Positions 1 through 64,000 of a stretch of 64,000 nucleotides of DNA are shown piece after piece; positions within the stretch are counted from its first letter, which is position 1, and each line of letters starts with the position of its first letter. Origin of the DNA: Paramecium tetraurelia (lineage: Eukaryota); the NCBI GenBank assembly GCA_000165425.1, contig CT868026.1:1-64000 (forward strand). Direction: 5' to 3'. Position numbers and translations under genes: made by a program. The notes below the pieces were generated by a model. It did not search any database. It saw nothing but the letters and a program-made list of their open reading frames with translations, and had not been told where the DNA came from.

Positions 1-754
1 TGATTTAAAGCAAATTTTTTTTATATTCAAATAATAATATATAAATTAGAAAAAGTTTATAAATGTATTTAAACAACAATAAAGTCTACCAAAATGAAAA
101 ATTCATATATTGATGGTAAGTTTTATAAAGAAATCAAGTCTATTCTTATTTAACTTTTAGTATAAAATTGCATTTTATGTCTTTAAGAAATTTAGAAATT
201 TTTAAATTCAGTTCAATTTAGATAAAAAATTAGATTTGTGATATGATTGAATGATATTCTATTAGAGATAAATATTCTAAGTTTCATTCGAACTTTATGA
301 ACTAGCCTGATAGAAAATGATGAAATTCGAAAATTTTGTGGAAAGAATTTACGTATTCAATATTTTTGTCAAGTAGACTAAATTAATAAGATTCAGATTA
401 TGCTAAGGGGAAGATGAGAGATAAATTCACATAATTAAATATTGTTTCTAAATTTGTAATTTAGGCTCAAAAAGATTACTTATTTATAATTTTATATAAT
501 TTTTATGTATAGACAATAGTTGATTGGTTGTATCTGCTAATACTTTTTTATTAATAAATTGACTGGTTGAATAATTAATATTAGATATTTCTTAAGTATG
601 AAATAAAGAATGCTAAATTAATTTCGATTATTATAATACAATTATATAAAATTACCTATTCTATTAGTTAATTGCAGAATATCAAAAGACTATTCTATAA
701 AGATTATCAAAAAAAATCGATAAAATTAAATAGCAATTTGATATATGTAGAATT

Positions 755-3700
755 TCATAATGTCCACATTTCTGTTATTTCTTTCTAAAAGACATTTTGA
801 TTTTGATTTTCCACTAATAAATTATTTAGTTAAAAATTTTTATTTGCATTAATAGAGCTTTACTCGTCATAGCTATAGATAACTATATTAGATCAATTGA
901 TAGTACATATAGATTATTGCTAACTATTCCACTATTATCAAAATGAAAATCAATAATTTTGCCTTTATAAATAAATACTATATTTTGAAAATAATGATTT
1001 TAATGTTTATTGGATATTGATTATTCAATCATATTGACTTGTGATTATACTATCTTACTTCTTTATTCTTGATTTAAAGATGTATTTTTCTATTTCATCT
1101 AATATTTCTATTTCAACAACTTTAAATAAAACTGTTGAAAATAGTTTTTTCAGCGAGTTTTATTACAAAATTGCTAATTCTTAAAGAGTACTCTCCATAG
1201 TTTATTATAAAATCTAAATCATCAAATTATTATAGTTTTGGTGATTCAAGTAATTTTAGAACTCTGTCATAAACGTATTTGAAATTGTGATACCATCATT
1301 CTTAATCAATTATTTATTTTTCAACTCATTGATTATATTTTAAGTCAATAAATGTTAATCAACCTAATTTATTTAGTTCATCTAATTTATTTTCTCCTCA
1401 ATTTACTTAGATTAATGATTGAAATTGTCAATAGACTACATTTAAATAAAATTATTACTTAATTTAATTAATTTAATGCATGTGAATTTCTATTAAATTA
1501 GTTTCTTTAGTTCTAAAAGTACTTTTATTAGTCGATTAATTATATACCTTATTGTTTATACTTTACTCTTGCTCTTTCATATGGATTCCATACTAATACT
1601 TAAAAATGATTGCCATTGGTTCTATATTTTTGCAGATTTCTTTAAACAATTCACATATCTTCATGAATTACGGTCTTATTACTTTCTAATAAAAATTATT
1701 CATAGATTATTTATTCGGTATTTTTAATTCATCACATTCATGTTAAATATCCTCATCATTTATATCGAATGTTGAAATTAGATTGTTTTAAATCACTTTA
1801 GTTTTTATAATTTGATCAATTTCTTTTTGATTTGATTATTTTTCAAAATAAATATCTAATAAAAGAATATTTTTCTAAAGTTCAAAATCTTCGTTGTAAC
1901 AAATTTAATAATTCCCTTTAAATTGTTTAATTTCATTGTTAAGTCTTTATTCATATTATTTATATTCTTCAATTCTGCTTTAGAGCCCATGATATTTTTT
2001 ATTACCCTATATTGAACAAATTTCTTTAGCCTCTTATTTTAATTCATTTTCTGACTTCTTAGTTTTTTTTTTGGTTATTTATAATTTTAGATATTTTTTT
2101 GCCTCTTCACAAAAACGATTTTGAAATCCACCAACAGTTCCTTTAGATTCTTAAAAACATCTATTGATAAAATCAAATAACTCCTTAGATGTATCTTTAG
2201 AAATGACTCCATTTTATACTTAATCGTTTAAAACTTCTGTTGCCAAATTTAATAGTTGATTAACATTACCAGTTTTAAAAGCGGCTTCTTATATTTATTA
2301 CAAAGTTTGATATTGATTTTTTATATCTGCTTTATCAAGATCACTTAACCAAAAACCAGCCTTTTTTAATCCATCAACTGTGACGCGAGGAATTTATTTC
2401 AAAAATTCAGTAATTCCAATTTTTTATAATGATTAAAATCCTTTACATCCTATTTCAAGAGCCTCCTTAATGCCAGAAGGTCCTGCTAAAACTAATGCAG
2501 ATGCAATATTAATCATTTTGTTTTATCCCCAGGCTCCCCAATCAATATCTAATCCTTTCCAGGCTGCTGTGACAGAATAGACCATATCTGATATTCCTCC
2601 AGTTATAAAAGTTTTTCCAATCGGTAAAGCAGCACCACAAGTCAATGCAGTTACTGCACATCCAAAAAGAAATTGACCTAATCCGATTGCAAACATGCCT
2701 AAATATTACCACCATTTTTTTTTTTTCTTCTCTTTTTATATCTTGGTAACTTTTCCAATCATAGGCAAGGGTCCATCATTGATTATTTTTTATTTATCTA
2801 CAAATGATTTATATTCATCACCATTTTTCTTTTTTTTTTTATTAATAAAAGGAGACTATATCTACTATAATATTTTCTTGGTCTGGATTGAATTATTTTT
2901 GGCAAAATTGCGTCAAGCTGCNNNNNNNNNNNNNNNNNNNNNNNNNNNNNNNNNNNNNNNNNNNNNNNNNNNNNNNNNNNNNNNNNNNNNNNNNNNNNNN
3001 NNNNNNNNNNNNNNNNNNNNNNNNNNNNNNNNNNNNNNNNNNNNNNNNNNNNNNNNNNNNNNNNNNNNNNNAAGTTCTCTTTTTATATCTTGGTAACTTT
3101 TCCATCATAGGCAAGGGTCCATCATTGATTATTTCTTATTTATCTACAAATGATTTATCTTCATCACCATTTTTCTTTTTTTTTTTATTAATAAAAGGGA
3201 CTATATCTACTATAATATTTTCTTGGTTCTGGATTGAATTTATTTAAAAGTCTTTAAGATATTATCAATATTTTTCATAAATCCTTTATAGACTATAATA
3301 TGGTTTTTGACCTTTTCATCGTTACTATCTAATTTCTTGTTATTCTTTTAATTGTTTATATCTGTGTTTTCATTTTCTCTACCATAATTTCCGTGATTTT
3401 CATTTTCATTATTATGATTCTCAATATTTGAGTTTTCATGATTTTATTTTTATTATCTTTGCTTTTTAAACCTCTGTTTCTCTTATTTTATTTAAGAATC
3501 ATGCTCCATTTACTATGAAAATCCTTCTTCTTATGTAAGGTATTATGGATTTAATTGCTTTGGATTGATATCAAATTCTAATTTTGGTAACAAATTAGAT
3601 TATTCTTTAGGATTATTTGAAAATTAATCTATTTAAAATCGATTTAACTTTAACGCAGTTGAAAATCCTTTTTCATCATCTATTTTCTGTTGAAATAACT

Positions 3701-6390
3701 ACTTTGCTTTCTTTAATGAATCTATCCCATCCTAAAACTTATTGCCTTATATTTAATATAACCCTTTATAATATTATGCAGCAGGATCATTTTCTGAAAT
3801 ACTTACAGCCTTCTTAAATCTTTCTAAGCATTTTTTTTACAATCCATCCAAAATCAAATACTTTGGATTTTAGGCATCATTTGAATTCAAAATTTTTTCA
3901 ATATCATTTTCATTTAATCCAGTTTCTTGATTTTCCTCCAAATACAGCCCCCACCTCTCTTCCAATTCTTAAAAAGCGCTGCGTTATTCTTTGAAATTGA
4001 CCATGGCTTTAGCAATTTTGCAGAACTTTTCAAAGCATCTATCTTCATTTTCCAATTTTTTCATTTCTTTTTCAATTTCATCTGAATAAAATTATTCATT
4101 CACATTTCTTAATATGACAAGGATATCTAAACTTGTTGGATTGTTGTTATTTACCTTCAAACTCTCGAAAGCTATGATATCTTGTAAGGCATCTGTTTGT
4201 AAATTTCCCAAATAAAAATTTTCCTGTTTATTCACAATAAGTTAAGCAGTTCCTTTTCTTCCTTACCTTCCTGTTCTTCCAAAACCTTATTGTTAAATTC
4301 TTATATTCCTAGGTAAAAAGGACATAATCACATGGAGTCCTCCATTATCTTCCAATTCTTAGTTTGTTATAAGATCTGTTCCTCTTCCAGCCAAATTTGT
4401 TGCAATGATAAGAGTACCAGGCTTAACCTCATGATCTATTTTCTAACTATCGTCAAAGTATGCAATAGAATTATAATTTTTTTATTTGAGATACATTTAA
4501 ATTGTATTGACATCTTAAATCGTCCGATTAATAATGAGAACTGCTCTCTTGTTGTTAATCTATTATTAAACAGCCTAAAATATAGCATTTTTCCACTCTT
4601 CTTCATTAGAAGCTGCATATCCTGTCTCTTCTTTTAACAGTCTCTTTTTAAAAGGGGGTATGAAAACAAAATCAACATTGTACTCTTTAGCTAATAAATT
4701 CTATGTAACTTATGAACCTAAAGTACCAGTTAATCCTAAAATTTTATTTTTGTATCTTTTAAAAAAGGTAATATTCGACAAATAGTTTGTGTTAATTGTC
4801 AATGAAGTCATCGGAAGATTATGCTTTAATTATACAAATTGATGTAACCCTTTTTCCCAATGCATATTATCTCCATGTATCACTCCTGTGTTCTAATAAT
4901 CAATTATTCGAAGCTTATCATTTTCAATTTGATAATGGCAATCCTTATGGAGTTGATATTTTGCATGAATGGCATTTTCAATCCATGTTTTCTTCATAAA
5001 ATCAATATATTTCAATCTATATTTAGGGATAAATTAGTATAATGCTTCTTTTAGTTACAGGTTTAAAGTGGATTCAATATATTCATTCAAGTCAACACTA
5101 TAATAATTATCTTTATCGACAATCATAACTTTATTTTCTGTTGATAAATTTGATTCTGTCTTACAAATTTCATCCCAGATTAATCTAAGAACCTTTGTTA
5201 AATCAAGCATTCCAGGTATAGGGGCACTTAATAGTGTCTTATGACTATTTCCATCTATAAGCATAGAATCAACTTCATCAACAATAATATATTCTTATTT
5301 TCTATTACCCATGGTATCTCTTTCTGAGTATTCATGTCTTAAAATATCTGCTTCAAAACTATGGGGATCTCCATAAATCACAGAGCAATTATAACAGGGT
5401 AGCATTCCAATAGTAGATTTCTATGTTTCATTTATATTATGGGATACTGAAACTGAAAAGGATTTATAAAATGATTCCAATTATTAAGCATCTCTAGTTG
5501 CCAAAACAGGAGAGCTAGTTACAATATCAACATTAGCATTTTTCTTTTTATTCAATAAAATTGCAAGCATGGCTACTATTAGAGATTTCCCTTCTCCAGT
5601 ATATATTTAAGCTAACCGTCCTTTATCATGATTATGATTATATAATTCTATTACTGATAATAATTAGGCCGGCCTTGGATAATATTAAAAGTGTTCCTTT
5701 ACTTTTATGCATATAAATAATAAGTCTTCATACAATAAATATGGTGAAGGCGTAAAATTTATATAGTTTACATTTAATTGCTATTAGTTTTCAAGCTATG
5801 AATATACTTATTATAGTAAGTTTAATAATTCTTAATTAGATCTCTTATTGAGAAAGTCAAATTCTTTAAACAGGTCATTTATTATTTATTAATTATTGGT
5901 TTGTGCTTACTCTTTATTGGGTTGAGCAGGCATAGGATTTTGAACTACTGGATTTGAACTTGATTCAAAAATAATACAGGCTAAATGCTTAAATTAATCA
6001 GCAGTTTGAAATTCATGTTGTGTTACTTTCTCAACTAATCCTCGATCCATTTTGTTTTTTTCAACAAATTAGAGGATATCTGTTATTTCTTGCTCACTTT
6101 TAATTTATTTAGATAAATTCTATTTTAAATTCTATAACTCTTAAGGAGTCCAATCTTACTCAAATTCCATATTTTGAGAGCTTTCCTTAATCAAGCTCTC
6201 TTACAATTTATTCCAATTTTCCGAGTTATCAAAAAGAATTCGAATGACTTATTCTGAGCTCTTAAATTTTTGGATCTATTGATCTAAAATTTTATAGCTA
6301 GTCTTAGGTGAAATTCATTTGCATGATAATCTCTTAAAAATTCTGATTTTCTTCAGCTGACCACTTTGTATTTTCGATCAACTTCTGCAT
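755..6390 (-). CDS. Giant SecA-like (SF2 DEAD-motor) ATPase with a long C-terminal extension; spans an assembly gap
   Basis: Ciliate-code translation from ATG 6390 (MQKLIENTKW...) gives the SecA motifs in order: QIYTGEGKS (~5583-5609), VDIVTSSPVLATRDA, IIVDEVDSMLID (~5270), DYQNTG..HWEKGLHQF, ILGLTGT, IATNLAGRGTD (~4390), GGLHVI..RIQQQGFGRTGRQGRKGT (~4250-4340). The frame continues past the gap. Two small introns near 1440-1550 keep it open, and the likely end is ...EITEMWTL-TGA at 755. The 3' exon structure is approximate. Confidence 0.85.
2922..3071. other. Scaffold gap (150 N) flanked by a ~165-bp near-identical duplication (2728-2894 vs 3075-3242)
   Basis: The N run is seen directly. The same sequence (ttctctttttatatcttggtaactttt...ggattgaatt) occurs on both sides, with errors concentrated toward the gap. 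Confidence 0.95.
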
Positions 6391-6914
6391 AATTTTAAAT
6401 TTTTTTTGTTTCCATTTTTGTTTAAAAATAATAGAAATATTCTAATTCTATTATTTTCCAGTTAAATAATCAATAAAAAATCCATACTTTACATATTTAA
6501 TAATTTATCATGTTCTTCAATTCCGAATTCCTTCAATAGAAAATCTTTTTATTGATCATGGTTCTTCTTAAAAATAGAAGGATAGAGGAATCAATCAATT
6601 CAAGTAATCCATGATATTTAATATTTTAATGAGTAAAAATGTGGAAATAAAATAAACCTTTTTACCAATTTTCTTATGAATTTTGAAACTAAATGATTGT
6701 TCAAAATCAAATTTTGGGTAAACATTATAGTTTGATAAATTCAAGTGAAAAATTATTATGGACTAAAAGATTTTTCAAATATTATTGATAATAAAAACTA
6801 ACAAATCAAGTAAGAATAAGGAAAATGCTCAAGATTTTGAAGATTTGAAAAATTTGTAATTGAAAATAGACGAAACTATGGATATTTAATTTATTTAATT
6901 TAAATTATGCAATC

Positions 6915-9900
6915 TCATTATTTTATTTGGATATGATAAACAAATTCCACTCTTGTAAATACACTTTTTTAAAGTTAGAAATTTGCCTTTTATAGTTCAT
7001 TTCCTTTATTTTACGATTGCTGTTCTTCATTAGATTTAAGTTTGCTTATTCTTTTTTCGAGTATTTTTCTAATTTTACTTTTGATTAAATTGATAAAATC
7101 ATAAAGATCAAACAACATATATGAAATTAGAACACTTACTAAAAGAAACATTTAAATCCAGCTCACTATGATTATAAAATTATAATCAAAGTATTGTTAC
7201 AAAATATCCCAATTTACGATTGTGGATGCTGTAAATAATGTTAGGGATGCTTCCATGATTATATTTTTCATTTAAATTTCAAATTCTTCAGTAGTCTTTG
7301 TGTTAATAACGTAAATTAAGTAGAATCCATTGATTAAGGTCATTAGCAAAGTTTAAAGTATCTGCTCACGCTAGTAAAATACAAGGACTGATACAATTAA
7401 AATCTTTTTAATTAAAAGAAAAAAGGCTTATTTTTGAAACCAATATTGGTCTAAATTTTACCTTTTCCAAGTAAGTACTCCGTTCATTTAATATAAGATT
7501 AGTGCAAAAACGAAAATTAGTATTATAAAAGTAATAGCCAGGCGAACATAAGTTCTATAAAAAGAAAAATCATGGTAGGAGGATATTTCAAGCATTGCCA
7601 TAAAGATCAGATCCCAACTACAAGCAAGCAAAGTACTATGGATAAAACTTCTGTCAATTTTTTTAATCTATTTATTGAGTTTTCTTTAGTATCTTTGTAA
7701 AAAACGAACAACTTTTGGGAAACCTTATAAAGGTGAACTCATCTCCACGATTGAAATAACTCTTTCCAATAATAAACTACTCATATAACAAAATAATAAG
7801 GTGAGGAATAAAAAAATTTCACTTCTAAATCCTTCAGTTATATCTGCATTGACTTAATAAAATTAAAATTTTTCATATGATTCTAGATATGGAAATTTAA
7901 GTAATGAAGCCTTCTGGCTAAAATTTACGATGCTATCTAGCAATGATTACATTGATATCAATTCGGATGATTGAAAGTAAATAATCAAAGTTTAAGGGTA
8001 TAAAACATTGATAAATTTAAGATATGATTGCTGCTAAAGGGCATCCAACATTCCCCATAGTGAAAGTGTATTTCCTAGTATGATTAAAATAATTGATAAA
8101 GCATATATAGATAGAAAAGATACTTTACTAACCAATTATATTGCCTGAGCTATTTAAACTTATTCATCTGTTAAATAATTAGGTTAATTTAATTGCAAAT
8201 AATCCATCATATTTACTAAAGGGGCGAGATTATCATTATATAGTTATTCTGTTAGTTTGACTGTTAATATTGGATACTTGAGTTGATTAGTAAAGATCTC
8301 AACTTATATAATGTATTCTACCTGCAATATAACTTAATACTAAGCAGATTGAACCTCCATAATAGTAATATTGTAATAAGTTTCATTCAAATCAATGATT
8401 GAAAGTTCTATGGAATTTTAAAAATTGATATCAGAAAGTAATTAAACTTCCTAAGAGAATTTGATCCTAGCATATTAATATTAATTTTTCTGCTGGATAA
8501 ATTCACAAATAAGCTGTGGATACTTAACAAATGTGCAATCAGTGCCTTAATTGCAGATCCAATTAATTTCCACTTAACATGTTTTAGAGCACCCATCTCC
8601 ACTATCTAGATTTCCGTCATCACATTCTTCACCATTTTATAAGGTCCCATCTCCACATACATTTGAGCATTAATTTTCAATTAGTTGAAATCCAAAATTA
8701 CAAATGTTGCAAGTGCCATCAATGCATTCAAAGCAATTGAGAGGACATGAAAATTTACATAGATAACATCCATCATATTCTGAGGTGTTATTATCTTCAC
8801 ATTATTCGCTGCCTGCAATGATGGAATCCCCACAAATTGTAGAACAGGCATTATTCATAAAATAAAATCCTGGCAAACATAAATCTAGACAGATTCCAAA
8901 TTCGCAGTTAATACATCCTATTGAGCAAGAATAACGGCAATTGAAACAGCCATCAAATTCGATATCATTACCGTCATCGCAATCTTCAGAGTCTTAAACT
9001 ACAAGATCTCCGCAAGTACCAATGCATTCATTATCAAGTAATTTTAAATTGTTCTTACATGAATAACAAATTGTGTTTACACATTCCTAACAATTTTGAT
9101 CACAAACACATTCTTCAAGACTGTAAGGTGCTATTTAATCTCCACAAATATCTAAACACTTACCTAAAATTAAAATCTATCCAATTTAACATTTATAACA
9201 AACATCATCAATACAAATCTAACATTAAGCTTAACATAAATTTTTTTTCTCAACCTAAAAACAATAATTATCTTCCAAATAATAGTCATTCTCACATACT
9301 TAGCAGATGCCTGAAATACATTATAAACAATGATCACTGCATTAAATTTAACAACTATAGCAATATGATGATAGATAGGAATACTAACACTATTCCTATG
9401 AAGTGACAATTTGATAGTTACAAATTGAATCACATTTGCTTGTTAATTAATTTAAAATGAAACCATTTTAACATACAATACAGACTTCTAGTAAAGAAAC
9501 TTAACAATTATCAATTGGAGGATAGCTTTAAGGTTCAGTGTATTCTTCTTGAAAAGTTATAATAGAGGATTTCTAATTGATTTGTTTTTCACAACTAAAT
9601 TCATATTCTAAATAAGTCCAACCATCAAAACAACCAAGGCAGATCATATTTTAACAGACTGAACATCCATCTACACATGAAAACATACAGCCAAAGCAAC
9701 CATCAAATGGAAATAAATTGCCATCATCGCATTCTTCATCCATTTCAACAAGTTTGTCACCACATATTGTTGTTTCTAAATTAATTTATTTTTATACTTA
9801 TAAAAGTTTAAATGTCTCTTACTCCAAAGGACTCATTAGAATATGATTCATCCAAGTTATTTATTATTAAAATTTTGGTATTTTATTCATAATGAGGAAA

Positions 9901-10919
9901 TGTCATATCTATATTAATAAATACATCTTAAGAATTTAAACTACAAATTCCATATAAATAATTAGGAAATGAAGTTAGTGGCGATTCCCATATTAATTCT
10001 CCAGCAGCAAACGTTTAGAAATGATCTGCCCATTCCCAACTGCCAATCCTGAGATACTTTAGTTTTATTTTCATTTAAGTATGAACTGGCAATTTCAATA
10101 AAGTCAATTTCAGGATAGTATCTTTTCCACACACTTCTTTCCCACATATAGTAGGAATCTCTAAAATTAAATATCAATCTCATACCCAAACAGTTTTATT
10201 TATTTTGGTTTCCATCTTAAATGCTCCATCCATCTGTAACAAAGTGGTCAAAATTAACTTCTGTATAGTAGGAATGAGCTAGCCTCCAAGTGTTACAATC
10301 AGCCTCCGTGTCCTTATTAGTACAAGTAAGGCATTCTGGAGGACACTCGAAAATAAATAGTTCGAAATTCTTAAAGCCCCAAGATTCCTTTTTTTATGAA
10401 AAATCATACATCCCAAGCGTCCCCATTCAATGTACTAGTTAAGTAGATGAAGGTTGACAATCCTGTATGATCTAACTCCATTGATATTTAATGAATTGAA
10501 TCTTTTCTAGTTTCTTATCCACATAAAAAGTTTGTGCCAGCTAAACCTGAATATCTAACTTTGTACACTAACACTTGATCTACATACACTTAGAAGTATT
10601 CATCGACATCCCATGAATCGATTCTAGGCTAGTTATGACAGTTTACATATAAAGAGTCATAGAAATTTTCATTCTATAATGAGGAGGTAATTGTAATAAT
10701 TTTGTAGCAGCTTGCGTATTTGCAAATCTTAGATGGCCTCCTATAATTTCTTATGAGCCACATTTAGTTATTACGGTAGCAGGATCAATGTTTAGAAAGC
10801 TCCAATCTAAACTCATAATATGTATTACTATCAGTGTCATCCAGAATAGTATCGCTAAAGGCTGAATAAACGAGGGTTTAAGAGCTAGTTATACGTAAGA
10901 GGGTTAAAATCAAGAGCAT
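6915..10919 (-). CDS. Cysteine-rich surface protein with Myxococcus-type Cys-rich (DUF4215-like) repeats and a C-terminal multipass membrane domain
   Basis: Signal-peptide-like start MLLILTLLRITSSQ. Repeated CGD..EECDDGNLFPFDGCFGC, CGDLVV..CDDGNDIEFDGCFNC and CEECDDGNLDSGDGCSKTC units (8550-9780), furin-like CxxC repeats, and several hydrophobic helices at 7050-8130 (SLWGMLDALQQQSYLKFIN..YP). TGA at 6915. Confidence 0.85.
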
Positions 10920-11137
10920 TTATTTACAAGAAAGTATTAAGTAAAAGTTGTGTTAATTAATGAAGATTAAAAAATACTTTTTAATTAAGGAATTTTGTTT
11001 TGTTGAAAGAGCATTCTAATGGATTTCCTAATTTTATTTAAATACATATATATTAAATTATATGGAAAAAGACTAAAATTTAATTGATTTTTTATATCAA
11101 TATATCAGACACCAATAATAGAAATATTGAAATCTAA

Positions 11138-11178
11138 ATTGACAATCTAACTTTATTCTATAAAGTTAGATTGTCAAT
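11138..11178. repeat. Perfect 19-bp inverted repeat with a 3-nt loop
   Basis: attgacaatctaactttat-tct-ataaagttagattgtcaat; the arms are exact reverse complements. Confidence 0.95.
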
Positions 11179-12120
11179 AAATTGAATCAGCATGTTGTGA
11201 GTAATGATTGCTCACATCGATTACATTGGTAATGTAAAAAAGAAAATGAAAATATAATTATGAGCGTTAACATGTAAATTGACAGTTAATTATAAGAGTT
11301 AATTAAAACAATAACTCATTATTAATCGTTCCTAGTTTTCTATAAGCATACATTTTATTATACTTTAATTTCATTTATATTAATTAATTTTTGAACCAGT
11401 TAAATTGATAATTATTTATGCCATTCTTTCGTTGATGGTGAATTATTTACAATTGTCGTTTCAAAATTCTCTAACTAACTTAGAATGAATGTAAGCTTTT
11501 TAATGAGATAAATAAACTTTTAAATTTAATTAAGTTTTTATTATAAAATATTTAGAACTAATATTTGATATATATTCCGAATAAATTATTTAGGGAAATT
11601 GAGAAAAAACTTATTAATAGAAAATCAAATTTTTCCTAATCTTATATCAATAATGGCTATCTTTAAGTATAAGTTTTTCATAGTCGTCGTTAATGTTGGT
11701 TTTATTTAAAATATATTTTATTCAAATTAAAGATTTTTCGAAAACAGTTTTCTTTCATAGGAATCAATTAAGTTAAATTCTAAAATTGAATTACATTTAT
11801 AAGGATTTAATAATGAATAGGTATAAACACTAATATTATACTTGTTTCTCAATAAAACTTTCTTAACAATAGGGTTTAATTAATATATTCCATGAAGTAT
11901 ATTCTTGCATTCTTTAAGTTTTTCTCATATATCCAAAATACCATAAAGAGATATTTTGCCACATGATAATTAAGAATATCTTTCAAAACATCAAAAAGAT
12001 GAAAAAGATTTGCCAAAAAAATATAAAGAGTAATTTTAGTGTAAATTTGAATAAAATGAGGTAAATTAGTTTAATAATTAATATTTAATTTACTATGAAA
12101 AATATATTTATGCAATATTT

Positions 12121-14460
12121 TCATTTTAAGATAAGTTCCAAAATTTCACACTCTTCTAAGTTAGGTGTTGTCTAACCAAATAAATGAGTGGTTGTATCTT
12201 AAATTTAGTATTAATCAATTTAATAAGCAGTTCCTAAAGCAGAAGAGCCACTCGTGAAATCTGATCCAATATAAATATCATATCCTTAACCAAATGATGG
12301 CCCATAGGACTAGTGTCTATATATCGCATGGGCTTTATTGGCTTCTTTTATAGGATAAAATTAATTATGAGTCTATGAAAACAGAAAAGATGACAATGTA
12401 TCATCTGGCACATAACCATTTTATTTTTCTATCCATTGACAAGGAGAGTAAGCACCAAAGATGTTTCCACTCTTTGATTTATAAATAATGAGTAAATTCT
12501 TCTTTCCATTAATTTTGCTCCAACATTTTGTATGATTCAATCCATCTCTAGTTCCCAAATAAGTAAGAAAAGAGCATTATATTTTCATTTTAGATTTTTC
12601 TTCAATCAATTTACTAACTTCAACATAAAATTGTGGAGTTATAAGCTTAGGTTAATCTCTTAATAATTGCTAGAATTATTATAACGAATTAATCTCTTAG
12701 TTCTTTTAATTTAATTATTCAGAGGATTCCTTTTGAGCTTTGGTAATTTGTTATTTTAATTCCTCTATTTGTTTATTTAACGATTAATTAGACTCATTCA
12801 ATTGAGACTTATCCTTTTGAAGTTGTGTTATTTATTAATTTAATTAATCTATCTTAGAGTTAAGAGTTTCAATCTTTTGATTAGATTCATCCAATTAAGC
12901 CTAGACGGTCTATTGTGATTACTTATATTAATTTAATTCTTGCTCCAAAGTTGAGATTTACTTTTAATGTTCTTCAACCATGATTAATGACTTCATTTTC
13001 TTAGAATATAACTCAAACGACTAATATTATTTTTATTATTAATCTTCTATAAATAAGTAGGATAATTATCCTTTTTCTTGTAAATCATCAATTTCCTTTT
13101 GTAAATTTTTATAAAAATTACAAGAATCTTCAAAGATTGAACAATATTGTTCTAATTGTGAGAATTTCTTAATAAATGCTTTAGAATCTGAATTTCTATC
13201 GTATTCATTCTCTGAAATGATACCAGTAATACTAAATTCATCACATTAATCTTAATTATGAATTCTAATTAAATTATGTTTAGTCAATAAGTCATATTTG
13301 ACGAGATTCTCCAAATTTTACTTTAAATTTTAATAAAATATTAAATCCACTTAATCTTATTCTTATTGCTCCAATTTTACTTTTTGATTCTTATCTTTCT
13401 AACTCAAAAACTCTACTATTTTAAGAACTTCTTATTCATCCAACTCATATATGTCTTCAACAACATTTGAATTATCTTTTTTAGTACTTTAATTCATATT
13501 TCTTTATCGTTCCAATTATTAGATTATATCTGATAATGTCTAATTATAGATGTCCTTTAATTATTGAATAGATTTAATGGCAGAATTAAATTTAGAGTAT
13601 CTACCATTATTGTATTTAGAAATCATCAATTTTTATTATCCTTTTAATTCCTTCCATTTTGTATTTGCATCTTCAACTGTGATGTATTCTCTTTTTGGAA
13701 ATTATTAAATGCATTTCTCGCAAGCCAAGCCACATTATTCTGATTCATTTTAGCTTAAGTTAATCATCATAATCTTTTTGCCATGTTGACTACATAAGTA
13801 TTTCAATGTTGGTGTTTCCTAATAATATTATAAGTAGATTTATACATGCTTCTCAAATCTTCTCTTTGGAATGAGTTGTCCAATTTAGAATTGAGACTTG
13901 ATTTAATAAATTGATTCAAATATCTGAGAAAATTATTATGTATTTGACATCATACTAAGATCACTTTGTATTTTATCTAACATCTAAGTAAAGCCTTCTA
14001 AATTGAATTCTTATTTGATAGGTTCACAATTAGAATTTCCATTATAAATCTATGATAATGTTTCAATGTCCTTATCTAAACTCAATTCATCAAAACTTGT
14101 TTTCTTTTATTCTATTTCTTGTTCGTTTGAGCTGATACTTTCATTAATTTTATTTTGCAATTTATCGAATACTTGAGTAAAATGATCATTGACCTTTGAG
14201 ACAGAACATTGAAGATTCTAAACACTATTTAAGGTTTCTTGTTTTTTTTTCACTTCTTCATCTTTGTATTTGTTTTTCAACTCTTTAATCATCTCAATAG
14301 CTTCACTCAACAACACAATATTATTTCCTTAAATCCGTTCAATTAAACACTTAACACACAAATATTTCTATTTCTGTTCTCTTGCTGCTTTTAAATCAAC
14401 CGCAAGTATTTCTAATTGATGAGTTTGACAATTCTTATTTCCATTCTCGATAATTGACAT
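12121..14460 (-). CDS. TLDc-domain protein with two Cys/His knuckles and long coiled coils
   Basis: Starts MSIIENGNKNCQTH..YLCVKC; second module YLCSQH..GLACEKC (~13710-13794). C-terminal TLDc: YLGTRDGLN..KSKSGNIFGAYSPCQW..SSFLFS..YGPSFGQGYDIYI..ECEILEL-TGA. Probable 27-nt intron 13819-13845. Confidence 0.88.
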
Positions 14461-15194
14461 TTCTAGAACAATTAATTAAATATTCTTAATTCTCTTAATA
14501 TCAATAATTAAGAAAAAAATATAGAATTAAGTCAAAACTACTAATTGCTATTGTCCTTTATCTTTTCTATGCAAATAACGATTGAAGGGATAGAATGTTC
14601 ATCTATCCTAATTCACACGTAATTTTGTTATATAATCTTCATAGAATAATATTAAAATACAAATTCCAGTAATTCAAATTGAATCAGTTTACAATCAATT
14701 ATTATTGTAATTATCAATTTAATGTATCTTAGCATTCTCCTTTTCTACTTTATATATTAATAAATAAAATAAAGATTTATTTATATTATTTATAAATACA
14801 CAATGCTAAATTATGTTAAAATAATGAGAACAAATTATTTAATTTAATGATTTATTATATTTAAAATATTTTGATTCATTTTTATCTTTTTATTGTTTAT
14901 AAATTATTACTTAATTCGAAAATAAATGCCTTAGAAGAGTGCCATCTGCATATCTATTATTAAAAATATTGATGAAAATAGAAAAGTTGAGTGCATATGA
15001 TACTGCATTATTTTTATTAAAACTGAAACTGTTTTCAAGACTTTAAATCAAATTGTATCAATAGAGCCTTAGATTTATTTATGGAATCTTAGATTTTGAT
15101 TACTGAAGTATGATTCCTTATTATATCGAAATTGTAAGGGCTTCTTGATTTAATGGCTCATTATAAATAATAAATCATCATTATTTTATTTATC

Positions 15195-17182
15195 ATGCAT
15201 GAATCAGTGATTCTCTCCAATTCCGAGTTAGATAAATTGTTATAAAACCTGAAGTCAATTTGGCTACCAAAGAAAGAGAAGGAGGTAGAAATAAGAGTTT
15301 ACAAACTGATTAACTTAAAATTAGAAGTTCAATCCTTGATTAAAAAAATCACGGAGAAGGTTAATGAAAGCTTATTACATATCGATAATATGATCAATCA
15401 AACAAAAATTGAGGTTTAGTCAATCAGGGGAAATATCGACAGGATCTAAATTAAAGAACTTAAGGATTTGAATTCTCTAAAGCAATCTATAAATGTTTTA
15501 TTGTGTCAGTAAAGTGCAAGTTTAGGCTAATAATTAAACAATTTGTAAATGATTTGGAAGGTTAATATATTGGAAAATATGGAAAGGAAATTGAAGCAAT
15601 TGTCTGAGGGTGACTCTAAATGTAGTTTTGATTAATATTTCAATTTATCATTCAGATTAAAAAATAATAACAATTGGATTTGTGACAAACATTTTGAGTA
15701 GATCTTTTATGTGAATTTGTCAGAAAATGTGAATATTCAAAATAGATTAGCTTGTAAGAAATGCCTATCATAAAATCAGGAGTATAAATAATTAGATGAA
15801 TTACAGCAGTTATGGGAATAAAATGTTCAATAGACTTTGGGGAAATTCAATCAACATTAAAACAGTCTCATCGTTTATTGGAACAAATTAATTGACGAAC
15901 TTCAGAGATTCAATAAAATTGTGTATTCCTCATCCAATCTCAAAAACGACATCCTTCAATAATAGTTTTAATTGATGTAAAAGGATTGGCCCTCCTTATC
16001 AAAAGTAGAATTACATGACATAGCTTGCAATTAGAATAGATAGCAAAATTAATTCATCTTCTCTTAAATTGAAGAGGAATCGTTGATCAAAGAAAGCCAA
16101 CTGCTTCACTTTATCAATGTATTCAAACAATTTGTAAATTAATTAGATAGTACAGATGGCTCCAATCAAAATGAAATCTCTCTCTAAAATTCTTAATTGC
16201 AATCAAATAGGATTGAACTTGTTAATCCGAATATGAGTTTTAGATTTGAATTAATCAATCGCATTAAGTAAGACAGATGTTTTTCCTTCGCTTTTTCTTT
16301 GGATTCCTCTGTTATGGTGGCTGGATAGAACCGTATGATCAAAGTCTTCGAGTTTAAGGATGGAAATCTGTTAGAAAAGCAATAATTGACCGATCATAAG
16401 GACTATGTGAGATGTCTGTATTTCATGAAAAGACTATGCAATTTATTTCTGGAAGCAATGACAATTTAATAATGATTTGGACTTGGGATGACAAAAGAAA
16501 CTGGTATTGTGAGTAAAGGTTGGAGGGTCACACGGATTACATACGGGGAGGATTAATAATGAATATCAAAGAAGATTTAATTATATCGGGCAGTGATGAT
16601 AGCACGATTAAGTTTTGGACTAAAAATAACAATAATTGGAGTCTTCATCAGACATTGAACGAGCATAAAAAGGAGGTGAAGAGCTTAAGTTTGAATGATT
16701 CATAGAATTAATTAATTTCGTGTTCTTTTTGGAATGAAATCCTTGTCACTGAATTTAAGAGTACTCAAAATTTATGGGTTACAATATAAAGGATATCAGT
16801 GGATATGAATGGTTATAGTTTGTGTTTCATTAGTGACACTCTTTTTACATTTTAACCTCATGAATTGAAAGTGATGCAGATTTATGAATTAGATAAGAAT
16901 ACTAAACAATTTGTGATGACAAATTTAGTGAAAATTAAGTCTGATGACAACAGATGCGATTTCTTTCCTTAGTAGTTTAATAAGGAGAAATAGGTACTCT
17001 TACATAAAAATGGAAGGACAATCAACATTATTAAAACCATTGATAGTCGACAATTTATTCCTGTTTAATACATAGAAAATTGTGATAATTATCTGTATGG
17101 AGCTATGACTCATGATGCTTAATATTTGGTGACATGGGACAATGAAGAAAAAGAAATAAAAATAAGAAAATACAAGGAATGA
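15195..17182 (+). pseudogene. WD40-repeat protein with a Cys/His knuckle and coiled coil; apparent 1-nt frameshift at ~16428-16431
   Basis: WICDKH..RLACKKC (15681-15764). WD40 repeats LTDHKDYVRCLYF, FISGSNDNLIMIW, LEGHTDYIRGG..ISGSDDSTIKFW, ending ..YLVTWDNEEKEIKIRKYKE-TGA. The upstream and downstream WD repeats are in different frames at atgaaaagactatgcaa. The start is uncertain (degenerate coding-like sequence from ~14926). Confidence 0.7.
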
Positions 17183-17773
17183 ATAATTATTATTAAATAT
17201 TATTGTAATTTCTCATTAAATTTGTTCTCTTTCTTTAGAGTAAGATTGAAATTGTTAAAAATATAAGGATATTATATATTGATATTTAAATTTCATCCAT
17301 AACTAATTAAATAATTTTTAGAAAGTACTTTAATTACATAATTTTCAGGTGAAGATCTGACATTCATCATATTATCATATTGGTCACTTAAAATACATTT
17401 ATTTAAATAAACAATAAACAGAATTCTTAATCTAATTTAAGTAAATTCATTCTATTCAAATTACATTAAATTGTATTAATAAAAAGAAAACATCTATATT
17501 CTGATTAGTATTAATCATATGTGCTTAATTATCCTATTCATTATACTTCTAAAACAACTGTTACTATCTTATTCTAAATTAGCTAAAGTTATTATTGACA
17601 GTTAATGTAAATTAAAGGAAATTTCTGTCTAATTCAGTTCCAAATTATTGTGTTTATAGTATTAGCAGAATAAAATTGATGATAAATCGAATGATGTTAT
17701 GAATTATTATACACAATATTTTAGAATGTAACATATAGATTAAAAAGATATTTTCAATATATAAATAAATAAA

Positions 17774-20700
17774 ATGACAAGAATTCATTTAATACTTAGT
17801 TGTTTAATAATCCTTTCCCAATAATGCTCAAATTTGAAGGATAATACGCTTTTTATTACGTCGACTCCTGATGAGATGATGAGGATTCCATTGTCATAAA
17901 TATTTACTTCTAGCTCGTATGATTAGATCACTTTTTCACCTGTTGTCCCATTTTTTACAATTACAGCTCCCTTAGAAGAAGTGTACAAGATGGGTATCCC
18001 TGGAATAATAGGCTTGACAGTATCAGCCAAAATGTTAAAATCAACATCAAGTGCTTAACCATAACACAGGATGGCAAATCTACGTTCTGAAAATGGCAAA
18101 TATTATTCTGAATATGACCTTAATTACTATTCTACTATTCCTAGATTAGATACTCTATATCCCAGCACATTAAGGGCAAATTCATAATGCTTTGATATTG
18201 CATTGATGTCTACAATAGTTGTTACAGAATGCTCTAATGATGATGGAGATTACTTTAGTATTCTGAAAATTAAGTAATCACCTCCTGCCTATCTACCCAT
18301 CGAGAAGCCACTCGATTCTTTTAGAAAATTAGATATGATCGATCAATACCTTTTGAGAGGGACAGCGAACAAATTGGAACTTTATTAAGAATAGGAAGAA
18401 GCAATTGTGCTCCTAAATAATTTAGACCAAGCTGCTTTGAGAGTGCTATTGAACAAGGACACCTTTGAGTTGAAGATAAAGGACTTCCAAACTCATACAA
18501 ATGGGTGGATTAGTATTTTAAATGGATCTGGAAATTTAATTACCGTGTAGTTTAAAAATGATTAATGGCAATTAATTAGCGACATAGATACTCAGATACC
18601 AGATGTTTATTCATATGATTATAATGTCTATACGAATACTTATGTTATCCTCTCAAAAACATAGTTATATTATAAAGCAATCACAAAATAGGTATTTACT
18701 GCAAAAGTTACTGCCAATCCTACCGATAAAGTGCATTTACTAAGAAGCTCTATCATTTTGCTTTAGGACAAGACTCTTGTGTAATACTCATAACAATTAT
18801 ACAAACTCTATTCTAAGACTCTAAGTGGTTCAAATAATTCAATCAATTCAAATCCACATTCTGATGGATTTTTAGTTATTGACAATGAGAACTTTTCTGA
18901 GTATGCCACAAAGAATGAATACTCATTACAATTTTAAGCTGGCACCTTACCCGTGGCTAGAGACTATAGAATGACTAAAATGATTTAGAGTAATAGCTGC
19001 GAGATTCAAATCTATTATACATCTATTGATATTGAATGGAAAAATATTTACTCATCCTAGATTCCTTAGGCTTTAATTGCAACCAGTGTGTTTTAAGACA
19101 AAGTAGATGTAAAGTTGAACCCCATATTCCAAGGATCTAACTTAAAGTATGAATTTCTAAACACAGATATCCTAAATATCAAAGTGGATTAATATTAAGA
19201 ATTTGAAATATCAAACATAGATGATACTCCTGATGTTATTTATAGGAAAGCATTATCACATTAAAATAATCCTCAGATCTAGATTATCTAATAGCACAGT
19301 GATCAATAAATAAGTGGGTTCACTTGTGAAGTCGAATCGAATCTGAAACTGAACTGTAAATCCATATTTGCCAAGAGACAATTCACTCAATTGTAAGACT
19401 CTGATAAATAACTCTGGTGGTTTAATTAAAATTCGATCTTCTTGGCAATTCTACAAGATTTAACCGTAACAATTTACAATGTTAACTATGAAGAGAGTAC
19501 ATTTGATACATTGACAACCATCAATTTAGTTTCTAATGCCAAGTAAATTGTAACTGATGGCATTCACTTGTTTATATCAATGGAAAAATTAATTTAGGCA
19601 TATGCAGTAACTGTTGAAAACAAAGCCACATTGATTTATAATTAAGATGTGATTGTGGATATGGATATTTATGCAACTCCAGCCTAAAAGAACCTTGTGT
19701 TTTTGGAATAAGATGGGGAATTGTAAATCATCTCTTTTGAATTCGAAAAGATGAGTCTAATTTGGTTCACACCAGTTGATACCAATTACGATTAAAAGAA
19801 TTTAATAATTCTGAAAAATCATATTGTGAGAATAATAAAAAAAAAGGGTTCAGAAGAGTACATAGCAACAGTGTATTATTTAAAGAATCTAAATAATATC
19901 TCCCTTGAGAAAAAGATTGCGATTGGCAAATTTAGTGCTGTGAAATTAACGCAAATTCAGGTTAATGCTTAATAAAACCTATTTTATCTTGTTGGCTAAC
20001 AAAATGAATAATACAAGCTACTTGTACACAAGGTGGATGAGCCAAGTATAAATTCGATGTTTTTAAGCTTATCATATACATCAACAGCTTAATTCTCAAT
20101 TGCCAATCAATATTGTTTAGTTACCGATCAAAGTGCAAATAAGCAAGTCTTATACAATCACTATATCACTGGAAATTATTTCGTTTAGTCTCATTTGAAG
20201 GAGAGCTATTAATAAGCTTAGTACTCCAAACTCATCACTCTAACAGTATAAGTGAAGAGTGACTCACAAGGTATCAATACCGAAGTGGTTCCAGCTCTAA
20301 TTGTGAACAGAGGTGTTACGATCTTTTAGAATCAGAGCTCATTGAATTTAACATATAAAGCAGATGGGGCTCAAAAACACTATATAGATTTAGGATAATC
20401 ATGGTATAATGGTCAAGCATTTGACATATCTTAGAGCGAAGCATCAAAAAATATTACATATGTTTAGACATTATCTAAAAAGGCTGAGACCTTGGAATTC
20501 AGTCCTTACATTTAATAGTTGAATCCAGACAGTTTAGTCTAATTGATTGGCAACAAAATTGTGTTAGTAAAGAAGGCTGATTTGACAAAAACTGAAATTA
20601 CATTGGATGCAACCTACAACATAAATAAATTGTTACTGGTACAGGATCAGTACCTATATGTTGAAACATAAAAGGAATCTCAAATTTATTTAAAAGTTGT

Positions 20701-21790
20701 AGAATGCAAGGATTCTAAATGCAAATTTTTAGAATCTGAACTAGCATTTGCAACTAATATCGACAAGATTTTCCTTCATAAAAACAACTTCATCATTTAT
20801 TCTAAACCTATTCTATATGTGTATGACACAAAAGGGGATCCCATCAATGTATCTGCCTTTGAACAATACAATAAGATTCCTACATTCTCATCAACATTCT
20901 TTGTTGAATTCCAATATTTACAAGATGACGTGTATTAGATTATTTCTGTGGATGTGAGAGGGAATATAAATTTTAATAATATTGTGCTATCTAGGACATC
21001 AAGTGAGAATTAAGTGTTTCCCCAAGATGTCTTAGGTATATTGAAGACGAATTAATTATATGTCTAAGAAAACTCAGTATGTGTGGGAATCGTGTTAAGA
21101 AAGGATGAGATACTAATATTCTACAATAATATAGCTACGGTTTCATTTAAATTCGAATTTGATTGCACTAATAAAAAATTATGCAATCTCAAGTAATTTA
21201 CATTGAATGGTGTTTATCAATAATATGGAGAATGGGTATTGTTTAATATCTATCCAATTATATACTCAAATGAGAATATTCTATCCCTGATCTATTGGGC
21301 TTAATCTAATTATGAAGTACTCATATATGATCTCGAAACTCCAAGTAGCAAGGAACATCCGAAATCAGCCATTGCTCATTTGACTGCTCCGATCAGTGAA
21401 GAAGATCCAGGTGAGATGTATCATGTTTAGTCATTTGTTTATACTTAAAATGGACAATTACACTTATTGGCCTCTGCCGAAGACCCGACTAAATTACAAC
21501 ATTACACATTGTAGAGATCCCCTCAGGTTTGTACTACTTCTGCTGAAGAATAGGTTAACGAAGTCATCAAATTAAATCTACATAATTCCATCTCAAATGT
21601 TAATCTTAACCTGAATATCACTATTACCGCAACATAAGATCCAGATGATGACGATGATGAAAAGAAGTTCCCCATTTGGGCCATAATTCTTATTGCGTCA
21701 GGTGTATTAATTATAGGAGTTGTGATATTCATTTATTGCAAGAAAAAGAGTTAGACTCAAGTTGATGATGAGAAAGTGTTGTTGGGATGA
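17774..21790 (+). CDS. Large (~1338 aa) intronless type I single-pass membrane protein of unknown family
   Basis: Signal-peptide-like MTRIHLILSCLIILSQQC. Start and stop are in the same frame. C-terminus DPDDDDDEKKFPIWAIILIASGVLIIGVVIFIYCKKKSQTQVDDEKVLLG-TGA. Confidence 0.85.
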
Positions 21791-22008
21791 TTGTTATGTG
21801 ATTTAGATCGTTTATATTCAAAATATAATAATATATATGTTATTGAGTTCTTGAAACGCATGTGTTTGCATGCGGTGTTACAACTGGGTTTATTATTATG
21901 ATTGTTAGAAATAAAATATTAAATATTTATAATAAAGGAAGTCCATTAAATAAGATTGTATATTATTGAAAAGTTATTAATTAATTTAAAAGAAATAAAG
22001 AGTGTGAT

Positions 22009-23057
22009 ATGATTGAATATCCTTTACAATGCCAAGTGGATGGTCACGAGTTCAGTCCTGTCTTGGGATGTTGCAAGTGCAGAACCTGTAAAAATTTAAA
22101 GCCCTATTGTCAATATTGCATAATCGACTTCCATGCTGAACATCTAAAACAATTATAACCATTGTCAAAGATCCCTGAATGGATTCAATAAAAGATCCTA
22201 ATTCAAAAGAGTGTTGGCAAATATATTAGAGAAATATCAATGTTGGCATAAAACTTAGACGATATGCTCTATCCCTTGTACATCCAGTCAGAAACAAATT
22301 TAGCATATCTAAATTTAAAGAACTTGAACTTGTTAACTATTAAATTACTGAAAATAGATACGATTGAAACGAAAATAATACCAAAATTAAATGATTTAAT
22401 GACATACATAGAAGCCTTGAACAAGGAAATCAAAACCCTTGACTCCACTGTTGATTTCGAAAATCAAACATCCTCCTTTACAGTTACTTCTGAGTAGAGA
22501 GAACTAACCTAAAGACCTTAGGAGAATTTACAATAAGAATCGAATCTCAGTGGTAATTCACAACAAAAAATGGATTTCAGATACACCGCTGAAAAATTGA
22601 ATATCAATTTCACCAAACAAAACTTGGAGAAGGTCAAAAAAATTAGTATAGACAACGGTGGTAAAATCATTAAAAGTGGACCTGATTTTTCAAGACTCAT
22701 AATATGTGAACCTGAAATTCCTAATAATCTGATCTCAAGGTTCGCTCTCCAAATATTAAAGCACAAATGGGTTTGTGTTGGAGCTTGTCATAAATCAATC
22801 ATTCAGAAATAAAAAAACGATTTGAATCTGTGTAAAATTGGGCATGGGTATGATAGTTCTTATTTATATTTAGAGCGTATTTGATAGAAAATTCTGGGTC
22901 TACCTATTCTCATCTTGATAAGGAAGTCAACAATACTGAGCACCCCTTTAAATTTTTCAAAAATGATATCATCATCATTGAAATAAATATGAAGGAAGGA
23001 AAAATTATATGGAGAAAATAATCGAATCTAATATTATGGGTAAAATAGTTTGTTTGA
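22009..23057 (+). CDS. Cys/His knuckle - coiled coil - SPRY-like domain protein, possibly truncated at the C-terminus
   Basis: MIEYPLQCQVDGHEFSPVLGCCKCRTCKNLKPYCQYCIIDFHAEH, then a helical region, then ICEPEIP..FALQILKHKWVCVGACHK..IGHG|intron ~22848-22873|AYLIENSGSTYSH..FKFFKNDIIIIEINMKEGKIIWRK. TGA at 23055-23057. Confidence 0.7.
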
Positions 23058-23214
23058 ATGTAGAAAATGACAATAGATACAACCTTAGATTTGCATCCGT
23101 GCGTTCACATATTCAATTCAAAAGTATAAATCATAGACGAATACTGATTTTTATTTTCCATCAAATTTTTACAAGATATTTACTATTAATAAAATATATA
23201 TATGTGGATTTTAA

Positions 23215-24501
23215 TCATCCTGAAAGTTCATATATCTCACATTCAGCAATTAAGGGTTATGGACTTCCAAAAAATGTATTTGGATTAAAACCCTATAATT
23301 CAACATTGTACGTCTATCCCAATTTACATAATCCTGATTAAAAAGTTGGTCCAATTTGAAGATCAAAACCGCTTCCAAATGTAGGGCCACAATTTTACGA
23401 ACAATAAATTGCAAACCTTTTTTTCTATTCTTTCAGTGGGTATAATTAGATTTACTAATCTTTATATGAGAATATGAATGATGAATTCGTAGGATCTTCC
23501 ACATAATTATTAAGATGTGATTCCCATTTACAAGGTGAATAGCCTCCAAAGATTACATCCTTTTTGGTTTTAAATATCATTAACAAATTTGATTTAGTAT
23601 TAATTTTGCTCCAAAAAGAATTTGAATTGAAACCATCCTTTGTGCCCTAATATAGTAATTTAGCCTGGCTGATCATCTTTGGATTCTTATCTGTTATTAC
23701 TTTCACCAAATCTAAGAATTATTCTTCTGATACAACCGTGGATTTCGTTGTATCTAAGAGTCCTAACATATAACTTTTGCTCATTTTAGAAAATAAATTT
23801 AAGTATTGTTGTAAGCAATCATCTATTTAAACTTTGAGGTTGTCCATTTGAAAGTTGTTCTTTAATTATTCTTACAACAATTTTTTATACTTAGATATGG
23901 TTTCATCTAGGTAACCATTCAATCCATTGGTATCTCCTTAATTGACTTCATTCAAATGTTATGATAGCTTCTATTCTATCTATTGATAGATGTCTATTTG
24001 TCCAATTTATTGTGAATTACCTAATTCTTCCAACAATTTTACAAATTGAGGATATTTTATTTTCTAATTATGTTTTTAAGAATACTTGAACCAAATCATT
24101 TTTGATGTTAACTCTCGTTTCAATGATTAAGTCAACTTGCATTTTAGCTTTTGCTATAACTTGATCAATAAAAACTTGAAGTTGTCTCAAAGATGATTCA
24201 ACATTTGCAAGTTCCTATTTCAGCTCATCTCCTGTTAAATTTGCTAGGTTTTAGAATATATTGCTAAACTTCTCCTAAGATGTCAATTTTTGAATTAAGG
24301 AATCCGGAGATGTTAAGGCCTATAATTCATAAAAATGCTTACTTTCTATATAGAGATGATTTATCCAAAGTCAACTTTATTCGAATTGTCTTGTAATTAA
24401 TAAATGCATTCTCCACAAGCCAACTTAGCCTAACCTTAATTTAGGATTATAAATTAGTGTGCAAACCCTTAATGTGATTAACAATATGTTTGTTGCTTCA
24501 T
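23215..24501 (-). CDS. TLDc-domain protein with an N-terminal Cys/His knuckle and coiled coil
   Basis: MKQQTYCQSH..AKLACGECIY; TLDc LLYQGTKDGFNSNSFWSKIN..FKTKKDVIFGGYSPCKW..SSFIFS..CGPTFGSGFDLQI..ECEIYELSG-TGA. Start and stop are in frame (429 codons). Confidence 0.88.
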
Positions 24502-25209
24502 ATCTAAATTATAAATAATTATTAACAAACTATTAATATATTAATTGGTCTTATCAAACTATCTGAAAAAATCTGACAGCCATTTAAACTAACAAAAGCT
24601 GTAAAATAGTAAATAAGACTTCATGTTGTTATTAACTTGATATTTTTACAAAAATAACTTAGTAATTCGTCATTAAATTCACATCTTTATTAAAAAAGCA
24701 GGAATAATTTTATAGAAATACTATTATTTATAAAATTCCTTTATATAATTAAAAAATACTTATTATTATTTTTAATCAAACTTTCAATTAATATTAAACT
24801 ATAATTATTATAAATTATGGTAGAAATGTTTGTTCTAAAAGAACTTAATTTTATATCCCTAAATTGAATTATTATAAATATATATGTTCCTTTTGTAACA
24901 ATTATTTAATCAATTTCTCAATATTTAAAAATTATTGAATTATGTTCTTTAACTTATCATTGAATATCAAAAAAATAGAAACAATTTGCTTCTGTATTTG
25001 ATGATGTGAATATTGGTTCATCAAAGGAAGGACAAACCTATTTCTTGAAGCTACAATTTTTGTATAAATTAATATTTAAACATCCTCATAAATTCTTTAG
25101 AATATTATTATTCTCAAAATTTTTGAGAAACTAATGTATAACATCTAATCGTTATTTATACGCATATCCATTAATAACATGATTATCACTATTACATGTA
25201 TTATATGAA

Positions 25210-26120
25210 TGACTGAATTCAAGTCGAAATTTGACAAAAAGAATATCCTTAAAACTTCTATTCTCTGGTTGAAGAAAGAAAAATTTATTGTATTATGACA
25301 AATATATCATTTATCCAAAGAAATTCGAAGGAATACATTTAATGCAAGGGAGAAATTTATAGAAAAATATCAATTTCATTTTAACATATTGATGAGTTTA
25401 AAAATTCAAGTTAAGCTAGCTTTGAAATTCTGAGCCCTGAATGATCAGATGATACTACAGAACCTATTATCCTTTAAATCTGACGAATCCTCATGGCCTA
25501 AGTTCCTTAATTCATTTAGTGCCACATCACTAAACCTTTCCAAAAGTATGGCTTTATAAATGTGAACTTTAAGTAAAGTCTAAGATTGAAACCTGATCTG
25601 AACTTATTCTTAGAGATTTGATTTTCTATTAGGCTTAAATAAGGATTTTTGATGATTAGTATTTTGATTGAGATATATTTTTACTAGTACTTTAGGAGTG
25701 TGGAATTTACCAATATTGCGTTTCTCAAAACTGAATACTACCTAATACTCTAATTTATTTTTATATCTAAATTATTGGCCAAATTATCAAATTCCAATTT
25801 TAGTTCCCTTGCTGTTGATACAAATTCAAATAATCTGTCGAAACTATGGTTTAACTATTTTTGAAGATTAAGCCTGTGTAAGATCCAAATCCTACCTGTA
25901 CTCTTTTTTTATATTTTATAGGGATATTAGAATAACCAATTAGAAAATATATTAATACGAGAATATTTACGAACTTATTTTATTCTTATAATATATATTT
26001 ATTAAAAAATTTCTTATTAAGTAACTTAAAACTGGCCTCGATTGCTATTATTCTTTGAGGGGCCTTCCCATCCTCGTGAACTAAATCAATATACGTAATA
26101 TATAGAACTCTGATGCCATA
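25210..26120 (-). pseudogene. Possible degenerate or hypothetical coding sequence
   Basis: ATG at ~26120 followed by an intron-like gttctat...tttag, then coding-like stretches (HEDGKAPQRIIAIEASF.., FDRLFEFVSTAREL..). No recognisable domain and the frame is unclear. Confidence 0.25.
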
Positions 26121-26422
26121 TTCAGTTTTTGGATTTTTTTCAGATAACTTTAGAAATTCTAAATAAACTTTAAATAAGAACGATATTTTTAATATATTGG
26201 GATTTTACAATAAATAATCATATTAATCATCTTATTATTAAAAATCGAGACTTCATTTATTTAGGAATAAAATAAAATTATGTTTAAACTCAATATTATA
26301 TTTTTAATTCTAAAAATATTTCTAATAGCTACAAACTATTTTTCTTTAAATCATACGTAATACGATTTAAAACCTAATAGCCATTAGCTAAAAATTGAAA
26401 TAAATTTAAATCCAAAATTTTA

Positions 26423-26769
26423 ATGAAAAAAGATTCTTCCACCAAAAGGCCATATGAGAAAGTCTCAAAAATAAAAAGACAGAACCTTGTCAAGCTAGTG
26501 TTCCATCAAGGAATCAAAATAAAACATGTATTATTTAATTCTAAAAATAGGCTGCCAAACAGCTCAAAATAAACTATGCCGCTGCCAAGACTGTTATCAG
26601 TCAGCACAGATGCAATGTTATACTACATAATATACAATACAAGTCCAACCAAAGGTGTGGATTTTAGAAAATCAATAATACTAACAGATCATTCGGCTTA
26701 ATATCAAAACTAGCTGGAGAAATCGTAAAAGCTACTAGCCATACCATACCGGAGTAAAAGAATGTTTGA
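26423..26769 (+). CDS. Small helix-turn-helix protein (psq/transposase-type HTH), paralogue 1
   Basis: MKKDSSTKRPYEKVSKIKRQNLVKLVFHQGIKIKH|phase-0 intron|AAKQLKINYAAAKTVI..QRCGF..LISKLAGE..KNV-TGA. Confidence 0.8.
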
Positions 26770-27665
26770 GATTAACAAATTTTATTTCAAAAACTTCTTT
26801 TTCAACTATGAATTACAATCTCTTGTAAACAATATTTTTCACATTAATTTATAAATAATAAGAATAATATTCTCGAACTAATAAGTATCTTTTTAATTGC
26901 TATGTGAATAGCAATGCAAAATGAAGACTTATCAGAAATTATAGAATTTCTTATCCTTCTCATTCTACGGATAATCATATTTAAAATTATTACTTTCAAA
27001 TTAACATTAATATAACTTAATATGGAGTGTTTTAACTTCTTCCTTTAGAGTAAAATAAAATTCATCTTAAAATAATAATAATAATAAAATACAAGAATTG
27101 AAAAGAGCATTCTATTTTAAAGTAATAAATTATATAAATTATTGCAAAACCCTAAAATTTTTTGTAGTGAAGAAATACTAAAATTATTAATAATTGTACT
27201 AAATTGATGGGTAAATTGTCAATAAATGAACATTTACGAATTTTTACTCAATCACATTTTGATAAAATAATTGATTTAGTCCGCTGTTGATTTATAAATA
27301 TATAAAATATTTAATTTTTTAATTATGATTGTAATAACAAATTATACAATTATACAAATATGGAAAATTTATTCATTTCTAAGAATTTAATAATCTATAA
27401 ATGAACAAAAAATTATTAAATGACTCTTCCTCAATTTTTTTCAATTAACAATCTAAATCCCATGTATAATTCAAGCACAATTAAAACCCCACTTATTTTA
27501 ATCTCTATCTGAAAAAGTTAATGAATTAAGAGGATTACCTCAAATATTTTATGTGAATAGTGATGATTCAACATGAATAATTCATAAATAGAATTCTTTT
27601 AATTACAGAATAAGTAAAAAAGTTGATAGAAATTGATTAAACAAAAAAAAAATAAATTAAATTAC

Positions 27666-28686
27666 ATGGGTCCCTATCTTACAACACCAAATACTTAGAA
27701 AGAAACGTATTAAGGAGAAAATGAGAAATTCATCTTCGCTGCTACCCATATGCAAGGTAAGATTATATAATATTTTGATAAGGTTGGAGAAACAACATGG
27801 AGGATGCTCATATTTCATAATTGGATATTGAGCCAGGAGTGTCTTTATTTGCTGTGTTTGATGGTCATGGAGGGAAAGAAGTAGCTATCTATGCTGAAAA
27901 ACATTTTCAAGAAGAATTATTGAAAAATCCAAATTACAAGTAGAAAAACTACAAGCAAGCTTTAATTGAGACCTTCTTGAAAATTGATGAATTATTATTT
28001 CAACCACAAGGACAAGAAGAATTGATAAAGATTAAAGGAAGTGGTGATGGTAACATTTTAAATTCATATGTTATAGAATTATAAGCTGGAGCAACTGCCA
28101 ATGTTGCTTTGATTGTAAATAAGACTATTTATCTGGCTAATGCTGGAGATTCAAGAGCCATGCTATGTAGAGACAATAATCCTTTGGATTTGAGCAAAGA
28201 TCATAAGCCAGATGATGAAAAAGAAAAGTAAAGGATTGAAACAGCTGGAGGTTTTGTGTAAAATGGAAGAACAAATGGTATATTTTAGTTTAAGAAAAGG
28301 AAGTTTATCTTTGAGTAGAGCAATTGGAGATTTAGAATACAAAAAGGACTAGAAATTTAGATAGGATGAATAAGTAATTATAGCAGTACCAGAAGTTAGA
28401 GTGGAAGAAATTCAAGCAAATGACAAGTAATCTGTATATTTAAGATCGAGATTCTTATTAATGGGATGTGATGGAGTCTTTGAAATTTGGAGTCATAAAT
28501 AAATAATCGATTATGTTAATTCTCAAATGAGGTAAGTAGTGACGAAAGAAGATATTAGGATTGCAGCAGAAGGATTACTTGACTCTGTAATCGCAAAGGA
28601 TACATCAAGTATTAATAATAATTATTATCAAAGATGGTACTGGATGCGATAATATGACATGCATCATAGTATATTTTAAGTAATGA
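27666..28686 (+). CDS. Protein phosphatase 2C (PPM family)
   Basis: MGPYLTTP..MQG|WRNNMEDAH, FAVFDGHGG, AGATA, ANAGDSR, LSKDHKP, LSRAIGD, LMGCDGVFE, GTGCDNMTCIIV; several tiny introns. Confidence 0.96.
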
Positions 28687-28740
28687 GGATTTATAAGATG
28701 TTATTAAATATCCTTTTATTTTATTCTATATTGTTGATAC

Positions 28741-29730
28741 TCAAGCTTATTAAGCTGGTCTTGGACCTCCTCTTGTTTTTTATCCTGCAGGTTTTTCATT
28801 GGCCCCGTTCGATTGATTGTTGTTTCCACTTGTGTTGTTATTTCTTCTATCATCTCTTTTAGCATCTCTTTCTTCTCTATTATCTCTTTAATTTCTGTTG
28901 TCTCTATTATCTCTGTTATCTCTATTATCTCTGTTATCTCTGTTGTCTCTGTAATCTCTTCTGTCTCTATTATCTCTATTATCTCTGTTATCTCTTCTGT
29001 CTCTATTATCTCTATTATCTCTATTATCTCTGTTATCTCTATTATCTCTTCTGTCTCTATTATCTCTTCTATCTCTATTGTCTCTATTGTCTCTGTTATC
29101 TCTATTATCTCTATGATCTCTATTATCTCTATTATCTCTATTGTCTCTATTATCTCTATGATCTCTATTATCTCTATTATCCCTATTATCTCTTCTTTCT
29201 CCTTTATTTCTTTAGCTGTCATTTCTTGGTTTTCTGCTTCCACTTCTTTATCTGTCATTTCTTTCTCTGGTTGGTTGGACTTGATCAGCAGGTAAGGGTT
29301 CCTAATATAAGAATTATTTATATACAAGGAATCCAGGCTCTTTTCTGTCTTATTCAGTTGGTGTCTTGGTTAGTTTGATTTGGAGGGAAGCCAAATTTTT
29401 AGTGACACTGACTTTGACTAATCCTTCCTCTAATGGTTCGTATTCTTCATTAATCTGAACAGCCTAGATTTTGTTTATTTAATATAATCCAGCAATTCTT
29501 TTTCTAACAACATCAGCAATGATGACGGCTTTGGAGATGGCATTTTCAATAGCTGTGATGAAGATAGTATCTTCAACGGGAGGTTGATCTTCTCTACGAG
29601 GACCTTACAAAAGCCACAAAGCTTTTCTGACTTGGCTTGACAATTAAGCTTTTGTAGCTACTCTAATGACATTAGGATTAGGCTTTTAATCCTCAACAAC
29701 AATCCTGTGATACTTTCTTTTTGTGGCCAT
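28741..29730 (-). CDS. Alba-domain (Rpp25/Mdp2-like) nucleic-acid-binding protein with an Arg-Asp-Asn repeat tail
   Basis: MATKRKYHR..NVIRVATK..IFITAIENAISKAVIIADVVRKRIAGLYQIN..EEYEPLEEGLVKVSVTKNLASLQIKLTK..KEPGF|QEP, then (RDN)n, ending ..TRGGPRPAQQA-TGA. Confidence 0.9.
28866..29192 (-). repeat. Coding 9-nt tandem repeat (AGAGATAAT; variants AGAGACAAT, AGAGATCAT, AGAGATTAC) encoding RDN/RDH/RDY
   Basis: Array of tctctatta units seen directly on the + strand. Confidence 0.95.
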
Positions 29731-29791
29731 ATTAAATATTAATACAAATCTTTTTTTTGAGTAGCAAAAAAACTGTGTAATATATATATTA

Positions 29792-31882
29792 TCATTTTTC
29801 TATCTTCATTCCTTTATACCACATACAATTAATGACTCTGCCATCCTTGTAAATGTATTTTCCTTTACCATGACGCTCCCCATTCAACCATTCTCCAAAA
29901 AATAATTTACCATTGTGGTATTCCACCCTTCCTTCTCCAACTTGTTTGTCTAACTCAAAACTAAACTTACATGATTTTCACTTTACTTTCCAATAAATAT
30001 GTTCCCATCTGGACTTATCAGAGTTCCTCTTCCATGCTTCATCCCCTTCTTAAATGACCCTTCATATCGAGATCCATCAATATTGACTTACAAACCCTCT
30101 CCATCTATTTAGTTGTTCACAAAAGTGCCTTAATAATAAGATCCATCCGGTTGTATCAACTTTCCAAAGCCTTGCTTTTTCCCCTCCACAAATTGTCCTT
30201 CATAATAGAGCCCATCCGGCCATTTTTATTTGCCATATCCATTTTATTTATCATTCTTCCAATTTCCTTCATAAATAACTCCGTCGCTGTTAGTAAATAC
30301 ACCATGTCCATTAGCCTTATCATGTTTCCATTCCCCTTCATACACATCACCTTCGCAACTAATATATCTTCCAAATCCATTACATTCATCATCCTTCCAC
30401 TCTCCATCATAAATTGATCCTAAATAATTTTATCATTCATTAATTTACCATCTTTCCATATCAATTTCCCCTATCCTTCCCTCTTCTACTGAAACAGCTC
30501 TCCTATGTATATACTCTCTAATAATTCACTTAATATTTACTGTCTGACAATGTTAACTAATACACCTTCTTGCCGTGAGATCTATCGCTACCATTCATAG
30601 ATGTATCAGTGATATGGCTATTGTAAATTGACCCATTCCTGTGTTCGATTTCAGTATTCTTATGCAAAAAATTGTCAATTATTGCCTTGTCTTCCTATAA
30701 GTCTAACCATTTCACCCTTTTCCCTTCAGCCCACTCTCCATACCTATATTCACCAGAAGGAGCCTAGTACAATCCAATTCCATGTTGTTTTCCAAGTTTC
30801 CACTCCCCAATATATTTCCTACCATCATTCCAAATAAATGTTCCTAATCCTTATTTTTTATCATCCATATAACTAATGTAACTCTAATTTAATACCCTCC
30901 TTCATATGATCTGCCATCCGCCCAAATAGTCTTGCCCATTCCCCACATCTTATTATAGACCCATTCTCCTACATAGCTTCTCCCATCAGTCCAATGATGT
31001 GAGCCATATCCATGTATGTCATCCATTTCAAATTCCCCTTCATAATAGGATCCATCTTGGAAAACTAACTTGCCTTTCCCATTCTTCTTCCCTTCATAGT
31101 ATTCACCCTCATAGGAAGCACTGTCGATCCAAGATTCCTTCCCGTAAATATGTTTTACACTATTTTTCCAATATCCAACATAGGTGGCACCTTATTAATA
31201 AAAGTATTCTCCAAATCCGAAAATATCCCCTTCATGCCAATAACCACAGTAAATATCTCCGTTCTAATAAGTTTTCTTACCAAACCCATGTTGTTTATTA
31301 TTCTTCCACTGGCCTTCAAAAACAGATCCTAATTTTGCTTTAATTTTGTTACATACCATCTTAAAATTTTCCAATACCCAAGCCATGCTTCATGTCATCA
31401 AGCATTTGGCCATCATATTCGATTTCTTCTGAAATGATGCGTTAAAAGCTAAATTTTGTTTGTATTTGTTATGTGATCTTTTCGGATGTGTATATTTTAT
31501 CCAATGATTGATTTAGTAAATGCTCTAAATCTTCTTGTGGGATGGTTTTTGAACTCTAAACAATTTGATTATTCTCAATAACGCAATCTATGTTCTCGCC
31601 ATCAATCTTGATTACTTTTCCAAGCATTTTATGATCTTCCCAATATCCTTCAAAAATAATACCTTTTTTAGATTGGCTAAATTACCATTTGGATATATTT
31701 GAATTCCTTTGCCATGTCTTTAATTGTTTTTCCATTCGCCCTGATATATGGAATCTAATGATTCAGGCATAAAATACACCATCTCCTAAGATGACTTTCT
31801 AGTAAAGAGAATATTCGGATTCCTGTTTGAAGGATGCGGCTGATTGTTAGGAGGTACAATTTTGAAATTCTTGTCTAGACAT
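29792..31882 (-). CDS. MORN-repeat protein
   Basis: Many YxGxWxxxxxxGxG units (YQGEWKNNQRHGKGIQIYPN, YEGEYYEGKKNGKGKLVFQDGSYYEGEF, YVGEWVYNKMWGMGKTIWADGRSYEG); several tiny introns. Confidence 0.9.
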
Positions 31883-31918
31883 TAATGATAAATTAAATTA
31901 TAACTATCAATTATAAAT

Positions 31919-33377
31919 TCATTATAATGTGGATGCTAATTGAATTATATGGTCATTTTATCTGAGTTTTTCCAAATGTTTGAAACCCCCTAATTTTTCA
32001 AATATTTATTTTGAGTTCTCATCAATAAATAAGTGAAGTACTGCTTTTAAAGCCAAATAGATTGCGTTTGGATCATAGATCTCTCTAAAGAAGTCGACTA
32101 ATAGATTGATGACTCCATTGTTGATTAGGTCCCCATAAAATGTAGGATCACAATTGACAATGTAAGTGGACACAAAGTAGCCTAATTCCAATTTCATTTT
32201 AAGATCTGCCTTCTCATACTATTCATAAATGCCTTGAAAGAGCACTCTCAATTCATTATGAAATCCTCGATGCGTGGCTAGATTAGAGAACGTAGAATAG
32301 ACCTTGACCTAATGATTAGAGTTCTTGATTCGGAACAATTCATCCACAATTGGATACCCAAGTAGTAGCTATAAAAATAAATCAAGCTACATACATCAAG
32401 GACTTCATCTGATTGGTGACCTGAGAGATAGTTGATAAAGTTAATTGAATGATTGGGGTTAGAAAACAATTTCATGCAAAAAGCTCTGTAAATAGTTAAG
32501 AATTGTGCACAATTGTAATCTTTAATCATCTCGCAGAGCCCATTTACACTCTCAAATCTGATACAATTGAATATAAAGTCTAGGATTTTTTGAAAATTCT
32601 CGTTTCTAGAGTTGGAACAAAAGTTCTTTATTATGGAGGCTGCTAAATTCATAATCATTTCTGAATTCTGTCTTTTCAAACGATATAGGAATGCATCATA
32701 GAAATTTGAATCGAGGAGAATTCGATCGCAGGCCTGTTCTTCTACGGTCATATTGTAAATCAATTCAAAAACTCTATGCAAGATGACTTCATATTTTGAT
32801 TTAATGAGAAGGTTGATTTGGTTAAGGAAATGACCATTGCCGTAATCCAATAAATAATTGACGCAATCATCTGCCAGTGTTAGGTTGATCAAAATCCATA
32901 AACTGTTGTTTGTTAACTCCACTGTGTTGACATCATCTGCGTAGGTTGGAGAGCAGTACTTAATCAATTCAGGCATTAAATTGTCTTGCTTTAGAGATGA
33001 TAGTTTACTTTTGATGGAGTTGTAGAAGTCGTTGATGTACTCTTGAACCTTCATTGAAGCCACCTTCATGCTTAAAATTTTAATTTATGAGAGAACCTAA
33101 ATGTAATTTATGTTGATGTACTAGGGTATTTCGCTCTGGAAATAGTTTGTACTCCTCATATAATTCTTCCAGCTTTTGAGCGATTTCAGAGATTGTTAAT
33201 CCAGATTCAAATAATTAATTTAACTCTTTGATTCAAAATATACTCATTACTCTCATTGAATGGATTGCTTTCGTAATTGTGATTGCTATTTGTTATAATC
33301 CTTTTCTTTTTGAAGATCTCTTCCCTCGCAGATTTTTAAATGGAATTTCTAAAATACTCCCTCTTTAATTTAAGCAT
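31919..33377 (-). CDS. Divergent importin-alpha-like ARM-repeat protein
   Basis: N-terminal IBB-like segment KLKREYFRNSIQKSAREEIFKRKR, then ARM-like repeats (NSLWILINLT, RVFELIYNMT, LAASIIKNFC, LRSLISH); intron ~32369-32394; TGA at 31919. Confidence 0.6.
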
Positions 33378-33388
33378 TAATTATTATA

Positions 33389-34307
33389 ATGAATATTTCA
33401 TTCAATGATTTGAAATTTGTACAACAAATAGGCCAGACCCTTAATCTTGAAGAGAGGTACTCAATTTTATTCATACAACCAGAATGAGGATACAATTGGC
33501 AATCCTTAAGATCCAGGAACATTATGTTTTTGATGAAGTTCTATTTTGGGGCAGAGTTGAGGGAGTCGAAAAGGACTATTACATAGCTCTTGGAATTCAA
33601 TATAAGGGCCAGTACGACTTCCCATTGAAAAAATTCTTTTGGAGGTACAAAAACATCCATTTTTTAATAAAGTTCCAATAATTATCATTTTGCCGAATTA
33701 CCAAAATATAATGAAGAATTTGCACAAAGAGCTGAAACCTTAAGAGAGCCCTTTACAGGATAGCATGAACACATAGTATTTAGAACAGATGAAGAAATTA
33801 ATTTTGAGGACTCACTAGAAATTCCTGCGTAACTGCCAGCTAAAAATTTCTCAGAATTGGAGAGACTATCCTATGTAGTTTAATCAATTGAATTTCAATG
33901 TGCCTCAATTCCAGTGGGCTCATACAGATTGACTCCAACCCATGAATTAATCAAGACAACATTCAAGGGAGTCACTGCAGAATTGAAAAATTACTAGCAT
34001 TTCAGATAACCCATCAGAAAGGATAAGCAAGATCTCATAGGTTTGCCATATTGATATCCTTTATAGCTCGTGATGAAGCACTATATAGACCTGACTTCTT
34101 AGATTCTTTAGTTGACGATACACCTTATAATTAATGGTCTGTTCAGACTGACTCCACTAAAAGAAATGTAAATCACAATTTAATTTGTAGATCACAATTA
34201 GAAACTTAATTTGGCCAGGATATTTAAGTTACAATAATGACTATACATTTGGATATGCTTATTTTGGGGATGGGATTAAAAATTCGGATTTTGAATTTTT
34301 ATTATGA
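33389..34307 (+). CDS. RSPH9: Radial spoke head protein 9
   Basis: GQTLNLEER..FDEVLFWGRVEGVEKDYYIALG..FSELERLSYVV..IPVGS..IRNLIWPGY..GYAYFGDGIKNSDFEFLL-TGA matches RSPH9 family motifs; 4 tiny introns. Confidence 0.92.
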
Positions 34308-34363
34308 TTTCCAACATATAATATATTTTGTTATGTGTTTTATTATTATTATTATTATATAGG

Positions 34364-34691
34364 TCAATGTCCTAAACATTGATTGATTGCTTCTGAAGCA
34401 TGTAAATTTACCTATTAAGCAACATAATCATAATAGGCTCTTGATCTGTGTGTGTAAAATCCATAGACTTATGAACCAAATATCATTGATCCAACGAATC
34501 TAACATATTTACTAAAATTACCTTGGTCCTGTTCTTAAGTATGTAAATCTTCTTAACACAAAGTATGATAAAACTGCTGTTCCCAATCCAAATTTAAATC
34601 CAGTGCTCTCCTCCTATTATAAATCCAAGAAGGCAGTCTTGATATTTTGAACATCGTGAATGTCATATTAGAAATCTTTTTCTGCACTCAT
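34364..34691 (-). CDS. Small (~101 aa) two-helix membrane protein of unknown function
   Basis: MSAEKDFQYDIHDVQNIKTAFLDLQQEESTGFKFGLGTAVLSYFVLRRFTYLRTGPR|22-nt intron|FVGSMIFGSQVYGFYTHRSRAYYDYVAQQVNLHASEAINQCLGH-TGA. Confidence 0.75.
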
Positions 34692-35251
34692 TATTAATAA
34701 ATATATATATTAATGTAAATACTCTAAAATTAATAATCACTATAAAATATAAATGTGTCCTCAAACCCAAGAGATAATAACTAAAACTAAGTGGCGAAGT
34801 ACATATTATCTGTTTATGCTTAAATTGTAGGATTCCCATAGGTATAAAGGTTAAAATTAATCAATCCAAAAGTAAAGATACTCCCTTCTCAATATTTCAG
34901 TCAAGATAAAAGCCATAATCTACTTAAAGTAGAATTCTAAATTAGTAAGTCTCACAATATCAATCCTCTTTTTTATGATAATATAAAAATAATCTAAAAT
35001 TAGATTTGATTCTTTTATTATTCCTATTAGTATAAACCTTTTGTGTTTAATTCCTTTTAAATTCACTTAATTTCAATATCCTTATAGATTTCAATTTCTA
35101 ATTTCATATTTGAGGGTTTAAGAGTAATGATTTCTTTTTCTGTGATGCTATGTTCTAAATGAGTTGTCGTTCAAATTTCTTAATGCCACCAAGATATGCA
35201 TTTATTATAATTTATTAATATTTAGAATAATTTATAAATAGAAACATTATA

Positions 35252-37740
35252 TCACATTTAAGCTTCATAATGTTGTTACATAAAATAATTGAAATACTGA
35301 GTTTTCATCAGGTTTTAGATGAACTTTCTATCTTATTCATCATTGTTGTAACTTAACAAAAATTCAATATACTCAAATTCCAAACCATTTTCAGCCTATT
35401 TTTATGTTTTAAACAATTACTATTACACCATCTACATTATAAGCTGGTAATCTGGAAATGATATAATCATTAATAATCTTTTTGAAACCCTAGAGAACCT
35501 CTTAACTTGTTCTTTGATCAATTTCATCAAAGTAAAACTTAATGACCTTCTTATCGTCAAATTTATTGAACTGTCTTTTACTTGGGCTAATTAATATATA
35601 TAGCAAAAACATTACCTTTGATTACGCATCTGATTATAATTTTCAAGGGTTCCCTATATTTATTGCAAGAGCCCGCGAAAAGAAGGTATAGCTGTTCCTT
35701 CCAAAATGTTGCTAGCCTTACGTAGAAACTTATTTTCTTGATCTCCATCCAAAAATACGAACAAGTGATTAATGCAGTAATTAGTAAGTTCCAATGATTA
35801 GAAATCAATTTCTGGGAGATTGACCCCAATAATTATTGGAACTGGTGATTGAATCATTTCTAATAGTTGTTCAGGTACATTATAAATGATTGCTTGTGTC
35901 CATTCTAATGGGCGAATTAGGTGATGGAAAAAATGGCTATTTAGTGTCAAATATGATACACGATAGATGTTAAGATGCTACTATTTTAACACACAAATAT
36001 AATTGAGACTTCAGACATCATCGCTAAGAATATGGTTAAGATTTCATTGTAATTTAAAACTTACAGGGTTACATTTGCACTCCACAATCGCAAATCAATA
36101 TCCAAATTTAATTGATTTGGAATTTTATACTTGAGCAAACTAGCCAAGGTTGGGATTTCTAACATTTGATGTCCCTACATAGGTGTGATGGCTTAGATTT
36201 TATCCAAGAATTTAGTCAATTCATCTCGAAATTCCTAAATGATATTGAGTTATAACATACAAGTATGATTTATTAGCCATCAATTTCTTTCGGAATTTCA
36301 TTTTCTTCTTAAATATTCATCATCCATCTATTTGATCTATTGAATTTAATTAATTCTAAATAATCTAAATGCTTAATTACAAATAATTGAAATGAGTAGA
36401 TCTTGGAATAATTCATAAAATGGGAAGTAAGTCAAAAAGCAATACGTTTTCTTGTATTTCCAGAAAATTCTTTTCTCTCTGTTTTCAAAATTCGATACAA
36501 TGTGATCAGGAGTGGTTTCAACGTAATCATCGACAGTTAGGTAAATTCCATAGAGCAGCTTTTCAGGGTTAGCCTGATACATTAAATTCTGATTAGTATA
36601 CTCAACGAAATCTTAGGTGGTATCATGATTTTTAATGGCAAACACTGAAAATTTGTCCAATAATTCGTACTTATTACAGGAGTAAATGATTCTGAAATAA
36701 TGAATTTAAATACTGTTTTAATCTTTCAACTGAATCATTGGTCTCTATTCTTTTAATTTGATTTCCAAAAGGATAAACAAAACCTTTGATAATCTCTTCT
36801 TATATAGAGCTAATGGAAAGTGGATGATAGGTACATATTTAACTAATCGCTTTTATACAAGATACTTGTAGGTAGAATCCCCTCTTTAATATTAGGGTCT
36901 TATTCAAATTCTCCGAATTCCTTCTTTTCGCAACCCAAGATATAAAATTGTTCATACAATTTCAAAGCAGGTTATTACACATCTTAAATATCTTCAATAG
37001 ATTCAATGCAGGATTAATTTCCAACTGAGTTTATTTTTAGATCTTATCCTTCTACATGGTCGGTGTCGGTGATGGATGATTTATTACTCAAAAAATTGAG
37101 TTGCATAGATTTTCTTAACGAATTGTCCCCTTCTCCAATTTTTTGGCCCTAATAATATGGTTTGTTGTAATACAATTCTATTTGTTTTTTATGGAATTCC
37201 ATCTGTGATTGCATCTTTTATCTAGATATTCGTTAAGCCCTAGAGATAAGTGGATGATTTTTTGACATTGCTATTGGGTGCACCGTGTAGTTGTTGATGA
37301 TCAGGACTGACTTCAATTCTAAGATCGGGTTTTTTGGGTTATGTGTTATCTAACTTAGTCGGGGAGTCCTGACTGGTAATGGGATCATAGTCGGTGTTAA
37401 GAATTGAGCCAATATTGAGTTGGGAATCCTCTTTAGTGTTTAATTGTTCTAATTCTTTTTTATAGAATTCAGTTTATGTGTGAGTAGATTGGGTCTACAC
37501 TACAGGTTAAGAAAGTAGACGGTTTATCAGATCTTTCAACTAAGTGTTGTCTTTCTCAAGGAGGAGATTTCTCTCCTACTCGAATTCTAATTTCTACATA
37601 TTGGCAATTAGAATTACTCTTTTTAAGTCTGCGATGATTTTATCGACATCATCATTGTGCTATACTTTGGATTTGCTCAGTCCAGGGGGAGTTTGATGTG
37701 GTTTATCTTTGTCCTGTGTGGAGGGTTGAGAATGTTGCAT
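35252..37740 (-). CDS. DENN-domain protein (Rab GEF family)
   Basis: LYEQFYILGC, IKGFVYPFG, KLLYGIYL, KKTYCFLTYFPFYELF, FFHHLIRPLEWTQAIIYNVPEQLLEMIQSPVPIIIG, FIQNLMKTQYFNYF; TGA at 35252. Confidence 0.88.
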
Positions 37741-37765
37741 AAAATAATTAAATAATCAAAATTAT

Positions 37766-40700
37766 ATGGATTAGCAATTATCTGGGGTGCTCATAAAGAG
37801 GGATAAATGGAAGGCTGAGAGTAAGGTGACGAAGTGTGAACATTGCGACAGACAATTCTACTATTTGTTTAGAACCAAACACCATTGTAGGAAATGTGGA
37901 TTGGTATTTTGTTCGGAGTAACATTATCTATATATTATGGAATAGTTGTAGCAGCAACTTCATCGATGGCATTCATTTCGCATAAAACACAGAGAAGAAA
38001 GTAAGATTGTGTGGAGTTTGTTATGATTAAGTATTAAAATTGTTGAAAGCATAAGGATACAAATTAGAAAATGCATTTGAAACCAGAGTGGTCAGTGTGT
38101 CTATTGACAAGGGGTAATTGAATTTATCGAGAAGAGAATCGATACATAAATTGGATGATCAATCCTACTCTATCTCCAGATCACAAACCACTCAAGTGAC
38201 TGAAGAATAGGAGGATAACATGAATAATGATTAGGAATTCAATCCTGAGATCATTTAGGTGAGTATACAAAGTTATTTTCCCCCTGAAGAGTAGAACAAA
38301 AATAAGGAATCTGAATTATTGAAATCCTAATTGTCACTCCTGAAAGAAAAGTGTTATTCTTAAATGGAAAATATTTGTGATCATAGTTTAAAGATCTTCA
38401 TTCAACCTCAACGCAATCACGACAACCACTTCGAAGGACTCAAATCAACGACATTTGAATTTGTGAAGCGAGCAGTTGAGGACATTTAGTTTTCATCTCT
38501 CAACTCCGACCCATTGGACATCACTTGCTATGTGAAAACCAAGTTGCTCCCATACAAGGATTACTCATTGACTTGTTACTTCCCAGGAATTGTTATCAGA
38601 AAGAACATTGCGTTGAAGAGAATGTAAACTGAACTCTACAAACCTCGTATTTTGATTATCCATGGGAATCTGGATTTCATAGAAGAGACTTAACAATTTG
38701 ATGATTTCATATTGAAAGAAAAAAGAGTGCTCCAAGATTACATCGAGAAAATTAAAGAGAACTTCAAGCCTACCATTATCATCGTTGAGAAATCAGTCAG
38801 TAAAGTGGCATTGGATATTTGTTGCAAATTCAACATCACAGTTGTTCAGAATGTGAAGATCCATCAATTAAGAAAGATAGCCAAATGCACAGGTTCTAAA
38901 TTTGTGCGTCTAGACAAATTGGATGGCTATATACAGAAGGAGACATAGGTGACTGGGAATTGTGAGAAGATTTTCTTTCGCAATTTCCCAAGGCCAACTC
39001 TTGACAAATAGGATGTAAGTGGAAAGGATAATACACTGATGTTCATTGAAACAAAGGACGGCAAGAATGGAGTGACAATTATGTTATCAGGACCACAGGA
39101 AGATTTACTATAAAAATGGAAATAGTGCATTGTTGGATGCATGAGATTGGGCAAACACTTCGATGTGGAAAGATACATAATAGTGTGTGAGTAGAAATTA
39201 AGATAAAATAAACAATTCAATTTTTGTGTGGGTGATTTTACAAAGTTTTTACATGAAAAGGTGAATCTCAAAGAAGTCATCAAACCTGATCTAGCTTATG
39301 TAAAAATTAATTATGCTAGAGCAGACATTCACAACTTTAATGATATCAAGGACATGAATGCCCTATTGGCTTATTAAAAAGAGTTTCCACCTCAGAAGGA
39401 TAAGGTGGTTGACTTCTTTGCTGATATGTGCAACATGCCAACTGAGAAACCCAAGGCTTATTATCAATCAAATGATGATATGTCCATAGGTGCATTCATC
39501 ATTCTCAAAGTGGCTAATCTGCAATTCAGATGCGAATATTGTAAATTGCCCCGGAATAGTCATGTTTCCATCTATTACAATGCTGGCAGATATGTGAAAT
39601 TCAGTGTGGATGGGTCGATGAATCAAATCAAATAGATAGTGTTGCAGAAGGAATAATCGCAAGTTCAGCAGAGTGATGAGAATAGAACATTTCTATTGAA
39701 AGACTTGCCAAGCATCATCAAACAGAATCATTCCAATGAAAAGATATAGATTGAAACTTACTTCGAATGCAATCTCTGCATGCAACAACTAACAGATAGG
39801 GTCATCTTGAGTTAGAAATACTTGGAGTACTCCTTCTTAAGATTCTTGTAGCAATTGTTCCTCACTCAAAACAATAGTACAAATCAATTTCAGAATGCAA
39901 CATCATGCAATCACACTCAAGTGTAAAGAGTCTACTCCTATTACGGGTATCAGATGAAAGTGATGGTGGGGGAATTCGATGTCTATCAAACTACCTTGTT
40001 GAATTTCTCTGATAGTTCATTAAGTGATCATCTAAAAATTTGGGAGTAGAACTACATCAGACAACACAGAGATGAATTGATGAATAAGTTGAATACCTTT
40101 GGAATTACATTGATCAATCTCATACCCAAATCATTAGCCAAAGGCGAGATTGATTTACTCATCAAATCAATTAAACAACTCAAGGAGGAATGCGAGAAGA
40201 TACTGGCTGAAACACAATACACATCAATCTTTTAAGTTCTCAAGTAGTCCCAAGACTTTGGACTCCAGTACAAGAACATCATGCAAAGTATCCAAGAACA
40301 CAAGAAGAAGAAGGAATTGAATCCAGATTTTAAAAATATCATACAGAATGCTGCTGTGAATTTGAAGAATCAAGATTCCATCTTAACCAATAACACCAAT
40401 ACCATCAAGACTACTTATGAATTAGAGAAGGTTGATTCTGGAAACAATTTAAATGAAGTCAAGCAGTATCATTCGAATTAAGAATTAGAAGAACACCATC
40501 TCCAATCAGGATAAAAACATTCATTATAAGAAATTGAAGAAACAAATCATAGAGAAAGTTCAGGAAAGAATGATTTGAGTGATCTTATCATACCACCCAA
40601 TTTTTCATCTGACGCTGACATCCAATAGTCACCTCTATTTGTTAGAAATCACAGAAGAAATGGATCTGAGATTCAAAACAACTACGTCATTAATTTAGTT

Positions 40701-42241
40701 GATGCCAATCAAGGGTTACAACAATCCATTCAAAAAACTCATCATGATTCCAATAAAGACCTTGACAATGTGAATATTAACCAATCTAACAATTTCATCC
40801 CTGCTGTCGATGTCAATTAGAATAATAACTTCTAAAAAGAATGGAATATAAGTTCCTTCCTTGCAGAATAATAGAAATTGATCAAGTCTCAGATGATTTA
40901 TGTAAATGTTTATTCTTTACTCTAGGAATTTGTTCCAATCTACGAGAATCAGCCCTTATCCTATTTATCGTTCACACTCAATCACCCCAAATACATCAAT
41001 GAAATTTATCAAAAAGAAAGTAATTATGCCCATTATTAACTTAAGATTTTGGCATGATTGAGTCTGTTCAAAAATCATCTGAGTAGGCTAAACTGTTCTT
41101 CTAATAATTATTATCCCCCAAGGAACAGAAGTAAGAAGTTGAAAACATCAGATACATGAGTGTTGATTTAGGTAACAATAATTTAAATCAATAATAAATA
41201 TATTAGAAATAGGATAATAGGGACATCTTTGTATTGAAAATCAATTACGATGTTGAAAAAAAGAATGAAAAATCAAATACTTTGATAATGCAATAACAAT
41301 AAATCTAAAACAACCTATCCTCTCAATTTGATGATGCTCAAACACTATAAGAAAAATCATTACCATTAAATAATCCTTAATAATTTGTACCCACTGCCCA
41401 AGCTAGAAAAAACAAGTGGATTGAAGTGTTAATCTACTTTCCTACTCAATTTGAAGCTCTTAGATTACTTGCAGGAATCACCTTAGCTTAATTCATCAAA
41501 TCCATCTCATCCACTAATATTTGGAGTGCATCTGGAGGTAAGTCTCAGTCTAAATTCTACAAATCCAATGACGAGCTATTTGTATTCAAAAAATTAGAAT
41601 AAGACAAAGAGTTTATGATGTTTAAACAATTTGCCCTAGACTATTTCAAACACATGTACAGACACTTTTATGAATCCAAACCCTCTCTATTAAGCAAAAT
41701 CTTTGGAATGTTTGAAATTAGAGACAGAGGACAAACCGAGTACTTTTTAGTCATGGAAAATCTGTATTTCGGAATGGGTGATCCCTCTAATCTCCTGGTG
41801 TATGATCTCAAAGGAAGTGAAACCAATAGACTAGAGAAAAAGAAGAAAGGAGTTCTTTTAGATACGAATTTCAGAATTGACAGAAATTCAGAACCCATAC
41901 CTATTCTCAAGGAAAATTACAGATACAACGACAGAGCATTCCAAGTACTCATTTCATTCTTATTGTAGATCGATTGTAAATTCCTAAATAAGCAAAATGT
42001 TATTGATTATTCATTATTATTGATCATCGACTAAAAGTAAAAGAAATTGAGGATGGGTATCATTGATTATCTAAGATTTTACACTTGGGACAAGGAAACC
42101 GAACATTATTTAAAATATTTATTAAAAGGAGGAATGGTATTGCTTTGAACTAATAGTTTATAGGTGCCCACCATTGTTAATCCTGGAGATTATAAAAAAA
42201 GGTTCATTAATGCAATATTAAAATATTTTATACCAGTGTGA
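37766..42241 (+). CDS. FAB1: FAB1/PIKfyve-type phosphatidylinositol-3-phosphate 5-kinase
   Basis: N-terminal FYVE finger (WK..CEHCDRQF..RTKHHCRKCGLVFCS..VRLCGVC), CCT-like domain (YVKTK..GIVIRKNIALKRM..IIVEKSVS), Cys/His region, PIPK domain (SGGKSQSKFYKSND, LLSKIFG, LVMENL, YDLKGS, NVIDYSLL, GIIDYLRFYTWDK, PTIVNP). Confidence 0.95.
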
Positions 42242-42690
42242 ATAAATAAATTATTAATACTTTTCTTTTCAATAATATTAGTAAAATTTGTCAACATATC
42301 TGATATTTTAACCCATTCTGCTGCCGATTTCATTATCAATAACATATTATTGACATCAACCATGATTCACTTCTACCTTCTTTTGCCTGTTTGTCTGATC
42401 CTTTATTTTCAACATACTTGAGCTTTATAAAATAGATATTCAATAATACTTTAGTTATCTAACCTATTACATAAGGTTTTTCAATATAATCTCGTTTAGT
42501 TACCAACTTAGATAGAAAGTAGTAATTGAAAACATTTATATTAATATTATAAAATCAATTACTTGCTTTTTAATATAAAATATATGACTCTATTCATTTT
42601 TCTGGCCTGATTAGATCGTAATTTAACTTTTCTCGAATCAAGAATAAGCAAAAATTGAAAAAATTACAATAGAATTTTTTTTAATATATT

Positions 42691-42987
42691 TCACAAATTT
42701 CTAAAACCACCATCTTTTTTAATTTCTAAAGTGAGGACAATAGCACTCTAATTATTCATTTAGCAATATTCGTTAAGTAATTGATTTGGATTTAACCTAA
42801 TCCGGTCATAAACCAAAGTTATTGCTTCTTAAGGCATTTCAAGTAAGCTTGAGAGGTTTTCTATTATTGTTTGAATTTCAACAGTGGATTCGCAATTTAT
42901 AACGTAATTTTTGCTCTTTTCTGGATATTCAATCATAATTTATATCATATCTTGCTCACCTTTATCTGTAATTTTCTAATCACTCAT
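42691..42987 (-). CDS. Stand-alone ubiquitin-like protein (98 aa) with Gly-Gly plus a 4-residue tail
   Basis: MSDQKITDKGEQDMIQIMIEYPEKSKNYVINCESTVEIQTIIENLSSLLEMPQEAITLVYDRIRLNPNQLLNEYCQMNNQSAIVLTLEIKKDGGFRNL-TGA; beta-grasp pattern. Confidence 0.7.
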
Positions 42988-43334
42988 GTTTTTTTGTATT
43001 CAAGTAATAATTGTTAATTATTATTAACAAAATAATATAAGTGTATTGGTTAAGTACGACAAAACTTCAAAATTTAATCTTGATTCAGAAACAAGAAGAT
43101 CCAGCAAATGATTAGCTTGATTTATATATTATAATCCTATAAAAGTTCGAATTAAATAAATTGGTGAAAATTAGAAAACTTAAGTTTGGAAGGTTATGTT
43201 AACTTTTATTCAATTATACATATCTATTGAAATGGAAAGATACAACTAAATCATATATTTATTGTTATAGAATACCAAGAATTTATACTTAAGAATATCA
43301 AGGTATTTATAATAACTACTATTATGTAAATATC

Positions 43335-43454
43335 GTTGTCGGCCATACTAAGCCTAAAGCACCGGATCCCATTCGAACTCCGAAGTTAAGCGGCTTAAGG
43401 CGAGGTTAGTACTAAGGTGGGGGACCGCTTGGGAAGTCCTCGTGTTGACAACCC
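43335..43454 (+). rRNA. 5S rRNA: 5S rRNA gene, copy 1
   Basis: gttgtcggccatactaagcctaaagcaccggatcccattcgaactccgaagttaagc...ttagtact..gggggaccgcttgggaagtcctcgtgttgacaaccc. Terminal helix gttgtc/gacaac; oligo-T Pol III terminator follows. Confidence 0.98.
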
Positions 43455-43649
43455 TTTTTTTTATTTATTTATTATTTCATAATTATTTAATTTTTTTAAT
43501 TAAATCGGAATTAATTCAATTTTTATTACAAATTTTAAATCCAAATATAAGACAAAATATTTATAATTTAACTAAATTCTTTATGAATAGGTCTTATCGG
43601 TCACTTTCAGACAAATAAATATGTAGAGTCTCCATATTTCTCAATTTAA

Positions 43650-44332
43650 GTGTTATATTATATTAAATATTTAACCATTATACTCTTTATCTTTTGTCTA
43701 ATAATAATATTTGATTGTTATTAATCTTTTTCTATTATGCTTCTAGTAACAGCAAATTTTCAATGATCATGTTCTTCTGTTTATACATTGACCAATAAGA
43801 ATTATTCAGCTCTTTTTATATAAAGAAATCTATAATATTATTAGAATACTATACATATTCTTGCAATTCTTCTTTATACTGTTAGCCTTACTAATTTCAT
43901 AATTTATTATTCGAGATTTTATCTCTATTTCTTCGACTGTTTTGCTTGATTGAAATCCAGCCATAATCTCAATTTACATATAAGTACCCTTGCCAATAGT
44001 AGTCTTTATGCACTATTTTAATTTGAATTGGGAATCTGTTGCCGAGAATAACCAATTTTGCTAAAGATTTTCTGAACATAAGATTGTTTAATAATAATCA
44101 CTTTTTTCCTATTTCTATTAAGATACTTCTCATTTTTAATAATTCTAAGGATACTCCTTTTCTTCCATTAATCTCTCAAACTTTTATATTACATCTATTA
44201 TTAATCCCATAAGTTCAATTTTAATTTTCTCCTATGATTTGACAGGTCCTATTTGAAGTGGACAACCTGTATACCCTCAAATGTAAATAAATTATGACTT
44301 TCCTAGATTTGTTGATTCTTATTTTCGTTCAT
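43650..44332 (-). pseudogene. Hypothetical or degenerate coding sequence
   Basis: ATG 44332 (MNENKNQQIQESHNLFTFEG..) is followed by coding-like segments in shifting frames; no recognised domain. Confidence 0.25.
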
Positions 44333-44574
44333 TTCAATAAATTAAAATTTTTCATGTTAATTTATTGTTAAAATTAGTTTAGTTTAGGATGAAGCATACA
44401 ATAAAACAAACATTTAATATTTTATTAAATAATAATTGAGTCAACAGCATCTTGAAACCAATCCACAAGATAACATATAATAATAAGCGAAATAATTGAG
44501 TATTTATTATTTTTTGTTTATTAAATTTGCAAGAAAAATCTTGAGAAGTATTCCATTATATTATAAATTGAGAA

Positions 44575-46743
44575 ATGCGAAAAAATGTCGTACTAGATAT
44601 GAACAAACCCTTAAAATATCCATCTAATGATGCATCTGTTTGCTGGCCATCTTTTTAATCCTGCAATTTCAGCTCTCTGCCATTAAACAATTCCGCTGAG
44701 AGCAATCCTCATATGCCACTAAGCAAGTTTAGTGACTCTGAAAGCGAAAACAATCGTGTTCCCAAAAAATTAGAAAAACTTTGCTCCAATCATTGCTACA
44801 GTAAGGAAGAAAATCGAAAATCTCTTCTTATCCAATATGAAAAGTTCTGGTATTCAAAAATTATTTTATCCAACATAATAAACCTTACACTCTTAGGTTT
44901 TGCCTTCTATTTACCTTACCTTTACTTCGAGAACTCTATGTAATTAGATTATGATAATTTCTAGTGAATCAAACCCATTGCATTTTTCAATTCTTCTTTT
45001 TTTATTGATTTTGGAATTGTATACTCAATTCATCAAATTACTTTGCAAATTTCTGAAAGACTAGACCTTTTCGGTATCATTACTTAATATTACAATCTTA
45101 CTAACCTATACAATCTGTCTAAAAACAAACAATATCATTTTATTTACTATTTTATATTTCCTGATATTCTTAAGAATTTTGAAATTTATTTAAAAAATGC
45201 TAAGTTTAATCTTATTTTTTAATTATTAGTAACACAATATATTTATGAATTAGGTAAATTATTATCACAAAGATAATTGTCGTAACATTATTCCAGATAC
45301 ACTACTTCGCATGTGTTTGGGGAGTATAACTAAAAATGACAAGTTAAGAAGACTTTATTTATTTAGAATGCTTTTATAAATCATTTCTTATGTTTTATTT
45401 AAATATTAATCAAATAGAAAATTAAAATCATTTATTGATAATAATCCATTTGACGATTAGCATAATAACACTTATTTTTGTATTTATAATTTTTTAATAA
45501 TCCCAATAACAATTGTCAAAATATGAATTGGCTTTAAAAAATTATCAATTATTCTTAAAATGCAACACGTTAGAATTTAAAGTCAAATTACTCTTGTTTC
45601 ATTATTCAGCACTGTTTTTATAATTAGAAAATCAATTGAATGCCAAAGATGATATAAAGAAAAAGTATTTGCTTGAATATTTAAAAATGAAATTGGTAAG
45701 TCAAGAGCTAGGACAATTTAATTTTCTATCTTAAGCTGCTTTAAACGAAATCAGTGTAAAAGGAGTGTTTGGATAGAATTTGAAAAAATAAGTATTTTAA
45801 ATTTATAATTTTGAAGAATCAATAAGCTGAGATTAATGGATTATACATTATATTGGTTGGAATTGTCAATATAGAATTTATGGGGATTAAACTTTAGGCT
45901 GAGAGACGGAAGATTATTAATTTGTGTTTAATTGAAATGATGAACGATCAAAAATAGGGAAGAGTCCAATTCGAATAAGCTGATAACAATGATATTTTGT
46001 ACTTTTTTATTGATCAAGAGTAATTCAATGGTTGTTTACAACAATAATTTGAGAAGGTAATTAACAATATAATAATATTAAGGAGAAGTATTAAATGATA
46101 AAGGAAGATATTATCTTTAATAATAACACTAAGTAATTGAATTTCCAATGTCACTTTTGTAAATAATTTCATCCAACTTTTAATTGTGTTTGTCTGAATA
46201 TTAAAGGAAGATTCACTTATGATAAAACCAATTAGGAGAGAGGTCCTATGTTTAAGAGGAAGAATAACAATAGAACTAAGGCAGCCATCTATTAATAAGT
46301 AATTTATGACTGGAGCTTAGATAACTCACTAGGGAACGAGCAATTACAATGTATTTGAAATGAATTCAGACAGTTTCGAAGCCTTTTCGGATTTTTCGAG
46401 TGATAAATTAAGTTTGTCGAATTAGCATATGCATCATGAATTGATTGGTAAGCAGACCTCCATAAGTCAGATTCAGAAAGATATGCTGTAAATAGATATT
46501 ATTTCAGATAAGATTACTGACCCTATCATAAGCAGTACTTTTATCAAGCACTTTCAAGTTCATGAATCGACTCAAAAGCATCATGCAGAAATGATTCAGG
46601 CTGGATTTTAAGAGCTCGATGTGCTTATGGATGTTGACAAATTTTGGGAATATGAACATTACAACATTAATTTCAACTTAAATAATGTGATTCAGAAATT
46701 AAATAAATAGAAATTTTTTGAAAATTTTTTATAATAATAATGA
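44575..46743 (+). CDS. Divergent cation-channel-like protein with a degenerate cyclic-nucleotide-binding domain
   Basis: Multiple TM helices (44870-45490), a C-linker-like region, CNBD-like EINGLYIILVGIVNIEF, CHFCKQFHPTFNC, and a C-terminal MDVDKFWEYEHYNINFNLNNVIQKL of the kind seen in Paramecium channel-family proteins; several tiny introns. Confidence 0.65.
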
Positions 46744-46776
46744 TTTTCAATTTTTGTAAATATAAAATAATAAAAA

Positions 46777-47348
46777 ATGTCTCATCGATTGCTTCACAAA
46801 TTTTAAAACAAATCAGTTCAACAGATAGTTTAAGAATTGATGTATGATGAATACTTAGAAAGAGATAACATGTTAAGAAATGCCTTCAATTCGTCTCCTT
46901 TGAAGGCTGTGAAGAAAAAAATAGTATTTCCTAAGAATACATCCAATTTATAACCATCATCTAGTTTGATTACTTAACAGAGTTATCAATGCAAAATCAT
47001 TGGAGTAGTGGCTTGTTAAAAGAAGAAACACCAGGAAGCGAACAACGATGTGTCAGTAAATAAGTTATGCATTTTAGTCCAAAGAATGTTAAGAAGGCAA
47101 GTAAGCCCAAAGAATTGAGGGGATTGTCGATATCGATATCTGATCATTTGGATAATGTGGTGAGGGAGAAGAGCATTTTGCCTCGGATTCAAAGGCAGAC
47201 TCAGAAGAGCTCGGCTTTTAAAGAGGATGATTTTGAAGGGTATAGGTTGTAATCGGAAGAGATGACCCTAGAAATCGATGAATATATGAGGATGAAGAGG
47301 GATAAGGACTCTTTTTAATTGCCTAATATTTACTCAAGAAATTAATGA
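46777..47348 (+). CDS. Hypothetical basic protein
   Basis: MSHRLLHKFQNKSVQQIVQELMYDEY..; one small intron near 47050-47078 is needed to join the PKNVKKASKPKELRG.. frame; TGA at 47346-47348. Confidence 0.55.
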
Positions 47349-47530
47349 TTATTTTTATTATAATCTCCTTATGATGCGATTTAATAATATTTATTGTAAT
47401 AATATATTTTATTATAAGTTGTTTGGAGAGTCACCATCAAAATGTATGACTGACCTACTTTAAGGCGGCTATGTATAAATTAATTAAATAAAAATTAGAA
47501 TTATAATTTAAAATAAAAAAAGGGGAACGA

Positions 47531-48259
47531 ATGTCCAAAAAGAAAAAGGGCTTGTATTTCATTGAATAGATTCTCGATTATCAACAATATAATGGATAAA
47601 AATATTATCTTGTTAAATGGTAGGGATATAACAACAGAGATTGTACCTGGGAGAAACCAGAGAAGATTCCCAATTTGCCTTATTTCTTGAGTGAATACGA
47701 ATAGAACGTCAAAAATTTGGGATCCAACTTCTATCACGTTGAAAACGATGAACCACCCATGCTAGAAGATTTTATCGGAGTGCCAAGTCAATAAAAAAAA
47801 TCTGTATTGCAATAATAATAAGAATAAATAAAGAAACTTCAAGATTAAGTGAGCATATTAAAGCAAGAATTAAACCAAGTTAAAAAACAGCAGGAAGACA
47901 TTTTGTAGTTGGTGTAGACTCTTCCCTCCGAAAAGAAACCGCTCTAGCCAAATTAATAACAGGATTCTGAGAATATCTAGGATTCAATTTCCGAATTATC
48001 TCAAAAGAATACTGAGGTCAAGTAACCCAATGAGGGAGGGTTCGAATATGGTGATCAATTGGATAAAATCGGATAGGCTGCATAGATCAAATAAACAGGC
48101 ATCAAAATGTATTATTTGTTATGGCAAAAGCGGCCTAATGGTACTACTAAAATCAATATATTAGGAATAATTCCAAAAAATCGATGGGTGAACAGTGAGT
48201 ATCTATAAAAATATGATATCAAATCATTGTGTTACTATCTATAAAAAAAATTATTATGA
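47531..48259 (+). CDS. HP1-like chromodomain protein with a coiled coil and chromoshadow-like C-terminus
   Basis: LYFIEQILDY..KYYLVKWQGYNNRDCTWEK (Y/W/Y cage residues present); central QIKKLQDQVSILKQELNQVKKQQ coil; C-terminal GFEYGDQLDKI..MYYLLWQKRPNG|IIPKNRWVNSEYLQKYDIKSLCYYLQKKLL-TGA. Confidence 0.85.
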
Positions 48260-49023
48260 ATTTATGTTTATTTCAATAAATATTTAATCAAACAGATAGA
48301 CTAAGCTTATAACTCTGAAATCTTTATTAAAATAGAAAAGATATCAAAAATATGAATTACTTTATTTAATTTATTACAAATGAACAATATTGTATAGATG
48401 TTCAATATATTGGATGGATACCAATAGAATGCATTTGATCTACATCTAGACAAAATGCAAGATATGTAGCCTAAATTACTGTAATATATAAATTAATTAA
48501 CAGTTCTTCTATGTGATTAAACTATGTTGTAAATTTCTTATGTTATCAGGATATCATAAAGTTTCATTATTTAGATTCTAGAATAAAATGATATCTATGG
48601 TTTCATCATACACAAGTTGATTCCTGTAAATTGTATTTTTTCAATAGGAATGACTTGAATAGTTTAGGTAGATGGAAAGTCAATCTTCAATTAATAATGT
48701 CGTGATAGAGAACTTATGAATGAATAAAATTTATATTAATCAAGAAGTTGATTTAATTTATATACAATCACTAATGCTGTCGATAAATAATCTTGCCAGA
48801 ATAAATTGCAAACCAAAAATTTGCCATGAATTCGTAATAATTAGAGCTTTCTAATTAGATTCACATATCAAACAGAATATCAACTATAATTTTAAGCTTA
48901 ATTTCTTTCAATTCGTGCAACGATATAAGAATCAAGAACTCAAATTTATTATTATTCTTTAAATATTTCAGATAGTATTTAAGAAAGCGGGATGTATAAA
49001 TAATGAAATGAATTGTAAATATC

Positions 49024-49143
49024 GTTGTCGGCCATACTAAGCCTAAAGCACCGGATTCCATTCGAACTCCGAAGTTAAGCGGCTTAAGGCGAGGTTAGTA
49101 CTAAGGTGGGGGACCGCTTGGGAAGTCCTCGTGTTGACAACCC
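49024..49143 (+). rRNA. 5S rRNA: 5S rRNA gene, copy 2 (C34U relative to copy 1)
   Basis: Identical to 43335-43454 except ggattcca vs ggatccca at 49057; oligo-T follows. Confidence 0.98.
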
Positions 49144-49282
49144 TTTTTTTATTTATTTATTATTTCATAATTATTTAATTACATTATTAAGTCATAATGA
49201 ATATACATTTTTAGCTTTAGCATATAATTATAATATAGCATTTGATACAAATAATTATACATTCAAATTTAAATAATTAGAT

Positions 49283-50244
49283 TCATTTTAGTTCAATTGG
49301 AGAGATAAGGCCATAAAACATGATGTTAGAGGCTGTTATTACACTATATGTTTCCAATTAAAACTAAAAATATATTTAAATTATTTACCCTTCCTTTTAA
49401 AATTTATAATGTCACCATCACCAGTGTCGTTCCATACAAAAAGGCCACAATAGAATTGACAAATAACCAGTAATCAAATACCAAGGGCAGTAGACTAAAA
49501 ACACAGCATAAGGCAATGGCGACTAAATTATTATCATGTATTTACCTAGAGGAAGAATTCTTTGCTTTTCAATTGCTATGTAAATGAACAGAGTCAAGGT
49601 GATTAAAATATTAAATAGAAACTGTTGTAAGGCAAATTAAGTAACTAAATCGGCAGCTAGCAAATATTATAAATATATTGCTTACTAGTAAGTTAAATCC
49701 CATTTGAAACGTGAATTCTTTCGTTGCTGAAGGATCTGCAAAACGTCAAATAGGTCTAGGTAGTAAAATACACTTGAAACAACAATATCACGCAATTCTA
49801 AGGATACTATGGAATATAATTATTTGAATCTACCTGTCTAGAGAATTTGACAGTTCCAAATTTAGCCATTCCATACATCAAAATTACTGATATGTGAAAT
49901 AAGTAAGGAGATATTAGGTCAATAAAGGTGGGCATTTCCCCTTTTTGAAGGGCATATAGGACAAAGAACTGAAATAATGACCAGATTATAAAAGTCAATA
50001 AGACTTTCAATAGGCACCTCTTTTACAATTTGAAATTTTATTAATGGATTAGGCCTGAAGCAGTATTATTTTGTATGTTATCCTGGTCTTAACTCATTGC
50101 TGGTTCTTGCTGAGCTGAATTTATTTCAACTAATTGATGTGTTAGACTTTGTTGGAGGTTTTGATCTTAATTTGAAAATTGAAAAGCACTTTTTTAAGGG
50201 CAAGATATCAATTGTTATCGAGAATGGTAAAGCTTATTTCCCAT
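49283..50244 (-). CDS. Multipass membrane protein, possibly a divergent TMBIM/Bax-inhibitor-1-like protein
   Basis: MGNKLYHS.. polar N-terminus, then KRCLLKVLLTFIIWSLFQFFVLY and about six further hydrophobic helices, ending YSVITASNIMFYGLISPIELK-TGA; tiny introns. The family assignment is tentative. Confidence 0.6.
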
Positions 50245-50667
50245 TAAATAATATTTAATGATATTCCATATTAATAAAATGAGTTACTATATGATGAATT
50301 ACAAGATATATATGAGATTCCAAGACTATTTATTTTATACTTCTTTTTTGAATAGGTAAAACAGAAGGGAATAGGAGATGTGACAGCATTTCATTATAGA
50401 GATTTGAGTTTTGTAGAATCAATATTTTTTTTCATATTATAAACAGAATTTATACAATTTAATGAAATTCAAAAATATTATAAATTATTTTCTTAATAAT
50501 GGTTAATAGAAATATAAATTTATAATACTAGACTGAAGAGTCTTGAATGTTTTATTATTGAATTTCTATTATTGTAGATATTTTTCTCTATCATTTAACA
50601 TTCATATGCAATTAATATATTTATATTAATTAATATTTATTTTAGGATAAAAATTAGAAATAACTCA

Positions 50668-50919
50668 ATGAATTAAGCTATTACAGTGATCATAACATTT
50701 GCACAGAAAAACAAAGTTTATAACATAGAAATAGATCCATTAACAAAAGTCTAAGAGTTAATCAATGAATTTCATGAAATGCTCCATCCAGCAGGAAATG
50801 AGAAGATATAATTAAAGTATTAAGGAACACAACTAAGACCAAACCAAACATTTGAAGAGCAAGGAGTAAGAAAAGGAACTTAAATTGAACTGCTGGTTGA
50901 AACCTAGGGTGGTCTCTGA
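50668..50919 (+). CDS. Stand-alone ubiquitin/SUMO-like protein (83 aa) ending ETQGG-L
   Basis: MNQAITVIITFAQKNKVYNIEIDPLTKVQELINEFHEMLHPAGNEKIQLKYQGTQLRPNQTFEEQGVRKGTQIELLVETQGGL-TGA; clear beta-grasp pattern (LxYxGxxL..T..E.G...G..I.L). Confidence 0.85.
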
Positions 50920-52080
50920 TTTATCAATTAAACGATGATTATTGTATTGTTAATTAATATTATAATGCAAAGAAAATAAGTACAACTCATCTTCGTTAAT
51001 TCATCTTTGTTCATTCATCTTACACTCAACCAATTTAGAGATTCTACAATCATTCTATTACTTTATTTAAATTATTAATAACAGCACATATATTACAATA
51101 AAAATTCTACTCATAGGAATCTTTATCAAAGGTTTTCGTTAAGTAAATTAAGTAATCTGCGAAGAATAGAATGTATTAAGGAGAACCATGGTTTTTAAAT
51201 AAGTATTTGAGAGTGAAGATAATGTTAATTTCTATTAAAAAATTCTTCAATTAATATAATAATCTTGGATTGATGATAAACACCAAACGAAGTATATTGT
51301 ATAAATAGGAGTGCAATACAATAACCCCTGAAAGGGAATTTGAGTGAAAGCAAGGAATAAGCATGTGACTAAAATAAGATAATTAAATGCTCATCGTTTT
51401 TTTGAATTCATGCTGATTTAAGTCACAATAAAGGAATAAATAGAACATATAAAAGGTGTATTATGTACCGCAGCAGAATATGAAGGAGATTAAGTTCATC
51501 AAAACATATTATAAATTATTTACTTCATTGTTGTTTAATACTATAAATTAAATCTATTAATGCAAATCACGCTGACTGTAAATACCACCAGGAGTATTGT
51601 AATAACAGAAGATACATTTAATTAATTGATGCTTAATATGGGAGGTAAATTATCATTTAAAATTAAAAATGAATAATTCCAACTATCTAAATACAGATTT
51701 TAATCTCAATGGATTTGATATTATGTTTAGCATACCCATAATATCTTAATATATTGCTTTAGTATTATTATAATTTCTATTCAATAAAGCTTTCAAATAA
51801 GTAGTATTTATAGTTAAACCCATTTTGTTATTCAAATATTATCTTTTTTTTCTATATTGATGTATATGGTTCTCATTTAAACATGGAGACTTTATGAATA
51901 GATATTTGTTATATAGTATTTGAGCACTTTCACATAGGATCGTTTCCTTTAAATGTGTAAACAATTATCAAACTACTTTAGAAATTCCTTCTCAAATTCA
52001 TGGAGCTATAAAGATAATACAGTGGATTATTAATAATTGATAATTAGATTGCAATAACAATTGATGGATAGAATTATAAT

Positions 52081-52717
52081 TCAATATCTAGATTTAGTTT
52101 TTGCTTAAATATTAGCAAATTGGGACAATTTTTTAAGTTATTCTGGCTGAGATTGCATTAATTGATTCTTTTTGATCGTTTCCTTTAGTAGTTTGCTTGA
52201 TTTGGTTTCTACTGAAATTCTACTCTTTGCAGTTGATGGTCTGTTAGAATACGCTTCGGCTTATTTCTTCTCAGCTACTGCTCCGTAATCAAAAGCCAGA
52301 ACATTTTTTATGGGAGAAGGAGTTCTGATTTTTAGAAATAACATTATACCTATTTTTTCTGCCGAACACTTGCTATTTAGGAATCTCAGTCATTTTTGGT
52401 TTACCTTAAACAACTTTTTATCTGATGTCATGTGATTATCTGAACTCTTAGAATTCTTTGGCTGTGCACAAATTATGTTTAATGCTCATTATATTTGTTT
52501 TTTTGAAATCCTTTTCTGGCCTAATATCCATAGAGGCAAAGTGTTGCATATGACACAATACTTCTCCCAGAGACTCTTCTTTTACAGCCACAGTTCTAGA
52601 TCCAAATGCACAATCGGGAATTGGGTAGGTACTTGGTTTTGCTTTGCCAACATCATCCTTTACAATTAGAGGATTTGCTGAGAATTTTTGCCAAGGGTAA
52701 ACAGTTTTATTTGACAT
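52081..52717 (-). CDS. CFAP77 (DUF4483)-like ciliary protein
   Basis: NPLIVKDDVGKAKPS..AFG..KDFKKTNIMSIKHNLCTAKEFQEFRQSHDIR..VFGRKN|RTPSPIKNVLAFDYG..KLSQFANIQAK resembles the CFAP77 pattern; TGA at 52081. Confidence 0.7.
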
Positions 52718-52939
52718 AATGACTAAATATATTAATTACTAATTTTATTAATAAATAAACACAGATATATATATATTATTAATAACAACATTATTAATCT
52801 CAATATTTACATTCGAAAGCTCTCAGAAGAGAGATATTAAGGTTAAATAGAGTAATATAGAAAAAAAATCAGCTAATAACGATTTTAATGAAATTTATCA
52901 AGTGATTTTTATAAAAAACCAAATTATTTCGCTATAAAG

Positions 52940-53365
52940 ATGGGTTGCTCAATAAAGAATATTTAAATTACAGATAACTAATCTAATTCTTCAGAGATTT
53001 CACAAGACTTGTAAGAGGTGGAAATATCTATACTTTCTATTCATAATGGAATAGAGTGCTTAAAGTTGAATATTTAACTTGAAAAATAAAATTATCCGGA
53101 TGATATTATCATGAATGAAATCTCAGAACAAATGCCGTCAAATTGGAGTTCTTAAGAATCGAGTATTCAATCAGATCGTCCATCGATGAAATCCTGCTTA
53201 AAACAATTAAGCAGCAGTCTATCATTATCAAAACAAACACCTGAAAAAAAAGTTCATTTTCATGTTTCTAAGTCAAAATTTTCATAATAGAAGAAATAAA
53301 AAAAAAGAAGAAGGAAAACTGTCAACCGCCCTTAGAAATAAATTAATTTAGATGAAATATTTTGA
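52940..53365 (+). CDS. Small disordered protein with an MGC N-terminus and SILK-like plus RVxF motifs
   Basis: MGCSIKNIQ..RPSMKSCLKQLS..PEKKVHFHVS..KKRRRK..LDEIF-TGA; start and stop are in frame (142 codons). Confidence 0.7.
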
Positions 53366-53739
53366 AAATACATATTAGAACATTAATATCAATTTAGATA
53401 TTTTTATTATATTATCTTAATTAACTATCAATTCAACAGAAAAATGTAGAAACTTTATATTAGATTAACAAATTTGGTTTATTGCCTCTATTTTTTAATC
53501 ATAGACAATAAACTCCAATATTTTCGTGCAATGATTTTTAATAATTAAAATGTAAAATAATTATTTTGATAATAGTTCACCTTTAGAATAACCCTTATAT
53601 ATTTATAATTATAGAAAATTTTAATAATTTGTGACAAGTCGTATTAATTATTTTTATCAAATGTTATAAGATGCAAATTGGGTAAAATTAAATTTTTAAT
53701 TTTTTGAAAAAAGCCTGATAACAACAAATTATATATATA

Positions 53740-54996
53740 TTAAACAGATAATTTATTTCAATTACTTAATTATTAATATGCATCTGCTTCATTTAATTAC
53801 ACTAAATCTAATAAACCATATATGTGCAAGCATTCTCCTCCAATATTCGTGCTCTTAACATGTACTCACATAACCCAAGGACTTTTTTCATTAATATCAA
53901 AATCTTTGATACTGCCTCTTTATAATGACGGTAGTTTCTTTGGTTTAGAAGATAACAGAATAAAGATCTCCACTTTCAATAGTCAAAAGATATCAATAAG
54001 GTCTAATTACAATGATTAAACTTTTTAAAGATTAGCGACTTCCTTGACATATTCTTGAATTCCAATTTATTTGTGTTTATCAATGATGTGTACACTTCCA
54101 GCTAATGAACCCCTTGCGATGTTATTTTCATCATATTGACCCCAACTTACACAATGGATATCCTTCTTATGTAATTCTCTGTCTATACTTTATCTAAACT
54201 CCAACATTTCCCTCCTCCTATTCTCTAATCCCAAAATAATTTATCTGTTTTAACAATAAGATTCTAATTATTCTGATTAAGACATGTCTTCAAATTCTGC
54301 TTGATTCCCCTTCAAGACCGTTCTTCTTATCTAATTTAATTGAATCGTTTTACATATGCTGCTTAATTCTCTTGCTTGTGAATAAACGATTGATAATCAT
54401 TAATATCCCACAATACAATTTTACAATCCTTGCCTCCGCTTCCTAATTTTTATTCTTATGACCAATCCAAAGCAGTTGAATGACCCTGTAGGTATATCTG
54501 CATGTGGGTCTTTTGTATTTTATTGTGCTTTTTTTTTGTGACAATCCACACAAGCACATTGCTATTGTAACTCTTCGTAGCAATTAATTTTTGAGTAGAA
54601 TTGCATTTGATGATATTTACATCTCACCGATGAACAATTATTTGGCTTATTTTAAAATGAGAATTATTATAAAATTGCAATTGCTGGAACACAAAAGTAA
54701 CTTAGTGATTTATGTGATATTTCACTTATGGGATGTCTGGATACTCATTTTAGATTACCTACAGTAGTCACGATTAATTGACAAAGCGTTTATTTCCATA
54801 TATTGGTAAATTCATCATAAATTCCATCTGTTTTAATGGCAAAATATACTTTTTGTCTAGTGTATTTTTTGGATTCAATCACAATTAGTCCCCATTTCCA
54901 AGAAGTAACTGGCCAGTCTATGGCGTTTTATATGTGAGATCTGTAATGCAAGCCCTACAAATCTCAATTGTATTATTTAGGAGTTAAATTATTCAT
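53740..54996 (-). pseudogene. MSI/RBBP4 (CAF-1 p48)-like WD40 histone-binding protein pseudogene
   Basis: Remnants AIDWPVTSWKWG, FKISQIIVH..DVNIIK..LIATKS..VLVW, LQGHSTALDWS..GSGGKDCKIVLWDI, LHKKDIHCVSW..IARGSLAGSVHIID, split across frames. In-frame TGA at codon 11 (54964-54966) and further stops. The 3' end is approximate. Confidence 0.75.
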
Positions 54997-55245
54997 GTTG
55001 GATATCAATAATATTGAAATTTATATTTATTTTCCTTTGATTAGAAATATTAAGCATTTTCATGTTCAATTAGGCTTCTCGACATTTATTGTATATCTAA
55101 CTGGGATGATGACTGTTTTTTGAATTGACTGAACACGTTGAGGTAATTAAGATGACTTTTCTTAAATTCGGATATTATAAATTAATTCTAAACAAACCAT
55201 ACTTCCCAAATCATTCTGTATTAATTAAACAAGATTTTTTACAAA

Positions 55246-55601
55246 ATGGATTAAACTTACAAAAGAAGCAAACGAACATACATCAAGAGTTCTTTGTAAA
55301 CCAGAAAACTTTTAGCTGAACTAGTCTTAATTTAAGGACTCAAAATAAAAAATGTAAGAATTTCTCTATCTCTATAAAGGCCGCTAAGAAATTACAGATC
55401 AAGTATGCAACTGCGAAATCGATCATCCTATATTACAGGTAGAATGTAATTAAGAAATAACAGAATTACAAACCAACAAAGCAATGTTCTTATGCTTCAA
55501 TTAAAAGTGCTATTACTTATACTATTGTATCGAAATTAGCAGGGTAGCATGTAAATTCAAGATGTATTCACTTCTTAAACGTTACAGAATCTAAAAAATG
55601 A
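55246..55601 (+). CDS. Small helix-turn-helix protein, paralogue 2
   Basis: MDQTYKRSKRTYIKSSLQTRKLLAELVLIQGLKIKN|phase-0 intron|AAKKLQIKYATAKSIILYYR..KQCSY..IVSKLAGQ..KK-TGA. Confidence 0.8.
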
Positions 55602-56010
55602 ATAAATATATATTATAAATGAATTATTATTGGTGTGATTTTCATAGTAGAGGAAAACATCAAAAGTTGATTCCATAAGTAGAAGGTCCTTGAGTTTGTA
55701 ATGTTATTTTAGTATTTAATGGTAAGTAATTTATTTCTTAAAATTTTAATGATAAATTCTAAAGGTCATTTTTATTTTATGTTATTTAGAAATCAGGATA
55801 TCCGATTGGTGGATGAATCAAGTTTTTGGTCTTAAATTTCATAAGAATAATCTTAATTCAAAGTAAGTAATTAAAAAAGATTATAAAATTAATTGTAATT
55901 AAACTGTTCCTTATATATGTAAATCTTGGTTCATAGTAGTCATGCGGGAACAATAAAATAATATCAGAAGTATTTCTATTATTATATATTAAATTATACA
56001 ATAATTTGTA

Positions 56011-59000
56011 ATGGGTCATTGTACAAGTTAAATTTAACATAACAAATCTCCTCAAAAATAAAATCCGAAAACACTTTCAATGGGAACAATGAAATTCAAT
56101 AGTGAGCTATTTAATATTAGATTGACTCATCCATCTAAGTCATGCTATCTTAAAATTGATATCGGTGGATATTTCAAATGCGATACTCCGAAGCATTTCG
56201 ACTTAGAGGGCAAACATGGTGTAAGATTGCATAGTTATATAATAATAGTGGAAGAGAAAAATAACATTGCAATTAGAAGCGAGTGAATTATAATTGAAGG
56301 AAAAATATTTGGTTTTCTTTCTGTATGAGGATGATAAAGAACTGTCTCAATTGAGGATTGCCTTGTATGACATTATTCAGGGGCCTCAATTTTTTGATTA
56401 CCAAATAGGTAAGGGCAGATTGTCGTTTAATATGATAATGGCTTAGATCCTTTAATTAGAGATAAACCCTTAAGATATGATATGCACAATGAACACATGC
56501 ATATAAGAGAAATAATATGTATTCAATTTGAGGTTGGTGACTCGAAAGATGCAATTCCTCTCAGAAAATTCAGAGAAGTTTAATAACCCTGCTTTCATAA
56601 GAGGCAGAAGTGCATCATACAATAGCATTCAGGATGAGTTATTCAGAATACAATGGCTGAGCACAGAAATGCCTCGATTGATAGTGGAATTGCCAATGAA
56701 TGAGATCTCAAGTTCTTCATTGTAGGTTTGCATTTGGAGTATAAATAAATCCTTAGAGGATCATTCCCCAACTCGAAAGTCTGTCAAATCTCTAAATTTT
56801 CATGTGGAATCAATAGAACAAGTGTTGTTTGCTGAATCGAACATCGCTCTAAATTATTTGCTATAGAATCAGGAGGAATAGATGGATGATCATAGTATTC
56901 ACAGATGCAATATAACCAAAGGATTGTGGTTAAGAGGGAATAAGATCGGACAGATGCAATCAGACTTTAGGATTAAGATTCCGGTGTATTTGAAATAATA
57001 GATGATTGGGTTGAGAACGGAGAAGGGATGCACTATAGGGACAGGTATATTAGCAAATTAAAGCATAAAGGAAATTAGTGAAGTAGTAAATCACTTTGAG
57101 AAATTGAGTTAGGTAATGTTTAAATTATCATCCAACAATCAAGATTCATAAAAGTAGCAATTGATGACTGAATTGCAGAACTCGGCTTAGTAATTGTTGG
57201 TAGTGGTGAGTAAAAGTGATAAAGATTCACAATTGCGATAATTTTATTACAAGAGTTATGATGATTTGATGAAGGGCTAGGAGATATTCATAAAAATTGC
57301 AGAGAATCTCTTGAATTTTGTGGACAAAATAGAAGGTAATATTAGAGAGATCTATTATGACATTTTATTAATTGTATGCACTAGAGGTGAATTAAGTTTA
57401 GGGTCAATGGGATATTTTGATGATTGCAAATAATTAAATAAAAAGCAATTGAAGTTTAAGAGTCAAATCTGTTGTCATTTTTAATAATTTCTATATAACA
57501 CATTAAACATTGCTTTATAAAAGATCTGTTTGAAAGCTATGTCTCCTAAAGAGAAGGCATTCGTTGAAAAATTCTTGGTGAGTTCATTTTTCAAAGTTCC
57601 TGAATTTAGGGAAGCCTTTGTTAATGCGCTGCAAAATCCAAATGATCCTGAATTATCGGAATGGCGTGGGACTGATTATTAATTAGATGACCCTGAGAAT
57701 TTCAGAACTGAACAAATCACGGTGTTATTTGATTGGCAGAGTTACTTTTACAATTATTTGCCTTCTAATTTAAATATCAATGCTGTTACATTGACTTCAG
57801 ATGAAGAATGGCGTAGGATCATTGCTAAAAGAAACACAACATTCTTCTTCCTTGTTTAAGCTTTATGTTTACATATCTAATAAAAGTTCTAAAAGGACAT
57901 CATTCCGTGGAAGGATATTCCTGGATATCGAAAGATTTTGAAGACTCTATTGTGTGAATTAAAAATAAGGGAATCATATCCTGATGCTATGATCAATGCA
58001 ATCACTCAGGTTGTTACTAATGGAGGTCCGTTGAATGTTATTATTATGATATTGTACAATAAAACTAAGTAAATACTTTGTAGTATATATATTAATAGCA
58101 TTTTTTCGAGTGATAGAGTTGTCCATGTGATGGATTTGATAAGTTAATGTATATAGCAATGTTAAGCCATTCCAACTAACTTTGATTACCCATTTTTTTT
58201 GAATGGATTGAGAGTGGCAGTTACTCAAAGTGAAAACGCTTATGTGATCGCCAAGAGTTTGCACTTAATCTATAATAACTATTTAGTATTCCCATTAGAA
58301 TTTAAAAAAGCCATCGTGGACTTTCTATTTGAAGGTCAGTGTTATGAATTGTTTTTGCATTGGTCTAAGACCGTTAGGAGTGTTTATATCAGTCTACTGA
58401 TCTATCGAATTTATCATCTCCATAGAAATAACAAGATTCAAATTACAGATGAAAATTAATTTGACAAATAGTACTTCCAAATTACTAAACCAAAAAGATT
58501 GCAGAGTTATTACGAGAATAGAAAGGAGGAGACTCAATTGATGGTATCTGATTAATTATTTTTAGTTAGAGTGACTATATTTATTTGAAGTATTCTAGAT
58601 TTATGATGAATATTGAATCAGCCAAAGCCAAATTCTTCAGTAAATCTTTAAATAAAGAATTGCCGTTGGTGTAAAGGATGAAGATGAAATTAGAATAAAA
58701 ACTGAAAGTCGAAGGTTCATCTTTTAGAGATTTGGTCATTTGTGAAGAATAGAGCAAAAATCCAATCACTGAAATGGATAAAAGAATAATCTACGAGAGA
58801 AAGATAGAGTTCAGGAATCCAAACAAAAAGAAAACCATTATCCTCAATGATAGTCATATCAGATATCTTTCTACTGCTTTGACTGAATACAACGAAATGC
58901 AAAAACAATACACTAAATGGAGATAATAGAACATTGCCTCTGTTTAGGCTTCCATTCAAGGAATGACTGATGAAGAAAAAGCTGCAAAACTCACCTAGTT

Positions 59001-59061
59001 CCCAGTTCCACAAATAAAGCTCATGCAAACCTATGACATGAAGGAAGGCAAACAGGATTGA
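56011..59061 (+). CDS. Large conserved hypothetical protein: MGHC N-terminus, C2-like beta region, helical DUF1765-like C-terminal region
   Basis: Long ciliate-code ORF with tiny introns; motifs SFFKVPEFR, LFDWQSYFY, IPWKDIPGY, FDYPFFLNG, LFLHWSKTVRSVYISLLIYRI. Domain names come from pattern resemblance only. Confidence 0.7.
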
Positions 59062-59144
59062 CATTGTATTATGTTTTCACTAAATTATTTGATAATATTA
59101 TGTTTAACATTTTCATTGGCATTTTTGGTCCCAATAATCAAATG

Positions 59145-60471
59145 TCACTGCAATATAATGTTATTATATTGCTTATTTGGTTAACTTTGATTTTACATCA
59201 TGTTGACCGTACTAGTTGTTTCTAGTTTTGGTTAACATTGAATAAACATCTGATATTAAAACATTTTAAATAAATGACTAATATCTGCTAATGTATACAA
59301 TTATCCCATGTTATTTGAACATCCCAAGCACCTTGGACACAATTGTGGATTAAATTGAACACCAGGTTAATTTGAATTACAAATAAATTACTATTCCTAT
59401 TATTAAATAGTTCCCAATTATTCTTATTACTCATTCACGCCTAATAATAACTATTATTATTGATTAATCCCAAGCTGCCCATATTCCATTACAAATTTTT
59501 AGAAGGCTTCGCTTTAATATTAATACTATTGATGCAACAACTCTTAAGGGTTATATTAATTTTCATTTTTATTTGGTTCTTCCTTGACAAATACTTCCTC
59601 GGATACTTAGTTCTTTTTTTCATCCATATCTATATTTTCTTATTTCACATTAATCGATGTGCATTTCTTCACCTTAGACCGAGTCATTCTATCAGCAGCA
59701 TCCAATTTCAAAGTCTTTAGTTAGGATTTCTTTATTTTAATAGAACTATTTATAAATTTATATTATTTGTTTTTCTTTTTCTTTTTATATTTTGTAATAT
59801 TTAATGAATCTTAAGAATCTTCCTATTGGTCATCTTCATCAGATTCCTCTAGATCAGATTGATACTTTCTTTTTAGGTTGGCATAAAATCTATTTTTAAC
59901 CATATTTTCCTAATAAATAAGTAAAGGATATTACAGGACGACCATTTAAAAAAGTGGAGATATAACTCCACTTAGTTCCAAACTTCTTGTATAGTCTCAA
60001 AATTATTTTATCCTCCTCATCAGTCCATTTCTCATTGTTAATATGTCCTTAGAGCTGATTTAGATAACGTTCTCTAACTTGCTTTCCAGTTCTCCAATTC
60101 ATAACTGTGCATATCTTACTCCATTTTTTCCCATACTTCTGCACCAATTCCTTTAATTATTCATCCTCCTCTTGGGACCACAATTGTCTTTAAAGCGTCT
60201 TAAATCAAATAAAAAATATTACATTTTCTGGATGTAATGATTGCCATTTCATCATGCACTCAAGTGGGTTTGGTCCGTTTAAATACTTACTTATCGATTT
60301 CCAATTCCCCTATTGACAATCGTACTGTTCGTTCAGTTTCTCAACCTCTTCAGCCGTCCAAACATAATTACACTTTTTAGTTAATAAATTAGAACAAACC
60401 TCATAAATGCCTTCCGAATTAACTCTGCTTTTCATCTAGTTGGATGCAGCACTAATCTCAGATGTAATCAT
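59145..60471 (-). CDS. Three-repeat Myb transcription factor
   Basis: WTAEEVEKL..NWKSISKYL..ECMMKW; WSQEEDEQLKELVQKYGKKWSKIC..RTGKQVRERYLNQL; WTDEEDKIILRLYKKFGTKWSYISTFLNGRP|ENMVKNRFY; Gln-rich C-terminus. Confidence 0.92.
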
Positions 60472-60559
60472 TTCTTTTTTAAAAAATATTACATAAAATC
60501 AAACTCGATATCACATTTAATACTAAGAAATGACAAATTATACTTTATTCCAATCTTTA

Positions 60560-61944
60560 ATTTCTAATTACATACATGTATACAAACACAATCTACAATC
60601 ATGCAACTCTAAACAGAATCATTCAAATAATAAATCATTAACGTAATATTTTCAATTCCCATTAAAATCATCTCAAATATTATTATATTTATATCAAAAA
60701 AGCTCCATAATTTCGTTTCCAAATTAAAGATAAGCTTAATTGGCTCTTTTAAAATCACTTCTTCTATCCCAAAATCAATAATACTTTTCAAACCTATTAT
60801 AATCATTGACATCACCCTCCTCTTTGTGTCATTCTTTAAATGGCTAATTTGTTCACACTTCCTAAAGCCTTCTCCCCCTTCATACAAATCCGTCTATTGT
60901 ATTAGAAAATGTAATTCTAACTTTTCATTTTCTTTCAAAAAATAGATTGCCAAAATTTTCATTATGTCATAATAATACTCTAATGTTTCTCGGGATAATT
61001 GAACCATTATTTGTATTTTATTCGAACATAACTCGCTGAATTATAGGTAACTTTGCACCATTTAACAAATTAGGTCTAACTCTAAACTCAATTTATAATA
61101 CAAAACTTTTTAGAAGAATAGAAGCAATCTCAAAAAATGTCAACATTATAGAATATTAGATTTAGGTTAAAGATTTATACCTTTTAACAATCATCTATTA
61201 CTACTATTTCTCTACCGTTATTAATTGTAATATACATATATTCATTATCATATATTAATATATAAAGCACTATATGATCAGCAACATTTAAGCAGCAGCG
61301 GTGACTTAGATTAAATTTATTGACAGCTCTCCACAAAAATATTGAAATAGATTTATGTTATCAATTGTTTAAATGTATGCTGTCCTGGTAGTGCACTTGT
61401 GTTCCCACCTTTCTTTAATTTAATTTAATTTTGTATTTTTTTCTAAATCCTCATTCTCAAGGACCATGGTATCAATAGTCTTATTGTCTTCCCCACTTGG
61501 TTTTTTTTATATTTAATGGCAAACAAAACCAAATGTCCTATGTAATATGTCCTTTCCCTCTTTTCTATTAATCTAAATTGTCTATCAATTATGGTTTAGT
61601 GTGGCAAATTTCTATGTTCCCTCCTCATCTTATTTTTCCTTTTTACAACTTACACTATCTAATATAAATATTCTTATTAACAATTTTAAATTTCTATTTC
61701 TTAAAATAAATCTTAATCCTCACTCAATAATAATGATATTCAATTTAACTGATTCTTACTTGTAGCTTTGTCTTACTAATCCTTCATACTACATCTTTAT
61801 CTTAATTGCTCGTTGTTTGCTTATATTAATTGATATTAAATTATCAAACCTTATTTTATTTCATCTAAAAATTTATTATTTTTTAGTTTTACTTAAATTG
61901 AGTGGAATGATATTTATATCTTTCAGCTTAATTTTCTCATTCAT
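60560..61944 (-). pseudogene. Hypothetical or degenerate coding sequence
   Basis: Coding-like segments (MNEKIKLKDINIIPLNL.., GEDNKTIDTMVLENEDLEKIQ.., DLYEGGEGFRKCEQISHL..) are interrupted by TGAs or frame changes I could not resolve with introns. Confidence 0.3.
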
Positions 61945-62894
61945 TCCAAAACAATATTAAATTTGTATTATTATTCAAAATTTTCAGAAATGATAATTTC
62001 AATTCTGATGTTTAGCGTGAACACTAACTTTAGAAGTAATTAAAACTTTAATACAATTAATTCTAAGATTAAAAGAAAGAATAGATTATTTGAATAATTG
62101 AGTAAGACTGATTTGAGTAAATAAATTGATTTATTTAATTATTAAAATCTAAATTCAATATTAATATAGAAATTTTAAGATTTTTTTACATAAACTCAAC
62201 TTAAGTGACAGGAATATTGGTGTTCTAGTGAATACTTAAAGTAATTGAAATAATGGAATGTTGAGCGCAAAGTGAAAGAAAAGCTGAAAAGTTAGCTTGT
62301 AGAAATCTTTATTTAAGATAATCAATTTTTGCAAAGCACTTAGTATTTTCTTTAAATTTGAATAATTCATTTTGAAATATTTAAGAAATTAGCAAGTAAG
62401 CCTATAATGGAATATTTTTGAAATTCGTTTATGGTTACTTAAATTTGATAAAAATCGAACTTGACACTATATTTAATCAAAAATATGGATTCAAAAGTTT
62501 GTGAAAGAGTAAGAAAATTTCTTTATTTATTAAATAATAATATATATTAATAATAACAAATCCATATAGACTTTTCTCATACAAGGAGTGATTTTAGAAT
62601 TAGAACGCCATGAATCCAAAGTATTGAAATTATCAGAAATTTGAATCAGAAAAGAAAATCAAAAATATTTATTAAATTCATAAGTTCGCCAAAAATTTTG
62701 ATTGGTTACTTTAACATCGGTTATTGTAATAATAAAAAGCTCGAAAATCTGTAAACAATAGAAGATATTATTGGGGATTCTTATTAATAATTATCAAAAT
62801 ATGAATAAATTCGAGGATTGATTTTTCTTTATAAATTAAAATCAGCCAAGTCTTATCTAATAATTTTTATTATTTTTCAATTTGGAAATCTTAT

Positions 62895-63225
62895 ATGAAA
62901 CAAAGTACTTAATCTATTCTCAAGTTACGCCCCTACAAGAAAGTGCCTCAAGATAAAAAAAAGCAACTAGTTGAACTGGTATTTTAGAAAGATTGGAAAA
63001 TTAAAAAGGTCTCTATTTATTATTTAGCAATAGGCTTCACTCTACCTCCATATCAATTACGCTACTGCTAAGAACGTCGTTCTGAAATATAGAAAGTTTT
63101 CCATTCAAAAAAAAACCTCAAAGCTTCCAGAATCCAAGAGATGCTAGTACAAACTAATTGGATTATCCAAATCAAGAATCTAAGTTATAAGTAGTAAGGG
63201 AGGAATACAATAAGGGGATGTATGA
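62895..63225 (+). CDS. Small helix-turn-helix protein, paralogue 3
   Basis: MKQSTQSILKLRPYKKVPQDKKKQLVELVFQKDWKIKK|phase-0 intron|ASLYLHINYATAKNVVLKYRK..KRCQY..VISSKGG..DV-TGA. Confidence 0.8.
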
Positions 63226-64000
63226 TTTCAATATTTTATATATATATATATAAATTATAAATGGATCTCTATTTGCAGAATCTTTGTTGACACCTTCAAT
63301 ATTATAACATACCTAATTGAAATGACAAATTCACTCTTAAATTAAAAACCTAAGCTAAAGTAGTTACCGTAACTTCTCATTATAACTGAATATCTAATAT
63401 GTAGAAACAATTTAGCCAGAAAAAGTTGTATATTCTCCTTAGGAAGATTAGCAATGTAAATAGCTATTTATGCTATTTAAATTGCTCCATATTAACTTTT
63501 TCTATTTTATAAATCATCATATTAATAAAATAGAAAAACTACATTGTTTATTCTTTAATTATAAATACGATTTAGATTAATTTGAAATAATCGTATTCTA
63601 TTTTTAGATCAAATTCAAAAATAATAAGCCATTCATCTCGATCAATAAATGATTTAATACTGATATTGATGATGTCCATTATAACTAACATTTTAATACT
63701 ATATCTTTAGTGTATTTGAGTTAATCTAATTTGTCCTTACATAGATCATATTGAAATCACTCCAATGATAAAATATATTGATTTGCTTTTTTGGTATTTA
63801 AGAATCATAGTTTATTACTTTATATTTTAGTAATTTTCTTTGAATTGAATATTTCAAAATAGCAAATTTCGATTATTAATTTAAGATTAGGAGAATTTCC
63901 AAATGTAAAGGGAATTTTAGGGATTAAAACAATTTCTATATTGTACAAATAAAGAGTGAAATTCGACATATGGATTCCTGATTTTATAGAATAAAATTAA

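What the first reader, a model, noticed from the sequence alone, without database searches (positions are those of the whole stretch)
755..6390. Giant nuclear-encoded SecA-like ATPase in a plastid-less ciliate
Seen: the SecA-specific motifs are present and in order (QIYTGEGKS, VDIVTSSPVLATRDA, DEVDSMLID, GLHQF, GLTGT, IATNLAGRGTD, GGLHVI, GRTGRQG) with catalytic residues intact. The gene uses TAA/TAG as Gln and has tiny introns, so it is a host gene and not bacterial contamination. Known: SecA drives protein export through SecYEG in bacteria and plastids; ciliates have no plastid and no known SecYEG partner. Inference: the motor has been repurposed. The SecA wing/scaffold C-terminus is replaced by roughly 1000 aa containing a Q/E/N-rich linker, a hydrophobic hairpin and long helical regions, an architecture more like an NTPase-plus-effector (immune/toxin-type) protein than a translocase.
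Basis: partly seen in the sequence, partly recalled or inferred. Interest (0 to 1): 0.8.

Follow-up and report, generated by a model that had tools for sequence, protein, structure and literature searches.

The report
Paramecium SecA-like membrane ATPase gene
This is a real Paramecium gene for a large ATPase related to the bacterial secretion motor SecA; it belongs to a little-studied family shared by many animals, ciliates and intracellular bacteria, and it is not part of the normal secretion machinery.

Summary
All eight SecA motifs lie in order on the minus strand. The frame is open only if TAA/TAG encode Gln. The gene runs from ATG 6390 to stop 1025-1027, not to 755. It is a Paramecium tetraurelia macronuclear gene of about 1,654 codons with two tiny introns (26 and 23 nt).

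The N gap, its duplicated flanks and four one-base errors are assembly artefacts. They split the gene into two public models.

It is not a Sec-translocase SecA. It has NBD1, PPXD and NBD2 but no scaffold/wing domain. SecA/SecA2 models score 111-166 bits against cut-offs of 725-1493. It sits in a separate clade (SH-aLRT 100).

That clade mixes ciliates, rotifers, insects, fish and a fungus with Rickettsiales, Legionellales, Chlamydiae, Wolbachia and Bacteroidota. Its conserved core is motor, TPR-like helical domain and a membrane module, followed by a variable tail. Some relatives' tails end in nuclease, OTU or toxin domains.

Likely function: a membrane-anchored, ATP-driven motor that handles polypeptide chains. 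The mechanism is inferred only. The scan met this family before in a rotifer (e1-2593140).

The parts
1025..6390 (-). Whole gene: ATG 6390-6388 to stop TGA 1027-1025. About 4,965 nt of coding sequence (1,654 codons plus stop) once the assembly artefact and two introns are removed.
   Evidence: tblastn of paralogues; sequence; independent contigs; public models P0001 and P0265. The length is my arithmetic from those calls.
5916..6390 (-). N-terminal region of about 155 residues, with no recognised domain and no signal-peptide-like start. The window carries one extra A at 6290, which breaks the frame.
   Evidence: base 6290 is absent in contigs of X15 (depth 130) and X19. Aligns with the N-terminus of P0006. 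Pfam found nothing significant.
4176..5693 (-). SecA-type motor: NBD1 (Walker A 5583-5609, DEVD 5253-5279), PPXD insert (Pfam match 4833-4997) and NBD2 (4374-4406 and 4260-4280 hold the arginine motifs).
   Evidence: (703 bits to the family motor HMM), and 80 (hhalign probability 100, E 1.4e-58, to SecA columns 72-583 of 886).
3465..4175 (-). Post-motor helical domain conserved across the family (LEERWG, NPKY, then about two TPR-like repeats). It stands where SecA has its scaffold/wing.
   Evidence: conserved columns; family profile hits TPR proteins at profile positions 121-197. In the window alone, TPR_11 reaches only E 0.13.
3195..3464 (-). Q/N/E-rich low-complexity spacer, poorly conserved (31-38% identity to paralogues).
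2728..3074 (.). Assembly artefact: an N run (2922-3071) flanked by near-duplicate copies of the same coding stretch. In independent contigs, 2701 is followed by 26 nt and then 3075. The lower bound is approximate.
   Evidence: (X15 record 1 and X17 record 8).
2418..2735 (-). Conserved membrane module: a K-rich flank, TM-like helix 1 (2643-2714), a short Gly/Ala/Pro loop, amphipathic helix 2 (2556-2627) and helix 3 (2424-2540).
   Evidence: 128 bits; pLDDT 87-94.
1548..2378 (-). Paramecium-specific helical tail: a helix bundle (2061-2378, pLDDT above 90), a 72-residue helix (1836-2051) and further helices.
   Evidence: No Pfam, fold or sequence relatives outside the Paramecium paralogues.
1522..1547 (-). 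Intron 1, 26 nt, GT..AG.
   Evidence: sequence; public model reads ...SINNK|YFQNQ...; contigs show no indel here.
1436..1458 (-). Intron 2, 23 nt, GTA..TAG.
   Evidence: The junction ...NQLNQ|SIDNF... is contiguous in paralogue P0002.
1028..1435 (-). Last exon, 136 codons, ending ...SQYD. Conserved to the C-terminus of the paralogues.

Best explanation
The gene is an intact, chromosomally resident Paramecium tetraurelia gene. It is one of at least three full-length paralogues.

It encodes a member of a distinct clade of SecA-like ATPases with this layout:
- a cytosolic N-terminus;
- a SecA-type motor (NBD1 with the PPXD polypeptide-clamp insert, then NBD2);
- a conserved helical, TPR-like domain in place of SecA's scaffold/wing;
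- a disordered spacer;
- a conserved membrane module (one TM-like helix plus two amphipathic helices bearing conserved Gln/Glu/Asp/Lys);
- a lineage-specific helical tail.

Shown here: identity, gene structure, family membership, the conserved core, and that it is not a Sec-translocase subunit.

Inferred: helix 1 anchors the protein in a membrane with the motor on the ATP-containing cytosolic side. The motor uses the SecA-type clamp to grip and move or unfold a polypeptide chain at that membrane. The chain could be a client brought to the TPR-like domain or the protein's own C-terminal tail. No SecYEG-type partner would be needed.

In bacterial relatives the same core carries toxin or effector domains at the far C-terminus, so there it probably serves delivery of that tail. 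In ciliates the core has been kept since before the Paramecium/Tetrahymena split, with a non-enzymatic helical tail.

My odds: identity and family placement about 0.95; 'not a Sec component' about 0.9; 'membrane-anchored polypeptide-handling motor' about 0.4.
For: Gene and host origin:
- Searches give the gene structure.
- Codon usage equals the neighbours (GC 0.27; TAA/TAG are 76% of Gln codons).
- The neighbours are ordinary ciliate genes.

Motor:
- Pfam SecA_DEAD, SecA_PP_bind and P-loop_SecA all pass their cut-offs.
- The best solved relatives are SecA chains (E 1e-32, residues 165-652 of P0001).
- hhalign to canonical SecA has probability 100 over NBD1-PPXD-NBD2.
- The catalytic motifs are invariant in 20 of 20 aligned members.

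Separate clade:
- 71 of 87 rows form a clade with SH-aLRT 100 and stem 0.86.
- The same holds with 7 canonical SecAs added, three of them from genomes that also carry the giants (71 of 90 rows, support 100, stem 0.88).
- Endosymbiont genomes hold a canonical SecA plus 2-6 family copies.

Ciliate residency:
- 14 Paramecium rows form a clade (100). With Tetrahymena malaccensis added, support is 97-98.
- Holding all 16 ciliate rows together gives a higher likelihood than the free tree (+17.2 lnL, p-AU 0.79).

Conserved core:
- The membrane-module HMM is found in 67 of 120 relatives and in 23 of 27 bacterial family ORFs, always 249-925 residues after the motor.
- Its profile finds 1,280 representative clusters at E <= 1e-3 and 867 at E <= 1e-10.
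- Of the 144 best new ones, 94 also have the motor. Of the other 50, 49 start too close to their N-terminus to hold one.

Membrane anchor:
- The best 19-residue Kyte-Doolittle window of helix 1 has median 2.19 and is >= 1.6 in 216 of 218 modules.
- K+R is richer before helix 1 than after it in 186 of 218 modules, and poorer in 6.
- AF2 gives confident helices (pLDDT 87-94).

The post-motor domain is TPR-like.

Delivery-type layout in relatives:
- C-terminal OTU, Ntox46, Endonuclea_NS_2, DnaJ or LysM domains occur in 5 of 21 scanned proteins.
- AHH (twice) or DUF5675 occur in 3 of 23.
Against: - No experiment and no structure of the motor stand behind the mechanism. The fold job for the motor was never accepted.
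- The parts of SecA that contact SecY and push the chain (scaffold helix, two-helix finger, wing) are not detectable. A SecA-like threading cycle is therefore an analogy.
- Helices 2 and 3 are not TM-like (>= 1.6 in 6 of 218 and 41 of 218). The topology (single pass or hairpin) is open, and the module could in principle be a buried helical core rather than a membrane segment.
- The TPR signal in the window protein itself is below threshold (E 0.13).
- Fish members, and some insect and Tetrahymena members, lack a detectable module.
- Only 2 RNA reads lay on the gene in the one true RNA-seq run, of which about a third was read.
- The Paramecium tail has no recognisable cargo or enzyme domain.
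- Bacterial neighbours showed no conserved partner.
Confidence: 0.55

Rival explanations
1. Immune or toxin-type NTPase plus effector. The SecA-like ATPase acts as a sensor or switch. The hydrophobic helices and tail are the effector, for instance a pore-former released or activated in conflict with bacteria or endosymbionts.
For: - Relatives carry polymorphic-toxin-type C-terminal domains: AHH, Ntox46, NS_2 endonuclease, OTU, and a weak Scabin-like hit.
- The family is concentrated in obligate intracellular bacteria, next to Ank/TPR/LRR genes, and on endosymbiont plasmids.
- The tail evolves faster than the motor: 35-48% against 68-79% identity to deeper paralogues.
- There are lineage-specific expansions.
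Against: - The hydrophobic module is the most conserved part after the motor. It is always coupled to the motor, unlike a swappable effector.
- No effector domain was found in the Paramecium tail.
- No PADLOC family matched.
- Only helix 1 is strongly hydrophobic.
- Retention of the PPXD clamp argues for a polypeptide substrate rather than a pure switch.
Confidence: 0.2
2. A nucleic-acid helicase or translocase. The motor is an SF2 DEAD-like helicase working on RNA or DNA, and the SecA resemblance is only ancestry.
For: Pfam DEAD (34 bits) and, in relatives, Helicase_C hits. NCBI names the bacterial members 'helicase-related protein' or 'DEAD/DEAH box helicase'. Several relatives carry nuclease tails.
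Against: SecA_DEAD scores three times higher than DEAD, and the SecA-specific PPXD insert passes its cut-off. All top solved relatives are SecA; the first helicase follows at E 4e-9 against 1e-32. The membrane module is hard to reconcile with a helicase role.
Confidence: 0.1
3. A decaying relic of an old gene transfer. This copy is a silent or dying pseudogene without function.
For: Only 2 RNA-seq reads lay on it. The closest orthologue model, in P. octaurelia (P0002), reads out of frame over the bundle region and lacks the N-terminus. The window shows frame breaks.
Against: Every frame break in the window is either an assembly error corrected by independent contigs or an annotated GT..AG intron. 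There are about 1,654 codons without TGA, and all catalytic motifs are intact. Motor identity is 87% to the orthologue and 69% to deeper paralogues. The ciliate clade is old.
Confidence: 0.07
4. A genuine SecA, either from bacterial or endosymbiont contamination or for an organelle's Sec pathway.
For: UniRef automatically names the paralogues 'Protein translocase subunit SecA'.
Against: - 119 in-frame TAA/TAG codons, tiny introns and host codon usage.
- SecA/SecA2 equivalog models score 111-166 bits against cut-offs of 725-1493.
- It falls in a separate clade from canonical SecA.
- No scaffold/wing domain.
Confidence: 0.01

Closest known systems
Canonical SecA / SecA2 (ATPase of the bacterial and plastid Sec translocase)
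   Same: NBD1 with Walker A/B, the PPXD insert and NBD2 with its arginine motifs. About 25% identity over roughly 490 aligned columns.
   Different: - No scaffold, wing or two-helix-finger region.
- Far below the equivalog cut-offs.
- A separate clade.
- Instead it carries a TPR-like domain, its own membrane module and a roughly 530-residue tail.
- It is encoded by a eukaryotic nucleus.
Unnamed 'SecA-like' family. It appears as the 'SecA-like helicase-related domains' of Amoebophilus effectors (Zhang et al. 2012, PMC3482391, passage read), the SecA domain of the phage WO eukaryotic association module (Bordenstein & Bordenstein 2016, PMC5062602, passages read), Legionella fallonii lfa2470 [SecA DEAD-like] listed among genes of eukaryotic origin (Gomez-Valero et al. 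2014, PMC4256840, passage read), and the 'SecA-like domain protein' genes of a Ca. Megaera polyxenophila plasmid.
   Same: The same motor clade, post-motor domain and membrane module. The window gene is a member.
   Different: The bacterial members are giants of 1,000-5,200 residues with long N-terminal extensions, and sometimes with toxin or effector ends. The Paramecium proteins are about 1,450-1,730 residues with a helical tail. In the passages I read, the papers mention the domain only in passing. None of those passages describes the membrane module or the conserved core.
Secondary SecA_DEAD domain proteins of Planctomycetes, Verrucomicrobia and Proteobacteria (Kamneva et al. 2015, PMC4452313; abstract and section 14 read)
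   Same: SecA_DEAD motor with the SecA_SW domain absent or reduced. They occur in addition to a canonical SecA.
   Different: They are about 620-715 residues and form their own groups outside the 71-row family clade. They are reported next to type I secretion genes. No module hit was listed for them.
Giant Omnitrophota and Actinobacteria proteins with divergent SecA_DEAD domains (West-Roberts et al. 2023, bioRxiv 10.1101/2023.11.21.568195; passages read)
   Same: SecA_DEAD and PP_bind without scaffold/wing, next to transmembrane segments. The authors suggest the motor helps export of the protein itself.
   Different: These are proteins of tens of thousands of residues from free-living predatory bacteria. 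Their relation to the present clade was not tested here.

Membership tests
Canonical SecA/SecA2 | NBD1 (SecA_DEAD) with Walker A and DEVD | tested here: met
   102.6 bits against a cut-off of 24.6; motifs located.
Canonical SecA/SecA2 | Preprotein cross-linking domain (PPXD) inserted in NBD1 | tested here: met
   SecA_PP_bind scores 26.6 bits against 23.5, covering profile positions 57-109 of 110 only. hhalign runs through the insert.
Canonical SecA/SecA2 | NBD2 (P-loop_SecA) with arginine finger motifs | tested here: met
   32.6 bits against 27; IATNLAGRGTD and GRTGRQG present.
Canonical SecA/SecA2 | Helical scaffold, wing and two-helix finger (SecA_SW) | tested here: not met
   No SecA_SW hit at E <= 0.01. 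The profile-profile alignment ends at SecA column 583 of 886. This is a sequence-level test only; a fold comparison could not be run.
Canonical SecA/SecA2 | Scores as a SecA or SecA2 equivalog (NCBIfam) | tested here: not met
   The best model gives 166.5 bits against a cut-off of 862. Eight models give 111-166 bits against cut-offs of 725-1493.
Canonical SecA/SecA2 | Falls inside the canonical SecA clade | tested here: not met
   It lies in a separate 71-row clade (support 100, stem 0.86-0.88) against 4 and then 7 canonical SecAs. No plastid or cyanobacterial SecA was in the trees.
Canonical SecA/SecA2 | SecYEG partner in the same genome | not testable with these tools
   No whole genome is held for the window. 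From general knowledge, eukaryotes have Sec61, the SecY homologue, in the ER.
SecA-like motor plus membrane-module family (unnamed) | Motor in the family clade | tested here: met
   703 bits to the family motor HMM.
SecA-like motor plus membrane-module family (unnamed) | Conserved post-motor helical/TPR-like domain (LEExWG, NPxY) | tested here: met
   LEERWG and NPKY align to the conserved columns. The family profile hits TPR proteins.
SecA-like motor plus membrane-module family (unnamed) | Conserved hydrophobic module 250-900 residues after the motor | tested here: met
   128 bits, E 5e-40. The conserved Gly, Gln, Asp and Lys columns are present.
Secondary SecA_DEAD proteins (Kamneva 2015) | A protein of about 650 residues grouping with the planctomycete/proteobacterial set | tested here: not met
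   It falls in a different clade and has a different length.
Known anti-phage defence NTPases (PADLOC models) | Match to any PADLOC-DB model | tested here: inconclusive
   0 families at E <= 0.001 for 6 proteins. The library covers prokaryotic defence systems only.

The most novel reading that the evidence does not exclude
The motor, TPR-like domain and membrane module together form a self-contained, single-chain protein translocase that needs no SecYEG/Sec61 channel. Helix 1 anchors it, and the SecA-type clamp threads either the protein's own variable tail or a client across the anchoring membrane. Intracellular bacteria would use it to deliver toxin or effector tails. Ciliates, rotifers, insects and fish would have domesticated it independently. 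In ciliates this happened before Paramecium and Tetrahymena diverged, perhaps for work at phagosome or symbiont membranes.
Probability: 0.2. Interest if true: 0.85.

Novelty: new variant of a known kind. Interest (0 to 1): 0.55.

Why it matters
SecA is a textbook bacterial and plastid secretion motor. Databases automatically label hundreds of eukaryotic proteins 'Protein translocase subunit SecA', which is misleading.

These proteins belong to a separate family of at least about 1,300 sequence clusters. The family has its own conserved membrane module and has moved repeatedly between intracellular bacteria and their hosts. No function has been tested.

If the core is an autonomous translocation or extraction device, it would be a new way of moving proteins across membranes and a new class of effector-delivery machinery. 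Paramecium offers feeding RNAi, GFP tagging and natural endosymbionts, so it is a tractable host in which to test this.

A practical point: in the public P. tetraurelia assembly the gene is split into two models by an assembly gap.

Tried and rejected
Structure and complex jobs:
No fold-level test of a scaffold-like helix was made.
- Complex prediction could not be used, so self-association of the module is untested.

Fold searches with the C-terminal model:
- Foldseek against PDB gave 0 matches at E <= 0.001.
- BFVD gave 0 matches at E <= 0.001.

Pfam on 23 module segments at E <= 10 gave no recurrent family. DUF4225 appeared in 4 of 23 at 8.5-15.4 bits against a cut-off of 25.9. PT-TG, suggested at 0.84 by the protein atlas, was never hit. 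The module profile against PDB sequences gave nothing below E 0.2.

The Cardinium 'DEAD box helicase' CAHE_0677 (PMC3486910, passages read) is an ordinary RNA helicase in an operon with a cold-shock gene. It is not this family.

Possible recent transfer from a ciliate symbiont: the Megaira plasmid gene groups with the insect/Tisiphia clade (13 rows, 99) and not with the ciliates.

A 22-nt 'intron' near the start and a 35-nt intron at 1513-1547 were my own early guesses. Both were replaced, by the base error at 6290 and by the annotated 26-nt intron.

RNA evidence:
- No listed holder was on record as RNA.
- Runs X17 and X19 are only guessed to be RNA and show no spliced joints.
- Splicing therefore rests on the public model, the GT..AG ends and homology.

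Literature:
- No paper in the library holds GSPATT00033265001, GSPATT00028096001 or GSPATT00014170001.
- No listed paper holds SecA together with bdelloid terms.
- The search for SecA with Paramecium/Tetrahymena listed nothing relevant among its 20 shown.
- Supplements of bioRxiv preprints, such as the P. tetraurelia subcellular proteome, are closed and may hold a localisation.

Earlier notes of the scan on this genome: none.

Full report
**What is in the window.** The gene lies on the minus strand. Read with TAA/TAG as Gln, ORF 3108-6314 is 1,069 codons long with 74 TAA/TAG and no TGA. A second ORF, 1431-2912, follows an N run. Pfam finds SecA_DEAD (102.6 bits), P-loop_SecA (32.6) and SecA_PP_bind (26.6), each above its cut-off, and no SecA_SW. 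tblastn with three paralogues traces the gene from about 6290 to 1028 through three frames.

**Repairing the gene model.**
- The N run (2922-3071) is flanked by two near-identical copies of the same coding stretch, which differ by single-base indels.
- I laid contigs of independent runs on the stretch. One was a DNA run at depth about 130. Another was a run from a different study.
- In both, position 2701 is followed by 26 nt and then 3075. One base is absent at 6290, 3239 and 3228, and one is added behind 3103.
- With these corrections the frame runs unbroken from ATG 6390 (MQKLIENTKW...) to 1548. That start matches the N-terminus of paralogue P0006.
- The last frame change, near 1545, is not an error, because the contigs agree with the window.
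- The public model of the C-terminal half is P0265 (GSPATT00033265001, Paramecium tetraurelia, on the same 260,901-nt contig as P0001). It splices a 26-nt intron (1522-1547) and a 23-nt intron (1436-1458). Both are GT..AG and both restore the homologous frame.
- By my arithmetic the gene is therefore about 4,965 coding nt (1,654 codons), with its stop at 1025-1027.
- In the public annotation the gap splits the gene into a 1,021-residue model and a 562-residue model.

**Host gene.** Codon usage, GC content and the share of Gln codons written TAA/TAG (76%) match the neighbouring genes. Those neighbours are ordinary ciliate genes: a DUF4215 Cys-rich membrane protein, a TLDc protein, a Fab1/PIKfyve-like kinase and a DUF1765 protein.

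**Not a Sec-translocase SecA.**
- Solved SecA chains are the best sequence relatives, but only over residues 165-652 of P0001 (E 1e-32).
- A profile-profile comparison of 48 family members with four canonical SecAs gives probability 100 (E 1.4e-58). It covers only SecA columns 72-583 of 886, which are NBD1, PPXD and NBD2.
- NCBIfam's SecA and SecA2 models score 111-166 bits against cut-offs of 725-1493.
- In a tree of motor domains (87 rows, 506 columns, LG+G4, quick search), 71 rows form a clade with SH-aLRT 100 and a stem of 0.86. This clade is apart from canonical SecA and from the roughly 650-residue 'secondary SecA_DEAD' proteins described by Kamneva et al. 2015.
- I then added three canonical SecAs taken from the same endosymbiont genomes that carry family members. 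The 71-row clade remained (support 100, stem 0.88).
- Those genomes hold a canonical SecA plus two to six family copies.
- No plastid or cyanobacterial SecA was in my trees.

**Who has the family.**
- The word-indexed search lists 3-4 paralogues in each Paramecium aurelia species at 60-85% identity, many named 'Protein translocase subunit SecA' by UniRef.
- It then lists about 35-42% identity to bdelloid rotifers, Tetrahymena, a Litonotus transcript, beetles, parasitoid wasps, a damselfly, a sandfly, catfish and tetra, a hemichordate, a nematode and Gigaspora. Rickettsia and Tisiphia endosymbionts and many unnamed metagenome proteins are also listed.
- In one-genome-per-species contigs, 570 of 587 pattern matches encoded relatives. 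The best 30 or so are Rickettsiaceae, Midichloriaceae, Legionellales, Coxiellaceae, Chlamydiae, Wolbachia, Cardinium and Bacteroidota, with open frames of 1,000-4,559 residues.
- Plasmids of the ciliate symbionts Ca. Megaera polyxenophila and Ca. Bandiella woodruffii carry members, as do plasmids of a Culicoides Rickettsia and of Legionella geestiana. The Megaera plasmid has two adjacent genes of 15.7 and 4.8 kb.
- Three IMG/VR contigs also carry members.
- A tree with all 39 eukaryote-labelled rows held together is rejected (delta lnL 1,147, p-AU 1.4e-55). I named that group after seeing the tree, and some 'eukaryote' or 'MAG' labels may be contamination.
- By contrast, holding all 16 ciliate rows together gives a better likelihood than the free quick tree (+17.2; p-AU 0.79).
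- The Megaera plasmid gene does not group with the ciliates.
- The ciliate genes therefore look like old residents, not a recent capture.

**The conserved core.**
- After the motor comes a helical domain with family-wide conserved columns (LEExWG, NPxY) and about two TPR-like repeats.
- The family profile of this domain hits consensus TPRs, HOP, PP5, Tom71 and SGTA. In the window protein alone the TPR signal is sub-threshold.
- The 'hydrophobic hairpin' is also not a ciliate novelty.
- An HMM of it finds 67 of 120 relatives and 23 of 27 bacterial family ORFs, always 249-925 residues after the motor.
- A profile of 23 modules finds 1,280 representative clusters in 1.84 billion at E <= 1e-3, and 867 at E <= 1e-10.
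- Of the 144 best new representatives, 94 also carry the motor. In 49 of the other 50 the module starts before residue 620, so they are fragments or split genes. One starts at residue 732.
- AlphaFold2 on the window's 433-residue C-terminal piece (40-row alignment, mean pLDDT 75.3) gives helices 47-70 and 76-99 (pLDDT 87-94) and a third helix at 105-143. It also gives a bundle at 159-264 (pLDDT above 90) and a 72-residue helix.
- Helix 1 is TM-like: the best 19-residue Kyte-Doolittle window has median 2.19 and is >= 1.6 in 216 of 218 modules. Helices 2 and 3 are amphipathic (6 of 218 and 41 of 218), with conserved Glu/Asp and Lys. The 1.6 threshold is recalled, not taken from a call.
- Lys+Arg is richer before helix 1 than after it in 186 of 218 modules and poorer in 6. 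This fits a cytosolic motor side.
- No Pfam family, solved sequence or fold match explains the module or the tail.

**The variable ends.**
- Tails after the module have a median length of 684 residues.
- In two samples, 5 of 21 proteins had a recognised C-terminal domain above cut-off: OTU, Ntox46, Endonuclea_NS_2 (in a rotifer protein), DnaJ (Tribolium) and LysM. In the second sample, 3 of 23 did: AHH twice and DUF5675.
- One protein has an N-terminal RickCE/Ulp1 peptidase.
- Around 12 bacterial genes, 43 neighbouring ORFs included ankyrin proteins (3 loci), TPR proteins (2 loci), LRR and an AbiE pair. There was no Sec or secretion-system gene.
- The Paramecium tail is helical and has relatives only among the Paramecium paralogues.
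- It evolves faster than the motor and the module.

**How it probably works.**
- Shown: an intact SecA-type ATPase with the polypeptide-clamp insert, joined in one chain to a conserved TM-like module, in a family whose far C-terminus is swappable.
- Inferred: helix 1 anchors the protein with the motor in the cytosol. The motor grips and moves or unfolds a polypeptide at that membrane without a SecYEG partner. The chain could be its own tail or a client docked at the TPR-like domain.
- I give this about 0.4.
- The rivals are an immune or toxin-type switch plus effector (0.2), a nucleic-acid helicase (0.1), a dying relic (0.07) and a true SecA (0.01).
- Against my reading: the SecA parts that push the chain into SecY are missing. 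The topology is unresolved. Only 2 reads of the one true RNA-seq run lay on the gene.

**What is known.**
- The domain has been mentioned in passing in three papers. Zhang et al. 2012 note it in Amoebophilus effectors. Gomez-Valero et al. 2014 list it among Legionella genes of eukaryotic origin. Bordenstein & Bordenstein 2016 place it in the phage WO eukaryotic association module. I read passages only.
- West-Roberts et al. 2023 describe divergent SecA_DEAD domains without scaffold/wing in giant Omnitrophota proteins and suggest self-export.
- In the searches named under Tried and rejected I found no paper on the ciliate genes, on the membrane module or on the conserved core.
- An earlier report of this scan (e1-2593140) reached the same family from a rotifer and proposed, as a long shot, a self-made pore of glycine-rich hairpins. 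My data agree on the family and on the coupling of motor and module. They do not test the pore.

Noticed in passing
window 2728-3074 (N run 2922-3071), and 6290, 3239, 3228, 3103: A scaffold gap with duplicated, error-bearing flanks and four single-base errors. Together they split one gene into two public models: P0001 (1,021 aa) and P0265/GSPATT00033265001 (562 aa).
   Followed up: yes
P0002 (P. octaurelia orthologue, 1,469 aa): The closest orthologue model reads out of frame over the bundle region and just before the module, and it lacks the N-terminal ~130 residues. This is either a faulty model or assembly, or a decaying copy in that species.
   Followed up: partly
L081 (plasmid CP113870.1 of Ca. 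Megaera polyxenophila, from a Euplotes woodruffi culture): Two adjacent 'SecA-like domain protein' genes (15,678 and 4,770 nt) fill about a third of a 57-kb plasmid. They lie next to a recombinase and a group II intron. The larger gene has the membrane module; none was detected in the smaller.
   Followed up: partly
L082-L084 (IMG/VR contigs): Contigs classed as viral carry family members. L082 and L083 were checked. In L083 the open frame exceeds 2,599 residues and runs off both ends of the locus.
   Followed up: partly
L013 (contig of a Methanobrevibacter MAG) and L006 (contig of a Saccharibacteria MAG): L013 groups tightly with the damselfly and sandfly proteins. L006 is flanked by ankyrin and TPR genes. 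Both look like mis-binned host or endosymbiont DNA rather than genes of those organisms.
   Followed up: no
G002 and G003 (genomes behind L017 and L002): One Chlamydiae genome and one Legionellaceae genome each hold a canonical SecA plus several SecA_DEAD giants of 900-3,500 residues (7 and 6 matches).
   Followed up: partly
window 37830-42145 (+): A Fab1/PIKfyve-like gene: a Cpn60_TCP1 domain followed by a PIP5K domain, in two adjoining frames.
   Followed up: no
window 28608-29954 (-): An ORF with a long run of E-I-I/E-I-T triplets (EIIEIIEIIETIE...). It has no Pfam match.
   Followed up: no
window 6918-9902 (-) and 12124-14598 (-): Neighbouring genes: a DUF4215 Cys-rich multi-pass membrane protein, and a coiled-coil protein ending in a TLDc domain.
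   Followed up: no
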